From IMG/VR virus record IMGVR_UViG_3300028549_000749, positions 1 to 45,043 of that record: a stretch of 45,043 nucleotides of DNA; one strand, 5' to 3'. The stretch is from a virus. The position numbers were made by a program, and so were the translations under genes. The number at the start of each line of letters is the position of its first letter. Within the stretch, counting starts at the first letter, position 1. The notes below the pieces were generated by a model, which had not been told where the DNA came from, made no database searches, and was given only the letters and a program-made list of their open reading frames with translations. This document shows positions 1 through 45,043 of the stretch, one piece after another.

Positions 1-165
1 ACCCGCCTTGCATCCAAACCAAGTCAAGGATTAGGAGCAGTAAAATGAGCGATACAGTAGCAAGCCTTGGAATAAAAGTCACAACAGAAGGAGTCACAAA
101 GGCTGATACCGAGCTAAAGAAATTAGCCACGGCCTCTGAAAAGTCTGAAAAAGCTATTGAAAAAA
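1..165. repeat. Terminal overlap, copy 1 (identical to 44879-45043)
   Basis: Read base by base: acccgccttgcatccaaacc...gctattgaaaaaa is identical at both window ends. Nt 1-48 are the 3' end of the frameshift-extended tail chaperone ORF. Confidence 0.95.
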
Positions 166-3100
166 TGATAGCTACCATTAAAAAACAGAACATGATCTTA
201 CAGTCAGGCAGGGCGGCTTATACAGATTTTGCCCTTGGAACGCTCGGAGCCTCAAAAGCTGAAAAACAACTTGCGCAAAACATAGAATCCAGCATTGCGG
301 CATACCGCAATAACATCAAAGCAACAAAAGACCTTGTTACAGAAGAGCGCAAGCGTCAATCATCAATAGATGGTTTGATTGCAAAAGCTAAAGATCAACT
401 TGCAGCAGTGTCTAAATCTAAAGACCAGATGATGGAATATAAGCTGGCATTATTGGGCGCCAGCGATGCCGAAAAGAAGGCGGTGTCACAAATAAATTCA
501 AGGATTGCCGCAATAAAAGCGTCAAAACAGGCAGAAGAGGAAGCTAATAGGATGGCTAAAGAATCCCAACTCGCAAAAGAAAGAATAATTTCTGCGGAAC
601 AAAAGAGACGGGATTCTATCAATTCAACCATAATGAAATTACGGGACGAAGCGGCCGCCGCCGGTAAGTCAGAAGTCCAGCTCCTTAAATATAAGCTGTC
701 ATTGCTCGGGGCCACGGAAGCGGAAAAGAAGGAAGCCCTGGCGTTACAGAAAACAGTCAACGAGTTCAAAAGGGCTAATTCTGCTGCGAACGTATATGGC
801 GATGCTATGTCAAGGATGAAAACGATAATCGGTAGCCTGGTTGGGGCTGTCGGGCTTGTCGAGATTATAAAAATTGCGGATAATTGGTCATTGGTAAGCA
901 GTCGGTTGAAACTCGTCACCAGTGGGACCGAGGAACTTGCACGAGCAGAAGGTAAGCTCTTTGAAATTGCTCAGAGTACCCGGCAAAGCTACGAACAGAC
1001 TGGAGATCTATATTCAAGGGTTGCAAGGTCAACCAAAGAATTAAACCTTTCTCAAGATCAATTGCTTGGGATTACCGACACAATAAACAAGTCCCTTATT
1101 ATTTCTGGATCGTCAACCCAGGCAGCAGAGGCGGCCATTATCCAATTGGGTCAGGGATTCGCATCCGGTGCGTTGAGGGGTCAGGAGTTAAACTCCGTGC
1201 TTGAACAGGCTCCAAGACTTGCAGAAGCCATAGCGCAAAGCATGGGCGTAGCTGTTGGTAGTCTTAAGGATATTGCCGCCACGGGTGGAATAACAAGTAA
1301 GGTCCTGGTAGATGCCCTATCAAAAACATCAGATTCGGGGCAAAAGATATCAGCAGAATTTAGCCAGATGAATACCACAGTAGGTCAAAGCGTTGTGCAA
1401 ATCAAAAACGCCTTTGCCAAGCTCGTAGGCGAATTTGATAATATGTCAGGGTCTACAAAACTTATAGCGTCTGGTTTTACGCTGATATCCGAACACATGC
1501 GAGACATTGCAGATGTTGCGGTTATTGCCGCCATAAGTTCAATCCCAATTATAATCATGAACATAAATAAGTCCGTCCAGGCCTTGACTGTAACCATGTC
1601 TTTGAACCCATGGGTTGCGGCTGCAACGGCAATACTTGCGGTGTCGTCATCGCTCGTGATGTTTGCAGATGAGGCAGATGCAGCTGCAAGCGGGAAAAGC
1701 CTTGGGGAACTTTCTTCTGATCTTCAAAATCTTGAAATATCCCTTGAAAACCTCCACCTGATCGATAAAGACCCCATCATGGGTGGCGCAGAGAATGACC
1801 GGCAAATAGCTGACACAGAAGCCGCCATAAGATCGCTCAAGAAAGAGATCCAAAGCTTGACCGGGGTTGCCACAGTGATAACCGACATAAACAGAGCGGC
1901 CCTTGACACAATCCATACTTTTGAAAAAAAGCAGGAGTTTGAGTTATTCAAAGGCATCGAAAAGAAATATGATAACGTCCTGAAAACAGAGGTTAAATAT
2001 CTTGAATCTTCTTTGGCTCAATATAAAGCATCTGAAAGCGCAAAGCCTGAAATAGTAAGGGCAATGGAAGAAGAGATAGCCGCAAAAAGAGAAGCCGCAA
2101 GAAACAAAGAAGCGGCCGCATATAAAAGATCTCACGCATCTGAAAATGCAGCTCGTAATAAGGCCATGCGGGAACAAGAGTCGGCAGAAAAGAAAGTAAT
2201 GGCAGAGAGAGAATCTGCCCTTAAAAAGATCCAGGCCATAGAAGATGCCAGACAAGGCCGGGTTGACAAAATCATAGAAAAGCTCAAGGAGGAGATTGCC
2301 ACTTACAAAGAAGGTGAAGAGGCAACGGTACTCTACCAGCTCACACAGGAAAAGGCAGACAGCACAGAAAAGGCATTGGCCGCATCCCTGGGCGCCACAA
2401 TAGACCAGCTCAAGGAAAAGACTAAGGCCCAGGATGAATACAATAAGGCCATGGAAAAGACAGCCCCTGATAAGATTGAACTTAACCGGGAAAAGGCCAT
2501 ACTTGCCGTAAATGAAGCCATGGCTAAGGGTGCAATCCAAAGCGCTGTTTATTCTGCAAGTATCAGCCAGGTGAACACATATTTTGACAAGATTGAAGAA
2601 ACAGCAGCAGATAAAAAACTCAACGACATTGGCAAAGAGCTGGACGAGCTGACATCGTTCGACGGATCTTCATTCGGAAACACAATCGCCGACGGCATAA
2701 ATAATGCCATGATATCGATGCAAAAGCTCGGAAAGACTTATGAAGATAATGAACAAATACAGCAAAAGATAATTGATCTTCAAAAAGAACTTGCGACAGG
2801 GGAGGGCAGTCCAGAACAAAGAAAGAAATCATTAGAGGACATTGATAAATACGAAAGCGCCATGATTAAAAACCAGATATCAAGCTATCGTGAGCTTTTC
2901 GGAACAACGTCCCAACTCTTTGAGGAGAACACCAAAGAGCGCAAGGCTATGCATAATCTGGAGATGGCTTTTGCAGCAGCAGAGATAGCTATTAATCTTC
3001 AAAAGGCAGTTGGAGAGGCAGTTACGGCCATAGCTCATCAAGCCTCAGGAGGAGACGTTTATTCAGCCTTTGCGAGAGTTGCAGCCATGGCTGTTACAAT

Positions 3101-6100
3101 GGGAGCTTTAATATCTCAAATAGGCGGGAGCATATCGGGAGGGAGCACAGACGCTGAAATAGTTAAGGCAACAAACGTTACCGGCTCGGTACTCGGGAAT
3201 AGCACGGCAGAAAGCGAATCCCTAAAGAACATTGAAGAGTTTTGGGAAGATATGCACCTGGAAGATTATGCCGAGCTTAAGGGTATCCATGATGAAATGA
3301 AAGACTTAAATTCCAATATCACTGGGTTGGTATCTACATTGTTCAGAGGTGGAGCAGGTGGATTTACCGCCGCCGATATGGGGATTAATACAGATTGGGT
3401 TATGGGCGATATCGAGGAGGGGTTCAGGGGTTTGCTTGAAAGTGCAACCACTGGATTCTTAACCTCTATTTTTGGATTTAAAGACGCGATATTCGGCGGG
3501 ATAGCTGATTGGGCAAACAACGCTCTTGGTAATATTGCCGGTAAAATATTCGGAGGAGGTTCTGAAACCTCTGTTCTGGCCCAAGGCATAACGACCACGG
3601 ATGCCGTAAAGATTGGGGAGCTTATCGGGGGGTCTTTGATTGATACTATCAAGTTCGCCGATATCAAGACCGAAACAGAAGGCGGCTGGTTTCACAGCGA
3701 TAAAACAGAACTTAGCACAAGGACCGAGGATCTTGGCGCAGAAGTTGACAACTTGTTTACTCAAATCTTTAAAAACCTTGGAAACACATTTGTCTCCATT
3801 GCCGAGATAGTTGGGCAGGATGTTCAGACTGTCCAAGACTTTGCCTTTTCAATCGGAAAAATCGACCTTAAAAACCTTGAGACTTCCGACGAGATTAACG
3901 AGGCCCTTAATGCTGCCCTGTCGTCAATAACAGATCAGGCTGCAACTGCGCTATTCGGTGAGCTGGTGGGGCAATACCAGACCGTTGGCGAAGGAATGCT
4001 TGAAACGGCTGTACGAGTAGCCTCTGAGAAAATTATAGTCATGGACACATTAGATAAACTTGGTAATGCCTTTAAAGATGCTGATATCCCATCAGAAGCT
4101 ATTGCATTCTCCCAAGGACTTTTAGACATTGCTGGTGGTCTTGAGACATTCTCGGAGTATGCAAGTAACTACTATGATTCATTTTTTTCTGATGAAGAAA
4201 AACAAGTAGATATCGGTGAACTACTCACAGAGTCACTTAAAGATTTTGAGATTGATTTACCAAATACAAGAGAGATGTACAGGGATGTTGTAGATGGTCT
4301 TGACTTAACAACAGAGTCAGGTAAGAAAGCATATATTTCTATGCTTAAAATGTCGGAGTCTGCTGATGAGTATTATGCCTATCTTGAGGATGCCAACGAG
4401 GATACCAGAGAGGCCATGGAGAAGTTGACTAATACTATTACTGATGGTGTTAATAATATCCTTATAGCTTCAAAGAGAATAACAGAACAAGAACTTTTCA
4501 AAACAACATTTGCTAATAAGTATGGTGTATCTCCTGGTGAGCAGCATAGCACAGAAGCTGTGTCTTTTATTTCTACAGCATCAACTGATACAATACAGGC
4601 ACTCGCAGATTCCTTTGGTGTCACAGTATCCGGGATGCTGCAAGACATCGCAGATGAGGCTAATATGGTTGCCTCAGAGATATCTATAGCAAAAGAGAAA
4701 GCAGAAACTATTGTAAATGGCATTAATAATATACTCATGGCCTCTAGTAAACTTACAAATGAAGACCTATTCAATACCAATTTTAAAGACAAATATGATG
4801 TAACGCCCAGCGCAAGCCACAGCGCCGAGGCGGTTGACTTTATATCCACAGCGTCGCCAGAAACCATCCAGGCTCTTGCCGATGGGTTTGGTGTTACAGT
4901 TTCAGAGATGTTACAAGATATAGCTGATGAAGCTACTATGGTTGCTAAAGTTGCAGAGAGTAAAAAATCCTTAGAAATTAGAATTATGGAGCTATCTGAT
5001 GATGCAGCAGGTGCGCTTATCGAGACACGTAAGCTTGAAATTGATAGTTTAGATGCGAGTCTTAAACCACTACAAGAAATAATTTGGAATCTTGAGGATG
5101 AGTCTAAGATAGTAGAAAAAGCTAAAGAGCTGCTAAACAATAAACTTTCACTTGAAAACCAACTATATACCTTACTTGGTGATGAGGTATCCCTAAATAA
5201 AGTAATAGCTCAACAGAGAGATATTACTTTAGCTGCTATGGACATTTCACTAAGAGATACACAGAAGAAAATATGGCTTATTGAGGAAGAAAATACAGCA
5301 AGGCAAAAAGCATCTGAACTTCTAAACAATAAATTAAACCTTGATAGCCAGCTTTACACTTTATTAGGTGATGAGATATCCCTAAATAAAGTAATAGCTC
5401 AACAGAGATCTCTTGAACTTTTGGCTATGGATCAAACATTAAGGGCTACACAAGAAAGAGTTTGGGCGCTTGAAGATGAAAAGGTAGCAACAGATGTGGC
5501 TAAGGATGCGCTTGAAAAATCTATTGAATCTCAAATATCAATGTACCAATCACTTGCCGATGCAGCCGAAGAATACCTAAACAAATCAAAAGATCTACTT
5601 GATCGCTCTTTTGATGCAGAGCAGACCAATTTAACCGCTAACCATGAGGCTATGGTAAACAAACTAACAGTCAGCATGGAAGAAGCAACAAAAACAACCG
5701 AAACGTTAGAATCAGCTTTTGAATCTATTAAGTCAGCTCGGGAATCCATGGAAACAGATTCAGCGGCATTGACGTTTGAGGCTGTAACAATTCAATTGAA
5801 AAATGCAATATCAGCAGCAAAAAGCGGAGACTTTTCACAAACAGAAACTGTTGTCCCTAATCTTGGAATATTGACTTCACAAACACAGTCTGATTATGCC
5901 AGCTCTGTTGATTATAAAAGAGATTCTATCAAAACTTATCTGGCAATTTCTCAACTTGAAGATTTGACCGGTAGCCAATTAACAGAGCAGCAACAAATAG
6001 TAAAGAATCTTGAAGACCAGATAACAATTGAAAATAAACATCATGAGATCATACTTGAAAACATGCAAGCTCAGTATGATTTGGTTGTTGGCGTAGACAA

Positions 6101-6623
6101 GTCGGTTATATCTTTTGAGCAGGCCGTTACAGAGTATCAAAAAGCTCAATATGCATCAGACGGCGCAAATACTTTGCTGCAAACGCAAACTGTTCAGCTC
6201 GAAGCACAGCTAAACAGCCTCTTAAATATAAATAATGGAGTGCTGTCAGTTGCCAATGCTGTCAACAATCTATCATCGGCACAGTGGGCGTTTAATTCCT
6301 CTTTATCAGGCATGTTATTGCCTGTTTCTGGATCTGTATCTCAAGACAGTGGATTGGGCTTTGCAGACGGAGGTATTCTATCCGGGCCTTCATCTGGATA
6401 TAGCGTAAACGCAACCTTCCACGGACCCGAGGCAATCGTACCACTTGACCAATTAAATACATCAAGTTTAATATCTGAAATTAGAAAGCTGCGTGAAGAG
6501 GTATCATCTTTGCGGGCAGAATCTGCCAGGGCAAACTTTCAGATAGCAAAAAACACACAAGAGACAACGAAGACTTTAAGAAAGTTTGATTATGATGGAA
6601 TGCCGGAGCAAAGGACAGCATGA
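45..6623 (+). CDS. Tail tape measure protein (2192 aa)
   Basis: Largest ORF, immediately downstream of the chaperone pair with an ATGA overlap across the junction. RBS aggag. Long Ala/Glu/Lys-rich coiled-coil segments, central hydrophobic segments, internal repeats, and a C-terminal GFADGGILSGPSSGY..FHGPEAIVPL motif typical of tape measures. Confidence 0.9.
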   Translation: MSDTVASLGIKVTTEGVTKADTELKKLATASEKSEKAIEKMIATIKKQNMILQSGRAAYTDFALGTLGASKAEKQLAQNIESSIAAYRNNIKATKDLVTEERKRQSSIDGLIAKAKDQLAAVSKSKDQMMEYKLALLGASDAEKKAVSQINSRIAAIKASKQAEEEANRMAKESQLAKERIISAEQKRRDSINSTIMKLRDEAAAAGKSEVQLLKYKLSLLGATEAEKKEALALQKTVNEFKRANSAANVYGDAMSRMKTIIGSLVGAVGLVEIIKIADNWSLVSSRLKLVTSGTEELARAEGKLFEIAQSTRQSYEQTGDLYSRVARSTKELNLSQDQLLGITDTINKSLIISGSSTQAAEAAIIQLGQGFASGALRGQELNSVLEQAPRLAEAIAQSMGVAVGSLKDIAATGGITSKVLVDALSKTSDSGQKISAEFSQMNTTVGQSVVQIKNAFAKLVGEFDNMSGSTKLIASGFTLISEHMRDIADVAVIAAISSIPIIIMNINKSVQALTVTMSLNPWVAAATAILAVSSSLVMFADEADAAASGKSLGELSSDLQNLEISLENLHLIDKDPIMGGAENDRQIADTEAAIRSLKKEIQSLTGVATVITDINRAALDTIHTFEKKQEFELFKGIEKKYDNVLKTEVKYLESSLAQYKASESAKPEIVRAMEEEIAAKREAARNKEAAAYKRSHASENAARNKAMREQESAEKKVMAERESALKKIQAIEDARQGRVDKIIEKLKEEIATYKEGEEATVLYQLTQEKADSTEKALAASLGATIDQLKEKTKAQDEYNKAMEKTAPDKIELNREKAILAVNEAMAKGAIQSAVYSASISQVNTYFDKIEETAADKKLNDIGKELDELTSFDGSSFGNTIADGINNAMISMQKLGKTYEDNEQIQQKIIDLQKELATGEGSPEQRKKSLEDIDKYESAMIKNQISSYRELFGTTSQLFEENTKERKAMHNLEMAFAAAEIAINLQKAVGEAVTAIAHQASGGDVYSAFARVAAMAVTMGALISQIGGSISGGSTDAEIVKATNVTGSVLGNSTAESESLKNIEEFWEDMHLEDYAELKGIHDEMKDLNSNITGLVSTLFRGGAGGFTAADMGINTDWVMGDIEEGFRGLLESATTGFLTSIFGFKDAIFGGIADWANNALGNIAGKIFGGGSETSVLAQGITTTDAVKIGELIGGSLIDTIKFADIKTETEGGWFHSDKTELSTRTEDLGAEVDNLFTQIFKNLGNTFVSIAEIVGQDVQTVQDFAFSIGKIDLKNLETSDEINEALNAALSSITDQAATALFGELVGQYQTVGEGMLETAVRVASEKIIVMDTLDKLGNAFKDADIPSEAIAFSQGLLDIAGGLETFSEYASNYYDSFFSDEEKQVDIGELLTESLKDFEIDLPNTREMYRDVVDGLDLTTESGKKAYISMLKMSESADEYYAYLEDANEDTREAMEKLTNTITDGVNNILIASKRITEQELFKTTFANKYGVSPGEQHSTEAVSFISTASTDTIQALADSFGVTVSGMLQDIADEANMVASEISIAKEKAETIVNGINNILMASSKLTNEDLFNTNFKDKYDVTPSASHSAEAVDFISTASPETIQALADGFGVTVSEMLQDIADEATMVAKVAESKKSLEIRIMELSDDAAGALIETRKLEIDSLDASLKPLQEIIWNLEDESKIVEKAKELLNNKLSLENQLYTLLGDEVSLNKVIAQQRDITLAAMDISLRDTQKKIWLIEEENTARQKASELLNNKLNLDSQLYTLLGDEISLNKVIAQQRSLELLAMDQTLRATQERVWALEDEKVATDVAKDALEKSIESQISMYQSLADAAEEYLNKSKDLLDRSFDAEQTNLTANHEAMVNKLTVSMEEATKTTETLESAFESIKSARESMETDSAALTFEAVTIQLKNAISAAKSGDFSQTETVVPNLGILTSQTQSDYASSVDYKRDSIKTYLAISQLEDLTGSQLTEQQQIVKNLEDQITIENKHHEIILENMQAQYDLVVGVDKSVISFEQAVTEYQKAQYASDGANTLLQTQTVQLEAQLNSLLNINNGVLSVANAVNNLSSAQWAFNSSLSGMLLPVSGSVSQDSGLGFADGGILSGPSSGYSVNATFHGPEAIVPLDQLNTSSLISEIRKLREEVSSLRAESARANFQIAKNTQETTKTLRKFDYDGMPEQRTA

Positions 6624-7531
6624 AACTAATAAAACCAGTCAAAATAACAGATAGCATACTTTCCGTTTCCAACGTTGCAGAAAACGATTATGCAATCTGG
6701 GGTAGCGGAACTACATATGCCGTGGGCCAAAAGGTAATAGTTGTGGCAACCCATAAGCAATATGAAGCCACAAAATCAAGCACAAACTTGTATCCACCAG
6801 ATAATATTGGAGGTGTAGAGCCAGCATGGATAGAGATAGGGACAACAAATAAATATAAAATGTTTAACGATTCGTATTATGATCAAACCACAAATTTAGG
6901 TAGCATATCGATAATTCTGGATATTGGTAGATGTGATGCTATTGGGATTATGAATGTTGAATCGTCAAGCATCAATGTAGAAATTATTATATCTGGAAAT
7001 ACAGAATATGATATTGACATACCCATGAATTTATCGTTTGCAAGCAACTGGTATGAATTTTTCTATTCTCCTATTGAAAGAAAAACCGATATTGTTTTGA
7101 CAGACATTCCGGTTTGCGGAGGAAAGCAAATAATAGTAACTATTTCTGGGAGCGTAGACCAGGTGGTTAAGTGCGGTTTATGTATCCCTGGAACTGTCGT
7201 AAAAATAGGCGATTCTTTATGGGGTGTTGAGTTTGGAACAGAAAATTTTTCAAAAAAAGAACAGGATGACTTTGGAGGCTATTCCCTCATTCCAAGGAAT
7301 TATTCAAAAACCTTAACCGATAGCATTGTCCTTCCAAATGAAAGAACAGGTTACATTCAAAAACTCATACAGCCATACTACACAACTCCAGCGTTGTGGG
7401 TGGCTGATGAACAATTTGAATCAACAGTTATTTATGGGTTTTACAGAGATTTTTCCGTAGTTTTAGACCATTTTTCAGGTAGCGGAATAGACGGGGCGCA
7501 ATGCTCCATAACAATAGAAGGATTAGTATAA
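6620..7531 (+). CDS. Tail tip / distal tail protein candidate (303 aa)
   Basis: ATGA overlap with the tape-measure stop. The call is based on position only. Confidence 0.5.
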   Translation: MKLIKPVKITDSILSVSNVAENDYAIWGSGTTYAVGQKVIVVATHKQYEATKSSTNLYPPDNIGGVEPAWIEIGTTNKYKMFNDSYYDQTTNLGSISIILDIGRCDAIGIMNVESSSINVEIIISGNTEYDIDIPMNLSFASNWYEFFYSPIERKTDIVLTDIPVCGGKQIIVTISGSVDQVVKCGLCIPGTVVKIGDSLWGVEFGTENFSKKEQDDFGGYSLIPRNYSKTLTDSIVLPNERTGYIQKLIQPYYTTPALWVADEQFESTVIYGFYRDFSVVLDHFSGSGIDGAQCSITIEGLV

Positions 7532-7532
7532 A

Positions 7533-8741
7533 ATGGCAATATCACCCTTACCACCAGCACCACAACACACAGATCCACCCCCCATCTTTGAATCAAAAGG
7601 TGATTTATGGGTGGCAGCTCTTGAAACTTGGACAAACCAGGCAAACGCGTTGCAGGTTGATGTTAATAACAAACAGACGGCAGCAGCAGCAAACCAGGTG
7701 GCCGCCGAACTTGCAGAAACAAATGCAGAAACTGCCAGGGATTTATCGATAGCTAACGCCACTGGCACAACAACAGATGGATCATCAAAACTTTGGGCTA
7801 CAAAAACAGGATCAGCAGTTGCAGCTTCGGAATTTTCTGCTAAAGAGTACGCCATTGGAACTGTTGCAACCGTAGGGAGTGCAAAGACTTGGGCTACAAA
7901 AACAGGCTCTGTTGTTGTAACTGGGGAGTATTCAGCAAAAGAGCATGCAGTCGGGACTGTAGCGACAACAGGTAGCGCAAAGGATTGGGCATCAAAAGCT
8001 GAAAATAGCGAAGTAACAACCGGAGAGTATTCAGCAAAACACTACTCTTTAAAAACCGCTATTTTGAAGTCAAGCGTTGAAGCTACAGCCGCAGCCGTCC
8101 AAAGTGCGGCTGGATTGCCAAGTTTAACAGGGAATGCTTTTAAATCTTTGTGCGTAAACAGTGCGGCGACGGGTGTAGAATGGAGTGGGGGAGTTACGCC
8201 TGGATGCGAATACATAACAGCATCAAAAACTTTTGTTGTCCCATCAGAGGTAAAACTTTTATTTGTTCAAGTTTGGGGGCCTGGCGGGGGAGGTGGTGCG
8301 GCACAGTCCTATTATCCCCCTGGGGGAGGTGGGGGATATTCTGAAAAATATATTGCAGTAACACCGGGGCAATCAATAGTCGCAACCGTTGGTGTTGGTG
8401 GATTGGGTGCGACATACGTTTATCCAAACACAACTAATGGTGTAACAGGAACAACTACTTCTTTCGGATCTTATCTTTCAGCCACAGGAGGAGAAGGAGG
8501 GGGTATATCCGGGGAGACAGCTCTTGGGCGTGGTGGTACAGGTGTTGGGGGATCTATGAATGTTAAAGGAGGCCAGGGCCTGAATGGTGTAATAGGTGGA
8601 ACTTTTATGATGCATGCCAATATTGAGACCTCCTACGCAATTCCAGCAAAAAGCAGCATGGGCTTAGGTGGTTGGCCTGGGGCAAGTGCAAACGGGAGAC
8701 AAGGTGGCGATGGAATGATCATAGTGAGGTGGTATAAATAA
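7533..8741 (+). CDS. Tail fibre protein with SAK-type fibre repeats and a C-terminal glycine-rich domain
   Basis: Repeats (SAKEYAIGTVATVGSAKTWATKTG / SAKEHAVGTVATTGSAKDWASK / YSAKHYSLK) resemble phage tail-fibre repeats. The C-terminus carries GPGGGGG..PPGGGGGYSEKY..VGVGGLG, as in glycine-rich fibre tip domains. Confidence 0.75.
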   Translation: MAISPLPPAPQHTDPPPIFESKGDLWVAALETWTNQANALQVDVNNKQTAAAANQVAAELAETNAETARDLSIANATGTTTDGSSKLWATKTGSAVAASEFSAKEYAIGTVATVGSAKTWATKTGSVVVTGEYSAKEHAVGTVATTGSAKDWASKAENSEVTTGEYSAKHYSLKTAILKSSVEATAAAVQSAAGLPSLTGNAFKSLCVNSAATGVEWSGGVTPGCEYITASKTFVVPSEVKLLFVQVWGPGGGGGAAQSYYPPGGGGGYSEKYIAVTPGQSIVATVGVGGLGATYVYPNTTNGVTGTTTSFGSYLSATGGEGGGISGETALGRGGTGVGGSMNVKGGQGLNGVIGGTFMMHANIETSYAIPAKSSMGLGGWPGASANGRQGGDGMIIVRWYK

Positions 8742-9223
8742 TGAAAGCATTAATCTTTGAAAATAAAGTAATCCAAATAGAGACCGATACCTTTGATGTT
8801 GCCGAGCCGCTTATATGGGTAGATTGCACAGATGACTGCAAGACAGGTTGGATTGTTAAAAATGGTGAGCTTACACCGTATATCAAGCCCACGCCAACCA
8901 TCTACGAGCGAAAGGCCGAGCTTGCCAAGATCCGCTATGAACACGAGATCGGAGGAACAACAGTCGCCGGGATAACAATCACAACGGACCGAGAGGACCA
9001 GGCCATGCTTAACAGTGCTTATACCGCCGTGCAGCTTGACCCTGCAAAGGTCATTGACTACAAAACCACAAACGGTTGGATCCAGGTTGACGCAGCAACG
9101 ATAACGACCATGGCACGGGCTGTTATTAATCATGTTCAGGCTTGTTTCAGTCGAGAGCGTGAGCTTTCAGAGATGCTTGATGTTGATATTGATACTGATC
9201 TCAGCGTGGGATGGCCGCAATGA
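8741..9223 (+). CDS. DUF4376-like tail-fibre-associated protein
   Basis: TAATG overlap with the fibre gene. The pattern KAELAKIRYEHEIGGTTVAGITITTDREDQAMLNSAY...INHVQACFSRE resembles DUF4376 proteins found downstream of fibres. Confidence 0.5.
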   Translation: MKALIFENKVIQIETDTFDVAEPLIWVDCTDDCKTGWIVKNGELTPYIKPTPTIYERKAELAKIRYEHEIGGTTVAGITITTDREDQAMLNSAYTAVQLDPAKVIDYKTTNGWIQVDAATITTMARAVINHVQACFSRERELSEMLDVDIDTDLSVGWPQ

Positions 9224-9696
9224 TATTGGAGCAAGTTTACAAAGACCTGGTTGTTGACGAGGGAATCAGGCTTGTCCCGTATTATTGCACTGCTGGCAAG
9301 TTGACCGTGGGGGCTGGACACAACTTAACCGACAGGGGGTTAACGCCTGCCGAGCGGGAACACTTGAATTATAAGGGCAAAGGATATAAAGACCTCACGA
9401 TCTCAACAGAGGGAGCGTATTATCTCCTTGATAACGATGTCAAGATTAATGTTTACGAGCTTAAAATAATATTTTCCGACCTCAAAGAGTTCCCGGACGA
9501 GGTTCAGCACGTCCTGATAAATATGTACCACCAGCTTGGGTACAGCTCATTCCGGGGTTTCTATCGCTTCATTGATGCCATAAAAAACAGGCACTGGAAG
9601 ATCGCAGCCATGGAACTTAGGGATTCAAAACTTTGGAGAAAGGACAGCCCGAAACGAGCCGAGCGTCTGGCCAAGAGATTGGAGAAAGTTAAATGA
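9220..9696 (+). CDS. Endolysin, T4-type lysozyme (GH24)
   Basis: N-terminus VVDEGIRLVPYYCTAGKLTVGAGHNL aligns with T4 lysozyme [25 protein letters not shown] and carries the E-x8-C-x5-T catalytic triad. ATGA overlap with the upstream stop. An alternative ATG lies at 9211. Confidence 0.85.
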   Translation: MILEQVYKDLVVDEGIRLVPYYCTAGKLTVGAGHNLTDRGLTPAEREHLNYKGKGYKDLTISTEGAYYLLDNDVKINVYELKIIFSDLKEFPDEVQHVLINMYHQLGYSSFRGFYRFIDAIKNRHWKIAAMELRDSKLWRKDSPKRAERLAKRLEKVK

Positions 9697-9854
9697 CATG
9701 GTTTGCCGACGATAAGAACCTGGTGATTATTGCCGTGGTCATCCTGGGGGTGTCGATCATTTTCTCAGGTCCAATGGAGCAAGAAAAGGCAACTATAATC
9801 AATAGCCTTTTCTCCGGCCTGTTCGGCATTGCAGTGGGGAGGGCCACGAAATAA
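9693..9854 (+). CDS. Holin candidate (53 aa, two hydrophobic helices, charged C-terminus)
   Basis: Not in the ORF track (<60 aa). ATGA overlap with the endolysin stop and TAATG overlap with the next gene. Sequence: MTWFADDKNLVIIAVVILGVSIIFSGPMEQEKATIINSLFSGLFGIAVGRATK. Confidence 0.6.
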   Translation: MTWFADDKNLVIIAVVILGVSIIFSGPMEQEKATIINSLFSGLFGIAVGRATK

Positions 9855-10219
9855 TGGCTCACAGCGGAACGATTCTTTTTATGCGGACGGTTCCAGGAAA
9901 ACCGGAACTTAGGGCACTAACTTTATCTCTTGAGTGCAAGATGTGGGATGGCACAACGGATCTTATCCCGGCGGGATTTTCGTGGGACGGCAACTCTATC
10001 CCATTTATTTTTCGGGGGTTGTTCCCTCGGCATGATCACCCGCTGGCGTCAATAAAACATGACTATAGATGTAGCAAGGCAAAGAACACAGCGCAACGGG
10101 CGTGGTCTGATTTGGAGTTTCAGGCAGACGTTGGCACAACCGGGTGGTGGATCACTAAAAAGATAGGGTATATCGGGGTAAGGATCGGGGCTTTTTTAGG
10201 AATTGGCAGCAACTTTTAA
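9854..10219 (+). CDS. DUF1353-like protein
   Basis: The motif FSWDGNSIPFIFRGLFPRHDHPLASIKHDY resembles the DUF1353 core. It is the last gene of the late operon. Confidence 0.5.
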   Translation: MAHSGTILFMRTVPGKPELRALTLSLECKMWDGTTDLIPAGFSWDGNSIPFIFRGLFPRHDHPLASIKHDYRCSKAKNTAQRAWSDLEFQADVGTTGWWITKKIGYIGVRIGAFLGIGSNF

Positions 10220-10224
10220 GATAT

Positions 10225-10263
10225 GAGCCGCTCCGGTTAATGTTATCGGAGCGGCTTTTTTTA
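10225..10263. terminator. Bidirectional intrinsic terminator between convergent operons
   Basis: gagccgctccg-N11-cggagcggct followed by a T8 run. It sits between the + gene ending at 10219 and the - gene ending at 10264. Confidence 0.8.
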
Positions 10264-11049
10264 TTAGGCTGTTAACTCGTTATAAAGCTCGTTGAAAGTA
10301 TCTTCATAATAATGGGGCTGAACTTCAAGTCTATTCTGGGGACTCACATCTTTTTGACCGAACTTCAATCCCTTTGTTGTCAATGCTTTAAATGTCTTCG
10401 CCCCTTTGCTTGAAGGTCTTTCTTTTTCCTCAAGATATCCTGCCACCACCATAAGGGCATTAAATACCCTAACATTTATTGGGAGATTGTTCTTTTTTAA
10501 AAGCTCAGTTGCTGAGAATACCACCCTTGCCTTTTCCACATATTCCGGGAGAAAGGAGCTGCTGATATTATTTGCCTTGTAAACCATTGAGACAATATCA
10601 ATCTTTGACGCATCCGAATAATTTAACATCCTGGCGATTGTCTCCGCTCCCATCAATTGGCATTGAACGGTTTCCGGGATTTGTGCCGGGGCTTTTACTC
10701 TCCGAGATACCCTTTCACATTCAATGAAATACTTCCTTGCAGCTCTTCCTTTGTCGTTTTTCTCAACCATGGAAAGCTCTTTTGCCATGTCAAGAGAAAG
10801 GGCATATTCTACACGGGCTTTAGAATTTGATTCCACAAAATTATGGAATTGAATAAAATCAATATCTTGTGTAAACCCATACTGCTCGATCCTGCCTTTT
10901 ATCCATGTTGAATAATCTTGACCAACTTCAAGGAAAGAATGAAGTTCCCGAGCGTCAACTGAATTGACAACCTCTCCCCCGATTGCAGCTTCTGAAACTC
11001 TTACCAGTTGATTTATTGCAGAACTTGTGCTAAAGTTTCCTACTGTCAT
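10264..11049 (-). CDS. ant: Antirepressor, AntA/AntB N-terminal domain (copy 1)
   Basis: VVNSVDARELHSFLEVGQDYSTWIKGRIEQYGFTQDIDF...MAKELSMVEKNDKGRAARKYFIECE is the AntA/AntB-type N-terminal signature. Paralogous to 25262-26044. Confidence 0.75.
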   Translation of the reverse strand: MTVGNFSTSSAINQLVRVSEAAIGGEVVNSVDARELHSFLEVGQDYSTWIKGRIEQYGFTQDIDFIQFHNFVESNSKARVEYALSLDMAKELSMVEKNDKGRAARKYFIECERVSRRVKAPAQIPETVQCQLMGAETIARMLNYSDASKIDIVSMVYKANNISSSFLPEYVEKARVVFSATELLKKNNLPINVRVFNALMVVAGYLEEKERPSSKGAKTFKALTTKGLKFGQKDVSPQNRLEVQPHYYEDTFNELYNELTA

Positions 11050-11054
11050 AATTT

Positions 11055-11258
11055 TTATCCTTGTTTAAGTTGTGACTGTTCGGGCTTGTCAGTGACCGAT
11101 TCATTGATAAGCCCTTCTTTTTTCTTGCGGTCATCATCCATAATAAAATCCTGTATTGCCGTCAATACTAATTCCGACATTGTTTTATCATGGACATGGG
11201 CAAGGCCTTTAAACTTGTAATGTAAATCTTTTGGAATCTTGATTGTTAACTGTTTCAT
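11055..11258 (-). CDS. Ribbon-helix-helix (Arc/CopG-like) DNA-binding protein
   Basis: MKQLTIKIPKDLHYKFKGLAHVHDKTMSELVLTAIQDFI shows a beta-strand plus two-helix RHH pattern. It lies directly upstream of ant, as arc-ant does in P22 immI. Confidence 0.65.
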   Translation of the reverse strand: MKQLTIKIPKDLHYKFKGLAHVHDKTMSELVLTAIQDFIMDDDRKKKEGLINESVTDKPEQSQLKQG

Positions 11259-11277
11259 TATTTGATCCTTTTTTATG

Positions 11278-11306
11278 TTTGTACTCTTTTACATTTTTAA
11301 AGTCAA
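11278..11306 (-). promoter_or_regulatory. Possible sigma70-type promoter for the RHH-ant pair
   Basis: Minus strand TTGACT-N17-TACAAA. The leader is short and barely includes the SD. Confidence 0.3.
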
Positions 11307-11410
11307 TACAGAAAATTGTCCAAGATACAGAAGTTGAAAATCGTCCCAACTATGGCAGCAATTACGCTCCCCACATAAACAACCATCACTGTTATGTCAA
11401 ATTCTCTCAT
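11303..11410 (-). CDS. Possible small hydrophobic peptide (35 aa)
   Basis: MREFDITVMVVYVGSVIAAIVGTIFNFCILDNFLY. No clear RBS, so this is weak. Confidence 0.2.
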   Translation of the reverse strand: MREFDITVMVVYVGSVIAAIVGTIFNFCILDNFLY

Positions 11411-11449
11411 TTGTAGTCTCCCATTATTTTATTCGGTCTGGTAGGTTCA

Positions 11450-11620
11450 TTATTTCTCCTTTTTCACGATCTCAAACCCATTTTTATTTAGCCATTCATG
11501 AAACTCTTTGGCAGTAAAAACACAATCCTTTGGGAGCCAAAGACATTTTATAATCCAGTTTTTTGACTGCAAGTTGATACACTTCTTGGCCTTGCAGAAC
11601 TCGAACTTTTCATATTTCAT
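11450..11620 (-). CDS. Hypothetical small protein (56 aa)
   Basis: Not in the track. ATGA overlap with the upstream gene stop. Sequence: MKYEKFEFCKAKKCINLQSKNWIIKCLWLPKDCVFTAKEFHEWLNKNGFEIVKKEK. Confidence 0.5.
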   Translation of the reverse strand: MKYEKFEFCKAKKCINLQSKNWIIKCLWLPKDCVFTAKEFHEWLNKNGFEIVKKEK

Positions 11621-11919
11621 TCTATTTCCACCATCTCGTATTTAAATTTTGATATATGCGCCCATTCTGATGTTCCAAACTCCACATATTTTCCGCTCGA
11701 AAATAGCAAGAGTATGTTTGCCGATCCTCCGATATTGATAATGCCGTCCCCAATAGCATCTTTAGGATATGGAGCTTTAGCGGAAGAGATGTAATAGTCT
11801 TTATCATGCAAGCTGTAATAACCAAGCTTCCAAGCCCCTTTAATTATACCTGTGCCAAAGATCTTCCGTGCATGTTTTAACAATGAGTATGATTTTAAGG
11901 CGTAAACTTTATCTTTCAT
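11617..11919 (-). CDS. Hypothetical protein (100 aa)
   Basis: Track ORF trimmed to the ATG preceded by ggaggaaat (MKDKVYALK...). Confidence 0.6.
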   Translation of the reverse strand: MKDKVYALKSYSLLKHARKIFGTGIIKGAWKLGYYSLHDKDYYISSAKAPYPKDAIGDGIINIGGSANILLLFSSGKYVEFGTSEWAHISKFKYEMVEIE

Positions 11920-11927
11920 ATTTCCTC

Positions 11928-12137
11928 CTACCAAAAAACTCCATAAAGTATGAATTCACCATTACAAACTGGACAGGTGACCGTTTCCTCAATAGCCGGA
12001 AGATGATCGGCCCACGGATCGGTTACCGAAAACAGTTCCTCCAACAGCTCGTTATTTTCAAGCAGGTTGACACGCTGTTTACACAATGGACAACGGACAC
12101 TAAGCTCGATTGACAGTGAAGGGGTTGCTTTTTTCAT
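11928..12137 (-). CDS. Zn-ribbon protein (69 aa)
   Basis: Track ORF trimmed to M41, which has the RBS gaggagaagatcATG. Contains CPLC...CPVC pairs. Confidence 0.55.
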   Translation of the reverse strand: MKKATPSLSIELSVRCPLCKQRVNLLENNELLEELFSVTDPWADHLPAIEETVTCPVCNGEFILYGVFW

Positions 12138-12426
12138 GATCTTCTCCTCTAAACAAAACGGGTTTCCGTAAACAGTTGGCCAAAGCCACCTCCGCAATCG
12201 CCCCTGGAGACTCTTCCCAGTCCGGCAACGCCGCCAGCAAATCACATTCAAACACATAGTTCATACTGAGCCTCATATATGCCTCATATGTCAACCCATC
12301 TTCGTAATCGAGCGGAGACAGAACTTGATACCCAAGAGCCTCGTAATGATCTTTGATCCTCTGGAGTTTTTTTTTCCAGTTGGGATCTTTTGATATTGCG
12401 CCGATGGTGTAGATCTTTAATTTCAT
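12100..12426 (-). CDS. DUF4406 / nucleoside 2-deoxyribosyltransferase-like protein
   Basis: MKLKIYTIGAIS...YMRLSMNYVFECDLLAALPDWEESPGAIAEVALA matches the DUF4406 pattern (cD..l.l.gWe.S.GA..E...A). Confidence 0.5.
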   Translation of the reverse strand: MKLKIYTIGAISKDPNWKKKLQRIKDHYEALGYQVLSPLDYEDGLTYEAYMRLSMNYVFECDLLAALPDWEESPGAIAEVALANCLRKPVLFRGEDHEKSNPFTVNRA

Positions 12427-12527
12427 TTAGTTGAGACCCCCAGGGTATCGGCTATAACGATAGCCTTTTCATCTTCGGTTACAGTCCTGATCTTCCATCC
12501 GTTCTCTTTGAAGACTTGAAAGGCCAT
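12423..12527 (-). CDS. Possible small protein (34 aa)
   Basis: Internal ATG with the RBS ggaggaatgatagaATG just after the Rha stop. ATGA overlap with the downstream gene. Confidence 0.35.
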   Translation of the reverse strand: MAFQVFKENGWKIRTVTEDEKAIVIADTLGVSTK

Positions 12528-12531
12528 TCTA

Positions 12532-13245
12532 TCATTCCTCCAATGCCGTAATGATATCAAGGCAATTCTGACGATGCCGCCTCGAATATAGTTTTTTAAG
12601 ATTGTCTTTTCGCTCCTGGTAATCCATACCAAGTTCAATCAAGGCAGTATTTACTTTTTGCATGTCGGCAATGGCTGTGATAATTGGCTCTGGCATATGG
12701 TCCCTGAAACGCTCGTTTATATCGATATCGTGAATCTCACACCATTTCTTTTTTGTAACGCCCAGGACTATTTTATAAATCAATGTATGTTCATTTGAAA
12801 AATGATGTGGCATTGTTTCTTTTCCCAGTTCATTCCTGATATTCAAAAGAGCATCGGTCATAGGCTTGCATCCAAACCTTGCTATTTCATCTGATCTTTT
12901 ACGAATAGCCTCGTTTTTTATGAACGATTCCATTTTGTTGAAAGCATCAAGGAAAGACTCCCTCCATTGTGCCGCTTTATCTCCGGTGAATTTCATTATC
13001 AAGCAAGAGAAACCATCTCGTGTCATAAGGTAATATTTGTTCTTTTTACCGGAACCATCCTTATATTCACTCAACGCAAAATTGCGTTCAGTGAATTGCT
13101 GAGATTGACCCGATTTTTCTATAGCCCTAATGACGTCGGAATGTCTTTTCCCATAACTCAAAGCAACTTCTATAGAGGAAACTCTTACTCCGCCATTAAT
13201 CACAAACTCAATTCCATCAATTACCTTGGGTAAATTCTTCATCAT
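12532..13245 (-). CDS. rha: Rha-family phage regulatory protein (copy 1)
   Basis: VRVSSIEVALSYGKRHSDVIRAIE...YYLMTRDGFSCLIMKFTGDKAAQWRESFLDAFNKME matches the Phage_pRha pattern. The start was chosen at the ATG with the RBS gaggagaaag. By eye roughly 60% identical to 18453-19163. Confidence 0.8.
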   Translation of the reverse strand: MMKNLPKVIDGIEFVINGGVRVSSIEVALSYGKRHSDVIRAIEKSGQSQQFTERNFALSEYKDGSGKKNKYYLMTRDGFSCLIMKFTGDKAAQWRESFLDAFNKMESFIKNEAIRKRSDEIARFGCKPMTDALLNIRNELGKETMPHHFSNEHTLIYKIVLGVTKKKWCEIHDIDINERFRDHMPEPIITAIADMQKVNTALIELGMDYQERKDNLKKLYSRRHRQNCLDIITALEE

Positions 13246-13375
13246 CTTTCTCCTCTTTAACATCGTCTTTGATGTGCTGTAAAATTATCTCGGTCATTGT
13301 AAGGCCCTTTTCAACTGCATAATGTTTAAACTTTTTATGCAACTCCTCGTCAATTCTCATTACGAACTTTTTCAT
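13217..13375 (-). CDS. Ribbon-helix-helix protein (52 aa) upstream of Rha copy 1
   Basis: Not in the track. MKKFVMRIDEELHKKFKHYAVEKGLTMTEIILQHIKDD... RBS aaggaggttattaaATG. Confidence 0.6.
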   Translation of the reverse strand: MKKFVMRIDEELHKKFKHYAVEKGLTMTEIILQHIKDDVKEEKDDEEFTQGN

Positions 13376-13404
13376 TTAATAACCTCCTTTTTTGTGTATG
13401 GCTC

Positions 13405-13433
13405 AATATATATCTACACGTTAACAAAGTCAA
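13405..13433 (-). promoter_or_regulatory. Promoter of the leftward RHH-Rha...Ant operon
   Basis: Minus strand TTGACT-N17-TATATT, about 30 nt upstream of the RHH start. Confidence 0.6.
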
Positions 13434-13450
13434 GAACTATTTCATAAAAC

Positions 13451-13479
13451 TTGACACCATGAATAAAATATGAGAAATA
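13451..13479 (+). promoter_or_regulatory. Divergent promoter of the + strand cassette
   Basis: TTGACA-N17-GAAATA with TG at the extended -10 position (tgaGAAATA). Confidence 0.45.
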
Positions 13480-13485
13480 TAAAGC

Positions 13486-13604
13486 GTGGGCGGAAATGGC
13501 CATTTCCGAGACTGGTTCCCGCAAGCCAGCCGTCCCACACTCCATACATTGCGGAAAAGAAAGACCCCATTACGGCTTGCGGAGCTGTAGATGGGGTTTT
13601 TTAT
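13486..13604 (+). ncRNA. Structured 5' leader / candidate riboswitch-like attenuator (or stand-alone sRNA)
   Basis: P1 gtggg(13486-90)/cccac(13534-38). P2 cggaaat-ggcc-atttccg (13491-13508). P3 ctggtt-cccgca-agccag (13512-29). A terminator hairpin plus T-run follows. ccgcaagcc (13519-27) is perfectly complementary to ggcttgcgg (13574-82). Confidence 0.5.
13564..13604 (+). terminator. Intrinsic terminator inside the leader, 50 nt upstream of the first cassette ORF
   Basis: accccattac / gta(g)atggggt is a 10-bp stem with one bulge, followed by ttttttatt. Confidence 0.65.
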
Positions 13605-13655
13605 TCCCGGATCAATCAGCAATAACGCTGACAGCACATATATGGAGACTCAAAA

Positions 13656-14216
13656 ATGGAAAATGGTTTCGGAACTACTGACATTCTGACTGGTAGAGGG
13701 CTTGGTTTGGCTGGATTTGGTGGATATAATTACGGCGGGCAGTATGCGGATGTAAGCTCTAATGCCGTGCGAATCAACAGAAATGAGGGCGTAACCCGTG
13801 ATGCTGCATCTTGCGTTACTGGAGTTCTTGGAGCCAGCCTTGATCGTATCTCCGCACAGAACTTTGAGGGCAGATTCAACGCTGCCATTACGTCCTTGAG
13901 AGACGGGCAGTTTCAGGGAGAACTTAGGCTCAGTGACAGCTTGGCAGCCATTAGGCTTGATGCTGCTCATCAGGCGGCGGCGGCGGCTCAGTGTTGTTGT
14001 GAACTTAAAATTGAAATGTTGAAATGCTGCTGCGAAACTCAGAAACTCGTATCCGCTGAGGGGACCGCAACCAGGGAACTTATCAACCAGAACACAATCC
14101 GGGCAGCCGTTGACCAGAACAACATCAATGCCACTGTAGGTGCAATCAATGCCAATGCCAATGCTAATGCAAACGCAATTGTCCAGGCCATTAACAGCCA
14201 GTGCAGCAAGTCTTAA
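13656..14216 (+). CDS. Orphan protein with two Cys triplets (186 aa)
   Basis: RBS ggagactcaaaaATG. Gly/aromatic-rich N-terminus, Ala-rich helix, QCCCELKIEMLKCCCETQ, and an Asn/Ala-rich C-terminus (INANANANANA). No family recognised. Confidence 0.7.
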   Translation: MENGFGTTDILTGRGLGLAGFGGYNYGGQYADVSSNAVRINRNEGVTRDAASCVTGVLGASLDRISAQNFEGRFNAAITSLRDGQFQGELRLSDSLAAIRLDAAHQAAAAAQCCCELKIEMLKCCCETQKLVSAEGTATRELINQNTIRAAVDQNNINATVGAINANANANANAIVQAINSQCSKS

Positions 14217-14226
14217 TCGTTAAACA

Positions 14227-14248
14227 GGCGGGGCCAATGCGCCCCGCC
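14227..14248 (+). other. GC-rich intercistronic hairpin
   Basis: ggcgggg...ccccgcc directly after the stop of the 186-aa ORF, with no U-tract. Confidence 0.4.
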
Positions 14249-14261
14249 ATAAAGGAATATC

Positions 14262-14528
14262 ATGACAGAACCTAAAGATTTGCTTGAAAAAGAATCAACT
14301 CCATATGACATTGGCGGTCCTAATGCAAAAAAGGGAATGGTTTTAACAGACGCTGATCTTGCAACAAAAGAGGCCGTGCAGTGGAATGGTTTTGGTTTTG
14401 TTTGCAAGCTGTGCGGGATCCCAGCGGTTTTGCATTTTATGAAGTATTGCGGCAATTGTGGCGCTGCCGTTAATGTTCAATCAAATAAAGTTAACCGTTA
14501 TCTCGAAAAAAGAGAGGAGCGATATTGA
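14262..14528 (+). CDS. Zn-ribbon protein (88 aa)
   Basis: CKLCGIPAVLHFMKYCGNCG (CxxC-x11-CxxC). RBS aaaggaatatcATG. Confidence 0.65.
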   Translation: MTEPKDLLEKESTPYDIGGPNAKKGMVLTDADLATKEAVQWNGFGFVCKLCGIPAVLHFMKYCGNCGAAVNVQSNKVNRYLEKREERY

Positions 14529-14734
14529 TGGAAGAAAAATCGGATCTTGAAATGGCAATGGCTGCACTGACCGATGAAGTTGGTGGAGTTAAGGAATATC
14601 TTGAGATTGCAGAATATTGCAAGGACCAGGAGCTTAAAGCCATCGCCATGAACATTGCAGCAGACGAAAAGAAACATGCTAATATCCTGATGCAGTTTGT
14701 GGCAAAGCATGTGCAGGCCATGCTTTCAAAATAA
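14528..14734 (+). CDS. Two-helix ferritin-like protein, encapsulated-ferritin (EncFtn)-like
   Basis: TGATG overlap with the upstream stop. In the track numbering DEVGGVKEY...QELKAIAMNIAADEKKHANILMQFV gives E18, Y25, E48, H51. This has the same spacing as the EncFtn ferroxidase residues E32/Y39/E62/H65 (recalled from the R. rubrum protein). Confidence 0.55.
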   Translation: MEEKSDLEMAMAALTDEVGGVKEYLEIAEYCKDQELKAIAMNIAADEKKHANILMQFVAKHVQAMLSK

Positions 14735-14741
14735 AAATAAA

Positions 14742-14767
14742 CCATCCCGTAATTTTGTGCGGGATGG
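14742..14767. terminator. Terminator hairpin between convergent genes
   Basis: ccatcccg-N10-cgggatgg. On the minus strand it is followed by tttatttttatttt. It closes both the long leftward early operon and the + cassette. Confidence 0.65.
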
Positions 14768-14783
14768 CTTATTAAAAAATCAA

Positions 14784-15185
14784 CTATTCATGACACGTTC
14801 TCTCTGATCTGATGATTTCGTCCGCTGTTTTTCTGCATATCTTGCATATGACATGTTCCCAAGGATGTAAATGTTTTTTGATGTGGCGAATAAAAATATC
14901 GTCTCTTGACATTATCTCAATCTCTGATATGGCCTTAAGTACTGTATCAACGGTTACCCTGTCGTAATCTTTAATATCTTCTGGCAAACTATCGTAAGGA
15001 TACATATCTGGGTGACACAGATCACAAAACTTAAAACGTTCTGGGGTCTTATAAAAACCTAATGATTTTATCTTTGGGCAGTCAACTGGTGCATGAAACC
15101 CGGCTGCCTTCTTGGTTTCCCACCATGCGTCATGGACCTTTGCTGCAATCTCTTCTTTACGTTCTGTAAGTTCTTTAATTTCCAC
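14784..15185 (-). CDS. RyR-domain protein
   Basis: IAAKVHDAWWETKKAAGFHAP...CHPDMYPYDSLPEDIKDYDRVTVDTVL resembles the bacterial/phage RyR domain (HE.W...k...GW.yG...hP.lvPy..L.e..K..dR). GTG start with the RBS ggaggcagaactGTG. Confidence 0.5.
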   Translation of the reverse strand: MEIKELTERKEEIAAKVHDAWWETKKAAGFHAPVDCPKIKSLGFYKTPERFKFCDLCHPDMYPYDSLPEDIKDYDRVTVDTVLKAISEIEIMSRDDIFIRHIKKHLHPWEHVICKICRKTADEIIRSERTCHE

Positions 15186-15220
15186 AGTTCTGCCTCCATA
15201 TTAATGTCATAAACCCAAGT

Positions 15221-15361
15221 TTAACGTAATGATTTATCATCGTCAACATCCTCATTGTCATCATCTTCATTCTTGCGCTGATCCCTCGCCGGGTAAAATC
15301 CCAGGACTGCAAAAAACTCCTGACATGGGTAGTATAGCTTTTCGTCTTCTTTTTTCATCAT
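15221..15361 (-). CDS. Small acidic protein (46 aa)
   Basis: Trimmed to the ATG in ATGA overlap with the upstream stop. Asp/Glu-rich C-terminus. Confidence 0.45.
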   Translation of the reverse strand: MMKKEDEKLYYPCQEFFAVLGFYPARDQRKNEDDDNEDVDDDKSLR

Positions 15362-15777
15362 GACTCCATTATGCTTTTCCATTTGTTTGCAGCCACAGAC
15401 CCTGCCCAAAATGACGGAGCAGGAGCCTTTCCGGATCTCTCAAAGTATTCCACAATATCGTTGAGAGTTTCGGTTATCCTGGGGTTATATTTAAACTCTG
15501 ATCGCTCGATCAAATCAAGGCAAAATGACACGAGCGTAATAATGTGCTTGGGCTTTCCTTCCCATCCGGTTTCTTTGCCGAATTTTCCGACTAAAGACTC
15601 TATTATATCAAGCTCCCTTATCGTTGCCCTGGGAATTGCCTCAAGCTCTTTTGTTGCCGTTTTTGTTAGCCTGTTGTAAAGGTTTTTTAGTCTCCCCGGC
15701 TTGACTTGATCCTTGGTAAACTCCGGGATGCTGATTATCATTGCAAGCTCTGTCATCTTTTTATTTGTTTTATTCAT
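15358..15777 (-). CDS. Hypothetical protein (139 aa)
   Basis: RBS aagaggcatcATG. No family recognised. Confidence 0.65.
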   Translation of the reverse strand: MNKTNKKMTELAMIISIPEFTKDQVKPGRLKNLYNRLTKTATKELEAIPRATIRELDIIESLVGKFGKETGWEGKPKHIITLVSFCLDLIERSEFKYNPRITETLNDIVEYFERSGKAPAPSFWAGSVAANKWKSIMES

Positions 15778-15788
15778 GATGCCTCTTT

Positions 15789-16775
15789 TTATGCGAACAA
15801 ATCAAGCTGGCTTGGCCCATCTAAAGTTTTGATGTTTTTGATTGCCTGCCTGAAATAGCTTTCCTTTAACTCAATCCCAAGGCCCATCCTGCCAAGTTCA
15901 ACCGCCGAATAAACCTCGCTGCCGATGCCCATAAACGGGGTTAAGACTGTTTCCCCTGGATTGCTCCATAGTTGGATAGCCCGTCTTGACACATCCAGAG
16001 AAAGCGGGCAGATATGCTTCTCATCTTCGCTTGATCTTGCCGACATGTACTGGAGAGTGTTTGTCATTTTTATGTCCATCCATACCGGACTGGCATACCT
16101 TCTCCATCGCTCATGCGGTAATATCTTCTTTTTAGGGGGATTAATCTCTCTTGCGATGGCTCCCCATTGGCTGTCATTGTCCATATCTCCCACATCATCG
16201 GCAGGCTCATTCTCCCCGTAAAACTCTGTCAATCCTTCTGGGTGGGAAACAACTTCATCATTCCCCCCTGGCTTGCGAAACCCAAGGAGATAATCAGGGA
16301 TGCCTGCCCTGGACATGGTAGAGTCTTTGCAAAGCTGTTTGTGCATCAATCCAAGGGCCTTTGTTCTTACCGCTTCCAGGAGGGGATCTTTCCATATGCA
16401 ATGTTCAGAATGGAAAATAAAACCGTGCTTTTGAAACAGCCTAATCAGATCCCCTCTGAAATCTTTAAGGCCGATATACCCGTCCCGCTCCTTCATGGCC
16501 GGGATATTCATGCAGTGACATGCTGATATCCTGCCTGGTTTGGTGGTTCGGAATATTTCAGCCACAATATATCCCAGGTGATCATAAAATTCCTCGGGGC
16601 TTTTGCAGTTTCCGAGATCCCGATCCGAGTTTGAATATGTGTATAACGAATTAAAAGGCACAGAATATACAGACAAATCAATCGAATTGTCTGGGAAGTT
16701 CTTCATGACATCCGTTGAATCGCCATTGTACAGTGCATACCTGTCAGTAACTACATGGTCAATAACTCCATTCAT
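15789..16775 (-). CDS. DNA methyltransferase (N6_N4_Mtase-type, beta class)
   Basis: Motif IV-like DLSVYSVPF precedes motif I TPFMGIGSEVYSAVELGR. The start was set at the ATG with the RBS aaggagaataattATG just after the helicase stop. Confidence 0.75.
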   Translation of the reverse strand: MNGVIDHVVTDRYALYNGDSTDVMKNFPDNSIDLSVYSVPFNSLYTYSNSDRDLGNCKSPEEFYDHLGYIVAEIFRTTKPGRISACHCMNIPAMKERDGYIGLKDFRGDLIRLFQKHGFIFHSEHCIWKDPLLEAVRTKALGLMHKQLCKDSTMSRAGIPDYLLGFRKPGGNDEVVSHPEGLTEFYGENEPADDVGDMDNDSQWGAIAREINPPKKKILPHERWRRYASPVWMDIKMTNTLQYMSARSSEDEKHICPLSLDVSRRAIQLWSNPGETVLTPFMGIGSEVYSAVELGRMGLGIELKESYFRQAIKNIKTLDGPSQLDLFA

Positions 16776-16777
16776 AA

Positions 16778-18163
16778 TTATTCTCCTTTTACCCATGAAG
16801 GCAATTTGATTTGTTTTTTTGCGTTGTATTCGGACGTTTGCCGGATTGTTTTCGTGATCTCTTCTTTGGTAAAATCAGCCATTTGTTTGATCATTTCAAT
16901 TGACATGACCTCGGCCTGTTCGTGTTTCCGCTGAATATTCTCGACTATGGGCCTTTCCATATCGGTTACGATTATGTGGACGTTTACCGGGTGTTTTTGC
17001 CCGTATCTCCAGCATCGCCTTATTGCCTGATATAAAGCCTCGTATGAGTGAGACAAACCAAAAAAAATCATGTTGTGGCAATGCTGTAGATTCAATCCGA
17101 ACCCAAATATTTTAACTTTGCTGATCAAGGTTTGGCTGTCTCCGCTGATAAAATTTGCGATAGATTGCTCTTTGTGTAACGGTTTGTCAGACCCTTTAAC
17201 TTCCACTGAATTGGGGACCATTTTTTTAAGATAAAATGATTCATCGTTGAGATCACACCATATCAACCATTGTTCATCATTGATTATTTCAAGCACCTTT
17301 TTTATCCGGGCCTTTATTGATTCCCGCCTAACGACCCTTTGTTGATCCAGGCCAATAGCCGGGGCTTTAAAAAGTTCTCCGTCTGCCGGTTCTCCATACT
17401 CAACAAAATGGTAGTTCATGTTGAGTTGTGGAAGTTCAAACCCTTCATCACAGAACCCGATATCTGAAGGTTTTTTCATCATCAAGGCCCATGATGACAT
17501 CCATTTCCAGAATGCCTTGGGAGCATGGCCCTTCAATCTCCACTTTGATGTTTCCCCTCCGTCATGAACAAAGTAGGTTGCCAGCATTTCATTCCTTGAC
17601 ATAACCCCCAGGAATTCAGCATGGTTCCCTATTTCCATCATGTCATTTGGTGCTGGCGTTGCCGTGCAAGCCAATTTGTATGGAGTGCCGTTAAAAAATG
17701 ACACAATGTCGTTTCTTATCTTTCCCGCAAAATTTTTCAGGATTCCGGATTCATCCAGGACAACCCCATCAAATGTTGAACAATTGAAATGATTCAATAT
17801 CTCATAATTCGTTATATTGATCCCTTTCTTTACCGCTGAATCATCCCGTGCAATGTTCACGTCAAACCCAAATTTCACGCCCTCTTTTTGAGTTTGTGAA
17901 ACAACCGATAGCGGAGCAAGGATCAATACAGATCCGTTTGTTTTCCGGCAAACCGAATCAGCCCAGGCCAATTGTTCAAGAGATTTTCCTAGACCGCAAT
18001 CTTGGAAGATTGCAGCCCGGCCTTTTTCACAGGCCCATTCAATGACCGGCTTTTGGTAATGAAACACCCTTGACAGATCGGCCAGACATTTGTGACCGTG
18101 GCTGTGGTTTATGGTGCTTTTGTTTTGGAGAAATTGGTTATATTCCATCTGGTTTGTTTTCAT
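16778..18163 (-). CDS. SNF2/DEAD-like superfamily 2 helicase
   Basis: Motif I DCGLGKS, motif II VLDESG, motif VI QAIRRCWRYGQ. Confidence 0.8.
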   Translation of the reverse strand: MKTNQMEYNQFLQNKSTINHSHGHKCLADLSRVFHYQKPVIEWACEKGRAAIFQDCGLGKSLEQLAWADSVCRKTNGSVLILAPLSVVSQTQKEGVKFGFDVNIARDDSAVKKGINITNYEILNHFNCSTFDGVVLDESGILKNFAGKIRNDIVSFFNGTPYKLACTATPAPNDMMEIGNHAEFLGVMSRNEMLATYFVHDGGETSKWRLKGHAPKAFWKWMSSWALMMKKPSDIGFCDEGFELPQLNMNYHFVEYGEPADGELFKAPAIGLDQQRVVRRESIKARIKKVLEIINDEQWLIWCDLNDESFYLKKMVPNSVEVKGSDKPLHKEQSIANFISGDSQTLISKVKIFGFGLNLQHCHNMIFFGLSHSYEALYQAIRRCWRYGQKHPVNVHIIVTDMERPIVENIQRKHEQAEVMSIEMIKQMADFTKEEITKTIRQTSEYNAKKQIKLPSWVKGE

Positions 18164-18184
18164 GGGGTTCCTTGTTATGTAAAA

Positions 18185-18436
18185 CTACATCTTTTCCAAA
18201 AAACTCAATTTCACAATGCCCTTTTCGTACCCATTGCGTACGCTGCTATCTTTCACTTTAGTGGGGTCTCTGCGTAAATGTGAAAACGAGAATACAAATG
18301 AAGGCTCGGAAGGCTCTGTCATCTCACGAGCAAAATCCTCTATCAGTATAGACCCATCTTTTATTTTTTCAGCGATCCTTATCAGTTCTTCAGAAACTTT
18401 TAGATAGTAGTCTGTTTCTTTAAATTGTAAAGCCAT
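18185..18436 (-). CDS. Hypothetical protein (83 aa)
   Basis: RBS aaggagaaccaccATG. Confidence 0.6.
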   Translation of the reverse strand: MALQFKETDYYLKVSEELIRIAEKIKDGSILIEDFAREMTEPSEPSFVFSFSHLRRDPTKVKDSSVRNGYEKGIVKLSFLEKM

Positions 18437-18452
18437 GGTGGTTCTCCTTGTT

Positions 18453-19163
18453 TTATTCTTCTATCTTATTGATCTCTTCAAGACATGCCTGTAAATGCCG
18501 CTTGGTGTAAAGTTTGTCAAGCTTGGCTTTGCGGTCTTCATATTCCATTCCAAGCTCAATCAAATCAGTGTTCACTCTTTGCATATCTGCGATGGCTTTT
18601 ATCATTGGGGCGGGCATATGATCCCTGAATCTTTCTTTGCTGTCAATGCCATGAACTTCGCACCATTGCTTTTTTGTGGCTCCGAGAACAATTTTATAAA
18701 TCAAAGTGTGTTCATTGGAATAATGGAAAGGCTTTGTGTTTTTTCCTGCTTCCGTTCTTATATTAAGCAAGGCTTGGGCCATCGGTCTGCATTCAAGTTT
18801 TGCTTCATCATCTGATTTTTTGCGCTCATGCTCGGAAATTATGAACGCTTCCATTTTGTTGAATGCTTCAATAAAATCAACTTTCCATACGGCAGCCTTA
18901 GCCCCAGTAAACCCCATTGCAAGAAAAGACATTCCATCTCTTGTTAAAAGGTAATGTGGCCTTCTTTGATTGTTCTTGTCTGTGTATTCGCCCAGCGTAA
19001 AATTGCGCTCGGCAAAACCAATTGGACAATCAAGATTTCTTATAGATCTCAAAACTTCTTTGTGATCTTTTTCAAATTTGTTTGCTATTTGGATTGATGA
19101 CACACGGATATTTCCGTTAACTGAGAACTCAATTCCATCAATAACACTTGGCACGTTTTTCAT
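18453..19163 (-). CDS. rha: Rha-family phage regulatory protein (copy 2)
   Basis: IRVSSIQIANKFEKDHKEVLRSIRNL...HYLLTRDGMSFLAMGFTGAKAAVWKVDFIEAFNKME. ATGA overlap with the RHH gene. Confidence 0.8.
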   Translation of the reverse strand: MKNVPSVIDGIEFSVNGNIRVSSIQIANKFEKDHKEVLRSIRNLDCPIGFAERNFTLGEYTDKNNQRRPHYLLTRDGMSFLAMGFTGAKAAVWKVDFIEAFNKMEAFIISEHERKKSDDEAKLECRPMAQALLNIRTEAGKNTKPFHYSNEHTLIYKIVLGATKKQWCEVHGIDSKERFRDHMPAPMIKAIADMQRVNTDLIELGMEYEDRKAKLDKLYTKRHLQACLEEINKIEE

Positions 19164-19318
19164 TTAGTTTCCTTTTTTGGCAATTCGTACTGGTTGATAA
19201 ATTTCCTGATAACTTCAGATGATGTTTCCATCTCAACCTCAGCTATCTCCTTTAGTTTTTCGATTTGGTCTTGTCTCAATCTGAGAGTGAACCTTTTTAC
19301 TTTCTGATAAGTTTCCAT
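19160..19318 (-). CDS. Ribbon-helix-helix protein (52 aa) upstream of Rha copy 2
   Basis: METYQKVKRFTLRLRQDQIEKLKEIAEVEMETSSEVIRKFI. Trimmed to M13 because the -35 box of the promoter covers the longer ORF start. Confidence 0.6.
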   Translation of the reverse strand: METYQKVKRFTLRLRQDQIEKLKEIAEVEMETSSEVIRKFINQYELPKKETK

Positions 19319-19325
19319 GGTTTTT

Positions 19326-19354
19326 ATTCTATCCCTTGTTGTAACATATGTCAA
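19326..19354 (-). promoter_or_regulatory. Strong promoter giving a (near-)leaderless RHH-Rha transcript
   Basis: Minus strand TTGACA-N17-TAGAAT, then 7 nt (aaaaacc), then the ATG at 19318. Confidence 0.6.
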
Positions 19355-19381
19355 GTTATTTGTTGGAATGGGATTTGTTTA

Positions 19382-19407
19382 TTAAGGGCCTACGGGTAGA
19401 CCCTTAA
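19382..19407. other. Hairpin separating the MazG-like gene from the next promoter
   Basis: ttaaggg-N12-cccttaa with a poor U-tract, so terminator function is uncertain. Confidence 0.3.
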
Positions 19408-19413
19408 ATGGTT

Positions 19414-19761
19414 TTATTTGGGGAGATTTATCAGCAGCCTCAAACACATAGCCCCAGTCTGAATAACCTCCTTTTTCAGATCATCCAGGCAAGCTCCCTC
19501 TTTGTATTCGATCCGCAGGGCCTCACGGATGCTTTCCCCTGCCTCTTCCATCATGATCGCGGTTTGATGGACGATATCAGTGGGCCAATGGGGGTGCTGT
19601 TTGCAGGCTGAATAGTATTCATCGACAATTTGGCTCATGGCGGTATCAAGGCTTTTTGTCTCTTCCGTTTCATGGTCTGTGTTCTCCATGGTACAGCACA
19701 TATCTTTGATCAATTGTTTAAAAAGATTATCTATTTCTGCAAATGTTTTTCTCTGGATCAT
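19414..19761 (-). CDS. Possible MazG-like NTP pyrophosphohydrolase fold protein
   Basis: The AIMMEEAGESIREAL (EExGE) ... KKEVIQTGAMCLRLL pattern suggests this fold. Tentative. Confidence 0.35.
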   Translation of the reverse strand: MIQRKTFAEIDNLFKQLIKDMCCTMENTDHETEETKSLDTAMSQIVDEYYSACKQHPHWPTDIVHQTAIMMEEAGESIREALRIEYKEGACLDDLKKEVIQTGAMCLRLLINLPK

Positions 19762-20072
19762 TTTGTTTCCTTTGAGTTTATGTATTTTTTAATGTCAAGG
19801 TCACACCGATCAATCTTTGATACCCATCCGTGTTTTGCATGGCACGAAAAACATGCCGGTTTTAAATTATCAATCTCATCTTTTCCTCCTTGCGAAGTAT
19901 GTTTCAAATGATGTGCATGGAGTTGGCAGTCAAGGGCGTGGTCTCCCGGGGGAAATATCATCAAGCAGTATTGGCATTGGTAATTATAATTTTCAAACAC
20001 CTGTTGGACAAGTTCCCGACTGAGCTTTCGCCTTTCTTTTATTCTCTTTTCTGGCTTGGGTTGAGGGTTCAT
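19758..20072 (-). CDS. HNH endonuclease
   Basis: CQYC...HAHHLKHTSQGGKDEIDNLKPACFSCHAKH. The start was set at the ATG in ATGA overlap with the upstream Zn-ribbon ORF. Confidence 0.75.
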   Translation of the reverse strand: MNPQPKPEKRIKERRKLSRELVQQVFENYNYQCQYCLMIFPPGDHALDCQLHAHHLKHTSQGGKDEIDNLKPACFSCHAKHGWVSKIDRCDLDIKKYINSKETK

Positions 20073-20239
20073 TCTTTGCGCTCCAACACGGTGATCTTTG
20101 CTCCGCAGTAGTAGCAATGTACCAGCAGAGTATCAAAAGGGTTGTAATATGTTTCCTCTGTTTCCCCACAAACAGGGCAATTAAACTTCCATGTTTTTTC
20201 TTCATTGAACTCAGACAAATACAATGTTGGTTCTGCCAT
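20069..20239 (-). CDS. Zn-ribbon protein (56 aa)
   Basis: Not in the track. MAEPTLYLSEFNEEKTWKFNCPVCGETEETYYNPFDTLLVHCYYCGAKITVLERKE. RBS gaggcgataaaATG. Confidence 0.55.
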   Translation of the reverse strand: MAEPTLYLSEFNEEKTWKFNCPVCGETEETYYNPFDTLLVHCYYCGAKITVLERKE

Positions 20240-20248
20240 TTTATCGCC

Positions 20249-20728
20249 TCACGCGTATTTTAGAAGATCCTTGCCAAAGTTATCTGGGTCGGTCAAATTG
20301 ACCCCCTCCCGTGTCCACTTGCGTTGCATTTCCGTGAGCATCCTTGCCCGTTGCTTCCGGGTTAATCTCTCTGTGCTGATGTAGTCCTTGCAGAAGATTT
20401 TGCAGGCTTCGGACATAACAAGGGAACCTTCTATCGCATTTCTGAAAGCCCCATACAAAATACCGAAAACTTCGTCTTCTTCTTTCAGTATCGGCAGGCA
20501 GAATTCCCATTTTTGTTCAAGGTGGACTTCTTCCACGGTGTCATGACGGCCTATTCCTGATTCACTTATCTCCTTAACCCATAGCCAATAGAGTCTGCGC
20601 TGGGCCGCTGTTCCGCTTTTATCCACCTTCTTGATTTGCACAACCATAGAGCCGTCAACTTCCAGGAGATTAATAGTATCTATGGCTTCCTGTTGCCGAG
20701 CTTTTGAGTTGAGTATTATTTCCTTCAT
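20249..20728 (-). CDS. ninB: NinB/Orf-like recombination protein
   Basis: MKEIILNSKARQQEAIDTI...AAQRRLYWLWVKEIS parallels lambda NinB (HQQNAIHAV...LDQNRKLWACLGDVS). ATGA overlap with the upstream gene. Confidence 0.5.
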   Translation of the reverse strand: MKEIILNSKARQQEAIDTINLLEVDGSMVVQIKKVDKSGTAAQRRLYWLWVKEISESGIGRHDTVEEVHLEQKWEFCLPILKEEDEVFGILYGAFRNAIEGSLVMSEACKIFCKDYISTERLTRKQRARMLTEMQRKWTREGVNLTDPDNFGKDLLKYA

Positions 20729-20922
20729 GGTTTTTTTCCAAGACCCAAAGGACACCATTCTGGAGTTCTCTCAAAATATCGGATTTTCCAACAAATTATT
20801 TTGTCATCGAATCCACGACCATTGTCTTTGTGGTTACAATATTCCCAATGCTCGGAATTAAAGTCCCATATTTTTCTGTAAATACAATCTTTGCAACTTG
20901 TTATTTCAATTTCTATTTTCAT
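20725..20922 (-). CDS. Cys-rich small protein (65 aa)
   Basis: CKDC...C...C...WCP. Translationally coupled to ninB. Confidence 0.55.
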   Translation of the reverse strand: MKIEIEITSCKDCIYRKIWDFNSEHWEYCNHKDNGRGFDDKIICWKIRYFERTPEWCPLGLGKKP

Positions 20923-20933
20923 GGTTGTTCTCC

Positions 20934-21671
20934 TTAAACTTCAATCTTTAAGCAATCGTCAATTACGTGACTCTGGCCGTGTAGTTCTGCGAAAATCATA
21001 ACCTTTGATTTAACATCCTGGTAAATATCCTTGTAAAACAGCTTTTTGTTCATGCCGACTCTAAGGCCCCTATCGATTATCTGTTCTGCGGAACTTACTG
21101 TCATGAGTTGTTGGGTTGACATCACCTCCCGCAAGTTTTTATATTTTCCCTCAACTATAAATAAAAGTCCGTTCATCATCTTGGTTATAGACGTGTAATA
21201 CCTGTGGGCATTATTGCTGCCCTGTGATTCTGCATATTCAACAAATCTTTGCATTTCATCTGTTGTTTGTTTTCTTACGAGTTTTCCGGCATCCCTGGTT
21301 ATTTGGTATGACGGGTTGTGTTTGTGTTCTCTAAGTGCAGATAAGCTTTTTTTAATATGAACAAAATCATTAGCAAGTCTTTCCTTGAAATCCAAAACAA
21401 GATCAGTGTTTCTAAAAATAGACCCAAGGAAAATAGTTTGCTGTTCATTTAGGAGGTATTCCTCAACTGGCCTTCCTGCTGTTTTTGAAGGAACCTTATG
21501 AATAATAAACCGTTCCAGGAACGACTTATTATTCTCCAGCCTGAAAAACCTTTCCTTGTATTTATTTATCAATCTCAAAACTTCGTTGTGTTCTCTGTTG
21601 AATCCTTGAGATATTAGAAAGGTTCCTGCTCTTGGTTCATCATCGTGAAGATTTACAATTTCATTTACCAT
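20934..21671 (-). CDS. Rha-like regulatory protein (copy 3, divergent C-terminus)
   Basis: TFLISQGFNREHNEVLRLINKY...GRPVEEYLLNEQQTIFLGSIFRNTDLVLDFKERLANDF fits the Phage_pRha pattern. Confidence 0.55.
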   Translation of the reverse strand: MVNEIVNLHDDEPRAGTFLISQGFNREHNEVLRLINKYKERFFRLENNKSFLERFIIHKVPSKTAGRPVEEYLLNEQQTIFLGSIFRNTDLVLDFKERLANDFVHIKKSLSALREHKHNPSYQITRDAGKLVRKQTTDEMQRFVEYAESQGSNNAHRYYTSITKMMNGLLFIVEGKYKNLREVMSTQQLMTVSSAEQIIDRGLRVGMNKKLFYKDIYQDVKSKVMIFAELHGQSHVIDDCLKIEV

Positions 21672-21682
21672 TTTATATCCTT

Positions 21683-21734
21683 TTTGACAATTAATATTAA
21701 ACGGATTATAGCTTGTTTAATATTAATTGTCAAA
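21683..21734. repeat. 20-bp perfect inverted repeat (operator-like) enclosing a promoter
   Basis: tttgacaattaatattaaac (21683-21702) / gtttaatattaattgtcaaa (21715-21734) with a 12-nt spacer. A further AATATT-rich palindrome, caatattaatattg, lies at 21743-56. Confidence 0.8.
21705..21733 (-). promoter_or_regulatory. Perfect-consensus sigma70 promoter for the Rha-like gene and downstream early genes
   Basis: Minus strand TTGACA (21733-28)-N17-TATAAT (21710-05). Confidence 0.7.
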
Positions 21735-21759
21735 CAATATTTCAATATTAATATTGTTT

Positions 21760-22374
21760 TTAATTCCGATACCGGTCAACCATAATCTTGAGGTCAAACA
21801 AAAATTCCATGATCTCTGTTTTGATGGTGTCAATTAAAACCTCGTCCCTGCCTATTTCCAGGATAAGAGGCCGAACGTCCGGGTTAAAACTCATGAAATA
21901 CCAGCTATCGTAATCCGTGCAGGCCAAACTTGCCTGGACCTGGATCTTGTAAGCCGTCGGGAGCTTGTTTTCTTCCAGGTATTCCAGGTGGGTTGATAAC
22001 ATTGGCGCCTTTATCTCCAGGCCCTTCTTTTGACCGATAATAAGGCCGTCCGGGCTTATGTGCCAGAGTTTCATTTCGTCCGGGTAGATTAAGCCTACCT
22101 CTTCAACTTTCAACCCGGTTTCAAACTGGAAACTTGCCCGTGCCTTTGGTTCAAGTTCTGTTCCCCGATCCATGGCCGGAGTGGCTCTGAACTCCTTTTT
22201 TGAGCCTTGGATAACCTCTGCGGCAAACTCATAGAGAAACTTTTTACGGGTGGCAGGGGCTACTTTCTTGCCCGTGGACGTTACCAGCCTTTCTACGCTT
22301 GTGGCACCGAGATTGCCTACTCTTGCGGCGTTCCATTCTGGAGATCCTTGCTTAATATCTCTTTCGGTTATCAT
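21760..22374 (-). CDS. YqaJ-type (lambda Exo-like) recombination exonuclease
   Basis: The GSPEWNAARVGNLGATSVERL motif. ATGA overlap with the annealase gene. Confidence 0.7.
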   Translation of the reverse strand: MITERDIKQGSPEWNAARVGNLGATSVERLVTSTGKKVAPATRKKFLYEFAAEVIQGSKKEFRATPAMDRGTELEPKARASFQFETGLKVEEVGLIYPDEMKLWHISPDGLIIGQKKGLEIKAPMLSTHLEYLEENKLPTAYKIQVQASLACTDYDSWYFMSFNPDVRPLILEIGRDEVLIDTIKTEIMEFLFDLKIMVDRYRN

Positions 22375-22997
22375 TTTACAACCCCTGAAAAACCTTTGTC
22401 GGCTATTCTTTTCAGTTCAGCCATGACAACTCCCACCCGTGCCGTGGGGATCTCCGAAACGGCTGCCACCCCCAAATATTTAAGATAATCGGCATGGTCA
22501 ACCCTGGCTGCCGTCATCATCTTTTCGATTGACTCGATCATTTTTTCATCAATCGGCTTGGGTCCTGCAACCTGTTCTTTGAGAAAATCAGGGTCATCTT
22601 TGGTGGTCGGCACATTAAAGAATTTCAGCAAGAAATAACGCTCTGAATATGTAAGAGCAGAGCCTCCGGCCATGGCCGGATCACTTGAATTTGACCCAAA
22701 TGCGAACCAGGGCGTGCAAAAAATCTCTTCTGTTTCAGCATCGTGGAAAGTCATTTCCATTCTAAGCGACACGCAAAAGTCAACGGCATCGGGCTTGTTT
22801 TTTGTGGGGTTCTTCTCTCTTGTCAGGCTTGAATCTACGATATTTGGAACAAGCAAAACTTGAAGCTCGTTCATTTTCTCCGTTGCCTTTGCCAGGAGTA
22901 ATGCCGGATCAACATATTGACAATGATCTCCCTTTTCTGTCTTTCTCAAAATCCCAATGCTTTTTCTTATCTCGACTAATTTTTGTTTCAGGTTCAT
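22371..22997 (-). CDS. erf: ERF-family single-strand annealing protein
   Basis: Y-V-D at the N-terminus and AGGSALTYSERYFLLKFFNV (the GSA.TY.RRY-like motif). Partnered with the exonuclease. Confidence 0.6.
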   Translation of the reverse strand: MNLKQKLVEIRKSIGILRKTEKGDHCQYVDPALLLAKATEKMNELQVLLVPNIVDSSLTREKNPTKNKPDAVDFCVSLRMEMTFHDAETEEIFCTPWFAFGSNSSDPAMAGGSALTYSERYFLLKFFNVPTTKDDPDFLKEQVAGPKPIDEKMIESIEKMMTAARVDHADYLKYLGVAAVSEIPTARVGVVMAELKRIADKGFSGVVK

Positions 22998-23013
22998 GGT
23001 TTCTCCTTTAAAA

Positions 23014-23244
23014 TTATTTGAGTGAGTATTTGCCTATTGTGGCCATAATTTTTCTGCCCTCATCTGTAAGGATTTCAGAGTCTGTCACGGCTTGTAACTG
23101 AAAACAAAATGGGCTATTCCATTTTGAAGTTATTGCAGCCAATTCATTAAAAAACTCTGCCTGGCCGTCTTCGCATAAATCAGAAAATCCCTGGGCTATC
23201 TCTTTGGGTGTCAATTTTATTTCTATCGGAATCGTTCTTTTCAT
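23014..23244 (-). CDS. Hypothetical protein (76 aa)
   Basis: RBS aaggagaaaccATG. Confidence 0.6.
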   Translation of the reverse strand: MKRTIPIEIKLTPKEIAQGFSDLCEDGQAEFFNELAAITSKWNSPFCFQLQAVTDSEILTDEGRKIMATIGKYSLK

Positions 23245-23286
23245 GGTTTCTCCTTTTTACCCAGGTTGTGAGCCGGGGCTTATTGG

Positions 23287-23541
23287 TTATCTGTAATATT
23301 TATTGTTCCCGGCATCGTATATTTCTTGCTCTTCGATGCAATCACGTAGCCAAGGAGTGTCGTATGTGTCGGCAAGCTCCACTATCAAATCATCTTGAGT
23401 AACCTTTATCCCATGGATAAAAAAGTCAACAATTTCAAATGTTTTAGGATCATAAGAAACCTTTACGATGCTCCAGTCTGCAACTACATCAATTATCTTG
23501 TTTCCCTCATGCTCGGTTGCGTCTGCTTTTAATCTTTCCAT
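23287..23541 (-). CDS. Hypothetical protein (84 aa), first gene of the leftward early operon
   Basis: RBS taaggagaacaccATG. Confidence 0.6.
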   Translation of the reverse strand: MERLKADATEHEGNKIIDVVADWSIVKVSYDPKTFEIVDFFIHGIKVTQDDLIVELADTYDTPWLRDCIEEQEIYDAGNNKYYR

Positions 23542-23663
23542 GGTGTTCTCCTTATTAAACTCGTTTTCGTTTTCGTTCGGTTATTGTCAGAGCTGAATGG
23601 ATACTTGTCTCATCGACCCTTTATGGTGTCTGTGTGTTCCTGTCATCCTTGAGCTTTGAAGCT

Positions 23664-23691
23664 ATAATATCATATCTGTGATACAAGTCAA
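23664..23691 (-). promoter_or_regulatory. Candidate leftward early promoter
   Basis: Minus strand TTGACT-N16-TATTAT. About 115-nt leader. Confidence 0.45.
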
Positions 23692-23727
23692 GGAATATCT
23701 TTTAGTATCTCAAACTATTTTTTAGTA

Positions 23728-23756
23728 TTGACATTGTGCATTTTTTGAGATAGTAT
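23728..23756 (+). promoter_or_regulatory. Candidate rightward early promoter
   Basis: TTGACA-N17-TAGTAT, 35 nt upstream of the ATG at 23792. Confidence 0.6.
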
Positions 23757-23791
23757 CTTTCCAGAACTTAACCATAACAAAAGGATAAAAC

Positions 23792-23998
23792 ATGGAAGAC
23801 AAGAACATGACAAGAATTGAATTTGCAGCATACCTTAATATTGACAAACAGACGGTTGACCGGGCAATTAAGGCCGGGATGCCAGCGTACAAACTTGGGG
23901 GGTCTGTCCGTATCCCTCTTAATAAGGCAATTACGTGGATGAGCGAACGGGCAAGAAGCGGAGGCAAAAAGGAGGTTGAATCAAGTGAAATATTATAA
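23792..23998 (+). CDS. Excisionase/AlpA-type (HTH_17-like) DNA-binding protein
   Basis: MTRIEFAAYLNIDKQTVDRAIKAGMPAYKLGGSVRIPLNKAITWM. Confidence 0.6.
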   Translation: MEDKNMTRIEFAAYLNIDKQTVDRAIKAGMPAYKLGGSVRIPLNKAITWMSERARSGGKKEVESSEIL

Positions 23999-24251
23999 TC
24001 GAAAGACCGGGGCGCCCCTGGCAGCAGTGCAGTATACAGGCCCAAAGTCCATAGCAATGATTGAGAATGAACTTTGCTGTAATGTGGTAGAGATAGCCCC
24101 TGGGGTTATAACGGCAGACTGGACGAGGATAGAGCGTGGACAATATGCCGTTGTGGCATTATGCGCAATCGTGGCAATGGACCAGGAAACTTTCAACCGG
24201 CGGTTTACAAAAAACGAACTTGAGCTTGATATTTTCGAAGAGGCGCTATGA
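23985..24251 (+). CDS. Hypothetical protein (88 aa)
   Basis: The track start (TTG at 23976) abuts the SD. The GTG at 23985 is 9 nt after aaggagg. Confidence 0.55.
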   Translation: MKYYNRKTGAPLAAVQYTGPKSIAMIENELCCNVVEIAPGVITADWTRIERGQYAVVALCAIVAMDQETFNRRFTKNELELDIFEEAL

Positions 24252-24448
24252 AAACAACAACCGGAAGACTTTTAACCGAGATCATTGTGGAGTGTCCTCA
24301 TTGCTACGAGATGATAAATATTTTGGAGCTACAAAATTTTAGGAGATATGTTCTCGATCCTGACAGCCTTGTGGGATCTGATCTTGAAATAAAAGTTGCT
24401 TGCCCTTCATGTAGCCAGAATTTTATCGTAACAGACGTTATTTATTAA
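24248..24448 (+). CDS. Zn-ribbon protein (66 aa)
   Basis: CPHC...CPSC. ATGA overlap. Confidence 0.6.
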   Translation: MKTTTGRLLTEIIVECPHCYEMINILELQNFRRYVLDPDSLVGSDLEIKVACPSCSQNFIVTDVIY

Positions 24449-24464
24449 CCAAAGGAGAGAAATC

Positions 24465-24704
24465 ATGAATTCAATCTTCATTCAACAACCAATTTTTTCG
24501 GCAATCATGAACGGGCAATGTAACCGGGTAAGGGTCCCCATAGACAACCAAAGCATAAAGCACTTTACAGAAGATGGCGGTCCGGAGACAGATGTTTGGA
24601 TCTATAATGAAAAGGCTGCCGGGCTTGCAAAGATCATATCCGCAACCATTGAGCACACTCCAGACAGGCGTGGTTTTAGGTGGGCGCTTGACATAGAAGC
24701 GTAG
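24465..24704 (+). CDS. Hypothetical protein, possibly ASCH/PUA-like
   Basis: The IQQPIFSAIMNGQCNRVRVPID N-terminus resembles ASCH. RBS aaaggagagaaatcATG. Confidence 0.5.
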   Translation: MNSIFIQQPIFSAIMNGQCNRVRVPIDNQSIKHFTEDGGPETDVWIYNEKAAGLAKIISATIEHTPDRRGFRWALDIEA

Positions 24705-24742
24705 ATAAATCACCAGCATTAAAAATAAAAAAGGAGTTTAAA

Positions 24743-24958
24743 TTGAAAAAAAGACAAAGAGTAGAGGCAGTACTGACAGCGAATTTAATTGTTTGTTGCC
24801 CAAAATGCGGTTTAAAGTTTGACCTTTTTACAGACAATAACGATGACGAAGGCGATTTTTCAGGGCCTATTTTTAATAATGAATGGTCTGACCTCGAAGG
24901 AAGAATAGTTGAATGTAAATGCGGATCTATTTTCGAGATTTCAAACGTGGAGTATTAA
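24743..24958 (+). CDS. Zn-ribbon protein (71 aa)
   Basis: CCPKCG...CKCGS. TTG start with the RBS aaggag. Confidence 0.55.
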   Translation: MKKRQRVEAVLTANLIVCCPKCGLKFDLFTDNNDDEGDFSGPIFNNEWSDLEGRIVECKCGSIFEISNVEY

Positions 24959-24967
24959 GATAAAGAA

Positions 24968-25002
24968 AGCCCCGGCCACAAAAGGAGTATTGTGCCGGGG
25001 CT
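24968..25002. other. Strong GC-rich hairpin (terminator-like, atypical flanks)
   Basis: agccccggc(c)aca / tgtgccggggct is a 12-bp stem with one bulge. The T-rich tract is on the minus strand only. Confidence 0.4.
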
Positions 25003-25054
25003 AAGGAAAGAACCATGAAAACGTCTAAATAATATCACTTAAAAAACACAAAGT

Positions 25055-25099
25055 AAAGGCAAAGTTTTGATTGACTTTGCCTTTTTAAGAGCGCATAAC
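25055..25099 (+). promoter_or_regulatory. Terminator/promoter composite, copy 1
   Basis: aaaggcaaagt-N8-actttgccttt plus T5 (a terminator shape). TTGACT (25071-76) lies inside the hairpin, N17, then CATAAC. Confidence 0.5.
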
Positions 25100-25130
25100 T
25101 TCATCATGATGTCAAAAAAAGGAGATTGGT

Positions 25131-25265
25131 TTGAAAAAATTAGAGTGTAAACGTTGTGGTCATAAATGGATTCCAAGGGTTGAAGGTAAACCAGTTGCTT
25201 GCCCTGCTTGCAATAGCCGAAAATGGAATGAAGAAAAAACATATAAAAAGGAGCTTGAAAAATGA
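25131..25265 (+). CDS. Zn-ribbon protein (44 aa)
   Basis: Not in the track. TTG start with the RBS aaggagattggt. (M)KKLECKRCGHKWIPRVEGKPVACPACNSRKW.. ATGA overlap with ant copy 2. Confidence 0.5.
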   Translation: MKKLECKRCGHKWIPRVEGKPVACPACNSRKWNEEKTYKKELEK

Positions 25266-26044
25266 ATCAAGTAACAACTATCAACACTTTGGAAGTAACA
25301 AAGCAATTCATTGGGACAGAAAAGGTAAATTCAGTGGATGCCAGGGCGCTGCATTTTTTCCTTGAGAGCGGACAAGAATTTGCGGCATGGATTAAAAACA
25401 GAATTACGCAATACGAGTTCACGGAAGGTATTGATTTTATTAGGTTTGATAATTCTATCAAAGCCGAAAATACCTATATTAATACCAAGGAGTACATAAT
25501 CACCATATACATGGCAAAAGAGCTTTCCATGGTTGAGCGTAACGAAAAGGGAAAGGAGGCCAGAAAATATTTTATCGAATGCGAAAAAAAGGCAAAGACA
25601 GCCTTGCCAGGAACCTTTGCAGAAGCTCTCCGGCTTGCAGCGGACCAGGCCGAACAGCTCGAAGCCCACAAGTTACAGATTGCCATGGATGCCGCCAAGA
25701 TTGCCCATGATAAGCCCCTGGTTGAATTTGCCCGAACAGTTGAAGGCACAGACAAGAAGATATCAATCGGAGACATGGCCAAGCTATCCGGAAAGATTGG
25801 CCGGAACAATCTATTCAAAAAAATGCAAGAAGAAAAGATCCTTATATCCCATGGCCGGGATCACAATAAACCATATCAGCGGTATATTGACCAGGGTTAT
25901 TTTGAGGTTACCGAGACTATTGTTAAGCGGGCGGCAGGCGATGTAATCACATTTACCACCCATGTTACCGGCAAGGGTCAAACTTGGCTTATGGGCAAGA
26001 TTAACGCTTGGTGTTCGACTGAAATCATTTTCATATCGTGTTGA
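25262..26044 (+). CDS. ant: Antirepressor, AntA/AntB N-terminal domain (copy 2)
   Basis: KVNSVDARALHFFLESGQEFAAWIKNRITQYEFTEGIDF...MAKELSMVERNEKGKEARKYFIECE. Confidence 0.75.
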   Translation: MNQVTTINTLEVTKQFIGTEKVNSVDARALHFFLESGQEFAAWIKNRITQYEFTEGIDFIRFDNSIKAENTYINTKEYIITIYMAKELSMVERNEKGKEARKYFIECEKKAKTALPGTFAEALRLAADQAEQLEAHKLQIAMDAAKIAHDKPLVEFARTVEGTDKKISIGDMAKLSGKIGRNNLFKKMQEEKILISHGRDHNKPYQRYIDQGYFEVTETIVKRAAGDVITFTTHVTGKGQTWLMGKINAWCSTEIIFISC

Positions 26045-26057
26045 AATATTTAATTGC

Positions 26058-26102
26058 GGGGCAAAGTTTATAGTTGACTTTGCCTTTTTTTGAGCGTATA
26101 AG
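26058..26102 (+). promoter_or_regulatory. Terminator/promoter composite, copy 2
   Basis: ggggcaaagt-N9-actttgcc plus T7. TTGACT (26074-79)-N17-TATAAG. About 35 nt are shared with copy 1. Confidence 0.55.
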
Positions 26103-26149
26103 TGTTAGTAGAAGTACAGGCAACAACTCATTGACAAAGGATAAAAAAA

Positions 26150-26329
26150 ATGGATTACGAAGAGATCAAAAAGGCAAGGGAATCTAAAGGCAAAACTCAA
26201 ATAGAGATTGCCAGGGAAGTTGGAGTATCTTTGTCGGGATATCGTTTATGGGAGGCTGGAGTTGGAAAGCCTACTCCTGAAAATCTGGAAAAACTTAAAA
26301 GGGTGCTTGAGCTGAAAGATAATGAATAA
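26150..26329 (+). CDS. XRE/Cro-type HTH regulator (59 aa)
   Basis: Not in the track. MDYEEIKKARESKGKTQIEIAREVGVSLSGYRLWEAGVGKPTPENLEKLKRVL. Confidence 0.75.
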   Translation: MDYEEIKKARESKGKTQIEIAREVGVSLSGYRLWEAGVGKPTPENLEKLKRVLELKDNE

Positions 26330-26834
26330 TCTACATGAAGGTCAATTAAAAAAAGACGTTGTAATTGAGCTGGTAAGAGAATGCCCTTGTGGGGAAATAT
26401 TTACCACCACAACGGAAACGATCAATGATTATGGAGAAATGTGGTGCGAAAAGTATGGGTTTTGTACTCAAAACTGCATGGAATACTTTCTTGATTATGA
26501 TGAATTTAAGGATTCAATACGGGACAACAACGGGCGAGTCGATTTTAACTCAAGTGGTGTTAAATGGAAAGAATGGGTTGAAAATAAAATAAAAGTTTAT
26601 GTGGGACATATGCCTTTGGATGATCTTTTTGAAATCCAGGCAGGAATCATGCAAAGCGTTGGGCAAATACAAGCCCTTATGGATCTTGGAGTCAGCTTTG
26701 AAGAAGCTGAAGATATCGCATGGAGTGATAAATCAGATAGATTGGTAATAAAAGATGGCAAGTGGTGGTTAAGAGAATCCAGTATTAAAAAACAAGAAGC
26801 AATTGAAGACAAGGCAAAAAATGGCCAACACTGA
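26322..26834 (+). CDS. Hypothetical protein (170 aa), Cys-rich N-terminus
   Basis: ORF in operon context. No family recognised. Confidence 0.6.
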   Translation: MNNLHEGQLKKDVVIELVRECPCGEIFTTTTETINDYGEMWCEKYGFCTQNCMEYFLDYDEFKDSIRDNNGRVDFNSSGVKWKEWVENKIKVYVGHMPLDDLFEIQAGIMQSVGQIQALMDLGVSFEEAEDIAWSDKSDRLVIKDGKWWLRESSIKKQEAIEDKAKNGQH

Positions 26835-27669
26835 TATCAGAATAGCCGTTTCGTTTAAAGGCCATCGCAAAAGGAAACGTCTTCAGCGTCTCCTTGGTTT
26901 TGGAGCGGAGACTTACCTGATAGATTTGTGGATAACGGTTGCAATGGATGCCCCGGAAGGGGTTTTAGTTGGATGGGACGAGGAAGATATTGCAGATGCT
27001 TGTGGATGGACAGAAGATCCAAAGAAACTCATTAATGCTTTAATCGAATCAAATTGGATAGAAAAAGATGGCGACGGGAACTATTGTTTGCATGATTGGT
27101 GTGAAAATCAGTCTTGGGCTTGTAATGCAAAAATTAGAAGCAATGCAGCAAAAAAAGCTGCAAAAGTACGATGGGATGGAAATAACAGTTCTGATTTTAT
27201 GCAAACAGCATGCACATACGATGCGGAGGGCAATGCGGATTTATGCGGACCGCATGCGGAGGGCAATGCCCCTTACCTTACCTTACCTATCCTTACCTTA
27301 CCTAAAGAAAAAACCTTCTCCCCTGAACTTTGCAAGTTCACGGATAATTTTATAAAATTTGTTTTGAAGGAAAGATCGAACAAAGCACCAAAGGAAACCA
27401 AGTCACTCATTGAAAACTCTTTAGATACTCTTGATAAACTCATAAGGCTTGATGGGTTTACATTGGAATATATTCAAGACGTAACAAGGTGGGCCATCAA
27501 TGATGAATTTTATTCCGCTAACTTTTTTTCCCTGGCCCCGCTTAGATCAAAAAGCCCAAATGGTGCAACCAAGTTTGCAAATATGGCCAGCAAGTATGAC
27601 AAGCAAAACAACAGTGTTAACAATAAAACCGAAAACAATGAGAGGATGGAAAAATGGGTAAACCGGTGA
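26821..27669 (+). CDS. Replication initiator / replisome-organizer-like protein
   Basis: Position upstream of the loader-like and DnaB genes. Winged-helix-like N-terminus (LIDLWITVAMDAPEGVL...DIADACGW...LINALIESNWIEKDGDGNYCLHDW). Iterons lie inside the gene. ATG at 26821 is preferred to the TTG at 26803. Confidence 0.5.
   Translation: MANTDIRIAVSFKGHRKRKRLQRLLGFGAETYLIDLWITVAMDAPEGVLVGWDEEDIADACGWTEDPKKLINALIESNWIEKDGDGNYCLHDWCENQSWACNAKIRSNAAKKAAKVRWDGNNSSDFMQTACTYDAEGNADLCGPHAEGNAPYLTLPILTLPKEKTFSPELCKFTDNFIKFVLKERSNKAPKETKSLIENSLDTLDKLIRLDGFTLEYIQDVTRWAINDEFYSANFFSLAPLRSKSPNGATKFANMASKYDKQNNSVNNKTENNERMEKWVNR
27221..27305. repeat. Iteron cluster / candidate replication origin inside the initiator gene
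   Basis: ATGCGGA at 27221, 27233, 27243 and 27254 (spacing 12/10/11). The 16-mer ATGCGGAGGGCAATGC occurs twice. (CTTAC)3-CTATC-(CTTAC)2 at 27272-27302, then an A-rich run. Confidence 0.55.
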
Positions 27670-27932
27670 TGTCAAAGGCAACGTTTTTTAAATACATTGA
27701 AAAACTTGAAATCGCAATCAGGACAAGATTGGAAGAGCGAGAGCTTGATGTTTATTATGCTCACTTAAAAAGTTTACCAGAAGATGTTTTGTCAAAAAGA
27801 GTTGGCGAGCTTATACTTTCAAACAAGTTTTTCCCCAAAGTTTCTGAAATCTGGAACGGTTATGCCGGGCCAGCACGGGAGCCGCTGTCTCAAGAGCAGG
27901 AACAAAAAAGGTTTGAGGATGTTTTCAAATGA
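27654..27932 (+). CDS. Possible helicase-loader (G39P-like) protein
   Basis: Small gene immediately upstream of dnaB with ATGA coupling. YYAHLKSLPEDVL...KFFPKVSEIW resembles the SPP1 G39P family. Tentative. Confidence 0.35.
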   Translation: MGKPVMSKATFFKYIEKLEIAIRTRLEERELDVYYAHLKSLPEDVLSKRVGELILSNKFFPKVSEIWNGYAGPAREPLSQEQEQKRFEDVFK

Positions 27933-29251
27933 TTGAAAGCTACCTGCCACCGCAAAACAAATCAGCAGAAGAAGCTGTATTGTCTGCCCTGATGATATTC
28001 GAGCGAGATCCTAAACAGATATCGTTTTTGGATGAAGATGATTTTTATTTTAAAAACAATAGTTTGATATTTAGGGCTATAAGATGCCTTTCAAAAAAAC
28101 ATGAACCCGTAGACGTTGTTTCCGTTGCTCAAAAACTCGGGGAACTTGGAGATATTGAAAATATAGGTGGGATATCATACCTGACAACCATCATGGATTC
28201 TGCCCCGGTAGCTGTAAATTTCCGACACTATGCTCAGATTGTAAAAGATTGCGCCGTCCAAAGAAAAGTTATCTTTGCGGCTCAATCAATTGTCACTGAG
28301 GGATTGATAAAAAGGACTCCAGCAGAAGAACTTGTAAGTATGGCTCAGTCGGTCATGCTCGGGATAAAAACAACAGGCAACGATGATTCCATTGTAGGGG
28401 CGGTAAACTATGCCGATGAAGGTTTGAATTATATTGAGAACCTCAGCAACGGCATGAACCCAAACCGTGTTAAAACAGGCTTTAGTCAATTCGACAGCAT
28501 ATGTAATATCATGGGGCCGTTGCTGATATTGATAGCAGCAAGGCCAGGAATAGGCAAGACGTCTTTTGCATTATCGATCATGAGAAACATGCTCAGGATG
28601 GAGGACAGTGTGGGGTTTTTGTCGCTGGAGATGCCCAAGGAGCAGATATTTTTGCGGCACGTTGCAATTGAATCGGGAATAAATCTTGCTCGTTTTAACC
28701 TACCACAAGGGACCAATGGGGCGCTATCTGAGGATGAGTGGAACGATGTTGGCAGGATGACTGACATGATAAGCAGGCTACCCCTTGCGATAGATGATAG
28801 CCCTGCAAGTATTGAAGACGTTGAAAGAAAGGGCAGGATAATGAAAGAGAAGTTCGACATAAAAGCTCTTTTCGTAGATCAATTATCAAAAATTAAGGGA
28901 GGGAGAGGCAGTCTGTATGAAATTTACACAAGCCGGGTAAACCGGATAGCTGATTTAAAAAAAGAGCTTGGAATACCCATTTTTCTCCTGGCCCAGATAA
29001 ACCGAAGCGTTACGGAAAATGCAGATAAAATGCCGACCATGGCCAGCCTCAAGCAAACTGGTGCATTGGAAGAAGATGCTGATATGATATTTTTCTTAAA
29101 TCGTCCTGGTTATTACGATGAAAAAATTGATAAAAGTATTGCAGAGATAAATCTTGCAAAACATAGAAACGGCGCTCCATGGTGGCACAATAAGATAAAT
29201 TTCAACCAGGGAACAACTTATTATTCAGAAAATTTAAATGGAGAGATATAA
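27929..29251 (+). CDS. dnaB: Replicative DNA helicase, DnaB family
   Basis: N-terminus LPPQNKSAEEAVLSALM, Walker A AARPGIGKTSFAL, and FVDQLSKI / LAQINRSV motifs. Confidence 0.9.
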   Translation: MIESYLPPQNKSAEEAVLSALMIFERDPKQISFLDEDDFYFKNNSLIFRAIRCLSKKHEPVDVVSVAQKLGELGDIENIGGISYLTTIMDSAPVAVNFRHYAQIVKDCAVQRKVIFAAQSIVTEGLIKRTPAEELVSMAQSVMLGIKTTGNDDSIVGAVNYADEGLNYIENLSNGMNPNRVKTGFSQFDSICNIMGPLLILIAARPGIGKTSFALSIMRNMLRMEDSVGFLSLEMPKEQIFLRHVAIESGINLARFNLPQGTNGALSEDEWNDVGRMTDMISRLPLAIDDSPASIEDVERKGRIMKEKFDIKALFVDQLSKIKGGRGSLYEIYTSRVNRIADLKKELGIPIFLLAQINRSVTENADKMPTMASLKQTGALEEDADMIFFLNRPGYYDEKIDKSIAEINLAKHRNGAPWWHNKINFNQGTTYYSENLNGEI

Positions 29252-29440
29252 ATGCAAAAAGCTACACCTGTGCAACTTAGAACATCCATGGACTTGGCAT
29301 TAAAAATGCAAAAAGCGGGACTTAGATTTGTTTCAATACCTGTTTTTAATGATGATGATTTTTCAAAAATGATGCTTGAAGTTGGTAGAAGAATTGATGA
29401 AATTATAACGTCAAACTCCAGAAATGAGGAGCCAAAATGA
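29252..29440 (+). CDS. Hypothetical protein (62 aa)
   Basis: Tight spacing after dnaB. Confidence 0.55.
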   Translation: MQKATPVQLRTSMDLALKMQKAGLRFVSIPVFNDDDFSKMMLEVGRRIDEIITSNSRNEEPK

Positions 29441-29619
29441 AACACACAATAATATTCAGAGACGCAACGGCAAAAGGCGGAGACGGCAGGTTTTTTCTAA
29501 AAATTCAGGTTCCAGGGAATAAGACCATTGAAGATGTTTTACAGTACAAAAGAGCCATATCGGAAAATTTATCCGTTTACATGACAGACATAATTGTAGA
29601 AATACGGTCAGGAAAGTAG
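29437..29619 (+). CDS. Hypothetical protein (60 aa)
   Basis: ATGA overlap. Confidence 0.55.
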   Translation: MKHTIIFRDATAKGGDGRFFLKIQVPGNKTIEDVLQYKRAISENLSVYMTDIIVEIRSGK

Positions 29620-29692
29620 TTTTTAAGCTGATATATAACGTTTCAATAAAAAGCCATACGGTAGTATCAACCAAACTTGAAAGGGGTTAAAA

Positions 29693-29884
29693 ATGGAACA
29701 ATTCAACACAAACACCGAACCGTACGAGATTGAGCATTGGTCAGAAATTTTAGGCCAATTGGTTATAATTAAGAGAGTCAAAATAAAACAAGACCTGCAA
29801 CACCCATGTTGTATAGAGCTTCCGACTAAAAACGATATTTGGATAGCCAAGCGAAATAAAATAGTTATGAGGAGGCTAAAATGA
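29693..29884 (+). CDS. Hypothetical protein (63 aa)
   Basis: RBS aaaggggttaaaaATG. Confidence 0.55.
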   Translation: MEQFNTNTEPYEIEHWSEILGQLVIIKRVKIKQDLQHPCCIELPTKNDIWIAKRNKIVMRRLK

Positions 29885-30360
29885 TCGCAAAAAAGAAGAT
29901 CGAGAGCAACAGTATTGGTTATGTGTTTGAGTGCGGCTGTAAGGCCAAGTTTGGATCAGCGTACAACGACACGGTGACAAACCAGATCGTCTGCCAGAAA
30001 CACAAAGCGCGAATTGCTTTTAAGGTTTTCAAATGCCGAAAATGTGGGATAGTGTTTGAAAAAACTGCAAAATCAGCCACTTATTGCGATGTTTGTCGGG
30101 TTTTAAGTATCTCCGACAGCACGAGAAAAAAAACGCTTGTCATGAAATTGAAACAATCTTTTGACTATGAAGAAAAAGAAAGGCCAGGTTTTGATCAAAC
30201 CCGCCGGGCAGATTGCCGGTTCGGAGATCGCTGTCTTGATAGGGCCTGTTTCAACGATGAATCATTCAACTGCTTTGGATGCAGGAGGTTTACCCCAAGA
30301 CAAGAGCTTGATATCTTGGACTACACAACAACGGGCTTTACTTTTGAGGTGGAAGCATGA
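29881..30360 (+). CDS. Multi-Cys (Zn-finger-like) protein (159 aa)
   Basis: ATGA overlap. Several CxxC/CxC pairs. Confidence 0.6.
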   Translation: MIAKKKIESNSIGYVFECGCKAKFGSAYNDTVTNQIVCQKHKARIAFKVFKCRKCGIVFEKTAKSATYCDVCRVLSISDSTRKKTLVMKLKQSFDYEEKERPGFDQTRRADCRFGDRCLDRACFNDESFNCFGCRRFTPRQELDILDYTTTGFTFEVEA

Positions 30361-30878
30361 TTGAAAAGATGGACTCTCAAGAAGAGATGGATTTCCACGA
30401 GTGGTTGCTTGACGCCGAGCGCGCCGGGCTTGTGAGAGATATCTCTTACCATCCATGGACATTTGGTCTTTCAGAAAAAGTCTCCGTAACAGTTGGAAAA
30501 AAGCTCAAAACAAAGACCCAACTGGTTGAAAAGTTTTTGCTTCACCCGCACGAATATACGCCTGATTTTAGTTTTGAATGGGATCCAGTTGTAAAGTTAT
30601 TCTTTACAACTGGAAATATGACATGGGTTGACGTAAAAGGGGGATTCGGACGGCACGGAGATTCCAAGCAATTCAGCATAAATCAAAAATGGGTCTATCA
30701 AAAGCATGGGATTTACATCAACAAAGTTGTGCCTGAAAAGCTGTTTTTAAAGACATGGGTTCCCGAGGCTTGCAGATACACCCCCAAAAAAAGAGACCTG
30801 ATAAAAAAGTATGCCAATGCCTTAACTTTAAACGAGTATTTAAACAAAACAGAGGGGAAGAATGACACCAACAGATAA
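30357..30878 (+). CDS. PD-(D/E)xK nuclease-like protein (DUF1064/VRR-NUC-like), possible junction resolvase
   Basis: HEYTPDF...WVDVKG resembles the D...(D/E)xK core. ATGA overlap. Confidence 0.4.
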   Translation: MIEKMDSQEEMDFHEWLLDAERAGLVRDISYHPWTFGLSEKVSVTVGKKLKTKTQLVEKFLLHPHEYTPDFSFEWDPVVKLFFTTGNMTWVDVKGGFGRHGDSKQFSINQKWVYQKHGIYINKVVPEKLFLKTWVPEACRYTPKKRDLIKKYANALTLNEYLNKTEGKNDTNR

Positions 30879-31338
30879 ATTCATGAATGAAAACGAGTTT
30901 TTTACCTGTCCAGGCCTGGACGATATCCCATGCAAAATGGCAATAGCTGAATGCGCCAGGCTCCAGAAAAGGGCCAAGGCAAGCAAAAAAGGGACAGTCA
31001 AGGATACATATGGGAATTTTACGCATGACCTGAGCAGATGTTTGACGTGCCGGACGGGCAAAAAGAACCTGCTCAAGTCAGTTGGTAAAGTGAAAACCGT
31101 TATTGTACCAGGTCTTTATGAAGAATACAACGTCAAGACTTGCGCTTGCGGGAAAAAATTTACTCGGGACCATTCGAAACGCTCGTTTTCCTGGAAAAAT
31201 ACGGTTTTGTGTGATCAGTGCAAAGAGCTGACAAAAAAGAAACGTGAAGAAAAGATATCAAAAATTAAGGAGATCAAGGTATTTGCAATGCAGTTTAAGC
31301 AGGCTTTGATAGAGCTTAAAATGAAAGTTAATGCTTGA
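30862..31338 (+). CDS. Basic multi-Cys protein (158 aa)
   Basis: RBS agaggggaagaATG. Contains CLTC, CAC and CDQC. Confidence 0.6.
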   Translation: MTPTDKFMNENEFFTCPGLDDIPCKMAIAECARLQKRAKASKKGTVKDTYGNFTHDLSRCLTCRTGKKNLLKSVGKVKTVIVPGLYEEYNVKTCACGKKFTRDHSKRSFSWKNTVLCDQCKELTKKKREEKISKIKEIKVFAMQFKQALIELKMKVNA

Positions 31339-31393
31339 TATTATTGGCTAAATTTGGTATGATTACTGTAATTTAAAACAAAAGGAAATAATC

Positions 31394-31708
31394 ATGAAAT
31401 TAGGGATCTCAATTCGGATAGATGTTACAAAAATTGATAAAAACCGTATCTTTATCGGCGCAAAAGGTAAGTATATCGATCTTACCACCTTCATCGACAC
31501 AGATAAACCCTCATCCTTCGGTGATCATGGTTTTGTGGCCCAATCGGTGAGCAAAGAGGAAAAAGCAAACGGAGTCAAAACTCCAATCATAGGCAACGTA
31601 AAGGTATTTTATGGCCTGGAAAAGCCAGGTTATCAGCCACAGGGCCAGGGATACCAGCCTACGCAGCAAGCCGGATATGTGCCACCTCAAGACGATTGCC
31701 CATTTTAA
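31394..31708 (+). CDS. Possible ssDNA-binding protein with an SSB-like acidic C-terminal tip
   Basis: Ends PPQDDCPF (compare the E. coli SSB tip DDDIPF), preceded by a Gly/Gln/Pro-rich linker (GYQPQGQGYQPTQQAGY). Confidence 0.45.
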   Translation: MKLGISIRIDVTKIDKNRIFIGAKGKYIDLTTFIDTDKPSSFGDHGFVAQSVSKEEKANGVKTPIIGNVKVFYGLEKPGYQPQGQGYQPTQQAGYVPPQDDCPF

Positions 31709-31723
31709 CCAAAGGAGAAAACC

Positions 31724-31930
31724 ATGGAAATATCAGAACTAAAGATCAGAAAACACCAGCTTGAAAAAGATATCACAAAGAAAATATCTCAACTTGTGGA
31801 AGAATTTTCAAAAGAAACGGGGGTTGTGCCATCGAGAATAAGCATAGATGTTGGAAGCGTTTCTCCATTTGGCCTTACTGTCCCCATTATCGGATATGTA
31901 AGCTCTGCCACGGTAGATATAGAAATTTAA
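31724..31930 (+). CDS. Hypothetical protein (68 aa)
   Basis: RBS aaaggagaaaaccATG. Confidence 0.6.
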   Translation: MEISELKIRKHQLEKDITKKISQLVEEFSKETGVVPSRISIDVGSVSPFGLTVPIIGYVSSATVDIEI

Positions 31931-31939
31931 GGAGAAACC

Positions 31940-32293
31940 ATGAAAATAGACTGGACACCAGGATCAAAAGGGTATGGGCTACCGACCGGCAACAACGCCA
32001 GGCACGAAAAAGGTTTGGTGGAATTTGAAGTTGTCAAGATGAAACGCAAATATGTCACGCTGATGAAAAAAGGATGGTTGATACCAGAAGATTACGCACC
32101 ACTTACCGGCATGAGTGTAGGAGGGGACTGGAACGCAGGCTATGAGTTTTACAGCTCCCCCCAGGGATACGCTGATCATCTTGAGATAAACAGAAAGCGC
32201 ATGAAGATAATTGGAGTTTTGCAAAGATTTGAGTTGCAAGATTCTCAAATTGAAGCCATGTATAATGCGATCAAATGGCCGGAGGTATCATGA
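31940..32293 (+). CDS. Hypothetical protein (117 aa)
   Basis: RBS taaggagaaaccATG. Confidence 0.6.
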   Translation: MKIDWTPGSKGYGLPTGNNARHEKGLVEFEVVKMKRKYVTLMKKGWLIPEDYAPLTGMSVGGDWNAGYEFYSSPQGYADHLEINRKRMKIIGVLQRFELQDSQIEAMYNAIKWPEVS

Positions 32294-32457
32294 TAAAAAA
32301 AGCCCCAGAGATATGCCAAAAATGCTGGAACTTGGATGGCGAGTATGATGACAATAGCCATAAAACACATTACACATGCAAGATCAATATATTTTTGCCG
32401 CACAAAAAACAAACATGTTATAAATTTAAAGCCCTTCAAATAAAAAAGGCTGAATAA
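32290..32457 (+). CDS. Cys-rich small protein (55 aa)
   Basis: Trimmed to the ATG in ATGA overlap, with the RBS ggaggtatcATG. Confidence 0.5.
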   Translation: MIKKAPEICQKCWNLDGEYDDNSHKTHYTCKINIFLPHKKQTCYKFKALQIKKAE

Positions 32458-32464
32458 ACAAAAA

Positions 32465-32485
32465 AGCCGGGCTAATAACCCGGCT
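32465..32485. terminator. Terminator between convergent operons (canonical on the minus strand)
   Basis: agccggg-N7-cccggct. The minus strand continues with tttttt, and the plus strand has an A5 tract upstream. Confidence 0.65.
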
Positions 32486-32490
32486 AAGTT

Positions 32491-32709
32491 TCATTGGTTT
32501 AAAAGATAATCAGCAGCAGCAGATCTTAAAAAACCCTGCATTGAAATTCCTGATCTTTGACAATATTGCCGGATAGCATCACCAAGCTCAGGTGACATCG
32601 GTATTTGACACACTTGATCCCCGTAGGCGTCAATTCGGGGGGAAGATCCTTTGCTCCCTGGTTTGCGGCCTTGGCCCCTTCCTGGGCCACCCCTTTTTTC
32701 TGGATTCAT
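32491..32709 (-). CDS. RHH-like DNA-binding protein with a Gly/Arg/Lys-rich N-terminus
   Basis: IPMSPELGDAIRQYCQRSGISMQGFLRSAAADYL. ATGA overlap. Confidence 0.5.
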   Translation of the reverse strand: MNPEKRGGPGRGQGRKPGSKGSSPRIDAYGDQVCQIPMSPELGDAIRQYCQRSGISMQGFLRSAAADYLLNQ

Positions 32710-32900
32710 GAATTCTCCTGTAAAATATTAAACAGTCTCATCTTTGTTGTGATGCTTACAATCGGCATCCATTTTTGATATTTGTCATTGAAGTATTTCC
32801 CGGTTATCCCACACCATGGATTAGCGTAGAACTTTCCATCATGTTTAAAAACGTATCTTCTTAAAAAATCCTTGTGCAGCTCGATTGTTAAGTCTTTCAA
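32706..32900 (-). CDS. Hypothetical protein (64 aa)
   Basis: TTG start with the RBS aggaggtatct. Confidence 0.5.
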   Translation of the reverse strand: MKDLTIELHKDFLRRYVFKHDGKFYANPWCGITGKYFNDKYQKWMPIVSITTKMRLFNILQENS

Positions 32901-32909
32901 AGATACCTC

Positions 32910-33146
32910 CTAATAATATAATTTGTGACCGGATGAGATAACGCTTTCAATGAATGACATTGGCAGGCATCCGTTATGCTTTGACTTGGGGCTTGTCTTG
33001 AATGCAAAAGTGGGGTTGATGTGATCAATAACATCGTAAACATAAACAGACTCTTTTACTTTTCCGTCAAATTGAAATTTATATTCTGAGTTCTCTATTG
33101 CCTTGGAGTCTAATCTTACTTTGTCGCCTACTTTTAAGTTGTTCAT
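32910..33146 (-). CDS. Hypothetical protein (78 aa)
   Basis: Trimmed to the ATG with the RBS aaggagaaccaaaATG. Confidence 0.55.
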   Translation of the reverse strand: MNNLKVGDKVRLDSKAIENSEYKFQFDGKVKESVYVYDVIDHINPTFAFKTSPKSKHNGCLPMSFIESVISSGHKLYY

Positions 33147-33193
33147 TTTGGTTCTCCTTGCTTGGGTTAACTTCTCGGTCACTCTTAAGGACA

Positions 33194-33222
33194 GTTATAT
33201 ATGATTATGATTAACATGTCAA
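33194..33222 (-). promoter_or_regulatory. Promoter of the leftward three-gene island
   Basis: Minus strand TTGACA-N17-TATAAC. Confidence 0.55.
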
Positions 33223-33261
33223 GATAAATAAAACAAAATATACAAAATAATTTATTGATAT

Positions 33262-33289
33262 TTGACAATTAACATAAAATCTATATATA
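33262..33289 (+). promoter_or_regulatory. Promoter at the head of the packaging/structural operon
   Basis: TTGACA-N16-TATATA. Shares TTGACAAT...ATAAAATCTATATAT with the promoter at 39504. The ATG at 33297 lies 7 nt after the -10. Confidence 0.55.
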
Positions 33290-33296
33290 GTGGGCC

Positions 33297-33587
33297 ATGA
33301 TAGAAACACTAACTACAGGTGGGGTGGTAATGGCTCAAGTCTCAACAGGAGAGATAAGTTTTTTAGTAACGGTTTTAATCACAACGGAGTTTGCGGTCAT
33401 TGGCTTTTTTTTGAAGAGAATGATCGACGGTATCGACAGGAAATTGGCATCAATATGTCTTGCTCAAACAAAATGCCAGGCATCTCTTTTTAGGCAATAT
33501 GTGAGCAGAACAGAGTGGGACCATTTTATGGATAGGGAATACCCATTCGTCAATCGCAGGGTGCCGGAGGAAATTAATCATGAATAA
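33297..33587 (+). CDS. Single-pass membrane protein (96 aa)
   Basis: Hydrophobic helix ISFLVTVLITTEFAVIGFFL. An alternative start at 33330 has an SD-like aggtgg. Confidence 0.55.
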   Translation: MIETLTTGGVVMAQVSTGEISFLVTVLITTEFAVIGFFLKRMIDGIDRKLASICLAQTKCQASLFRQYVSRTEWDHFMDREYPFVNRRVPEEINHE

Positions 33588-33753
33588 ATGGGTTTATGTA
33601 ATCCTGGCGTTTCTGTTCGGCGGCATCGGCATTCACAAGATTTATGAGGGGATGTTCTTCAAGTTCCTGATCTATCTTTGCTTTTCGTGGACCTTTATCC
33701 CTGTGATCCTTGGCTTTATTGAGGGATTGCAGGCTGCTTTGTGCTGGGAGTGA
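33580..33753 (+). CDS. TM2-domain membrane protein (57 aa)
   Basis: Not in the track. MNKWVYVILAFLFGGIGIHKIYEGMFFKFLIYLCFSWTFIPVILGFIEGL carries the TM2 signature GxxGxHxxYxG. Confidence 0.65.
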   Translation: MNKWVYVILAFLFGGIGIHKIYEGMFFKFLIYLCFSWTFIPVILGFIEGLQAALCWE

Positions 33754-33757
33754 GGTT

Positions 33758-34162
33758 GTGGCTGTCAAGCGTGTAAAATCAGTGGAGACTGCAAAAGACA
33801 GACACAGGCTCAAACTCTTGGAATATTTAGCAAATCCAGAGAATGAGATTGTGGGCAGATGTACGCTTGCGACTGATGTTCTTGGAGTTACCCCCCAAAC
33901 GATGTATAGAAGCTTCAATTCTGATGAAATGTCAGAGATCGAAGCCGAGGCACTTGATCGACGTAGGGCAAGATATTCTTTAAAGCTTGGCATGGTTGAC
34001 AAATCTTTGTTTGATGAGGCTATCAACAACGGTAATGTAAAGGCGATTGAGCTTATTTACAAAAGATTTGAAAGCTGGAACCCGAGCAGCAAGATAGAAA
34101 TAAACACCGGGGAATCTTTCAATGAAACCCTGACAGAACTTGGCAAAAGGCTCCCTGAATGA
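33758..34162 (+). CDS. terS: Terminase small subunit
   Basis: Directly upstream of terL with an ATGA overlap. HTH-like CTLATDVLGVTPQTMYRSF. The GTG at 33758 has the RBS ggag. The track ATG at 33710 would overlap the TM2 gene by 44 nt. Confidence 0.55.
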   Translation: MAVKRVKSVETAKDRHRLKLLEYLANPENEIVGRCTLATDVLGVTPQTMYRSFNSDEMSEIEAEALDRRRARYSLKLGMVDKSLFDEAINNGNVKAIELIYKRFESWNPSSKIEINTGESFNETLTELGKRLPE

Positions 34163-35475
34163 GCAGCGTCCCACTACAAACACAAAGAGAGTTCGACCGG
34201 TGGTATCAACTGATACCTCACCCGGTACAGCTCGATCTTGTGCGGGACAATGTCAGGTATAAAGTGATCCCTGCTGGCCGTAGGTCGGGAAAAACTGAAA
34301 GATTCAAGCGTTTTGTCACCAAGCAAGCCATGATGCACCCCGGCATGCCTTACTTCGCAGGCGCTCCAACTCGGGATCAGGCAAAGCGGATATTCTGGAA
34401 AGACCTCAAGACTCTATCACTATCCACAACTCAAATCAAAAAGCCATACGAAACAGACCTCATCATCGAGCTTAACAACGGGGCCACGCTCAACATTATC
34501 GGATTTGATAAGCCTGAGCGGTTTGAAGGCCAGTTTTGGGCAGGGGGCGGCATTGATGAGTTCGGAGACTTAAAAGAAGATGCTTGGGAGTCCCACATTG
34601 CCCCGGCGCTCGACACGTTTAACCCCACAATGCCAGACTATAAACCTTGGTGTTGGCTCTTTGGCGTACCTGAGGGGCTTAATCATTATTATGACCGGTT
34701 CCTTTACGCCATGCAGAGCGGTGATAAAGACTGGAAATCTTACACCTGGAAATCATCCGAGATCCTACCCGTTGAAACAATAGAATCCGCAAAGCGCAGG
34801 ATGTCTCCAAGGCAATACAGACAGGAGTATGAAGCAACGTTCGAGACGGCAGGCGGTAGGATCTATGAGGACTTTTGTTTTGACAACAACTGCTCAGATA
34901 CAATAAAAGACCATGAACAACTCATGTGGGCGCATGATCAGAACTTTACTCCTCTGTCAAGCTCAATATCTGTTTTAAGAGACAACAAGATCTATATCCT
35001 TGATGAGATAGTCTTGACATCGGCAGTCTCAACGCAAAGCGCTATCGAATTTGTAGAAAAGTTTAAGAACCACAAGAACAGAACCGTGCTGATTTATGGC
35101 GATCCTGCGGGTAAAGCCGGAGAAAAACACGGCCACGCATCCGACTATACCGATATTGAAGATGTTTTGAAGGCCAATGGCTGGAGTTATGTTAGGAAGG
35201 TAAGACCAGGCCACCCTGCAATCAAAGACCGGCAGAATGCAGTCCGGGCAAAGATCCGCAACGCCATGGGAGAGATCAGCTTGTATGTCAATCCTGTGAC
35301 CGCCGAATGGAGCAACAAAGGCCTTGCCACGGTACAGCTTAAAAAGGGGTCCTCGTTCCAGGAAGATGACACAAACCCTTATCAGCACATCACCACAGCG
35401 ATTGGGTATATGATTGATTATGAATGGCCGATCAATAGCGGTAAAGTTACCTCAACTTTTGACATGAATTACTAA
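34159..35475 (+). CDS. terL: Terminase large subunit
   Basis: Walker A-like PAGRRSGKTERF, Walker B GGIDEFGD, and a C-terminal nuclease region (IYGDPAG...). Confidence 0.85.
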   Translation: MSSVPLQTQREFDRWYQLIPHPVQLDLVRDNVRYKVIPAGRRSGKTERFKRFVTKQAMMHPGMPYFAGAPTRDQAKRIFWKDLKTLSLSTTQIKKPYETDLIIELNNGATLNIIGFDKPERFEGQFWAGGGIDEFGDLKEDAWESHIAPALDTFNPTMPDYKPWCWLFGVPEGLNHYYDRFLYAMQSGDKDWKSYTWKSSEILPVETIESAKRRMSPRQYRQEYEATFETAGGRIYEDFCFDNNCSDTIKDHEQLMWAHDQNFTPLSSSISVLRDNKIYILDEIVLTSAVSTQSAIEFVEKFKNHKNRTVLIYGDPAGKAGEKHGHASDYTDIEDVLKANGWSYVRKVRPGHPAIKDRQNAVRAKIRNAMGEISLYVNPVTAEWSNKGLATVQLKKGSSFQEDDTNPYQHITTAIGYMIDYEWPINSGKVTSTFDMNY

Positions 35476-35484
35476 GGAGATAAA

Positions 35485-35730
35485 ATGGATATTTCAAAAC
35501 ACCCTATATTGAAGCAAGCATATGACCTATCCCTTGCAATAGAGGACTTAGGGACAGGAGATAAAATAACCGAGATGTCATTTATTGCCGCACAACTCAT
35601 TAAAGGCATTGAATCAATAGTTGATAGCGAATCGATAACCGGCCTTAGATTTGATATCAGGATGCTACACAAAGAAATAAGCAGGCTCAGAAGAGACTTG
35701 CAAGACCCCATACCAGATGAAAAACACTGA
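35485..35730 (+). CDS. Hypothetical protein (81 aa)
   Basis: RBS taaggagataaaATG. Confidence 0.6.
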   Translation: MDISKHPILKQAYDLSLAIEDLGTGDKITEMSFIAAQLIKGIESIVDSESITGLRFDIRMLHKEISRLRRDLQDPIPDEKH

Positions 35731-35820
35731 TTTTGTAAGCCCCTGGAATTACATCCGCTTTTTTGCACCTTGGAGGGGGTAAAGTATCAAGGTTTTTACA
35801 GCTTAAAAAAGGAATTAAAT

Positions 35821-36024
35821 ATGCAAAAAATATTAAAGAAAGACATCGTAATCAAGGCCGGAACGATTCTATATGAGGCCCCAACAAAAACCGTAAGGCA
35901 GGGTGGCTGCCATTTTGAGTGCTGCATAGGCCTGTCAAATGATTCTCATGGTTTTTTTACTTATTGCATTGACGACCAAACGCTTGATGAATTTTTTGAA
36001 GAGATTGAAGATCAATGCAAATAA
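35821..36024 (+). CDS. Hypothetical protein (67 aa)
   Basis: Trimmed to the ATG with the RBS aaggaattaaat. Confidence 0.5.
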   Translation: MQKILKKDIVIKAGTILYEAPTKTVRQGGCHFECCIGLSNDSHGFFTYCIDDQTLDEFFEEIEDQCK

Positions 36025-37490
36025 ACACCGAACACCCAAACTACACGAAACTCAAAGCCGCCCGGCGAATGATGCGGGATTGCATTGCGGGCGGTGATGC
36101 TGTCAAGGCCCAGGATATCCGAAAGACTTACCTGCCAGGATTTGAGGATGATCCTAACGATACCCGCTATGACAAGTACATCACCAGGGCAATCTTTGCC
36201 GAGTATACTGGCCTTGCCATTGACAAGACGGTGGGCGCAATCTTCCGGAAAGAGTCAACCGTGGAACTCCCTGCTGCTATGGAATACCTCCTTGAAGATG
36301 CGACCGGGTGTGGCCAGAGCCTGGAACAGTTTGCCAAACAGGTGACAAACGAAGTCAATGCCGTAGGCGTATATGGGATCTTGACAGAGTACCCGCAAAA
36401 GAATGAAGCCATTGACGATCAAGAGAAAGAGCAAGCCTTTGATCTAAAGGCACGGTTTAAGGGTTACACATCTGAGAACATCTACAACTGGCGCTCCAAG
36501 TTTGTCCAAGGCAAAGAGGTTCTAACCCAGGTCCGATTGATTGAGTATTACGAAAACATCACAAGCGAGTTCACATCAACCGATGAGTTGCGATACCGGA
36601 TCCTTGATTTGTTTGACCCTTTAACCAAACTGCCAGGGTCCGGCATTTACCGCCAACGAATTTACGATAAGTCAGGCGGCAAGCTCGGTGAGGACATCTT
36701 CCCGCGCAACGGAAAGGGCCAATATTGGGACAGAATCCCGTTTGTGTTTGTTGGAGCTGAGAACAACACGACTTCCGTGCAGCCCATGCCGTTTTATGGG
36801 CTTGCTGTTATCAACCTGGGGCATTACCGGAACTCAGCCGATTATGAAGAGGGATTGCATATCAGAATGCAGGGAACCCTTATCCTCAACATCGGCAACA
36901 TGACTGGGGATCAGTTCAAGGTCCAGAATGGCGAGAGTATCAAGATAGGGGCAAGACGGGCGATCATCGTGGGGGATGGTGGCGGCGGAGAACTGCTCCA
37001 GATGGAATCCGACGGGGCCGGTATCAATGCGATGGAGAAGAAGCAAGAGCAGATGGAAAGCTTTGGTCTTACTCTTTTTCAACCCGGATCCGCACAAAAG
37101 ACAGCAGAAGAAGCACGTATTAAGGCAAGCTCTGAAAGCTCGGTGATGTCCACAGTTGTTGGCAATATCTCCGAGGGCATCGAGGAATCCATAGAGAACG
37201 CCTGCGAGTTCATGGGAGCAAATCCAGAAGAAGCAGAGTTCAGTCTTAACAGAGAATTCTTCCCCGACTCGATCACTGCCCAGGACGCGGCCATGTTGCA
37301 GGCGCTCAAAGATGATGGGGTTATCAGCATCATTGACCTTAGGTCCAAGCTCAGGAAGTCAGGCACAATCGATCCAAGCCGAACCGACAAAGAAATTGAC
37401 GACGATATTAAAAAAGAATTGAAAGACAAACCCAAAGATAAAGAGGCAATAAATGACAACCCCAGGAATCAGGACACAGCCGGTAAGTGA
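36015..37490 (+). CDS. Portal protein
   Basis: 491 aa, the first large ORF after terL. Acidic/charged C-terminus. The call rests on size and position. Confidence 0.7.
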   Translation: MQINTEHPNYTKLKAARRMMRDCIAGGDAVKAQDIRKTYLPGFEDDPNDTRYDKYITRAIFAEYTGLAIDKTVGAIFRKESTVELPAAMEYLLEDATGCGQSLEQFAKQVTNEVNAVGVYGILTEYPQKNEAIDDQEKEQAFDLKARFKGYTSENIYNWRSKFVQGKEVLTQVRLIEYYENITSEFTSTDELRYRILDLFDPLTKLPGSGIYRQRIYDKSGGKLGEDIFPRNGKGQYWDRIPFVFVGAENNTTSVQPMPFYGLAVINLGHYRNSADYEEGLHIRMQGTLILNIGNMTGDQFKVQNGESIKIGARRAIIVGDGGGGELLQMESDGAGINAMEKKQEQMESFGLTLFQPGSAQKTAEEARIKASSESSVMSTVVGNISEGIEESIENACEFMGANPEEAEFSLNREFFPDSITAQDAAMLQALKDDGVISIIDLRSKLRKSGTIDPSRTDKEIDDDIKKELKDKPKDKEAINDNPRNQDTAGK

Positions 37491-37812
37491 CGACTACAAA
37501 ACAATTGACGCATATTCATTTTTACAGATCTTTGATATCGGAGTGGCAGACGGCACATTCAAGCCCGTGGTTATCCCGGCAGACTGCAAAAAGGTTTTGA
37601 TCCAGGTTGGGACTGGATCGGTAACGGACTTTACATCCTTCAATGATTCCCCAATAGGCTTCCATCTGTCCAAGACCGGCCATGCCACAAACAAAGATTG
37701 GATCAATTGCATTGGATCTATATCGGTAGGCATTGTCGCACCAACCGGAACAACGGTATTTTACATAAGGGCGGCAACTGGCGGCCGGGTTACCGGGTCG
37801 GTGTTGGCATGA
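37453..37812 (+). CDS. Hypothetical head-module protein (119 aa)
   Basis: Overlaps the portal 3' end by 38 nt. RBS aagagg. Confidence 0.5.
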   Translation: MTTPGIRTQPVSDDYKTIDAYSFLQIFDIGVADGTFKPVVIPADCKKVLIQVGTGSVTDFTSFNDSPIGFHLSKTGHATNKDWINCIGSISVGIVAPTGTTVFYIRAATGGRVTGSVLA

Positions 37813-37843
37813 TGAAATCAAACTTTATGTGGGATAAACACTC

Positions 37844-39052
37844 ATGACAGAATTTTTAGATTTAAGTAAAGGGTCGTTTGGTGGGCCGGGGTTTCTGGAT
37901 CTCAGCGCAAAGGGGTTGAACCTCTATCAGCCTCAGGGCAACAGGTATAAGGGCTATTCCTTCTACGTTGATTTTTTGGATGGAGTTGGCCGGGACCGGG
38001 TATCAAAGACTCTCATGGAAACCACATTGTCAGCAGGCCGTGTAAACGCTGACGGCACTGTTTTGGGTGCTAATGTGCCAGCGATTCAGGGGGGGAAGCT
38101 TAATACTCTTGGGCAGATCCCTTTGCTGAATGGCATGACTGATGATCTCCTACAGTGGAACAAAACACCTGCTGTTACAGTAACACCATCAACGTATAAA
38201 ACTACTGCTAATGGGGGGCTGGTGTATAAAGGGATAACAACCGTAGAAAATACAATTTATACTCTTTCCTTTTATGCGTATGTTTTAATAGGTGATAATT
38301 TAAACAACTATAAGTTTTATCATGCAGGGTCTGCAACCGGTGACCTTACGAATTTATCTCTTACTAAAGAGAGAAAACGTTACTCTGTATCAGTATTGGG
38401 CAAAGTGGGTGGTGGGAGTGTGCTCTTTGGGTTTAGTGATACGAACACATCTGGTTGGGGAACAGTCTGTATAGACACAATAAACATAACTCAATCAGCA
38501 TATCTCCTGCCACCTGTCCACAACGACACCATAAACCCAATAACAACCCCCCACAACTACAGCGATGCAGACGAGGGGTATAAGTGGCCGTTTGCTAAAT
38601 GCCCTAAGCTGCTCACGTCCATGCAAGGCACTGATGGGACGAACGCAATGGGTGCGCTGGAGGTTGATTGGACTCCGATGTATGATCAATCAATCGCACC
38701 AGTCTCAAGTAATGTTATTTCATGCTCAGACGCTATATTAAAACTCTTATACTACAACACTGGGCAATTAAAAACATATGACAACACTACAATATCTTCG
38801 TGTTCATCTATTCCGTGGCTTGCAGGGACTACGTTAAATATAAAATTAAAATATGGCCCACACCCAGGCTATGCCAATGCTGGCAAATATCAACTTATAG
38901 TGACAGATGGCACAACAACATGGAACTCAGCCCTGACCAACTTCGATGGCTCATTCAACCCATTAACTCATTTCTCAATTGGCTGGCTTAATGAATTTTG
39001 GCAACAGATAAGCAAGATCAGCGTAAAGGAGGCAAACCCATGGATAGCTTGA
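37844..39052 (+). CDS. Hypothetical structural protein (402 aa) with a possible carbohydrate-binding-module-like beta-sandwich
   Basis: YTLSFYAYVLIGDNLNNYKFYHAGSATGD...RKRYSVSVLG resembles CBM/galactose-binding-like strands. Tentative. Confidence 0.55.
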   Translation: MTEFLDLSKGSFGGPGFLDLSAKGLNLYQPQGNRYKGYSFYVDFLDGVGRDRVSKTLMETTLSAGRVNADGTVLGANVPAIQGGKLNTLGQIPLLNGMTDDLLQWNKTPAVTVTPSTYKTTANGGLVYKGITTVENTIYTLSFYAYVLIGDNLNNYKFYHAGSATGDLTNLSLTKERKRYSVSVLGKVGGGSVLFGFSDTNTSGWGTVCIDTINITQSAYLLPPVHNDTINPITTPHNYSDADEGYKWPFAKCPKLLTSMQGTDGTNAMGALEVDWTPMYDQSIAPVSSNVISCSDAILKLLYYNTGQLKTYDNTTISSCSSIPWLAGTTLNIKLKYGPHPGYANAGKYQLIVTDGTTTWNSALTNFDGSFNPLTHFSIGWLNEFWQQISKISVKEANPWIA

Positions 39053-39456
39053 TTACCAGGTTCTTTAAGATCCTTCCCGAGCATTACGTTGATGGAAAAG
39101 CCAGCATAGTATCCAACAAAGATATCTTGGATCTTGACGTATTAACCGATGCAGTTGTCTTGCACACGTTTGAAGATGGAGATTTGCTGATCCATGCAAT
39201 TATCAAAGATTACACTGTAACTGCCATGGCGGAAATGGCTGACCTTGCAGATCCGTTGTCTATGGCAGGTGTTATAGGGCTTGGCCTTGAGGGCACTTAT
39301 AAAGGTATGGATTATTCAGATACGCCTTATATAGGGGTGTTCTGGTTCTTGCCTGAACTTGCTGGAACCAAGATGGTTGATGATGGAGACGGAGGAGAGA
39401 TTGAGGTTGATATACTTCCCAGGCATCAGTGGGGTGTAGGAGTTTATAATGTATAA
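39040..39456 (+). CDS. Hypothetical protein (138 aa)
   Basis: Trimmed to the ATG with the RBS aaaggaggcaaaccc. Confidence 0.55.
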   Translation: MDSLITRFFKILPEHYVDGKASIVSNKDILDLDVLTDAVVLHTFEDGDLLIHAIIKDYTVTAMAEMADLADPLSMAGVIGLGLEGTYKGMDYSDTPYIGVFWFLPELAGTKMVDDGDGGEIEVDILPRHQWGVGVYNV

Positions 39457-39503
39457 AGTTGGATTTATAACCAGACTTTATACATGGAGCAAACCACAGC
39501 ATA

Positions 39504-39532
39504 TTGACAATAGCCAAAATAAAATCTATATA
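39504..39532 (+). promoter_or_regulatory. Internal promoter ahead of the scaffold and capsid genes
   Basis: TTGACA-N17-TATATA, followed by the 5' UTR hairpin cccgtac-gat-gtgcggg. Confidence 0.55.
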
Positions 39533-39592
39533 TGGTATAAATAGGCCCGTACGATGTGCGGGTCAACAACATTCGACGAATGGAGACACAAG

Positions 39593-40237
39593 ATGAAAGT
39601 GGTTATCAGTAAAGAAGAGTTTGCAGCACTCGACACGTTATTTCAGGCAGAATACAAAGAGGCTGATGGCTCCTTTGTCCTCAATGCTGATGGCATTGAT
39701 AATCATCCTGATGTTAAGGCGCTCAAGGGAGCTTATACCGGCGAGAAAGACAAACGAACGGCGGCGGCCAAGCGGCTTGAAGAACTTGATGCAGCAAAGA
39801 AGCTTGCAGACGAGGCAACCCTGGCCGAGCAGCAGAAGTTCAAGGATCTTTCGGACCTTAAAACGGTAGAGGCTCAGAAGTACGCCGACGAACTCAAGGC
39901 ACTCAAGGATAAGGTTGTTCAGACAGAGATGGATGGGATTGCCAGAAAGATAGCCACCGCAATAAACAAAGAAGATCCAAGGCGGCAAAATTCTCTTATC
40001 CATGAGATCAAGCCGTATTTAAAGAACACGGAAAACGGGATCTCATTGCTAAATGCAGACGGGACCCCGACAGATGAAAAAAGTATCATCGCAAAACTTA
40101 CAACTGATTTCCCTTTCCTTGCGGCGGCAAACCCGGCGGGGGGTGGAGGTGGATCAGGAAACAATAACCCAACAGCACCAGCAACGCCACCCAAGACAGC
40201 AGCAGAAGCCAATAAGGCAGCGTGGGCAGGTGTATAA
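39593..40237 (+). CDS. Scaffolding protein
   Basis: Immediately upstream of the major capsid gene. Charged coiled-coil (AAAKRLEELDAAKKLADEATLAEQQKFKDL...) and a Gly/Pro/Ala-rich C-terminus. Confidence 0.65.
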   Translation: MKVVISKEEFAALDTLFQAEYKEADGSFVLNADGIDNHPDVKALKGAYTGEKDKRTAAAKRLEELDAAKKLADEATLAEQQKFKDLSDLKTVEAQKYADELKALKDKVVQTEMDGIARKIATAINKEDPRRQNSLIHEIKPYLKNTENGISLLNADGTPTDEKSIIAKLTTDFPFLAAANPAGGGGGSGNNNPTAPATPPKTAAEANKAAWAGV

Positions 40238-40246
40238 GGATAAAAT

Positions 40247-41347
40247 ATGCCAGTAATCACCGGAATGATCGACTCTTACAAAATACCCACAAACGCTCGG
40301 GATCTTTCCACAGCATTCACCATGCTTAAGTTCCCCAACACTCCAATTTTTAACATGATCTCCATGCCCGGCACTTGCTCTGCAAGAAAGCGTGAGTGGT
40401 GGGACGATGTTCTTTTGCCCACTGGAACCACCATCACAGAGCCTTATACAGCGGCTGCTGGATCAATGACCCTTGAATCCGTTGACTCTGTACGGGTAGG
40501 CTCGGTAATCAGGGTAGACAGCTCAGTTTACCGGATTACAGCGATCAATACTTCAACCAAAGTTGCCACGGTAACTATCATTGCAGCAGATGCGAATCAT
40601 CTTGACAATGCAAAAGTTACTTTCCTTTCAACCGCAAAGGTGGAAGGTTCGGTCTTTGAATCTTCAGATAACGCCACAGAAATACTGAGGTACAACAACA
40701 CGCAGATCTTTGACGACTGGATCGAGATCTCTGGAACAGAGCAGGTTGTTGCCCGTGAGATTAACCAGGGCGATTTGCTTGCTCAGAAGTCCATGCGTAA
40801 GATTGAAAGAATTTATCACCAGATGGCAAAGATCGTAACTTCTGGAGGTGTCCGGGTTGACGCAACGACAAACGCAACCGCTCGGATGATGGGCGGTATT
40901 GATTTCTTCATTACTGCTTATGGGTATAATCCAGCCGCCGCCGCTTTCTCAGCAGCCAACTTTGACGCTTTCCTTTATGAGATGGAGCAGACATACGGAA
41001 GGACTCCCACAGAGGCTTTCCTAAACCCTGTTGACTTGCAGAAGTTCACCGCCCTGCGGAACACCCAGATCGTAATTGATCGGACAGATACCGCCCGTGG
41101 TGAGTATGTTGACAGGTACCTCTCTGGTTACGGTTATGACGTTCGCCTTATTCCAGATCCCACGCTCCTTGCCGGGAAAATCCGGGTGTTTGGAATGGAT
41201 CAGGTAAAACTCCTGCCTCTCCAGGGCCGGTCACTCCAGGCTTACCCGCTTGGCAGACTCGGTGACAAGACACAGTATGGCATTGTTGGAGAGTACACTC
41301 TTGAGTTCAACAACTCTGCAACAACCGGGGCGTTCTCAATCTCATAG
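40247..41347 (+). CDS. Major capsid protein
   Basis: 366 aa, after the scaffold. The N-terminal ...ARKREWWDDVLLP resembles the DUF5309/SU10-type capsid family. A stable hairpin follows. Confidence 0.8.
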   Translation: MPVITGMIDSYKIPTNARDLSTAFTMLKFPNTPIFNMISMPGTCSARKREWWDDVLLPTGTTITEPYTAAAGSMTLESVDSVRVGSVIRVDSSVYRITAINTSTKVATVTIIAADANHLDNAKVTFLSTAKVEGSVFESSDNATEILRYNNTQIFDDWIEISGTEQVVAREINQGDLLAQKSMRKIERIYHQMAKIVTSGGVRVDATTNATARMMGGIDFFITAYGYNPAAAAFSAANFDAFLYEMEQTYGRTPTEAFLNPVDLQKFTALRNTQIVIDRTDTARGEYVDRYLSGYGYDVRLIPDPTLLAGKIRVFGMDQVKLLPLQGRSLQAYPLGRLGDKTQYGIVGEYTLEFNNSATTGAFSIS

Positions 41348-41353
41348 CATTTG

Positions 41354-41373
41354 TGCCGGGTGAAAGCCCGGCA
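41354..41373 (+). other. Hairpin with a GAAA tetraloop downstream of the capsid gene
   Basis: tgccgggt-gaaa-gcccggca with no U-tract. Likely an mRNA stabiliser or partial attenuator. Confidence 0.5.
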
Positions 41374-41384
41374 TTAGGAGCAAT

Positions 41385-41567
41385 ATGGCTAAAATATTTA
41401 CCGAACACAAGGACATGATTGCAGGAGGCGTGGTATACCGAGCCGACAAGGCAGGATTTGTTGACGTGCCTGATGATGTCGCGGAAGCTGAAGGCTTGGC
41501 TGTGGTCGTCCGATTGAAGTCAGCCAAGCAGAAAACCGGCATCAAGTTTTTGAGCAGTGAAGAGTAA
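41385..41567 (+). CDS. Hypothetical small head-module protein (60 aa)
   Basis: RBS ttaggagcaatATG. Confidence 0.55.
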   Translation: MAKIFTEHKDMIAGGVVYRADKAGFVDVPDDVAEAEGLAVVVRLKSAKQKTGIKFLSSEE

Positions 41568-41606
41568 GTAGGAAGTATAATTTAAAATCAACCAGCGGAG
41601 TTTTTA

Positions 41607-41963
41607 ATGGAAAGCATTATAGCAACAAAAATGACAGGCCCAGGTGCAAGACCAATATTTATTCTTGAGCTGGAGAAAGGTGACGCAACTTTCACTTTTC
41701 TCCAGAACACAAATCCTCTCTTGATAATCAATAACATGTCGGACGAGATTAGAGATATCAATATCAGCGGCAAGAATGCAAAGTCGAAGGTCGTGTCTGG
41801 AATAGGAGATGTTGACCTGTCACGAGGGTATAATGCCGGAGAGATATTACCGCATGGAAGCGTAGCAATTCCGCTTAATTCCATTTGTGCTTATTTCGAT
41901 GGTAAAATATCTTTAACCTCAAACGGGCAGGGAGTGACAGCTTCGCTCCTTGAAATGTCATAA
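41607..41963 (+). CDS. Hypothetical structural protein (118 aa)
   Basis: Operon context. RBS agcggag. Confidence 0.55.
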   Translation: MESIIATKMTGPGARPIFILELEKGDATFTFLQNTNPLLIINNMSDEIRDINISGKNAKSKVVSGIGDVDLSRGYNAGEILPHGSVAIPLNSICAYFDGKISLTSNGQGVTASLLEMS

Positions 41964-41974
41964 AGGATAAATAA

Positions 41975-42394
41975 ATGGCGCTTACCCCAGGAACAGACAC
42001 TTACAACACCGAGGCTGAACTTGCGACATATGCCGTTGCAAGGAGCTTGACTCTAACTATGGAGCCAAGCCTGACGCTCTTGAAAGCCATGGACTACATC
42101 GAGTCAAGGCGTTTCTCTGGCGCAAAGACAGATTCAGAGCAGCCCCTTGAGTTCCCCCGGAACGGCGGGGAGTATGTTCCGGGGAGTATTAAAAAGGTCC
42201 AACTCGTTATCGCTTGCCTCATTGACTCTGGCGTTGATATGTTCTCCCCGATTGAACGGGCAATCAAAAAAGAAAAGGTAGATGTGCTGGAAACCGAATA
42301 CCAAACCAATGCAACGGAATATGTCAGGTATCCAGAGGTTGAAGCACTTTTGACACCATTTATGATGGCAGGAATCGAGGTTAATAATGATTGA
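41975..42394 (+). CDS. Head-tail connector (gp6-like / DnaT-like adaptor)
   Basis: YNTEAELATYAVARSL...LLKAMDYIESRRFSGAKTDSEQPLEFPRNG fits the gp6-like adaptor pattern (..A..yi....f.G.k......L.fPR). Confidence 0.55.
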   Translation: MALTPGTDTYNTEAELATYAVARSLTLTMEPSLTLLKAMDYIESRRFSGAKTDSEQPLEFPRNGGEYVPGSIKKVQLVIACLIDSGVDMFSPIERAIKKEKVDVLETEYQTNATEYVRYPEVEALLTPFMMAGIEVNND

Positions 42395-42722
42395 TCGTAA
42401 TCTAAAGCTTGCTGTTAAGATGATCAAATCCAATGGTAGATCCGTTGGTCTGGTATCGTACGTGAACAGCGGGACTGATTACGATCCAACATTGACCTCA
42501 ACGACAACGACCACCAAGGCCGTGCAGTCCAATTTCAACACTTTCCAGGTTGACGGCACGGTTATCCTTGCAACAGATCGCAAGTATCTTTTTGCCGGAG
42601 ATGTTGAACCGGCAATTGGAATGGATGTTTTGGACGGAGGCATAACGTACAAGATTAAAAACGTCTGGCAGGTCAAGCCAGGGGACACTTTAATCTTGTC
42701 CAAGGTCCAGGCGGGATTATGA
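42387..42722 (+). CDS. Head-closure / head-tail joining protein candidate
   Basis: Position between the adaptor and the gp10-like gene. ATGA overlap. Confidence 0.45.
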   Translation: MIDRNLKLAVKMIKSNGRSVGLVSYVNSGTDYDPTLTSTTTTTKAVQSNFNTFQVDGTVILATDRKYLFAGDVEPAIGMDVLDGGITYKIKNVWQVKPGDTLILSKVQAGL

Positions 42723-43150
42723 CGGTATCTTTGGTTGAAACAGTAAACTTGTTTTCTAAAAGCCTTACACGGGATCTTAAAAAGATCATCCCGCAAATAA
42801 GGATTGAAGCAGCAGCGGGGCTGATTAACAGAACCCCGATTGATACCGGCCTTGCCCGTGGAAACTGGCAATCGTCAATAGGATCTCCAATTACTTCAAA
42901 AACAGATCGGCTTGACACCGAGGCTGGGACAGCACCAACGGGTGGATCGGGGGTTTCTATGCGTGAAGCCACAAGCGTTGCACATCAAGATATTGAGAAG
43001 GATTTTTATGTCACCAACAACGTGGATTACATTCGGGATCTTGAGTTTGGAGCATCAAAGCAGGCAAGCGGGATGGTAAGGCTTACGGTCGCAGACTTTC
43101 CCTTGATCGTAGCGGATGCGGTGAGGGAGGCTAATAATGGCAACGGTTAA
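42719..43150 (+). CDS. HK97 gp10-family tail-completion protein
   Basis: INRTPIDTGLARGNWQSSIG matches the gp10 family motif (tPvDTG.lr..w). Confidence 0.6.
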   Translation: MTVSLVETVNLFSKSLTRDLKKIIPQIRIEAAAGLINRTPIDTGLARGNWQSSIGSPITSKTDRLDTEAGTAPTGGSGVSMREATSVAHQDIEKDFYVTNNVDYIRDLEFGASKQASGMVRLTVADFPLIVADAVREANNGNG

Positions 43151-43535
43151 CTCAATATTCTTTGATGCTGTTAAGTCGGCGGCAGGTTCGATCAAGGTCG
43201 CATTGCCCAATATTTATTTTGATCCCGGCCTCCTTGACTCGTATTATGGGATCTTGGTGGCACTTGGCCGCAAGTCGGCGGTTGACCTTGTGAGGATAAA
43301 CAAGCAGGGCGGCTTTTGCCAGGTGTCGTGCTACGTTCGTGAAAAAGTAGGGGAAATAAAGGCTGTGGCCATGGCTGAAACCATGATAGCGGCCTTTCCA
43401 AGAAACACAAAATTTAAAGCAACTGACTTTGTGATAGACCTGGTGCAACCGGCGTACTATTCGCAAGGTTTGACAACTAACAATGGATGGTATATGGTTC
43501 CTGTAACGATACCATATATTGTGCATAACTTTTAA
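43137..43535 (+). CDS. Tail terminator candidate
   Basis: Position immediately upstream of the tail tube gene. Confidence 0.45.
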   Translation: MATVNSIFFDAVKSAAGSIKVALPNIYFDPGLLDSYYGILVALGRKSAVDLVRINKQGGFCQVSCYVREKVGEIKAVAMAETMIAAFPRNTKFKATDFVIDLVQPAYYSQGLTTNNGWYMVPVTIPYIVHNF

Positions 43536-43546
43536 AGGAAAATATT

Positions 43547-44035
43547 ATGGCATTACAAGTAGGGCCGGTAACATCGGCAGGTGCAAAGCTTTATGTGGTA
43601 GCAGCCGGGGCGCTCCCTGCAACATTTGACGAGGCAGGCTATGAAGCCCTCACTTATGTTGAGTGCGGTTACATCACAGAGATCCCCGAGTTTGGTGAAA
43701 CTTACAATATCAACACTCTAAACATCCTTGGCTCCAGAATCGTGACCAAGGCAAAAGGATCTGTTGACCCTGGTTCCCTTGCCCTGCCTATGGCACGTGT
43801 AGCCGGTGATCCTGGACAGGCAATCCTTGATGGTGCAAGGGACGATGATAGATCATTCTCTTTTAAGGTCACGCTGTCCGATGACTTCACGCCTACCACA
43901 GGACATCCAACAACGGCTTACTTTACAGGCAAGATTTCAGGTTACCCCATCAATATCGGTGGTGTTGATGGCTTTGTAATGTCAACAGTCACCATTGCGA
44001 TTGACCGTATCCCGGTAATCTCAGTAGCAGAATAA
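43547..44035 (+). CDS. Major tail (tube) protein
   Basis: 162 aa, upstream of the chaperone pair and tape measure. RBS aaaggaaaatattATG. Confidence 0.75.
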   Translation: MALQVGPVTSAGAKLYVVAAGALPATFDEAGYEALTYVECGYITEIPEFGETYNINTLNILGSRIVTKAKGSVDPGSLALPMARVAGDPGQAILDGARDDDRSFSFKVTLSDDFTPTTGHPTTAYFTGKISGYPINIGGVDGFVMSTVTIAIDRIPVISVAE

Positions 44036-44045
44036 TAACAAAAGC

Positions 44046-44063
44046 GCCGCATGCGGGTGCGGC
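44046..44063 (+). other. GC-rich hairpin after the tail tube gene
   Basis: gccgca-tgcggg-tgcggc with no U-tract. Confidence 0.35.
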
Positions 44064-44090
44064 ATGATCTAACAATAGAAAGGAACCATC

Positions 44091-44471
44091 ATGGCCAACT
44101 TTACAATTGGAACAAAACTTAACGAAACTACAAGAGTATATTTGCTTGACATCGGAACTGATGATTTTATAAAAACAGCATCCGGTGAAAAAATGTACAT
44201 GGAAATTTGCTCTGCGGACTCAAAGAAATACCGTAAGGTGCTTGCTTCCCTGGTTTCCGAGAATGAAAAACGAAGAACCAACAAAAAGTCTAACGACGAG
44301 ATTATCACCGAGGTTCTTGCCGGATGCGTGGCATCTTGGAATGTTGAAACAGAAGACGGACCTTTGCCATTGACCATCCAGAATGCCATTGACTTTTTTG
44401 AAGCAAACCGTACACTCCGGGAGTTGGGGGTTGAGTCTCAACACGACCGCAAAATTTTTTTGCAGAAGTAG
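44091..44471 (+). CDS. Tail assembly chaperone (gpG analogue)
   Basis: Position between the tube and tape-measure genes. Ends 8 nt after a T7 slippery run. Confidence 0.8.
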   Translation: MANFTIGTKLNETTRVYLLDIGTDDFIKTASGEKMYMEICSADSKKYRKVLASLVSENEKRRTNKKSNDEIITEVLAGCVASWNVETEDGPLPLTIQNAIDFFEANRTLRELGVESQHDRKIFLQK

Positions 44472-44926
44472 AGGCAAACCTAAAACTTTATATTCAACAT
44501 CTGGCATGGCTGCACGCCACGCCTGAAAAGGAAAAACAGTCAAGGATGGAAACCTTTAAAAAGCAAGCCGGAATCCATCCTTTACTCGAAATGCCGACAT
44601 TGGAAAGCCACTCATATATCATTGAGTGGCTTTTTGACATTGGCCCTATGATGTACTCCAGCATGGGATCAAGCCCGATATCATACCAGGAGATAGAATC
44701 GTGGAGAGACGGGATAGAACTCAGCCATTGGGAAAAGTCCACACTCAAAGGCCTTTCCGCCGAGTACATGAACTGGCTGCAAAAGGGGGCCAAGAAAGAT
44801 TGCCCGGTCCCATACTCAGCCCTGGTAATGACTCCAGAAAAGCAAACCAAAATATCAAACAGCCTTAGCGATTTCTTTACCCGCCTTGCATCCAAACCAA
44901 GTCAAGGATTAGGAGCAGTAAAATGA
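44091..44926 (+). CDS. Tail assembly chaperone, -1 frameshift fusion (gpGT analogue)
   Basis: The -1 frame is open, with no stop, from the slippery site (44456) through the 44546-44926 ORF. I checked this codon by codon. The fusion ends in an ATGA overlap with the tape-measure start. Confidence 0.7.
44456..44462 (+). promoter_or_regulatory. -1 programmed ribosomal frameshift slippery heptamer T_TTT_TTG
   Basis: In the zero frame this reads att ttt ttg, within aaaattttttt g. Confidence 0.65.
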
Positions 44927-45043
44927 GCGATACAGTAGCAAGCCTTGGAATAAAAGTCACAACAGAAGGAGTCACAAAGGCTGATACCGAGCTAAAGAAA
45001 TTAGCCACGGCCTCTGAAAAGTCTGAAAAAGCTATTGAAAAAA
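44879..45043. repeat. Terminal overlap, copy 2 (identical to 1-165)
   Basis: Exact 165-nt match to the window start. Confidence 0.95.
44923..45043 (+). CDS. Tape measure protein 5' end (duplicate of 45-165 caused by the circular overlap; partial)
   Basis: Identical sequence to 45-165. Confidence 0.9.
   Translation, partial: MSDTVASLGIKVTTEGVTKADTELKKLATASEKSEKAIEK

Follow-up and report, generated by a model that had tools for sequence, protein, structure and literature searches.

A conserved, self-contained phage accessory operon combines a structured, terminator-bearing leader RNA with a CCC-motif protein family and an EncFtn-type mini-ferritin

The phage record IMGVR_UViG_3300028549_000749 raises the question of what a short plus-strand cassette, with expression signals of its own, is doing between two operons that run the other way. 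The stretch of DNA analyzed here (the window) covers 45,043 nucleotides, and the map of its open reading frames (ORFs) shows positions 13451 to 14767 to be the sole plus-strand unit between the two leftward operons, as the initial annotation had noted. The only long plus-strand ORFs between the leftward genes that bound the cassette at 13375 and 14784 are 13656-14216 (gene 1), 14262-14528 (gene 2), and 14528-14734 (gene 3). The cassette is set among early-type leftward genes, 3 kb past the end of the late operon, and the terminase points to relatives that infect aerobic Proteobacteria. The autonomy claimed for the unit stands at the level of sequence signals: its own promoter, a structured leader with a terminator, and a closing terminator are kept across related loci. 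This stretch is a conserved, self-contained phage accessory operon.

The three genes also occur together elsewhere, with at least six further metagenomic phage loci, all distinct, carrying the set. Genes 1, 2, and 3 are accompanied by an extra small Cys-rich gene in L005/6/7, L139, L140, and L261, and their order is 1-3-2 in L012. Gene 1 stands with a relative of gene 2 and a full-length Ferritin (PF00210) in L253 and with a Ferritin in L001, and in more distant loci a full-length ferritin replaces the mini-ferritin. L139 and L261 are themselves plus-strand islands between leftward genes with a bidirectional terminator at the end, as in the window. The suspicion that this combination fits no described system was upheld, since it matched nothing in Pfam, PHROGs, NCBIfam, PADLOC, Rfam, or the literature searched. 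In particular, the PADLOC defense-system search of the cassette gave no match, and nothing relevant was found in the literature on the cassette motifs and phage EncFtn.

In being small, equipped with a promoter and a terminator of its own, placed between functional modules, and made up of genes with no obvious need in the lytic program, the cassette resembles phage morons such as lambda bor and lom. It differs from them in that its composition is not atypical and no cassette-free relative was found. The cassette had appeared GC-richer by eye, and this holds as far as the values go (0.465 versus 0.429 for the genome), but it is no anomaly, lying only at the 83rd percentile of same-size windows, and the GC content is high only in the leader (0.545) and gene 1 (0.499), genes 2 and 3 being average. 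The composition argument for an acquired moron therefore fails. A blastn search of 12500-15800 against GenBank phages gave no match and no close relatives, and a search with the flanking Rha gene returned distant loci only, none of them a cassette-free relative that could show an indel. Morons also differ from the cassette with regard to integration: because the phage genome is a complete circle and no integrase was found among its ORFs scanned against Pfam, expression from a prophage is not implied.

The promoter-like site read from the sequence (13451-13479, plus strand) comprises a −35 TTGACA at 13451-13456, a 17-nt spacer, a TG at 13471-13472, and a −10 GAAATA at 13474-13479, with an expected transcript start at about 13485-13487. 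The TTGACA-N17-extended −10 promoter proposed in the initial annotation is present, and its −10 is weak, which is why it is absent from the listing of a consensus promoter scan. In all seven related loci TTGAC lies 35 nt (once 34) 5′ of helix P1 of the leader, with spacer sequences that diverge, and TGn precedes the −10 in six of the seven. Judged by these sequence features, a putative sigma-70-type promoter with a consensus −35 drives a leader of roughly 120 nt.

The leader (13484-13604, plus strand; z −3.0) folds into a compact three-way junction, with a strong intrinsic terminator on its 3′ side. The junction (13486-13538; covariance model R1) consists of P1 (13486-13490 with 13534-13538; two pairs changed on both sides), P2 (13491-13508, with the invariant loop GGCC at 13498-13501; six such pairs), and P3 (13510-13531, with the invariant loop CCCGCA at 13518-13523; six such pairs). 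P2 and P3 are set apart by one A, and the only unpaired bases in the junction are A13509, G13532, and U13533. A junction with three unpaired bases would be unusual for a small-molecule pocket. The linker that follows (13540-13555) contains an anti-Shine-Dalgarno strand, CUCCAUACAU (13540-13549), and a first invariant UUGCGGA (13549-13555) that is complementary to the P3 loop. The terminator (13559-13604; −25.6 kcal/mol, z −7.1) pairs 13565-13576 with 13584-13596, leaving G13590 bulged, around a second UUGCGGA as its loop (13577-13583), and ends in a U6 tract (13597-13602); both partners have changed in five of its stem pairs, and the loop is invariant. The leader hence holds two invariant copies of UGCGGA, both complementary to the invariant P3 loop. 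A simple terminator scan did not list this terminator, whose stem is bulged and whose U-tract-proximal part encloses a long loop.

Beyond the terminator lie a small hairpin (13616-13631, UCAGC-AAUAAC-GCUGA) and the ribosome-binding region of gene 1 (13638-13647, AUAUAUGGAG, with the Shine-Dalgarno GGAG at 13644-13647). The small hairpin recurs in the fold of every locus, its stem sequence varying, and was left out of the formal pair count, the MAFFT alignment being out of register there. In the read-through RNA, the ribosome-binding site of gene 1 is sequestered in a helix with CUCCAUACAU, the strand just downstream of the junction. This helix (13540-13549 with 13638-13647) is present in every minimum-energy fold, shows two compensatory pairs, and has 93% of its cells paired, compared to 29 to 50% when slid.

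The leader had been described as a folded RNA ending in an intrinsic terminator, and the covariance model, the covariation, and its occurrence at seven loci agree that it is a conserved structured RNA of this kind. Model R1 scores seven distinct loci at 109 to 132 bits, each directly upstream of gene 1 and in the same orientation, and the L261 leader matches at 128 bits though it was left out of model building. Of 32 pairs, 19 are changed on both sides, a value that none of 500 shuffles attained, and the share of paired cells is 96.8% versus 37 to 47% when slid, these counts resting on seven leader sequences in an alignment fitted to the model. The minimum-energy fold is alike in all seven leaders (z from −3.0 to −4.6).

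Other searches for the leader gave no true match. Rfam 15 gave no match at E values up to 10 in the window and up to 5 in five further loci, and none at gathering scores, while ARAGORN reported no tRNA-like match. Pattern searches returned spurious candidates: an exact 14-mer at the P3 loop had >119 matches in IMG/VR, attributable to chance; a combined leader pattern had 5 matches there, all unrelated hairpins; and a three-part pattern picked out 55 metagenome-contig and 53 reference-genome stretches, none of which fit the covariance model. The scan of reference bacterial genomes (185,579 species) with the leader pattern accordingly held no true match. A leader-peptide ORF at 13470, with synonymous-looking differences between loci, was rejected because a 2-nt indel between loci breaks its frame and its ATG lies upstream of the expected transcript start.

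These features make the leader look like a default-off genetic switch. Its default state would be doubly off, through termination and through sequestration of the Shine-Dalgarno sequence, and some trigger acting on the junction and the invariant loops (GGCC, CCCGCA, and the two copies of UGCGGA) would open both locks. A candidate antiterminator, CCGCAAGCC paired with GGCUUGCGG in a 9-bp helix, is the minimum-energy state in three of seven truncated leaders; only 5 bp of this helix are invariant, so covariation is impossible there. In L143 the ribosome-binding site and the small hairpin are kept and the leader is replaced by consensus promoters, which suggests that the role of the leader is the gating of this operon.

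Features expected of a riboswitch can be seen in the leader, namely, a structured domain backed by covariation and an expression platform made up of the U6 terminator and Shine-Dalgarno sequestration. Like the terminating riboswitches and attenuators that also sequester a Shine-Dalgarno sequence (for instance, the three-way-junction purine class and the metal-sensing czcD/NiCo and yybP-ykoY classes), it has a conserved junction close to the promoter whose stems covary and whose loops are invariant, and downstream of this junction come both an intrinsic terminator and a strand complementary to the Shine-Dalgarno region. It departs from these classes in having no Rfam match, almost no unpaired junction bases, and no strand common to a sensor helix and the terminator; in place of such a strand, an invariant loop is complementary to the two UGCGGA copies. 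The leader may be ligand-regulated, as had been suggested, and this is only one reading of it. The most specific version of that reading, in which a new riboswitch class, so far confined to phage contigs, would sense a metal ion or redox/thiol state and switch on a shell-free EncFtn ferroxidase and a cysteine-layered coiled-coil family as a conditional metal-handling system, strikes us as rather doubtful, though worth stating.

Gene 1 (13656-14216, plus strand) encodes 186 amino acids with CCC motifs at residues 113-115 and 124-126. The spacing QCCCE-x7-KCCCE given for it in the initial annotation was wrong and should read QCCCE-x6-KCCCE (residues 112-127). AlphaFold2 predicts a glycine-rich, disordered segment (residues 1-32) and one long helix of ~22 nm (residues 33-183; pLDDT 82, pTM 0.31), for which Foldseek found no structural match in BFVD; nor does the protein match Pfam or NCBIfam. 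It has 36 close relatives and, at the profile level, 242 clusters, which are phage-associated, and a scan of reference genomes (185,579 species) found no relatives. Weak links lead to PHROGs 9288 and 16490, both labeled "unknown function." These PHROGs, ORF29 of Yersinia phage PY100, and gp08 of Edwardsiella phage eiAU, all labeled "hypothetical," share with gene 1 the glycine-rich N terminus and the signature CCCETQK...ATREL. The PY100 and eiAU genes are likewise the first of a short plus-strand island after tail genes. They differ from gene 1 in that only ~30 residues align by BLAST, no leader match exists, and a His-rich protein stands where the cassette has its zinc-ribbon and EncFtn pair; the His-rich eiAU gp09 was rejected as a relative of gene 3 (hhalign probability, 0.1%).

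The view that gene 1 is thiolate-rich is well founded, and its family is rich in imidazole as well: CCC, mostly as CCC[DE], occurs in 162 of 175 members and a Cys-rich or His-rich C-terminal tail in 134 of 175. That Cys tails and His tails replace one another within the family points to metal ligation rather than to disulfides alone. In a heuristic register, 145 of 200 CCC motifs have one of their cysteines at an a/d position, in the core, and a second at an e/g position, on its flank. The protein would form a parallel coiled coil in which layers of cysteine lie within the core or alongside it. Since most of its relatives carry such a tail, gene 1 is likely to be a metal-binding scaffold. The window's gene 1 itself lacks the Cys/His tail and ends in SQCSKS, and some relatives (L003, L252, PY100, and eiAU) have lysis or tail genes as neighbors and no ferritin in the vicinity.

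The hairpin reported after gene 1 is present at 14227-14248 (plus strand; −19.6 kcal/mol, z −4.0) as a GC-rich stem with no U-tract. L138 has a covarying counterpart at the same position, and other loci have a Cys-rich gene of 75 to 136 amino acids there. At the far end, the closing terminator is likewise present (14742-14767) and is bidirectional (−17.4 kcal/mol on the plus strand and −17.6 on the minus strand; z −5.0 and −5.9, respectively), with the better U-tract on the minus strand. It closes both the cassette and the leftward operon ending at 14784, a layout also seen in L139, L260, L261, and L262.

Gene 2 (14262-14528, plus strand) encodes 88 amino acids, with a conserved N-terminal segment followed by CxxC-x11-CxxC. 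This motif was read correctly in the initial annotation, and C48, C51, C63, and C66 are invariant in 10 sequences. All Pfam zinc ribbons score below their cutoffs (best, 15 bits versus 27), profile matches to the PDB are weak (ZZ finger, E = 0.019; rubrerythrin Cys4 domain, E = 0.2), and the AlphaFold2 model is poor (pLDDT 44). The gene 2 product would be a four-Cys knuckle protein, translationally coupled to gene 3, its likely partner. Word-index searches with genes 2 and 3 returned near-identical proteins only.

Gene 3 (14528-14734, plus strand) has a Shine-Dalgarno sequence, GAGAGGAG, at 14511-14518, and its ATG at 14528 shares one base with the stop codon of gene 2 (TGATG). Its 68-amino-acid product had been called EncFtn-like, and it indeed scores above the cutoff of PF22277 (32.8 bits, cutoff 27, E = 6e-8) with an intact set of di-iron ligands; it falls below the cutoff of the NCBIfam encapsulin-associated ferritin models (28 versus 125 bits). 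Its profile matches PDB entries 3k6c (2.6e-11) and Rru_A0973 EncFtn (1.5e-5). E17, Y24, E47, and H50 are invariant in six sequences, and their spacing is identical to that of Glu32, Tyr39, Glu62, and His65, the ferroxidase center of Rhodospirillum rubrum EncFtn (PMC5012862). The protein shares the two-helix ferritin-like fold of EncFtn (Rru_A0973, PDB 5da5; the closest solved structure, 3k6c, is NE0167 of Nitrosomonas europaea) and would dimerize to form an EncFtn-type di-iron ferroxidase site. Unlike EncFtn, it has only 68 amino acids, no N-terminal extension, and no localization sequence, it is phage encoded, and its gene is coupled with those for a Cys4 protein and for a CCC coiled-coil protein. 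Its C terminus (...VQAMLSK) has no Gly-Ser-Leu-Lys-type localization tail, and its neighbors are the zinc-ribbon gene and the terminator, with no adjacent encapsulin shell gene. A tblastn search of the GenBank phages with genes 2 and 3 gave no match, and for gene 3 none of the 50,697 records held a homologue.

The explanation that we tentatively prefer, at a little less than an even chance, is that the cassette is a conditionally expressed accessory operon for handling metal or iron under a new riboregulator. Genes 1 to 3 together would handle iron or another thiophilic metal, or its redox stress, in the infected cell, and only under particular conditions. We infer the metal or redox function from sequence motifs only. 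Speaking against this explanation are the small number of unpaired junction bases, the candidate antiterminator favored in only three of seven truncated leaders, the missing gene 1 tail in the window, the gene 1 relatives without ferritin, and the lack of a significant family match for gene 2, as well as the lack of a shell-targeting sequence in gene 3 while EncFtn by itself stores little iron (PMC5012862). There is virtually no chance that the cassette is an assortment of chance ORFs and hairpins with no biological unity, a reading that has on its side only the weak −10 and the empty terminator scan. It is refuted by the covariation of the leader, the co-occurrence of the genes, and the independent locus matched at 128 bits; homologues of all three proteins exist, and their order is conserved. 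Another idea, that genes 2 and 3 jointly make up a rubrerythrin in split and reversed form (Cys4 iron center plus di-iron helical domain) that detoxifies peroxide in an oxygen-sensitive host, with gene 1 as unrelated cargo, would explain why gene 3 also reaches the cutoff of PF02915 (23.5 versus 22.8 bits), why the Cys spacing in gene 2 is near that of the rubrerythrin C-terminal domain, and why the two genes are coupled. It is nonetheless very unlikely, as the gene 2 match to rubrerythrin is not significant, gene 3 scores higher as EncFtn-like, the relatives suggested by the terminase infect aerobes, and the module's most constant member is gene 1, which is therefore no add-on.

Two further alternatives concern the leader. 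It might be a factor-dependent antitermination site. Read-through of the terminator, timed to a particular stage of infection, would then be brought about by a phage protein or by an effect of the RNA itself on RNA polymerase. On this view, the gene 1 product would be a coiled-coil fibre with a structural or lysis-associated role, stabilized by metal or disulfides, and genes 2 and 3 would be helpers in its assembly or in metal insertion. A promoter that looks constitutive, then a short structured RNA and a strong terminator, all upstream of phage genes, is an arrangement resembling lambda PR′-6S-tR′ and HK022 put. The HK022 put RNA acts on RNA polymerase and has two stem-loops one base apart, as P2 and P3 are, and the repeated invariant UGCGGA is a possible protein-binding site. 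For the fibre, one can point to the relatives at the tail/lysis junction in L003, L252, L253, L005, and eiAU and to the length of the predicted helix. The leader differs from those RNAs in the third helix that closes its two hairpins and in the added Shine-Dalgarno-sequestering helix, the cassette has three genes where HK022 and lambda have a long early or late operon, and it is not known to share sequence similarity with them. The surroundings of the cassette yielded no Q-like or N-like gene, antitermination would leave the anti-Shine-Dalgarno lock closed, the position among early-type genes 3 kb past the late operon does not suit it, and the fibre has neither a BFVD match nor a functional label among its PHROG relatives; we consider this alternative unlikely, albeit a serious one. 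It seems quite unlikely that the leader acts chiefly as an independent phage small RNA (~118 nt) with a promoter and terminator to itself. Its single-stranded, CUCC-containing linker would then repress gene 1, and perhaps other mRNAs, by base pairing at their ribosome-binding sites, and genes 1 to 3 would be expressed only by occasional read-through. The strength of the terminator, the conservation of the single-stranded linker and loops, and a covariation between linker and ribosome-binding region that fits pairing in trans as well as in cis would all suit such an RNA. Set against this, every leader found (seven of seven) lies directly before gene 1 and shares its orientation, no separate promoter is conserved between the terminator and gene 1, and the exchange of the leader for promoters in L143 suggests an operon-gating role.

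Should the leader prove to be a sensor, it would represent an additional class of regulatory RNA, found here only in phage-type contigs and without an Rfam family, one that joins two locks, termination and ribosome-binding-site sequestration, in a compact, well-covarying fold. The predicted CCC coiled-coil family, with 242 clusters and no Pfam model, has members in the cultured phages PY100 and eiAU, which allow its study. Finally, an encapsulated-ferritin fold in tailed phages, without a shell-targeting signal, bears on how phage genes relate to encapsulin cargo and on the question of iron management by phages in the course of infection.

The cassette at 13451-14767 (+) is real and conserved, and we found no description of such a system. 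It is, as the initial annotation proposed, the sole plus-strand unit between two leftward operons: one runs from 13375 to 10264 (-), with an Arc-like ribbon-helix-helix gene first, then Rha, and AntA last, and the other from ~23.5 kb (a coordinate from the initial sequence reading) to 14784 (-), which encodes ERF, YqaJ, an SNF2 helicase, a methylase, two Rha proteins, and a RyR-domain protein. Its identical 165-base ends (1-165 and 44879-45043) show the window to be a whole phage genome, circular or terminally redundant, with a unique length of 44,878 bp. The late genes point rightward and include DnaB, the tail genes, a lysozyme whose end is at 10219, and a terminase that shares 64% identity with its counterparts in siphophages of Stenotrophomonas, Acinetobacter, and Pseudomonas; the tail region opens with a single 2,192-aa ORF (45-6623, +). 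The window ORFs scanned against Pfam included no integrase.

Gene 1 (13656-14216) has 36 close relatives, all metagenomic, and the module recurs on their contigs. Co-occurrence of gene 1 and gene 3 homologues, which the initial annotation had proposed checking, is found together with gene 2 in related loci (L numbers, mostly metagenomic phage contigs): the order is gene 1, a small cysteine-rich gene (75 to 136 aa), gene 2 (74 to 93% identical), and gene 3 (52 to 57%) in L005/L006/L007, L139, L140, and L261, and 1, 3, 2 in L012. The L139 and L261 cassettes are likewise rightward islands amid leftward genes, closed by a bidirectional terminator. The cassette is a conserved unit of promoter, leader, three genes, and terminator, and chance ORFs or hairpins are excluded as an explanation of it.

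The small gene between genes 1 and 2 (L005 6692-7060, L006 5277-5687, L139 2940-3176, L140 1560-1787, L143 1574-1822, and L261 1789-2025) is very cysteine rich and contains a pair of repeats that end in TCG[GP]C; it matched no family, and in its place the window and L138 carry a covarying hairpin. In more distant modules a full-length Ferritin (PF00210) takes the place of the mini-ferritin: L253 combines gene 1, a gene 2 relative, and a 173-aa Ferritin (7464-7985), and L001 combines gene 1 and a Ferritin (7107-7628). The ExxH site of the L253 protein may be degenerate, because the expected histidine appears to be lysine (WESKERW). In a third group (L003, L011, and L252), gene 1 lies downstream of a 160-aa gene, beside endolysin genes and with no ferritin. 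EncFtn-like genes also occur in other IMG/VR viral contigs with no gene 1 relative nearby (L254 4950-5165, L255 352-564, and L256 4953-5165).

The promoter, leader terminator, hairpin after gene 1, and closing terminator that the initial annotation had listed were all located in the sequence, and the promoter and leader signals are kept across related loci. The -35 element TTGACA (13451-13456, +) is followed by 17 bases, TGa, and a weak -10, GAAATA, and the promoter is absent from the output of a consensus promoter scan. TTGAC nevertheless lies 35 nt (once 34) upstream of the first leader helix in seven of seven related loci despite differing spacers, and the TGn is kept in six. The GC-rich intercistronic hairpin (14227-14248, +), 3' of gene 1, has no U-tract. 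The closing hairpin (14742-14767, both strands), 3' of gene 3, probably terminates the cassette and the leftward operon alike, because its better U-tract is on the minus strand. A RyR-domain gene (PF02026, 29 bits; 14784-15185, -) adjoins it, as in the close relative L260 (495-887).

The leader (13484-13604) is predicted to fold into a three-way junction of helices P1, P2, and P3 and, ahead of a run of six U, a bulged 12-pair hairpin (-25.6 kcal/mol, z -7.1). In the predicted fold of a longer RNA, the strand immediately 3' of P1 (13540-13549) pairs with 13638-13647, where the Shine-Dalgarno sequence of gene 1 lies. An alignment of gene 1 upstream regions revealed the same RNA in L005 to L007, L138, L139, and L140; a covariance model built from six sequences gave them 109 to 132 bits and found a seventh, independent copy in L261 (128 bits). 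Standard pairs fill 96.8% of cells, versus 37 to 47% with the partner slid, and 19 of 32 pairs are altered on both sides, matched by 0 of 500 shuffles; with so small an alignment, itself fitted to the model, these figures lean towards structure, yet the margin is a broad one. In the anti-Shine-Dalgarno helix, 93% of cells are paired (29 to 50% slid), with two compensatory pairs, and every leader folded alone takes the same minimum-energy shape (z -3.0 to -4.6). The leader comprises a covarying junction, a terminator, and a helix sequestering the ribosome-binding site. No Rfam family matched the window's copy or those of five other loci, and no further true copies came from pattern scans that covered IMG/VR, 185,579 reference genomes, and JGI metagenome contigs. 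In L143 the ribosome-binding site and small hairpin are kept, with consensus promoters in place of the junction and terminator, so the leader is a separable control module.

Four leader elements do not vary: the loops of P2 (GGCC) and P3 (CCCGCA), and UGCGGA in both the linker and the terminator loop, the P3 loop being complementary to both UGCGGA copies. Before terminator completion, the RNA of the window, L005, and L007 folds best with P3 and the terminator apex paired in a 9-bp helix. A switching mechanism is only suggested by these models, because that helix is not the best fold in the other four loci and only 5 of its base pairs are invariant.

Among the proteins, gene 3 bears out its initial description as EncFtn-like. 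It scores above the Pfam EncFtn-like cut-off, and its profile matches 3k6c (2.6e-11) and several encapsulated ferritins (1e-5 to 1e-3). Invariant E17, Y24, E47, and H50 have spacing identical to that of the EncFtn ferroxidase-centre residues (PMC5012862), which identifies gene 3, at the sequence level, as an EncFtn-type protein whose ligand set is intact. It has the sequence features of an encapsulated ferritin and would work like one, but it has no C-terminal localization sequence and falls outside that family as named by targeting tail and shell gene. Gene 2 has four invariant cysteines and a conserved N-terminal segment, with no significant family or structure match. No homologues of gene 2 or 3 were found in 50,697 GenBank phage records.

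Gene 1 is a member of a coiled-coil family rich in Cys and His. It has no match in Pfam or NCBIfam; a profile search of 1.84 billion representatives gave 242 clusters, nearly all of 160 to 250 aa. CCC, mostly CCC[DE], is present in 162 of 175 family sequences, and the C-terminal tail is Cys rich (CGCGCGGG..PCP, ACGCC) or His rich (GHHGH) in 134 of them. By a simple heptad score, a heuristic only, most CCC motifs place one cysteine at a core position and its neighbour at a flanking one. AlphaFold2 (36 sequences; pLDDT 82, pTM 0.31) predicted a disordered glycine-rich N-terminus and a single helix (33-183), the usual picture of a coiled-coil subunit. Of the 36 members, ten match PHROG 9288 and six PHROG 16490, families whose function is given as "unknown." Cultured phages carry distant relatives, PY100 ORF29 (L258, record 10164-11913) and eiAU gp08 (L259, record 10475-12329), both with a CCCETQK motif; each opens a four-gene island after the tail genes, and a His-rich protein of 121 to 123 aa follows it within the island.

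We tentatively infer, at somewhat below even confidence, that the leader is off by default at two levels, termination and Shine-Dalgarno sequestration, until some trigger opens it; gene 3 would then build a di-iron site by dimerising, with gene 2 as its partner (the stop codon of gene 2 overlaps the start of gene 3), and gene 1 would bind metal through cysteine layers. By analogy, such a leader would operate in the manner of a terminator-type riboswitch that also sequesters the Shine-Dalgarno sequence, but no described family includes it and its junction is unusually closed. The main rival, unlikely but worth weighing given the many gene 1 relatives at a tail or lysis position, makes the leader a site of factor-dependent antitermination and gene 1 a fibre with a structural or lysis-linked role. 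A stand-alone small RNA is a weaker candidate and rather improbable, and a split rubrerythrin is more doubtful still.

The cassette had also been suggested to be a moron; its layout agrees, but the atypical composition expected of one does not hold, its GC lying at the 83rd percentile. A promoter-like TTGACT-17-TATATT (13405-13433, -) precedes the Arc-like/Rha operon, and because the two promoters are back to back, the ribbon-helix-helix protein (13217-13375) might control both units. The window holds two AntA and three Rha genes, one of them with a KilAC domain (10264-11049, 12532-13263, 18453-19163, and 20934-21671, all -, and 25262-26044, +); five genes of antirepressor type are an unusual number of paralogues for a 45-kb genome.

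Yersinia phage PY100 and Edwardsiella phage eiAU offer tractable systems for studying the gene 1 family. In the cassette itself, whose function we infer, a candidate for a new regulatory RNA stands ahead of an uncharacterised module of phage proteins.

Follow-up and report, generated by a model that had tools for sequence, protein, structure and literature searches.

What kind of RNA is encoded ahead of a rightward gene cassette in an uncultivated tailed phage, and how does it act on the genes that follow it? The whole stretch of DNA analysed, referred to here as the window (45,043 nucleotides), is a complete-looking 45-kb tailed-phage genome, whose genes include those for terminase, portal, major head, tail-fibre, endolysin-like, DnaB, replication-initiator and Erf/exonuclease proteins, together with several of the Rha/Ant type. 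The RNA occupies a gap with a leftward Arc/RHH-like gene (13217-13375) on one side and the three-gene cassette, which runs rightward inside a block otherwise oriented leftward, on the other. A sequence-only reading of this gap had described a three-way junction, an intrinsic terminator and mutually exclusive pairings, in the pattern of a conditional terminator. Comparison with homologous leaders identifies the element as a conserved structured RNA of a new family, absent from Rfam. On balance, we regard it as a cis-acting 5' leader of about 170 nt, which would hold a phage accessory operon off by two locks.

The gene cassette behind the leader

The cassette and the hairpin that follows it are arranged as listed below.

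13656-14734, + strand: regulated three-gene cassette, the proposed target of the leader
13656-14216, + strand: gene 1, a 186-aa Gly-rich/coiled-coil Cys-cluster protein
14262-14528, + strand: gene 2, an 88-aa CxxC...CxxC protein (Zn-ribbon)
14525-14734, + strand: gene 3, a 69-aa EncFtn-like ferritin-fold protein
14741-14767, strand unassigned: hairpin closing the cassette (-19.8 kcal/mol, z = -4.6), with the U-tract on the - strand side

The closing hairpin stands between the cassette and a convergent gene, which, with the cassette's own rightward orientation in a leftward block, suggests an autonomous, moron-like unit. The family of the 186-aa protein is rare (36 clusters among 5.8 billion), and no match to it was obtained in Pfam, PHROG, NCBIfam, PADLOC or PDB; none of the cassette proteins was matched by PADLOC. 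The AlphaFold (AF2) model of this protein, calculated from an alignment of 33 sequences with a pLDDT of 82, predicts a disordered Gly-rich N-terminus and a single helix of about 150 residues, on which two CCC triplets lie 11 residues apart. The portal protein of the phage has its best phage matches at about 34% identity, scattered over phages of Proteobacteria, and host assignment through this protein was dropped, such matches being uninformative.

Three-way junction and terminator

The 5' part of the leader comprises a junction domain and a terminator.

13486-13538, + strand: Domain 1, three-way junction (3WJ) of P1, P2 and P3, with covariation
13486-90 / 13534-38, + strand: P1, GTGGG / CCCAC
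13491-13508, + strand: P2, an 18-nt palindrome with the invariant loop GGCC at 13498-13501
13510-17 / 13524-31, + strand: stem of P3, with the invariant loop CCCGCA at 13518-23
13559-13602, + strand: intrinsic terminator, consisting of an A-tract, a GC-rich bulged hairpin and a U6 run at 13597-13602

RNAfold applied to 13486-13605 reproduces the junction followed by the terminator (-47.2 kcal/mol, z = -3.47), and the full leader gives a folding z of -3.87. The helices of the sequence-only reading, its two complementary 9-mers, the CGGAAA at 13552-57 and the terminator hairpin are all found where it had placed them, including P3 as CTGGTT-CCCGCA-AGCCAG at 13512-29. For the terminator, the hairpin at 13564-97 stands, with the T6 run at 13597-13602 rather than after 13597. 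The strands of the junction are 0, 1 (A) and 2 (G-Y) nt long, leaving almost nothing unpaired, and the junction A after P2 is invariant across leaders. The terminator hairpin has a 14-bp bulged stem with a CCCC/GGGG base, so that a GC-rich hairpin directly followed by a U-run is present on the transcribed strand, as in intrinsic terminators. A simple terminator scanner gave no call at this position because of the bulge and the long stem.

The earlier reading had also matched the RNA to no riboswitch class known to it, and the searches agree. No match to Rfam 15 was obtained over the whole window at the gathering threshold, the families covered including purine, TPP, ZTP, fluoride, guanidine, glutamine, c-di-GMP, preQ1, THF, NiCo, Mn, C4, abiF and pRNA. 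In E-value mode, the region 13300-13800 gave just a chance match to mir-583 (18 bits, vs a threshold of 80). ARAGORN found no tRNA. The sequence UCCA, which follows P1 after 0-3 nt in the different homologues, had made a tRNA-like element or RNase P substrate a candidate; this was rejected, as there is no tRNA and the variable spacing of the CCA is explained by its role in an anti-Shine-Dalgarno (anti-SD) strand pairing with the SD.

Homologous leaders and covariation

Homologous leaders were obtained from metagenome contigs encoding relatives of the cassette proteins. Eight distinct versions are known, namely the window's and those of L003, L084, L113, L110 (= L111/L112), L186 (= L187), L188 and L192; an identical Logan copy of the window leader, L002, was not counted as a distinct version. 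They come from a handful of gut-type metagenomes, and the family is rare. As all homologues were located via the neighbouring protein, the linkage between RNA and gene is partly a matter of ascertainment. Searches of other kinds added no further members: a blastn comparison of the leader with phage and plasmid collections came up empty, scans of IMG/VR, JGI metagenome contigs and GTDB genomes for RNA patterns, exact or gapped, gave chance matches only, and a full-text literature search with leader sequence strings returned nothing related. The IMG/VR, JGI and GTDB collections evidently lack this phage group. Protein-guided scans of IMG/VR yielded one RNA-less relative and one irrelevant match, and a covariance model built on the eight leaders (R1) recognised no further copy, either in the window or at the RNA-less loci. 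Four related cassettes (L001, L085, L185 and L189) have quite different upstream regions without the RNA, which suggests that the leader is dispensable for the cassette. Since divergent copies of the 88-aa Zn-ribbon protein occur in RNA-less cassettes, an exclusive link between this protein and the RNA was rejected.

The leaders are 69-82% identical, and the products of the first gene are 37-67% identical to that of the window. In 25 of the 28 pairwise comparisons, the leader is conserved more than the adjacent coding sequence. L186 and L188 have identical coding sequences and differ in the P2 and P3 stems, with the differences compensated. Covariation of P1-P3 among homologues had been named as a check on the fold, and compensatory changes were indeed found, P1, P2, P3 and the terminator stem all being kept through them in the eight leaders. 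In a MAFFT alignment of five ungapped sequences, 98% of the cells of the 3WJ alone are paired and 14 of its 20 pairs are changed on both sides; none of 500 shuffles was as good, and slid controls reached 33-49%. With the terminator included and eight sequences aligned to the model, 95.3% of cells are paired and half of the pairs (20/40) are changed on both sides (0/500 shuffles as good; slid controls 41-56%). The latter alignment was fitted to the model and favours structure, a bias from which the ungapped five-sequence alignment is free. For the terminator stem taken separately, 92% of cells are paired in the eight homologues, with 7 of 20 pairs changed on both sides. The positions that do not vary are the GGCC loop, the CCCGCA loop, the junction A, AUUGCGGAAA in the linker and UGCGGA in the terminator loop.

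The anti-SD helix and the second domain

The anatomy first described was right as far as it went, and incomplete: the promoter, a helix between an anti-SD and the SD, and a further hairpin had been missed. With these additions, the leader becomes one of two domains and two locks. The elements of the second domain other than the terminator are as follows.

13540-13546, + strand: anti-SD CUCCAUA, the 5' strand of P4, which pairs with the SD in the MFE fold of 8/8 leaders
13616-13631, + strand: hairpin P6 (UCAGC-AAUAAC-GCUGA), between the terminator and the SD, present in 8/8 leaders
13641-13647, + strand: SD strand UAUGGAG (GGAG at 13644-47), the 3' strand of P4; the start codon is at 13656

The anti-SD linker is located just 3' of P1. 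P4 has 7-10 contiguous pairs in all eight leaders and closes a second junction, which contains the terminator hairpin and P6. RNAfold folds every homologue into two domains with the SD buried, and in the full-leader fold the terminator hairpin is extended by A-tract:U-tract and GGAA:UUCC pairs. Beside a fixed UCCA:UGGA core, P4 swaps U:A for A:U and A:U for U:A at two positions, and three of the five pairs of P6 are changed on both sides. For P4, the terminator and P6 together (MAFFT alignment), 92.6% of cells are paired, 12 of 34 pairs are changed on both sides and 0/500 shuffles were as good. A matrix of cognate vs non-cognate anti-SD:SD duplexes gave partial support only. The RNA is an SD-sequestering translational leader in that its anti-SD is conserved and covaries.

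Promoter, strand and probable start of the leader

Two promoter elements precede the RNA at a constant distance.

13451-13456, + strand: -35 hexamer TTGACA of the leader promoter, TTGAC(A/C) being invariant in 8/8 homologues
13471-13479, + strand: TG-extended weak -10 (TG-a-GAAATA), with a 17-nt spacer in 8/8

The TG at -15/-14 is found in seven of the eight leaders. The distance from the -35 to the start of P1 is fixed at 29 nt in homologues (28 in L003), and the end of the -10 hexamer is followed by the first base of P1 after 6 nt (5 nt in L003). This conserved geometry at a fixed distance places the probable transcription start site (TSS) at or within 1-2 nt of 13486, i.e., at P1. There is no room for a second promoter further downstream: the U-run of the terminator and the ATG are separated by only about 50 nt, taken up by P6 and the SD, and the sole promoter-like match between the terminator and the gene for the 186-aa protein overlaps the start codon.

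The RNA strand is the + strand. Folding energy does not tell the strands apart, the reverse complement folding equally well. A minus-strand RNA was rejected all the same, because about 40 G.U cells of the eight-leader alignment would become A.C mismatches on the - strand, and because the promoter lies upstream on the + strand, where the hairpin is also followed by a clean U-run. A leader peptide or small ORF was rejected as well, since the ATG in P2 is not conserved and indels of 1-2 nt break every frame; such indels among homologues exclude any coding constraint on the leader.

The P3 loop and its two complementary sites

The invariant loop of P3 has two complementary partners in the same RNA.

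13549-13555, + strand: site 1, UUGCGGA, an invariant stretch of the linker (AUUGCGGAAA invariant in 8/8)
13577-13583, + strand: site 2, (U/C)UGCGGA, within the loop of the terminator (UGCGGA invariant in 8/8)

In all eight leaders, the P3 loop can pair with either UGCGG copy, with isolated duplexes of -8.9 to -11.8 kcal/mol (-8.9 to -9.8 kcal/mol for site 1). The loop and both sites are invariant and all flanking stems vary, so that site 2 stays the same while the adjoining terminator stem covaries. For the contacts themselves, covariation is uninformative, as all three partners are invariant.

The sequence-only reading had centred on a longer pairing in the window, between the 9-mers CCGCAAGCC (13519-27) and GGCTTGCGG (13574-82), in which the P3 loop and its 3' arm are set against the 5' arm and loop of the terminator. 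Shuffling the region produces a perfect inverted repeat of at least 9 nt about 3% of the time, and a complementarity of 9 nt is by itself only modestly unusual. The extended pairing varies among the leaders as follows.

Window: 9 bp, -19.8 kcal/mol
L186 and L188: 10 bp, about -22 kcal/mol
L192: 9 bp including one G.U, read directly from the sequence
L084 and L113: 8 bp or bulged, -15 to -16 kcal/mol
L110: -11.4 kcal/mol
L003: -9.7 kcal/mol

What is conserved of this switch is thus a core of 5-6 nt, CCGCA(A):(U)UGCGG, the full 9 nt being specific to a lineage. Non-cognate combinations of P3 and terminator often match the cognate ones in energy, and cognate-specific covariation was not seen. For transcripts truncated at the terminator loop, the alternative structure is the more stable by about 2 kcal/mol in three leaders, those of the window, L186 and L188, and falls 4-8.5 kcal/mol behind the 3WJ in the remaining five. 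The mutually exclusive pairing proposed earlier is therefore energetically favoured in three of the eight leaders only, and its duplexes range from -22 to -9.7 kcal/mol; a conserved, mutually exclusive antiterminator was not found among the eight leaders, and, the alternative fold winning in 3/8 only, the extended antiterminator is not a conserved feature. A further proposal, that CGGAAA copies the 5' arm of P2 and could displace it, applies to the window only: the P2 arms vary in relatives, and GCGGAAA is invariant. The idea of a conditional terminator was a reasonable one; conservation of the particular competing pairings behind it is only partial.

Proposed mechanism and alternative explanations

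A sigma-70-type promoter, with a good -35 and a TG-extended weak -10, would direct transcription from the first base of P1. The first lock would be the intrinsic terminator, a strong one situated about 115 nt into the transcript; most transcripts are expected to end there, leaving an RNA of about 117 nt. The second would act on read-through transcripts, in which the CUCCAUA linker after P1 would pair with the SD region and bury the SD in P4. The P3 loop (CCCGCA) is the candidate control point, as it could pair with either of the two invariant UGCGG copies. Its pairing with site 1, in the linker beside the anti-SD, would form a pseudoknot that pulls the anti-SD off the SD and gives an open, ON state; this pseudoknot appears topologically incompatible with P4, because the connecting strand is the anti-SD itself, and it would also remove the GGAA:UUCC extension and so shorten the base of the terminator helix. 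Pairing with site 2, in the terminator loop, would be a kissing contact that leaves P4 intact and clamps the domains in a closed, OFF state. Docking of the two domains side by side would fit their lengths, about 20-24 bp for P4, P1 and P3 and about 20-22 bp for the terminator helix. In the lineage of the window, where the site-2 pairing reaches 9-10 bp, it could delay the folding of the terminator as well. Which of the two sites prevails would depend on an effector, be it a protein, a ligand, an ion or an RNA. Our confidence in this specific toggle is lower than in the cis-regulatory leader with two locks.

Riboswitches classically have this layout, a covarying structured leader with terminator and anti-SD, and Domain 1, with the pseudoknot between the P3 loop and site 1, might bind a small molecule or ion and thereby control the terminator and access to the SD. 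A fold conserved by covariation, the lack of a conserved leader peptide and an EncFtn-like ferritin-fold protein among the downstream genes would suit such a riboswitch. The presence of Cys-cluster and ferritin-like proteins among the products makes a metal, or a compound connected with redox chemistry, a possible ligand. We nevertheless consider a true riboswitch unlikely. Junction strands of 0, 1 and 2 nt are atypical for a ligand pocket, which could come only from the pseudoknot, and conservation lies in the terminal loops GGCC and CCCGCA, not in junctions or internal loops; a nearly fully paired junction with conserved hairpin loops points rather to RNA-RNA or RNA-protein recognition. Moreover, a conserved alternative antiterminator is absent, no Rfam class is matched, and only eight examples from one phage group are available. 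An RNA resembling RCd22 or type III antitoxins, in which the terminated RNA of about 115 nt is the functional product, neutralising or feeding back on a cassette protein that read-through supplies, seems to us improbable too. The first product is a predicted long coiled coil and not an enzyme-like toxin, the cassette proteins lack PADLOC matches, neither the abiF motif (RF03085) nor any other Rfam family is matched, tandem repeats of the toxI type are absent from 13300-13655, and P4 and P6 are conserved past the terminator, which implies that the read-through RNA is also under selection. Its appeal comes from the order of promoter, ncRNA, terminator and gene with no intervening promoter, as at the abiF locus of a C. 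difficile prophage, from the double repression, which suggests a product harmful when over-made, and from the two repeated UUGCGGA motifs, which could be protein-binding sites.

The next two explanations do not account for the anti-SD helix. Promoter-proximal hairpins followed by a terminator recall the arrangement of lambda nut and HK022 put, and invariant loops on freely covarying stems are typical of hairpins recognised by proteins; a phage factor or RNA polymerase could accordingly bind the 5' junction domain and bring about stage-specific read-through. We find such an antitermination site quite unlikely, as it explains neither the SD-sequestering helix nor the threefold complementarity of P3 loop, site 1 and site 2, and no N-like or Q-like protein is seen in the annotated parts of the window. 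Given its own promoter and terminator and its self-complementary or mutually complementary loops, the RNA could also be a stand-alone, trans-acting small RNA, possibly self-associating via the palindromic GGCC loop and kissing between the P3 and terminator loops, with its adjacency to the gene incidental. However, it always lies immediately upstream of the same gene, with whose SD its anti-SD matches and covaries, the window contains no second copy that the covariance model recognises and no excess of TGCGGA, all of which makes this very unlikely. The least probable explanation is that the TGCGG(A/G) motifs act at the DNA level, as binding sites of a phage protein such as the replication initiator, rather than as RNA pairing partners. 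It draws on four ATGCGGA repeats (iterons) at 27218-27262 within the replication-initiator gene, a probable origin, and on invariance without covariation, as expected of a DNA site; yet the motifs fall exactly in hairpin loops of an RNA with covarying stems, at +33 to +98 from the start and not at the promoter, and the 6-mer is not enriched overall.

For the two-lock leader itself, the P3 loop and its partners invite a wider reading, held tentatively: the RNA might represent a new class of riboregulators, whose switch is a single hairpin loop with a choice of two identical sites, decoy and target, one beside the anti-SD and the other in the terminator loop. Under that equally tentative reading, the choice would feed an effector signal into both termination and translation. 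With a small molecule or metal as effector, this may amount to a new riboswitch class guarding a Cys-cluster/ferritin-like cassette; in a second form of the reading, the short RNA may double as an RNA antitoxin or a sponge for a cassette protein.

Relation to known systems and significance

A close counterpart is RCd22 with abiF in a C. difficile prophage, where a SigA promoter drives an ncRNA of 100-130 nt with a terminator from a TSS 168 nt before the ATG, no promoter lies in between, short and read-through transcripts are both made, and RCd22 both attenuates expression and binds the toxic protein (bioRxiv 10.1101/2025.04.15.648962). The present leader resembles RCd22 and the abiF motif (RF03085) in being phage-borne, in its sigma-A/sigma-70-type promoter, in its RNA of about 100-130 nt with a terminator, in its predicted TSS about 170 nt before the ATG, in lacking a second promoter and in the short and read-through transcripts that it is expected to give. 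Unlike RCd22, it shows no match to abiF in sequence or structure, the protein encoded downstream is an unrelated coiled coil with no Abi_2 domain, and it adds an SD-sequestering helix. With tandem-platform riboswitches and attenuators, it shares a sensor-like 5' domain, an intrinsic terminator and an anti-SD:SD helix; it differs from them in belonging to no known aptamer class, in showing hardly any conservation of junctions or internal loops, in having no conserved antiterminator, and in its candidate toggle, one loop choosing between two identical sites.

The C4 RNA of P1/P7 and the CI RNA of P4 are junction-type antisense RNAs made from the leader of the operon that they control, with loops complementary to repeated targets in the same transcript. 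The CCGCA(A) loop and the two (U)UGCGG sites within one transcript in 8/8 leaders recall this arrangement, a resemblance only. No match to RF01695 (C4) was found, the sites targeted here are in the linker and in the loop of the terminator rather than at the ribosome-binding site of the next gene, there is no sign of RNase P processing (the UCCA after P1 being explained as anti-SD), and host range and regulated genes differ. In lambda nut and HK022 put, hairpins at the 5' end of the transcript are followed by a terminator, and the leader likewise has 5'-terminal hairpins before a terminator in a phage; to our knowledge, put and nut have neither an SD-sequestering helix nor loop-site complementarity, and we know of no sequence similarity between them and the leader. 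By mechanism, the RNA belongs with attenuators and riboswitch-like leaders; its logic resembles that of RCd22 and of C4/CI, and it is a member of none of these.

The leader adds to the known RNAs a well-supported structured family from uncultivated phages that is missing from Rfam, and its logic is unusual in combining two independent locks with a single loop that has two identical partners. Being rare, the family is of limited general importance unless it turns out to have more distant members. As a genetic part with a tight off state, a leader of such compact and modular design may also be of use. Discovery of an effector would reveal the signal by which these phages release the cassette and would provide a handle on the function of the cassette genes.

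Genome surroundings

The features of the window discussed here are the following.
45-6623: single ORF of 2192 aa
10264-11049, 12532-13263, 18453-19163, 20934-21671 and 25262-26044: genes for Rha/AntA-type regulator or anti-repressor paralogues
13405-13456: back-to-back divergent promoters, leftward TTGACT/TATATT for the RHH-Rha operon and rightward TTGACA for the leader RNA
13656-14216 (+): gene for the 186-aa cassette protein
14741-14767: strong hairpin (-19.8 kcal/mol) between the cassette end and the convergent RyR-domain gene
27218-27305: four copies of ATGCGGA, then CCTTA(CC) repeats, inside the replication-initiator/DnaD-like gene (26803-27669)

The giant ORF presumably encodes a tail tape-measure or tail-associated protein. 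Five Rha/AntA-type paralogues are present within this single 45-kb genome, and no integrase and no CI-type repressor turned up in those ORFs of the window that were scanned. The four ATGCGGA copies are spaced by 10-12 nt, and the repeat region is probably the phage origin with its iterons. The hexamer TGCGGA is common to this iteron core and to the invariant sites of the leader RNA, located in its linker and terminator loop.

Cassette and flanking signals

Only some 18 bp separate the -35 boxes of the two divergent promoters. Conservation of the leftward promoter region (CAAAGTCAAG) extends to three metagenome contigs with homologous leaders (L003, L084, and L113), despite their differing leftward genes. 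The 186-aa product, without any family match, is predicted by AF2 to comprise a Gly-rich disordered N-terminus followed by a single helix, roughly 150 residues long. This helix carries two CCC triplets at a distance of 11 residues, which in a coiled coil may form a layer of bound metal or of disulfides. Beyond the cassette, the hairpin would mainly stop leftward transcription before it runs antisense through the three genes, because its U-tract is found on the minus-strand side only.

Leader turnover and alternative control modules

The coding sequence downstream of the leaders of contigs L186 (3837-4000) and L188 (705-868) is 100% identical, whereas the leaders themselves carry multiple compensated differences in P2 and P3. 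The P2 of L188 is that of a further contig, L192. This comparison points to recombination of modules inside the leader RNA, or to rapid turnover of its stems.

The upstream regions of two related cassettes lacking the leader RNA are entirely different: that of L189 (3830-3935) is a leader rich in hairpins with its own terminator-like stem, and that of L085 (700-950) is an AT-rich leader with two consensus promoters. Their dissimilarity shows that the cassette has acquired different control modules.

Follow-up and report, generated by a model that had tools for sequence, protein, structure and literature searches.

The locus studied here raises the question of what a phage may do with a small protein that bears two runs of three consecutive cysteines. 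The window, i.e., the whole stretch of DNA analyzed, is a complete virus record of 45,043 bp with direct terminal repeats. Its large terminase had its nearest counterparts in siphoviruses of Stenotrophomonas, Acinetobacter and Pseudomonas (~64% identity) and was also related to the terminases of eiAU-like phages; from these relationships, a proteobacterial host is likely.

A conserved phage gene with cysteine triplets

The gene of interest lies on the plus strand, starts with an ATG at 13656, ends with a TAA at 14216, encodes 186 residues and is preceded by a GGAG located 8 nt 5′ of the start codon. It is a real and conserved phage gene. The features of its product, hereafter the rod protein, are the following:

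13656–14216, plus strand: coding sequence of the CCC-rod family, 186 aa, assigned from the ORF, the Shine-Dalgarno sequence, homologs and AlphaFold models
13656–13751, plus strand: Gly/aromatic-rich head, aa 1–32, predicted to be disordered (pLDDT 40–56), with conserved glycines
13752–14207, plus strand: single continuous alpha-helix, aa 33–184, ~23 nm, predicted by DSSP on both AlphaFold models
13992–14000, plus strand: first Cys triplet, aa 113–115, encoded by TGT ×3 (read from the sequence), an extra copy present in a subfamily only
14025–14084, plus strand: signature module CCC-E-T-Q-K ... T-R-E-L-I, aa 124–143, from profile-profile comparison and alignment

An earlier, sequence-only reading of this gene had described two CCC triplets 8 residues apart, written as TGT ×3 and then TGC ×3, preceded by an Ala-rich stretch and followed by an Asn/Ala-rich one, in addition to a head rich in Gly and aromatic residues. 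All of these elements were recovered at 13656–14216, the second triplet occupying aa 124–126 (14025–14033, TGC ×3) with 8 residues separating it from the first one. The rarity that this reading had ascribed to the triplets was borne out as well: CCC was absent from all other six-frame ORFs of at least 60 aa in the window (193 ORFs), and even with the Cys content of the protein itself taken into account (8 Cys in 186 aa, i.e., 4.3%), only ~0.015 CCC would be expected in it. The Cys triplets thus exceed chance.

The protein contains a single His and a single terminal Cys, and its tail is neither His-rich nor Cys-rich; the C-terminus is polar, ends in ...INSQCSKS and lacks a hydrophobic stretch. 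The maximum 19-aa hydropathy within the first 80 residues was 0.78, so that the head holds no transmembrane segment. Neither a signal peptide nor a lipobox was detected in the protein, and no transmembrane segment or signal peptide was found in its subfamily. With regard to known metal-binding proteins, a metallothionein was rejected on the basis of Cys content, 4.3% being compared with the ~15–30% Cys, arranged in CxC/CxxC clusters, of that class. The metallochaperones with a His-rich tail (CooJ, UreE, HypB) were rejected on the basis of the single His.

Family membership and distribution

The sequence-only reading had regarded the protein as an orphan, a view that did not survive database searches. 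In a protein database clustered at 90%, 35 homologs were retrieved with E-values from 1e-73 to 6e-4. The profile built from these homologs then reached 242 clusters at E ≤ 1e-3, 145 of them at E ≤ 1e-10, in a database clustered at 50% and holding 1.84 billion representatives, nearly all matching clusters being 160–250 aa long. Relatives also occur in cultured phages, and the reading frame is kept in many phages. Using tblastn, the protein was linked through its triplet region to PY100 ORF29 and eiAU gp08, relatives of which were present in 122–220 cultured phage records. The cultured groups comprise Hanrivervirus (haarsle, pSf-1, BASEL Bas07), Queuovirinae (CAjan, JenK1), 9NA-like phages (Sasha, PJ16), T5-like Epseptimavirus, and Aeromonas and Shewanella phages. 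Named relatives are PY100 ORF29, eiAU gp08 (P858_08), CAjan gp21, haarsle gp47, Sasha gp07 and T5.077, and the relatives are annotated as hypothetical.

The metagenomic and cultured branches were connected by profile comparisons. CAjan gp21 belongs to phrog_9288 over its full length (E 1e-129). This PHROG was matched by 10 of 36 metagenomic members, and phrog_16490 by 6 of 36 (E ≤ 1e-3), while the window protein by itself reached phrog_9288 at E 0.011 only. When both branches were aligned with hhalign, a probability of 97.6% and an E-value of 2.8e-12 were obtained over only 30 columns. These columns correspond to the CCC-E-T-x-x ... A-T-R-x-L-I module, the only part common to the cultured-phage branch, and T5.077 likewise bears CCC-E-T-x-x ... 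T-R-x-L-I.

Annotation resources were silent on function. No match was obtained for the rod protein in Pfam, NCBIfam or PADLOC, its only PHROG matches were to families of unknown function (9288 and 16490 are both labeled as such), and its ESM Atlas neighbors were viral hypothetical clusters only. No match to a known structural family was found. IMG/VR yielded no close relatives. Two motif scans of 185,579 species genomes returned no true member, the five matches to the pattern CCCETQK being chance ORFs. Judged from these sequence comparisons, the CCC-rod family is large, uncharacterized and restricted to phages. In the literature, the gene is listed as hypothetical in the eiAU paper (PMC3025963), and no paper naming the protein was found. 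The BASEL, Vid5, 9g and Sfin-1 papers hold neither virion nor expression data on it, and it was found in no virion proteome, the PY100 and 9NA proteome papers (PMC2223727, PMC6819911) lying outside this search.

Conserved module and exchangeable tails

Conservation is concentrated on the triplet. In an alignment of 170 sequences, the three Cys columns were conserved in 166, 167 and 159 sequences, respectively, and the triplet was kept in 162 of 175 relatives. The near-invariant module consists of one CCC followed by E-T-Q-K, with T-R-x-L-I 15 residues further on. Other conserved positions in this alignment are a Cys lying ~60 residues upstream of the triplet (98/170), the head glycines (G13-R14-G15, G17, G19, G22, G23, G27) and an E-[LF]-R-x-x-D-R motif. 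Like the window protein, 37 of the 175 relatives carry two triplets; in 35 of these 37 the triplets are spaced by 11 or 18 residues, values that each equal 4 modulo 7, i.e., the same heptad phase.

The two ends of the protein are far more variable. Based on their last 20 residues, 63 of the 175 relatives have a Cys-rich tail (one example, CGCGCGGG..CP, is Cys/Pro-rich and metallothionein-like), 28 a His-rich tail and 7 a tail that is both; at least 3 His were counted among these residues in 35/175. The window protein belongs with the 77 whose tail is neither. At the other end, no head of the 175 metagenomic relatives contains a segment of transmembrane grade, the maximum hydropathy of the family being 1.33. 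The coliphage members have a hydrophobic, glycine-zipper-like head with borderline-to-clear values (1.1–1.65), and T5.077 has a clear transmembrane-like hydrophobic stretch (~1.7, calculated by hand). Segments rich in His or Cys recur with the family at three places, namely the C-terminus of the rod, the N-terminal tail of the product of the next gene, and an N-terminal extension of T5.077.

Predicted structure

AlphaFold models were computed from alignments of 36 and 126 sequences, giving a mean pLDDT of 82 and 88, respectively. In both, residues 1–32 were disordered and residues 33–184 formed one continuous helix, with pLDDT values above 95 in the helix when the larger alignment was used. 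This agrees with the helix anticipated by the sequence-only reading. The product is thus predicted to be a disordered head of ~30 residues followed by an unbroken helix of ~150 residues, ~23 nm in length. A heptad-like register runs through aa 94–142, and in one of the two best registers positions a and d are occupied by C114 and C124, respectively. AlphaFold predicted no long-range contacts.

Foldseek searches against BFVD and the PDB returned no match, as expected for a single helix. Sequence profiles of the PDB gave compositional matches only (Med15, a His-tagged colicin E1 fragment), in addition to a weak match to the fusion peptide and first helices of influenza HA2, which was the only low-bias one (E 0.005–0.01, 19 bits). 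Only 2 of the 126 members touched the corresponding Pfam family, PF00509, with an E-value of 0.025 at best. Keratin_2_head was also touched by 2 of 126 (E 0.067), and no filament model was matched.

A self-contained and dispensable cassette

In the window, the rod gene is followed by two small genes and is bounded by the following elements:

13441–13469, plus strand: sigma-70-like promoter candidate, TTCATA-17-TAAAAT, inferred from a consensus scan (9/12 positions)
13476–13655, plus strand: structured leader; the fold of the whole leader reaches −65.4 kcal/mol (z −4.7)
14227–14248, plus strand: 8-bp GC hairpin directly 3′ of the stop codon, no U-tract (−19.6 kcal/mol, z −2.5)
14262–14528, plus strand: partner gene 1, 88 aa, C-x2-C-x11-C-x2-C, zinc-ribbon or rubredoxin-like, from its translation and weak zinc-ribbon Pfam matches
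14525–14734, plus strand: partner gene 2, 68–69 aa, two-helix ferritin-like according to Pfam; its start overlaps the preceding stop
14736–14773, unstranded: hairpin with A-rich/T-rich flanks, a bidirectional terminator (−19.8 kcal/mol, z −6.1)

Within the leader, a terminator-like hairpin (13559–13602, GC core 13564–13597) is followed by U6 (−25.9 kcal/mol, z −4.8), and no Rfam family matched the leader. The genes flanking the cassette are on the opposite strand, and the distal terminator closes both the cassette, on the plus strand, and a convergent minus-strand operon. The cassette is bordered on one side by a minus-strand Ant/Rha regulator block of lower GC content and on the other by the end of the minus-strand early operon, and it shares its strand with the tail fiber and chaperone genes located upstream.

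The rod gene heads a self-contained, dispensable accessory cassette found at differing sites in unrelated phages. It always comes first in a short, independently oriented unit, and a layout bounded by promoter and terminator is common to the window cassette, Sasha, T5 and PY100. The gene follows the lateral tail fiber gene in CAjan, haarsle, Bas07, N5822, eiAU and a T5-like phage, and stands between terL and portal in Sasha, PJ16 and L008. In Shewanella phage 1/44, it lies within the head operon in the opposite orientation, and in L007 and L016 it adjoins lysis genes (endolysin or holin). T5.077 is located in the tRNA region of T5, where the record of this phage delimits a three-gene unit from promoter P12 to a bidirectional terminator. 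That the gene is dispensable follows from its being broken in Bas07 (BASEL), with a stop at codon 78, and in the T5-like phage vaffelhjerte, with several stops.

The hairpin at 14227–14248 had been noticed in the sequence-only reading, where it was proposed to boost expression of the rod gene relative to the downstream genes. This idea is supported by a comparison of loci. At z ≤ −2.2, 8 of the 18 loci had a stable hairpin or terminator directly 3′ of the rod gene; by eye, the count was 10. These hairpins span 7 lineages and are unrelated in sequence, and one of them is annotated in the Sasha record.

Partner genes

The genes following the rod gene differ from one phage group to another. In the window, partner 2 passed the Pfam cut-offs of two families, EncFtn-like PF22277 (E 6e-8) and Rubrerythrin PF02915 (E 8e-5). 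It also matched an NCBIfam model of encapsulin-associated ferritin (E 1.7e-6), this time below the cut-off of the model. Homologs of both window partners follow the rod gene in the cassette of L008, an unrelated contig, the zinc ribbon being 33% identical. Besides, small proteins with a CH...AHLxHGDxLGxC pattern are encoded in the cassettes of L004, L008, L014 and L015, once fused to collagen repeats.

In coliphages, the cassette encodes a His-rich protein and two more (phrog_9157, 8329 and 7239). The His-rich N-terminal tail of the next gene's product contains up to 18 His in 122 aa, and this His-rich partner (phrog_9157) was found by hhalign to be unrelated to the EncFtn-like mini-ferritin. 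The phrog_8329 family has a C-terminal stretch in common with a tail fiber PHROG. The T5 cassette encodes a small Q-rich protein (T5.078) and a CC-rich one (T5.079), the latter being, together with CAjan gp25, a Cys-rich partner. Low-complexity partners rich in Q, N or P are T5.078, L004 5338–5832 and L014 5363–5872; a Lys-rich low-complexity partner is joined to the rod in P0104, and a Cys-rich mini-collagen neighbors the rod gene in L008.

A putative metal-thiolate bundle in the infected cell

For the triplets, the sequence-only reading had suggested a metal-thiolate cluster, an acylation site or intermolecular disulfide cross-linking. S-acylation appears unlikely because the protein has neither a membrane anchor nor an export signal. 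Metal-thiolate coordination and intermolecular cross-linking stand as the two best readings, both strengthened by the near-invariant triplet, the phase of the spacing and the exchange of tails.

We tentatively favor an in-register helical bundle in which stacked Cys triplets would bind metal within the infected cell, a possibility drawn from sequence features. A helix of ~150 residues would have to pair with further copies of itself so that its hydrophobic seam is buried, and pairing in register is the simplest arrangement since no long-range contacts were predicted. The CCC of all chains would then lie at one level and form rings of 6–12 thiols, with the central Cys in the core. With neither an export signal nor a membrane segment, the thiols would stay reduced in the cytoplasm and could act as ligands to a metal of soft or borderline character (Fe, Zn, Ni or Cu). 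In the relatives, the metallothionein-like Cys/Pro tail or the His-rich tail would add binding capacity. Owing to the hairpin following the stop codon, more of the rod protein would be made than of its partners. In the window phage, the rod, the rubredoxin-like zinc ribbon and the ferritin-like protein may hence constitute an iron/redox module of the infected cell and not of the virion. Extended to the whole family, this reading would make the CCC rods a new class of phage metalloproteins with a putative multinuclear metal-thiolate site, altering the metal or redox homeostasis of the host, a proposal that we regard as possible and no firmer than that. In the same tentative manner, such a metalloprotein could travel among unrelated virulent phages with interchangeable partners, either His-rich, Cys-rich or ferritin-like.

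Cytoplasmic metal coordination is favored by the interchangeable Cys/His tails, by the His/Cys-rich or ferritin-like partners and by the lack of an export signal. Indeed, Cys-rich and His-rich tails alternate at one position, and the property common to such peptides is metal coordination. Potential metal ligands also recur in the zinc ribbon, in the small proteins with the CH...AHLxHGDxLGxC pattern, in T5.079 and in CAjan gp25, and the register that places C114 and C124 at a and d would suit the bundle. Moreover, the occurrence of the cassette in phages with unrelated virions argues for a function independent of virion structure.

Several observations point the other way. The zinc-ribbon and ferritin-like pair was found beside a rod gene in two contigs only, the window and L008, and coliphage partners differ. 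Binding metal, taken alone, does not need a rod of 150 residues, and the tail of the window protein is itself rich in neither His nor Cys. Finally, the hydrophobic glycine-zipper heads of the coliphage and T5 relatives point to membranes.

Alternative readings

One alternative, which we consider unlikely, is an envelope location. The head would be inserted in the inner membrane or rest on it, with the coiled coil, 23 nm in length, projecting from the membrane. In the coliphage and T5 relatives, the rod could cross the periplasm, whose width is close to its ~23-nm length, and be disulfide-linked there, with a role in superinfection exclusion, in lysis timing, or in a spanin-like or fusion-like action. 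The heads of the cultured relatives, including the transmembrane-like stretch of T5.077, the match to HA2 and the position of the gene beside endolysin or holin genes in L007 and L016 are all in line with this location. So is the outline of the lambda i-spanin Rz, which is similar in size, forms a coiled-coil rod and has conserved cysteines linking its chains through intermolecular disulfides. Unlike Rz, the rod has no lipoprotein partner, is not encoded in a lysis cassette and shows no sequence similarity to it. A classical spanin was rejected, as there is no N-terminal transmembrane domain (0.78) and no ORF with a lipobox in or after the gene. More generally, no segment of transmembrane grade exists in the window protein or in the 175 metagenomic relatives, the former lacks both a signal peptide and a lipobox, and there is no o-spanin-like partner. 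The similarity to HA2 is weak, with only 2 of 126 members touching PF00509. HA2 likewise begins with a Gly/aromatic segment and continues as a long coiled-coil helix, but the rod has no membrane anchor, no N-terminus generated by cleavage and no helical hairpin; the comparison is an analogy at most, and a membrane-inserting device of the HA2 type is a longer shot. Besides, the carrier phages already own lysis cassettes (eiAU: PMC3025963).

The genomic position next to lateral tail fiber genes underlies two other readings. According to one of them, decidedly unlikely in our view, the protein would form a disulfide- or metal-cross-linked fiber, either a non-essential appendage of the virion or an extracellular, matrix-like material, whose chains, once outside the cell, would be covalently locked through CCC rings and Cys/Pro tails. 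Interchain cystine knots, as seen in collagen III and in the hinges of antibodies, offer a parallel to the adjacent cysteines and CPxCP-like tails. The location after the lateral tail fiber gene in CAjan, haarsle, Bas07, N5822, eiAU and a T5-like phage, the Cys-rich mini-collagen of L008 and the stretch that phrog_8329 has in common with a tail fiber PHROG are consistent with it, and a first gene expressed in excess over its partners would suit a major subunit. However, the reading is weakened by the presence of the cassette in unrelated virions and away from tail genes (Sasha, PJ16, L008, Shewanella 1/44) and by its loss in viable phages, the rod gene being a pseudogene in plaque-forming ones. 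Its own promoter and terminators, the inability of His-rich tails to form covalent links and the lack of the protein from the virion proteomes searched also speak against a fiber. The other reading, a chaperone of lateral tail fiber assembly, comes from one GenBank label (PJ16_015, OQ955832) and, despite the same position after the fiber gene in several lineages, is scarcely credible. It was rejected since no tail fiber assembly or chaperone model was matched in Pfam, PHROGs or NCBIfam. Furthermore, the PJ16 rod gene that bears the label is itself not beside a fiber gene, the rod is conserved (~69% identity between haarsle and CAjan) while fibers vary, and a chaperone-like gene is already present in the window (9854–10219). 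A keratin-like scaffold or condensate, self-assembling in the infected cell with cysteines acting as a redox switch and not as a metal site, is highly unlikely as well. The GRG, GGY and GFGG composition of the head, the rod-tail layout, the Q/N/P-rich partners (those of T5, L004 and L014) and the weak keratin-head matches would fit such a scaffold. Nevertheless, the argument is one from composition alone, with no intermediate-filament rod signature or evidence of filaments, and it leaves the His-rich and ferritin-like partners unexplained.

Significance and comparison with known systems

The family is present in hundreds of well-used phages (T5, BASEL, T1-like, 9g/CAjan-like and PY100-like) in addition to many uncultured ones, its CCC is among the most unusual invariant motifs of phage proteins, and the rod protein appears to be built for production in excess over the products of its partner genes. 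Because the gene is dispensable and present in phages of E. coli K-12, knock-outs and biochemistry should be easy. Any outcome, be it metal, envelope or fiber, would annotate a whole type of cassette across phage genomes.

The closest known counterparts are the proteins of PHROGs 9288 and 16490 and T5.077. Like the window protein, they have a Gly-rich head, a long helical body and the CCC module, and their genes come first in an autonomous cassette, often followed by a terminator, and are restricted to phages. The window protein differs from these counterparts by its second CCC, a shorter and non-hydrophobic head and the lack of a PTPPTGCC tail, and its cassette by its partner genes. As a genetic unit, the cassette resembles phage morons (lambda bor/lom, HK97 gp15), which also have their own promoter and terminators, occupy varied sites and are dispensable. 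However, classical morons belong to temperate phages and act in the lysogen, whereas CCC-rod cassettes are mostly found in virulent phages. With regard to the metal-thiolate bundle favored here, the nickel chaperone CooJ, with its His-rich tail, and the designed Cys3 coiled coils (TRI/CoilSer) are parallel bundles presenting Cys or His to a metal. They have no sequence relation to the rod, and adjacent-Cys triplets are not among their features. Nonetheless, the alternative His-rich and Cys-rich tails of the family would fit the logic of both systems.

Organization of the cassette in the window

The rod gene (13656-14216, plus strand; a CCC-rod family gene encoding 186 aa with two Cys triplets) is followed by two small partner genes, and the resulting cassette lies between two structured elements, downstream of a block of regulators:

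10264-13375, minus strand: regulator block encoding Ant and Rha regulators, a DUF4406 protein and small zinc-ribbon proteins
13476-13655: structured leader (-65.4 kcal/mol, z -4.7)
14262-14734, plus strand: partner gene pair encoding a zinc-ribbon protein (CxxC-x11-CxxC) and an overlapping two-helix ferritin-like protein
14736-14773: hairpin between A-rich and T-rich runs (z -6.1)

The leader, for which no Rfam family match was obtained, contains a terminator-like hairpin followed by U6 that ends 53 nt 5' of the rod-gene ATG, and it is reminiscent of an attenuator, or of a short terminated transcript preceding the cassette. At the other end, the hairpin is probably a bidirectional terminator serving both the cassette and a convergent minus-strand early operon, of which the RyR-domain gene (14784-15185) is the last gene. 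The regulator block, standing between the tail fibre/chaperone genes and the cassette, has a GC content of 0.34-0.42 versus 0.45-0.51 in the surrounding sequence and looks like an insertion.

Partner genes of the rod family

In the window, the ferritin-like partner matched EncFtn-like and Rubrerythrin in Pfam, and the pair looks like a split "reverse rubrerythrin". Homologs of the two genes occur in swapped order in an uncultured phage (L008 6684-7174). Cassettes of the family also carry other partners, at the following loci:

L004 6553-6750, L008 6343-6630, L014 6532-6780, L015 1555-1812: small CH...AHLxHGDxLGxC proteins
L010 4582-4950, L022 4068-4436, L002 5283-5648: phrog_9157, gene 2 of the coliphage cassette

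In four uncultured phages, the former are encoded directly 3' of the rod gene and share the motif CH..(T)I.V...A..AHLxHGDxLGxC; the L008 copy has in addition an N-terminus rich in Cys, together with collagen-like GKD repeats. The phrog_9157 proteins combine an N-terminal half that is very rich in His (11-18 residues) with a conserved two-helix end showing an ExxE ... ExxD pattern; they had no match in Pfam and are unrelated to the EncFtn-like protein. A further partner is Lys-rich and of low complexity: encoded by a separate downstream gene in L017 (6400-6615) and L018 (6460-6636), it is fused to the rod-family protein in P0104 (353 aa), and this gene fusion ties it to the rod.

Broken copies and the T5 unit

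In the BASEL phage JakobBernoulli (Bas07, L021 3827-4531), the family gene is interrupted by an in-frame stop at codon 78 and annotated as two CDS, one of them named "putative sugar-binding protein". The copy in the T5-like Salmonella phage vaffelhjerte (L020 3791-4500) is a multi-stop pseudogene, and in many Epseptimavirus records all that is left is a remnant of the triplet region, without annotation.

Family sequences were also found under a Campylobacter label. MG065637.1 ("Campylobacter phage A15b") holds a Hanrivervirus (coliphage) copy whose protein is about 97% identical to haarsle gp47; for MG065636.1 ("Campylobacter phage A16a"), the only match came from PY100, a more distant query (48%). 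Both records may be coliphage sequence.

Phage T5 itself carries a three-gene unit:

L034 2065-3672: T5.077-T5.079

T5.077 joins an N-terminal His/Cys/acidic extension and a hydrophobic glycine-zipper to the CCC module, the family signature; T5.078 is Gln-rich, and T5.079 has four CC pairs within 64 aa. In the T5 record, this unit lies between two annotated elements, promoter P12 and a bidirectional terminator described as efficient.

Follow-up and report, generated by a model that had tools for sequence, protein, structure and literature searches.

EncFtn-type half-ferritins have been thought useful only in combination with an encapsulin shell, and, to our knowledge, the only ferritin-superfamily genes recorded in phages to date are stand-alone genes for Dps or Mn-catalase. 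Bfd is proposed to shuttle electrons into or out of the iron store of bacterioferritin. A comparable role has been proposed for the ferredoxin of IMEF encapsulin systems, and EncFtn-type proteins lacking a shell are reported to be unable to keep oxidised iron soluble (PMC8346489). In Rhodospirillum rubrum EncFtn, the ferroxidase ligands are Glu32, Glu62 and His65 with the conserved Tyr39 nearby, and mutating the residues that correspond to those discussed below reduces or abolishes ferroxidase activity; short ferritin-like proteins (s-FLPs) of the NE0167 type carry no C-terminal targeting peptide (PMC11202242). In phages of anaerobes, Dps and Mn-catalase have been read as protection from reactive oxygen, with the gut-phage enzymes proposed to reduce the levels of free iron and reactive oxygen species in hosts sensitive to oxygen (bioRxiv 10.1101/2020.10.07.330464).

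Here we describe a 68-aa EncFtn-like protein (mini-ferritin) encoded by a tailed phage. The window, i.e. the whole 45,043-nt stretch of DNA analysed (IMG/VR record IMGVR_UViG_3300028549_000749), carries terminase, portal, scaffold, SU10-type major capsid protein and tape measure genes, and its portal shares only ~34% identity with those of Proteobacteria siphophages. The mini-ferritin gene is the third and final gene of an operon flanked by opposite-strand genes, with the following features:

13656..14216, plus strand: MENG gene, operon gene 1, 186 aa
14262..14528, plus strand: zinc-ribbon gene, operon gene 2, 88 aa; its stop overlaps the mini-ferritin start
8 nt 5′ of ATG 14528, plus strand: mini-ferritin ribosome-binding site GAGAGGAG
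14528..14734, plus strand: mini-ferritin gene, EncFtn-like half-ferritin with a helix-loop-helix, 68 aa
14742..14767, no strand assigned: 8-bp GC-rich hairpin CCATCCCG / CGGGATGG, as read from the sequence, separating the mini-ferritin and RyR-domain genes
14784-15185, minus strand: RyR-domain gene, convergent to the mini-ferritin gene
40247-41347: SU10-type capsid protein, the sole HK97-lineage protein among the open reading frames scanned

The mini-ferritin reading frame runs from ATG 14528 to TAA 14732-14734, where the initial annotation had placed it, and the zinc-ribbon TGA overlaps the mini-ferritin ATG within TGATG (14526-14530). Selection was assessed against a relative, L001 (91.6% identical). 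Because most differences from L001 are at third positions (21 of 24 nucleotides) or synonymous (19 synonymous against 3 non-synonymous codons), the frame is read as coding, and this pattern of substitution marks it as a genuine gene under purifying selection. In the zinc-ribbon gene, 19 codons differ synonymously from L001 and none non-synonymously, so by the same measure it is also under purifying selection. The encoded mini-ferritin carries Glu17, Tyr24, Glu47 and His50 at relative positions 0, +7, +30 and +33, exactly as annotated; the six-frame translation of the whole window contains this E-x6-Y-x22-E-x2-H pattern once, as compared to a mean of 0.005 occurrences across 200 shuffles.

Upon searching Pfam, the mini-ferritin matched the EncFtn-like family PF22277 at 32.5 bits (gathering score 27, E=7.6e-8), with residues 2-64 aligned to profile positions 11-73 of 85; among the relatives scanned, seven cassette-type hairpin proteins scored 23-76 bits against the same model. 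The Rubrerythrin model PF02915 was passed marginally (23.5 bits vs a cutoff of 22.8) and over half of the domain only (profile positions 5-55 of 137), and the Pfam search returned no match to the Ferritin model PF00210. The encapsulin-associated NCBIfam models TIGR04535 and NF058679 (EncB family) were far from reached (27.6 vs 125 and 24.5 vs 90 bits, respectively), and a PHROGs search found no family below E=0.078. A profile of the mini-ferritin family aligned without gaps to the s-FLP structure 3k6c (E=6e-14), R. rubrum EncFtn (Rru_A0973, 5da5; E=4.5e-9), H. ochraceum EncFtn (E=7e-8) and EncB (E=1e-6), and this gapless alignment places residues 17/24/47/50 on Rru_A0973 residues 32/39/62/65. 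The residues that the initial annotation had named for R. rubrum (E32/Y39/E62/H65) therefore agree both with the literature (PMC11202242) and with the alignment to 5da5. By sequence, the protein belongs to the EncFtn-like branch of the ferritin superfamily, of which it is a minimal form.

The two-helix architecture proposed in that annotation was likewise borne out by prediction. The AF2 monomer is a two-helix hairpin (helices 2-30 and 34-66, pLDDT 93.5, with 2 of 5 models confident), and the best 50 Foldseek PDB matches of this predicted hairpin are all EncFtn-family chains (TM 0.76-0.88); their E-values are weak (~1e-2), a helical hairpin being a simple fold. Helix 2 closes the chain (...AKHVQAMLSK), which thus lacks the C-terminal targeting extension, as had been noted from the outset; no targeting-peptide-like C-terminus is present in the mini-ferritin or its 22 homologues. 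EncFtn's N-terminal segment and short third helix are also missing, which makes a decameric ring doubtful, and the “entry site” residues E31/E34 of R. rubrum EncFtn correspond to D16/G19, so that half of this site is retained. A word-indexed protein search recovered a single close relative of the mini-ferritin, and the family was visible only to an exhaustive HMMER search. Across the resulting 23 sequences (63-80 aa, mean column identity 41%), E17, G20, Y24, E47, K48 and H50 are invariant, with none of the four E/Y/E/H positions lost in any homologue, and outside the invariant residues the homologues have diverged to 34-58% identity.

This conservation bears directly on whether the hairpin uses metal at all. 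A protein this small, devoid of EncFtn's accessory helices, might instead serve as a non-catalytic adaptor or chaperone bound to the coiled-coil or the zinc-ribbon protein of its operon, its ferritin-like residues being inherited rather than iron-using, and the ferritin that occupies the same position in one other phage locus (L013) seems to lack ferroxidase ligands. We give this idea little credence: invariance of the four metal-site residues together with G20 and K48 amid such divergence is the pattern expected of a used active site, and the ferritin of another locus (L012) keeps its ExxH and EY motifs.

We favour, with moderate confidence, a half-ferritin whose dimer forms a di-iron site and which functions within a phage iron or redox module. 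A lone helix-loop-helix would be unable to form the metal site; as in EncFtn and the “due ferri” peptides, a four-helix bundle would arise by antiparallel packing of two copies. The dimer interface would then hold a symmetric di-iron carboxylate centre, 2 x (E17, E47, H50), with Y24 in its second shell, which could oxidise Fe(II) with O2 or H2O2.

The two upstream genes encode very different proteins. MENG is predicted to have a disordered Gly/Tyr-rich N-terminus followed by a single coiled-coil helix of ~150 residues (AF2 from a 60-sequence alignment: pLDDT 84.7, helix 33-183), and its Cys-Cys-Cys motif (C113-C115) is nearly invariant. No Pfam or PHROG family was found for MENG, and its relatives form at least 232 clusters, all unannotated and free of Pfam hits. 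Two cultured phages also carry a MENG-like gene, Yersinia phage PY100 (ORF29) and Edwardsiella phage eiAU (gp08). A scaffolding function for MENG was rejected, as the phage's scaffold (phrog_206) adjoins the capsid gene. The zinc-ribbon protein carries four cysteines (C48, C51, C63 and C66; CxxC-x11-CxxC) that are invariant in an 11-homologue alignment and has only generic zinc-ribbon matches in Pfam. A rubredoxin or Bfd identity was considered for this protein but not established, there being no significant match to a specific family.

To characterize the genomic setting, relatives of the locus were compared. All three genes (MENG, zinc-ribbon and mini-ferritin) are present in 6 of 6 independent phage loci with enough flanking sequence, among them one from a crAss-like and one from an SU10-like phage; MENG was found in every phage locus with a mini-ferritin, and the mini-ferritin and zinc-ribbon genes are always adjacent in the loci examined. 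The cassette, previously undescribed, is common to unrelated uncultured phages (SU10-like, crAss-like and Mu-portal), and its location differs by phage: after tail genes, before terminase or beside lysis-type genes. Among 10 MENG loci chosen without reference to ferritin, the cassette contains a ferritin-superfamily gene in five, one of them borderline: a classical ferritin in L012 (PF00210, 112 bits), a weaker PF00210 match in L013 (30.5 bits; the apparent loss of ferroxidase ligands there was read from a pairwise alignment at low identity), a borderline classical ferritin in L023 (24.3 bits vs a cutoff of 24.5), and EncFtn-like proteins in L022 (76 bits) and L024 (40 bits). The zinc-ribbon family pairs with classical ferritins too (L013 and L023), and in L012 a small CxxC...CxxC protein precedes the ferritin. 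The initial annotation had overlooked this conserved multi-gene cassette, the more informative finding.

A rival to the dimerising half-ferritin is a split mini-rubrerythrin, in which the di-iron site would come from a hairpin dimer and a rubredoxin-like Fe(Cys)4 electron-transfer module from the Cys4 partner, jointly forming an H2O2-reducing peroxidase that protects an oxygen-sensitive mat host instead of oxidising iron to sequester it. The marginal Rubrerythrin match, the rubrerythrin-like character of several four-helix relatives (P0015, P0022), the translational coupling and constant adjacency of the two genes and the microbial-mat source of the sample are all consistent with it, as is the partner's cysteine spacing, which equals that of the rubredoxin-like domain of P. 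furiosus rubrerythrin. However, although this domain is among the partner's best PDB matches, the similarity is not significant (E=0.06) and the remaining matches are generic zinc ribbons; the top-scoring family of the hairpin is EncFtn-like, with Tyr24 as a ferroxidase-type second-shell tyrosine; and the cassette contains no reductase gene. Furthermore, the occurrence of the same zinc-ribbon family or a CxxC...CxxC protein beside classical ferritins fits a ferritin-associated role better, and we consider the peroxidase unlikely. On the preferred reading of a dimerising half-ferritin, the zinc-ribbon protein would be a translationally coupled metal-binding or electron-transfer partner.

The genome does encode an HK97-type capsid, as the initial annotation had stated, in the form of the SU10-type major capsid protein (HK97 lineage). 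The tie it implied between the mini-ferritin and this capsid found no support here: the protein has no targeting peptide, its gene and the head genes are ~25 kb apart, the former in an operon of its own between opposite-strand genes, and the phage encodes its own scaffolding protein. Because there is neither a targeting peptide nor a shell gene (no encapsulin shell gene is present in the operon, whose members and neighbours encode MENG, zinc-ribbon and RyR-domain proteins), the mini-ferritin is not encapsulin cargo. Packaging into the HK97-fold procapsid or capsid, or into encapsulin-like empty procapsids, which would connect phage capsids with encapsulin cargo systems, was weighed separately. 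A 288-aa relative in a phage-like context, P0024, is a fusion of an EncFtn/rubrerythrin-like hairpin and a putative prohead protease domain of the XkdF type (PF14550, 72 bits), the cassette adjoins terminase and portal genes in L024 and L007, and a 2025 preprint speculates that procapsids may hold cargo-like enzymes (10.1101/2025.06.18.659913). Against this, none of the 22 homologues has a targeting-peptide-like C-terminus either, the position of the cassette is variable, and its constant neighbours are zinc-ribbon and coiled-coil proteins rather than capsid proteins. Capsid packaging is accordingly unsupported, and we regard it as highly improbable, with a small residual chance of some capsid association; the XkdF fusion nevertheless serves as a pointer for the capsid/encapsulin question.

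Upstream of the operon, the plus strand contains a structured leader and a terminator-like element:

13485..13555, plus strand: 5′ leader RNA folding as a three-way junction (z=-4.15)
13486-13490 / 13534-13538, plus strand: leader stem P1, enclosing P2 and P3
13491-13508 and 13512-13529, plus strand: leader hairpins P2 and P3, inside P1
13563..13602, plus strand: terminator-like hairpin GACCCCAU...AUGGGG with a U6 run, ~50 nt 5′ of the MENG gene

The same junction is also recovered by independent folding of L002, L018 and L030, where P1, P2 and P3 carry compensatory changes; invariant ACUCC and UGCGGA (13550-13555) motifs follow it, and a CCGCA loop of the leader is likewise invariant. A second UGCGGA (13578-13583) lies within the terminator-like hairpin, which is kept in L002 and L018 and was not reported by a consensus scan. 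No Rfam family was found for the leader or elsewhere in the window, which also holds no tRNA; a search of IMG/VR with the leader motif gave no match, and a metagenome scan gave two true matches (one being L018 again) and four chance matches. No Fur box was found within 3 mismatches, and a sigma-70 scan yielded only a weak promoter candidate, whose -10 element is not kept in L002. The leader is a candidate regulatory RNA, and MENG would be co-transcribed with the mini-ferritin behind this leader and its terminator. At the opposite end of the operon, the hairpin at 14742..14767, skipped by the scanner owing to its 10-nt loop, is followed by a T-run on the minus strand only.

Searches for close relatives and a host returned little. 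Window positions 10000-20000 had no DNA match in 50,697 deposited phage genomes, against which tblastn with the mini-ferritin gave only chance matches to RNR beta subunits (E>=2). A related-locus search with alignment A2 found no viral contig, and prophage scans of genome contigs, run with the MENG alignment and with the portal, found none. A publication on an “encapsulin in a prophage” of P. multocida, also considered, concerns a capsid-like protein, not an EncFtn.

Since other phages have, at the same cassette position, either a full-length EncFtn-like protein or else a classical ferritin, the mini-ferritin most likely serves to oxidise or sequester iron inside infected cells. This could limit Fenton or oxygen damage or, alternatively, manage iron for the Cys-rich partner proteins. 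Iron storage as such, in the absence of a shell substitute, is unlikely because EncFtn-type proteins reportedly need a shell to keep oxidised iron soluble (PMC8346489). Given that the L013 ferritin apparently lacks ferroxidase ligands, the role shared by these cassettes may not be catalysis. A more ambitious reading is a self-contained phage iron system, in which the mini-ferritin and the Cys4 protein would together load or mineralise iron, either on MENG or for it, with MENG acting as a shell substitute or virion part, under a metal- or redox-responsive leader switch; we consider this quite unlikely. In its most far-reaching version, hinted at by the XkdF fusion, the hairpin would also enter procapsids and, if so, represent a living intermediate linking phage capsids with cargo-loaded encapsulins.

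Selection maintains a shell-free mini-ferritin, always with the same two partners, in several unrelated phage lineages, and full ferritins can take its place, which argues that sediment and microbial-mat phages actively manage host iron or oxidative chemistry. It is the smallest natural EncFtn form without shell or targeting peptide found in this analysis, and its three small genes and one leader RNA make a tractable system for a minimal shell-free di-iron protein. The cassette additionally defines a large unannotated phage family (MENG) and a candidate regulatory RNA.

Compared to known systems, the nearest is the s-FLP of Nitrosomonas europaea, NE0167 (3k6c), which is both the best sequence match (E=3.8e-6 with a single sequence, in addition to the profile match above) and the best fold match (TM 0.88), with E/Y/E/H at the same positions. 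It is, however, a 95-aa bacterial chromosomal protein that is a decamer in the crystal and possesses the N-terminal segment and short third helix, whereas the 68-aa mini-ferritin belongs to phage cassettes with two dedicated partner genes. The EncFtn proteins (Rru_A0973, 5da5; H. ochraceum, 5n5f; M. xanthus EncB/C) share the Pfam family, the helical-hairpin subunit and identical ligand spacing, and place their ferroxidase centre between two chains, as is proposed here; unlike EncFtn cargo, the mini-ferritin has no targeting peptide or adjacent encapsulin gene. Rubrerythrin combines a di-iron four-helix bundle and a C-terminal rubredoxin-like Fe(Cys)4 domain in a single chain, whereas here the bundle would need two chains and the Cys4 module, with the same spacing and no significant similarity, is a separate protein. 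As in the Bfr-Bfd and IMEF encapsulin-ferredoxin pairs, a small Cys-rich protein is encoded beside a ferritin-type protein, but no sequence similarity to Bfd was detected in the partner, which resembles a zinc ribbon. In the “due ferri” DF1 peptides, two minimal hairpins come together to form a four-helix di-metal site with an E...ExxH pattern, and 2kik, 1lt1 and 2hz8 appear among the mini-ferritin's sequence matches; these peptides were designed de novo, and the likeness reflects a common motif, not ancestry. Finally, the Dps and Mn-catalase of gut phages (Benler et al., 10.1101/2020.10.07.330464) are likewise phage-borne members of the ferritin superfamily, yet these enzymes have the complete four-helix bundle, belong to other families and were described as single genes, in contrast to an EncFtn-like half-bundle encoded in a conserved cassette with a candidate regulatory leader.

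The 68-residue protein under study (mini-ferritin) is the product of the third of three plus-strand genes, which are flanked by minus-strand regulatory and replication genes in the window:

10264-13375, anti-repressor/Rha genes, upstream of the operon
13485-13538 (+), leader three-way junction, followed by invariant ACUCC and UGCGGA boxes
13563-13602 (+), GC-rich, intrinsic-terminator-like leader hairpin with a U-run, ~50 nt 5′ of the start codon
13656-14216 (+), gene 1, MENG, 186 aa, with a Gly/Tyr-rich N-terminus and a Cys-Cys-Cys motif
14262-14528 (+), gene 2, zinc ribbon, 88 aa
14528-14734 (+), mini-ferritin, ATG to TAA, 68 codons
14784-18163, RyR-domain gene, DNA methylase and SNF2 helicase, downstream of the operon
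39554-40237, the phage's own scaffold
40247-41347, SU10-type major capsid protein

The mini-ferritin ATG shares bases with the TGA that ends the previous ORF (TGATG, 14526-14530), and a ribosome-binding site, GAGAGGAG, is located 8 nt 5′ of the start; the product reads MEEKSDLEMAMAALTDEVGGVKEYLEIAEYCKDQELKAIAMNIAADEKKHANILMQFVAKHVQAMLSK. Its sole close relative (96% protein identity) is encoded on a 4.6-kb metagenomic contig (L001), where the surrounding DNA is 91.6% identical to the window. Between the two mini-ferritin ORFs, 21 of 24 differences fall at third codon positions (19 synonymous and 3 non-synonymous codons), and the zinc-ribbon genes differ by 19 synonymous and 0 non-synonymous codons; this pattern marks both as real genes on which purifying selection acts. 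The RyR-domain gene (14784-15185, minus strand; 133 aa; PF02026, 29.1 bits against a cutoff of 27.4) is convergent with the mini-ferritin gene, encodes several CxxC/HxC motifs and also adjoins the cassette in L001. Ant/Rha-type anti-repressor/regulator genes are unusually many for one 45-kb phage genome, at five (10264-11049, 12532-13263, 18453-19163 and 20934-21671, minus strand; 25262-26044, plus strand).

The Glu, Tyr, Glu and His that the initial annotation had placed at spacings 0, +7, +30 and +33 are indeed present as Glu17, Tyr24, Glu47 and His50, a pattern that occurs once in the six-frame translation compared to a mean of 0.005 over 200 shuffles. The best Pfam family is EncFtn-like (PF22277), whose profile is matched over positions 11-73 of 85 with 32.5 bits (gathering score 27); Rubrerythrin passes marginally (23.5 against 22.8), and several further ferritin-clan families score under their cutoffs. 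NCBIfam encapsulin-associated models show recognisable kinship far under cutoff (27.6 against 125; 24.5 against 90), a PHROGs search gave no match, and among PDB sequences Nitrosomonas europaea NE0167 (3k6c) matches best (E=3.8e-6). HMMER, run exhaustively over 1.84 billion representatives (E≤1e-3), recovered 29 proteins, 22 of them 63-80 aa long. Across 23 aligned short homologues (mean column identity 41%), M1, E17, G20, Y24, E47, K48 and H50 are invariant, and the profile of this alignment matches 3k6c (6e-14), R. rubrum EncFtn (5da5; 4.5e-9), H. ochraceum EncFtn (7e-8) and M. xanthus EncB (1e-6). Alignment to Rru_A0973 is free of gaps, so residues 17/24/47/50 fall on 32/39/62/65. These R. 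rubrum positions, which the initial annotation had cited, are confirmed by a 2024 review: Glu32, Glu62 and His65 are ferroxidase ligands whose mutation lowers or abolishes activity, and Tyr39 is conserved ~4.5 Å from them (PMC11202242). The Rru entry-site pair E31/E34 corresponds to D16/G19, the second position being acidic in about half of homologues. The AlphaFold2 monomer is a helix-loop-helix (helices 2-30 and 34-66; mean pLDDT 93.5; two of five models confident), and its best 50 Foldseek matches in the PDB are EncFtn-family chains only (3k6c, 5n5e, 5da5 and variants, 5n5f, 7s5c/7s5k, 7s8t), with query TM-scores of 0.76-0.88 and E-values that are weak (~1e-2), as expected because a helical hairpin is a simple fold. 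The Pfam score, profile matches, EncFtn-only fold matches and retention of E/Y/E/H in homologues therefore support the original reading of an EncFtn-like ferritin.

To describe the genomic context, we gathered loci from contigs encoding mini-ferritin homologues and built HMMs for all three gene families. The trio recurs in a relative of the window phage (L002/L003), in a crAss-like phage that encodes Crass_capsid and ring proteins (L005/L006), in a phage with an SU10-type portal and capsid (L007-L009), and in L018/L019 and L020/L021. All three genes are present in 6 of 6 independent loci with sufficient flanks; the overall co-occurrence sample is small, and six of its loci were traced via mini-ferritin itself. 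Gene order differs between loci (in L005 the zinc ribbon lies 3′ of the mini-ferritin). Four cysteines, CxxC-x11-CxxC, are invariant in the zinc-ribbon family (n=11 sequences); unlike the window protein, many of its members have a further CxC...CPxH motif at the N-terminus. The lone homologue in a cellular context (L017) lies among glycosyltransferase genes and is nearer canonical EncFtn in sequence; the family HMM scan found neither MENG nor zinc ribbon there, and the called genes of this 9.7-kb locus (contig 11 kb) include no encapsulin. This 72-aa EncFtn-like protein (8001-8219) has glycosyltransferases, a sortase and a tRNA synthetase as neighbours, and its gene follows one for a multi-pass membrane protein of 105 aa.

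Many versions of the cassette also hold a fourth component, absent in the window: small Cys-rich proteins, matched by no Pfam family, with a repeated motif (e.g. C-x-(D/N)-(G/E)-x-T-(I/L)-E-V ... A-V ... (H)L-x-(H/Q)-G-(D/A) ... C-G-x-C), located as follows:

L002, 9363-9731
L010, 6593-6979
L012, 6435-6893
L013, 6499-6738
L018, 1706-2107
L020, 1811-2161
L022, 10760-11122
L023, 10657-10978
L024, 10643-10888

The cassette is built around MENG, and its ferritin position is interchangeable. MENG forms a family of at least 232 clusters, none annotated, far larger than that of mini-ferritin; its CCC motif is nearly invariant, and in the AlphaFold2 prediction (60-sequence alignment) the N-terminus is disordered and leads into a single uninterrupted helix of ~150 residues. 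Among ten MENG loci chosen without reference to ferritin (seven IMG/VR contigs and three long contigs), five have a ferritin-superfamily gene within the cassette:

L012, classical ferritin with EY and ExxH intact (PF00210, 112 bits), immediately 5′ of MENG and preceded by a small CxxC...CxxC protein
L013, classical-type ferritin (PF00210, 30.5 bits; cutoff 24.5), its start overlapping the zinc-ribbon stop
L022, 92-aa EncFtn-like protein of canonical length (PF22277, 76 bits), adjoining the zinc ribbon
L023, borderline ferritin-like protein (PF00210, 24.3 bits; cutoff 24.5), starting 1 nt past the annotated zinc-ribbon gene end
L024, 64-aa mini-ferritin (PF22277, 40 bits), between terminase and a Mu-type portal

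L010 has MENG and zinc ribbon only; L011, L014, L015 and L016 have MENG alone. The MENG core motif, (K/R)CCCETQK...A(T)RELI, also shares 65-69% identity over 29 residues with hypothetical proteins from phages in culture, namely Yersinia phage PY100 ORF29 (L032, 3054-3722) and Edwardsiella phage eiAU gp08 (L033, 3081-3731). Both have a Gly-rich N-terminus and a similar plus-strand cassette before opposite-strand early genes, with tail genes on the other side in eiAU and opposite-strand hypotheticals upstream in PY100; these cassettes have neither ferritin nor zinc-ribbon gene, and the next gene is His-rich.

From genomic context, the strongest argument that the 68-aa protein would do ferritin-type work, that is, iron binding or oxidation, comes from the three ferritin-superfamily architectures that occupy one genomic position. 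As a caveat, the L013 ferritin (7868-8350) appears to have lost ferroxidase ligands relative to T. maritima ferritin (E to M, E to R, H to Y), which is uncertain because the pairwise alignment is of low identity. A single hairpin would be insufficient for a metal site; homology with EncFtn suggests an antiparallel pair of chains with a di-iron centre of 2 × (E17, E47, H50) between them and Y24 in the second shell. Because EncFtn-type proteins reportedly oxidise iron and cannot retain the product without a shell (PMC8346489), storage by the mini-ferritin is less likely than a role as catalyst or buffer, unless the shell is replaced by a partner. The translationally coupled Cys4 zinc ribbon may serve as its partner in electron transfer or metal delivery. 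Its Cys spacing equals that of rubrerythrin's rubredoxin-like domain, which is among its top PDB matches, yet not significantly (E=0.06), so that a split rubrerythrin-like peroxidase formed by the two proteins is a live, if rather unlikely, rival. Dps and Mn-catalase genes carried by phages have been read as shielding anaerobic hosts from oxygen/Fenton damage (10.1101/2020.10.07.330464), and stress of this type is plausible in the window's source, a microbial-mat metagenome.

The ~390-bp region 5′ of MENG holds a strongly structured leader (z=-4.15), which looks like a candidate riboswitch or antitermination element. Four copies were found (window 13485-13602, plus strand; L002 8507-8632; L018 925-1047; L030 1-92, minus strand); the architecture folds independently in the latter three, and each of its three helices shows compensatory changes. 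The P3 loop carries an invariant CCGCA, complementary to an invariant UGCGG in the linker and in the terminator. The leader has no match in Rfam, and a Fur box search found none.

A capsid link, implied by the initial annotation, fared less well. That the mini-ferritin is cargo of the phage capsid is suggested by a fusion (P0024) of an N-terminal ferritin-like hairpin to a C-terminal XkdF-type putative prohead protease, and by cassettes adjoining head genes in two phages; we consider it very improbable, since the protein has no targeting peptide, cassette location differs from phage to phage, its constant partners are non-capsid proteins, and in the window the cassette is an operon of its own in a phage that encodes its own scaffold. 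P0024 itself (L025 691-1557; 288 aa) has an EncFtn/rubrerythrin-like hairpin, which over 56 residues shares 41% identity with the window protein, and a domain of the XkdF-type putative phage serine protease class; its gene adjoins a Tad2-like gene on a 1.9-kb contig.

The mini-ferritin is homologous to the EncFtn and s-FLP half-ferritins and would work like them. Its chain stops at the end of helix 2, with no disordered tail, and the C-terminal encapsulin-targeting extension is absent, as originally claimed; it also lacks the N-terminal segment and short third helix of EncFtn. The window encodes portal, terminase and tape measure and no encapsulin gene, the HK97-lineage protein present being the SU10-type capsid protein. 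In Pfam score, fold (as a predicted monomer) and ligands the protein agrees with EncFtn-like proteins; unlike cargo, it has neither targeting peptide nor shell gene and scores under the NCBIfam cutoffs. It is best classed as EncFtn-like, of the s-FLP type, rather than as encapsulin cargo. A literature search found no published description of an EncFtn-like protein in a phage; in BFVD, phage proteins auto-named ‘ferritin-like’ or ‘rubrerythrin’ are weak structural neighbours. Ferritin-superfamily genes in phages are already known as a concept; new are the minimal hairpin form, its obligate partners, a ferritin position open to exchange, and the leader. The nearest described class is s-FLP (3k6c), which likewise has no targeting peptide (PMC11202242) and from which the phage protein differs in being 27 residues shorter.
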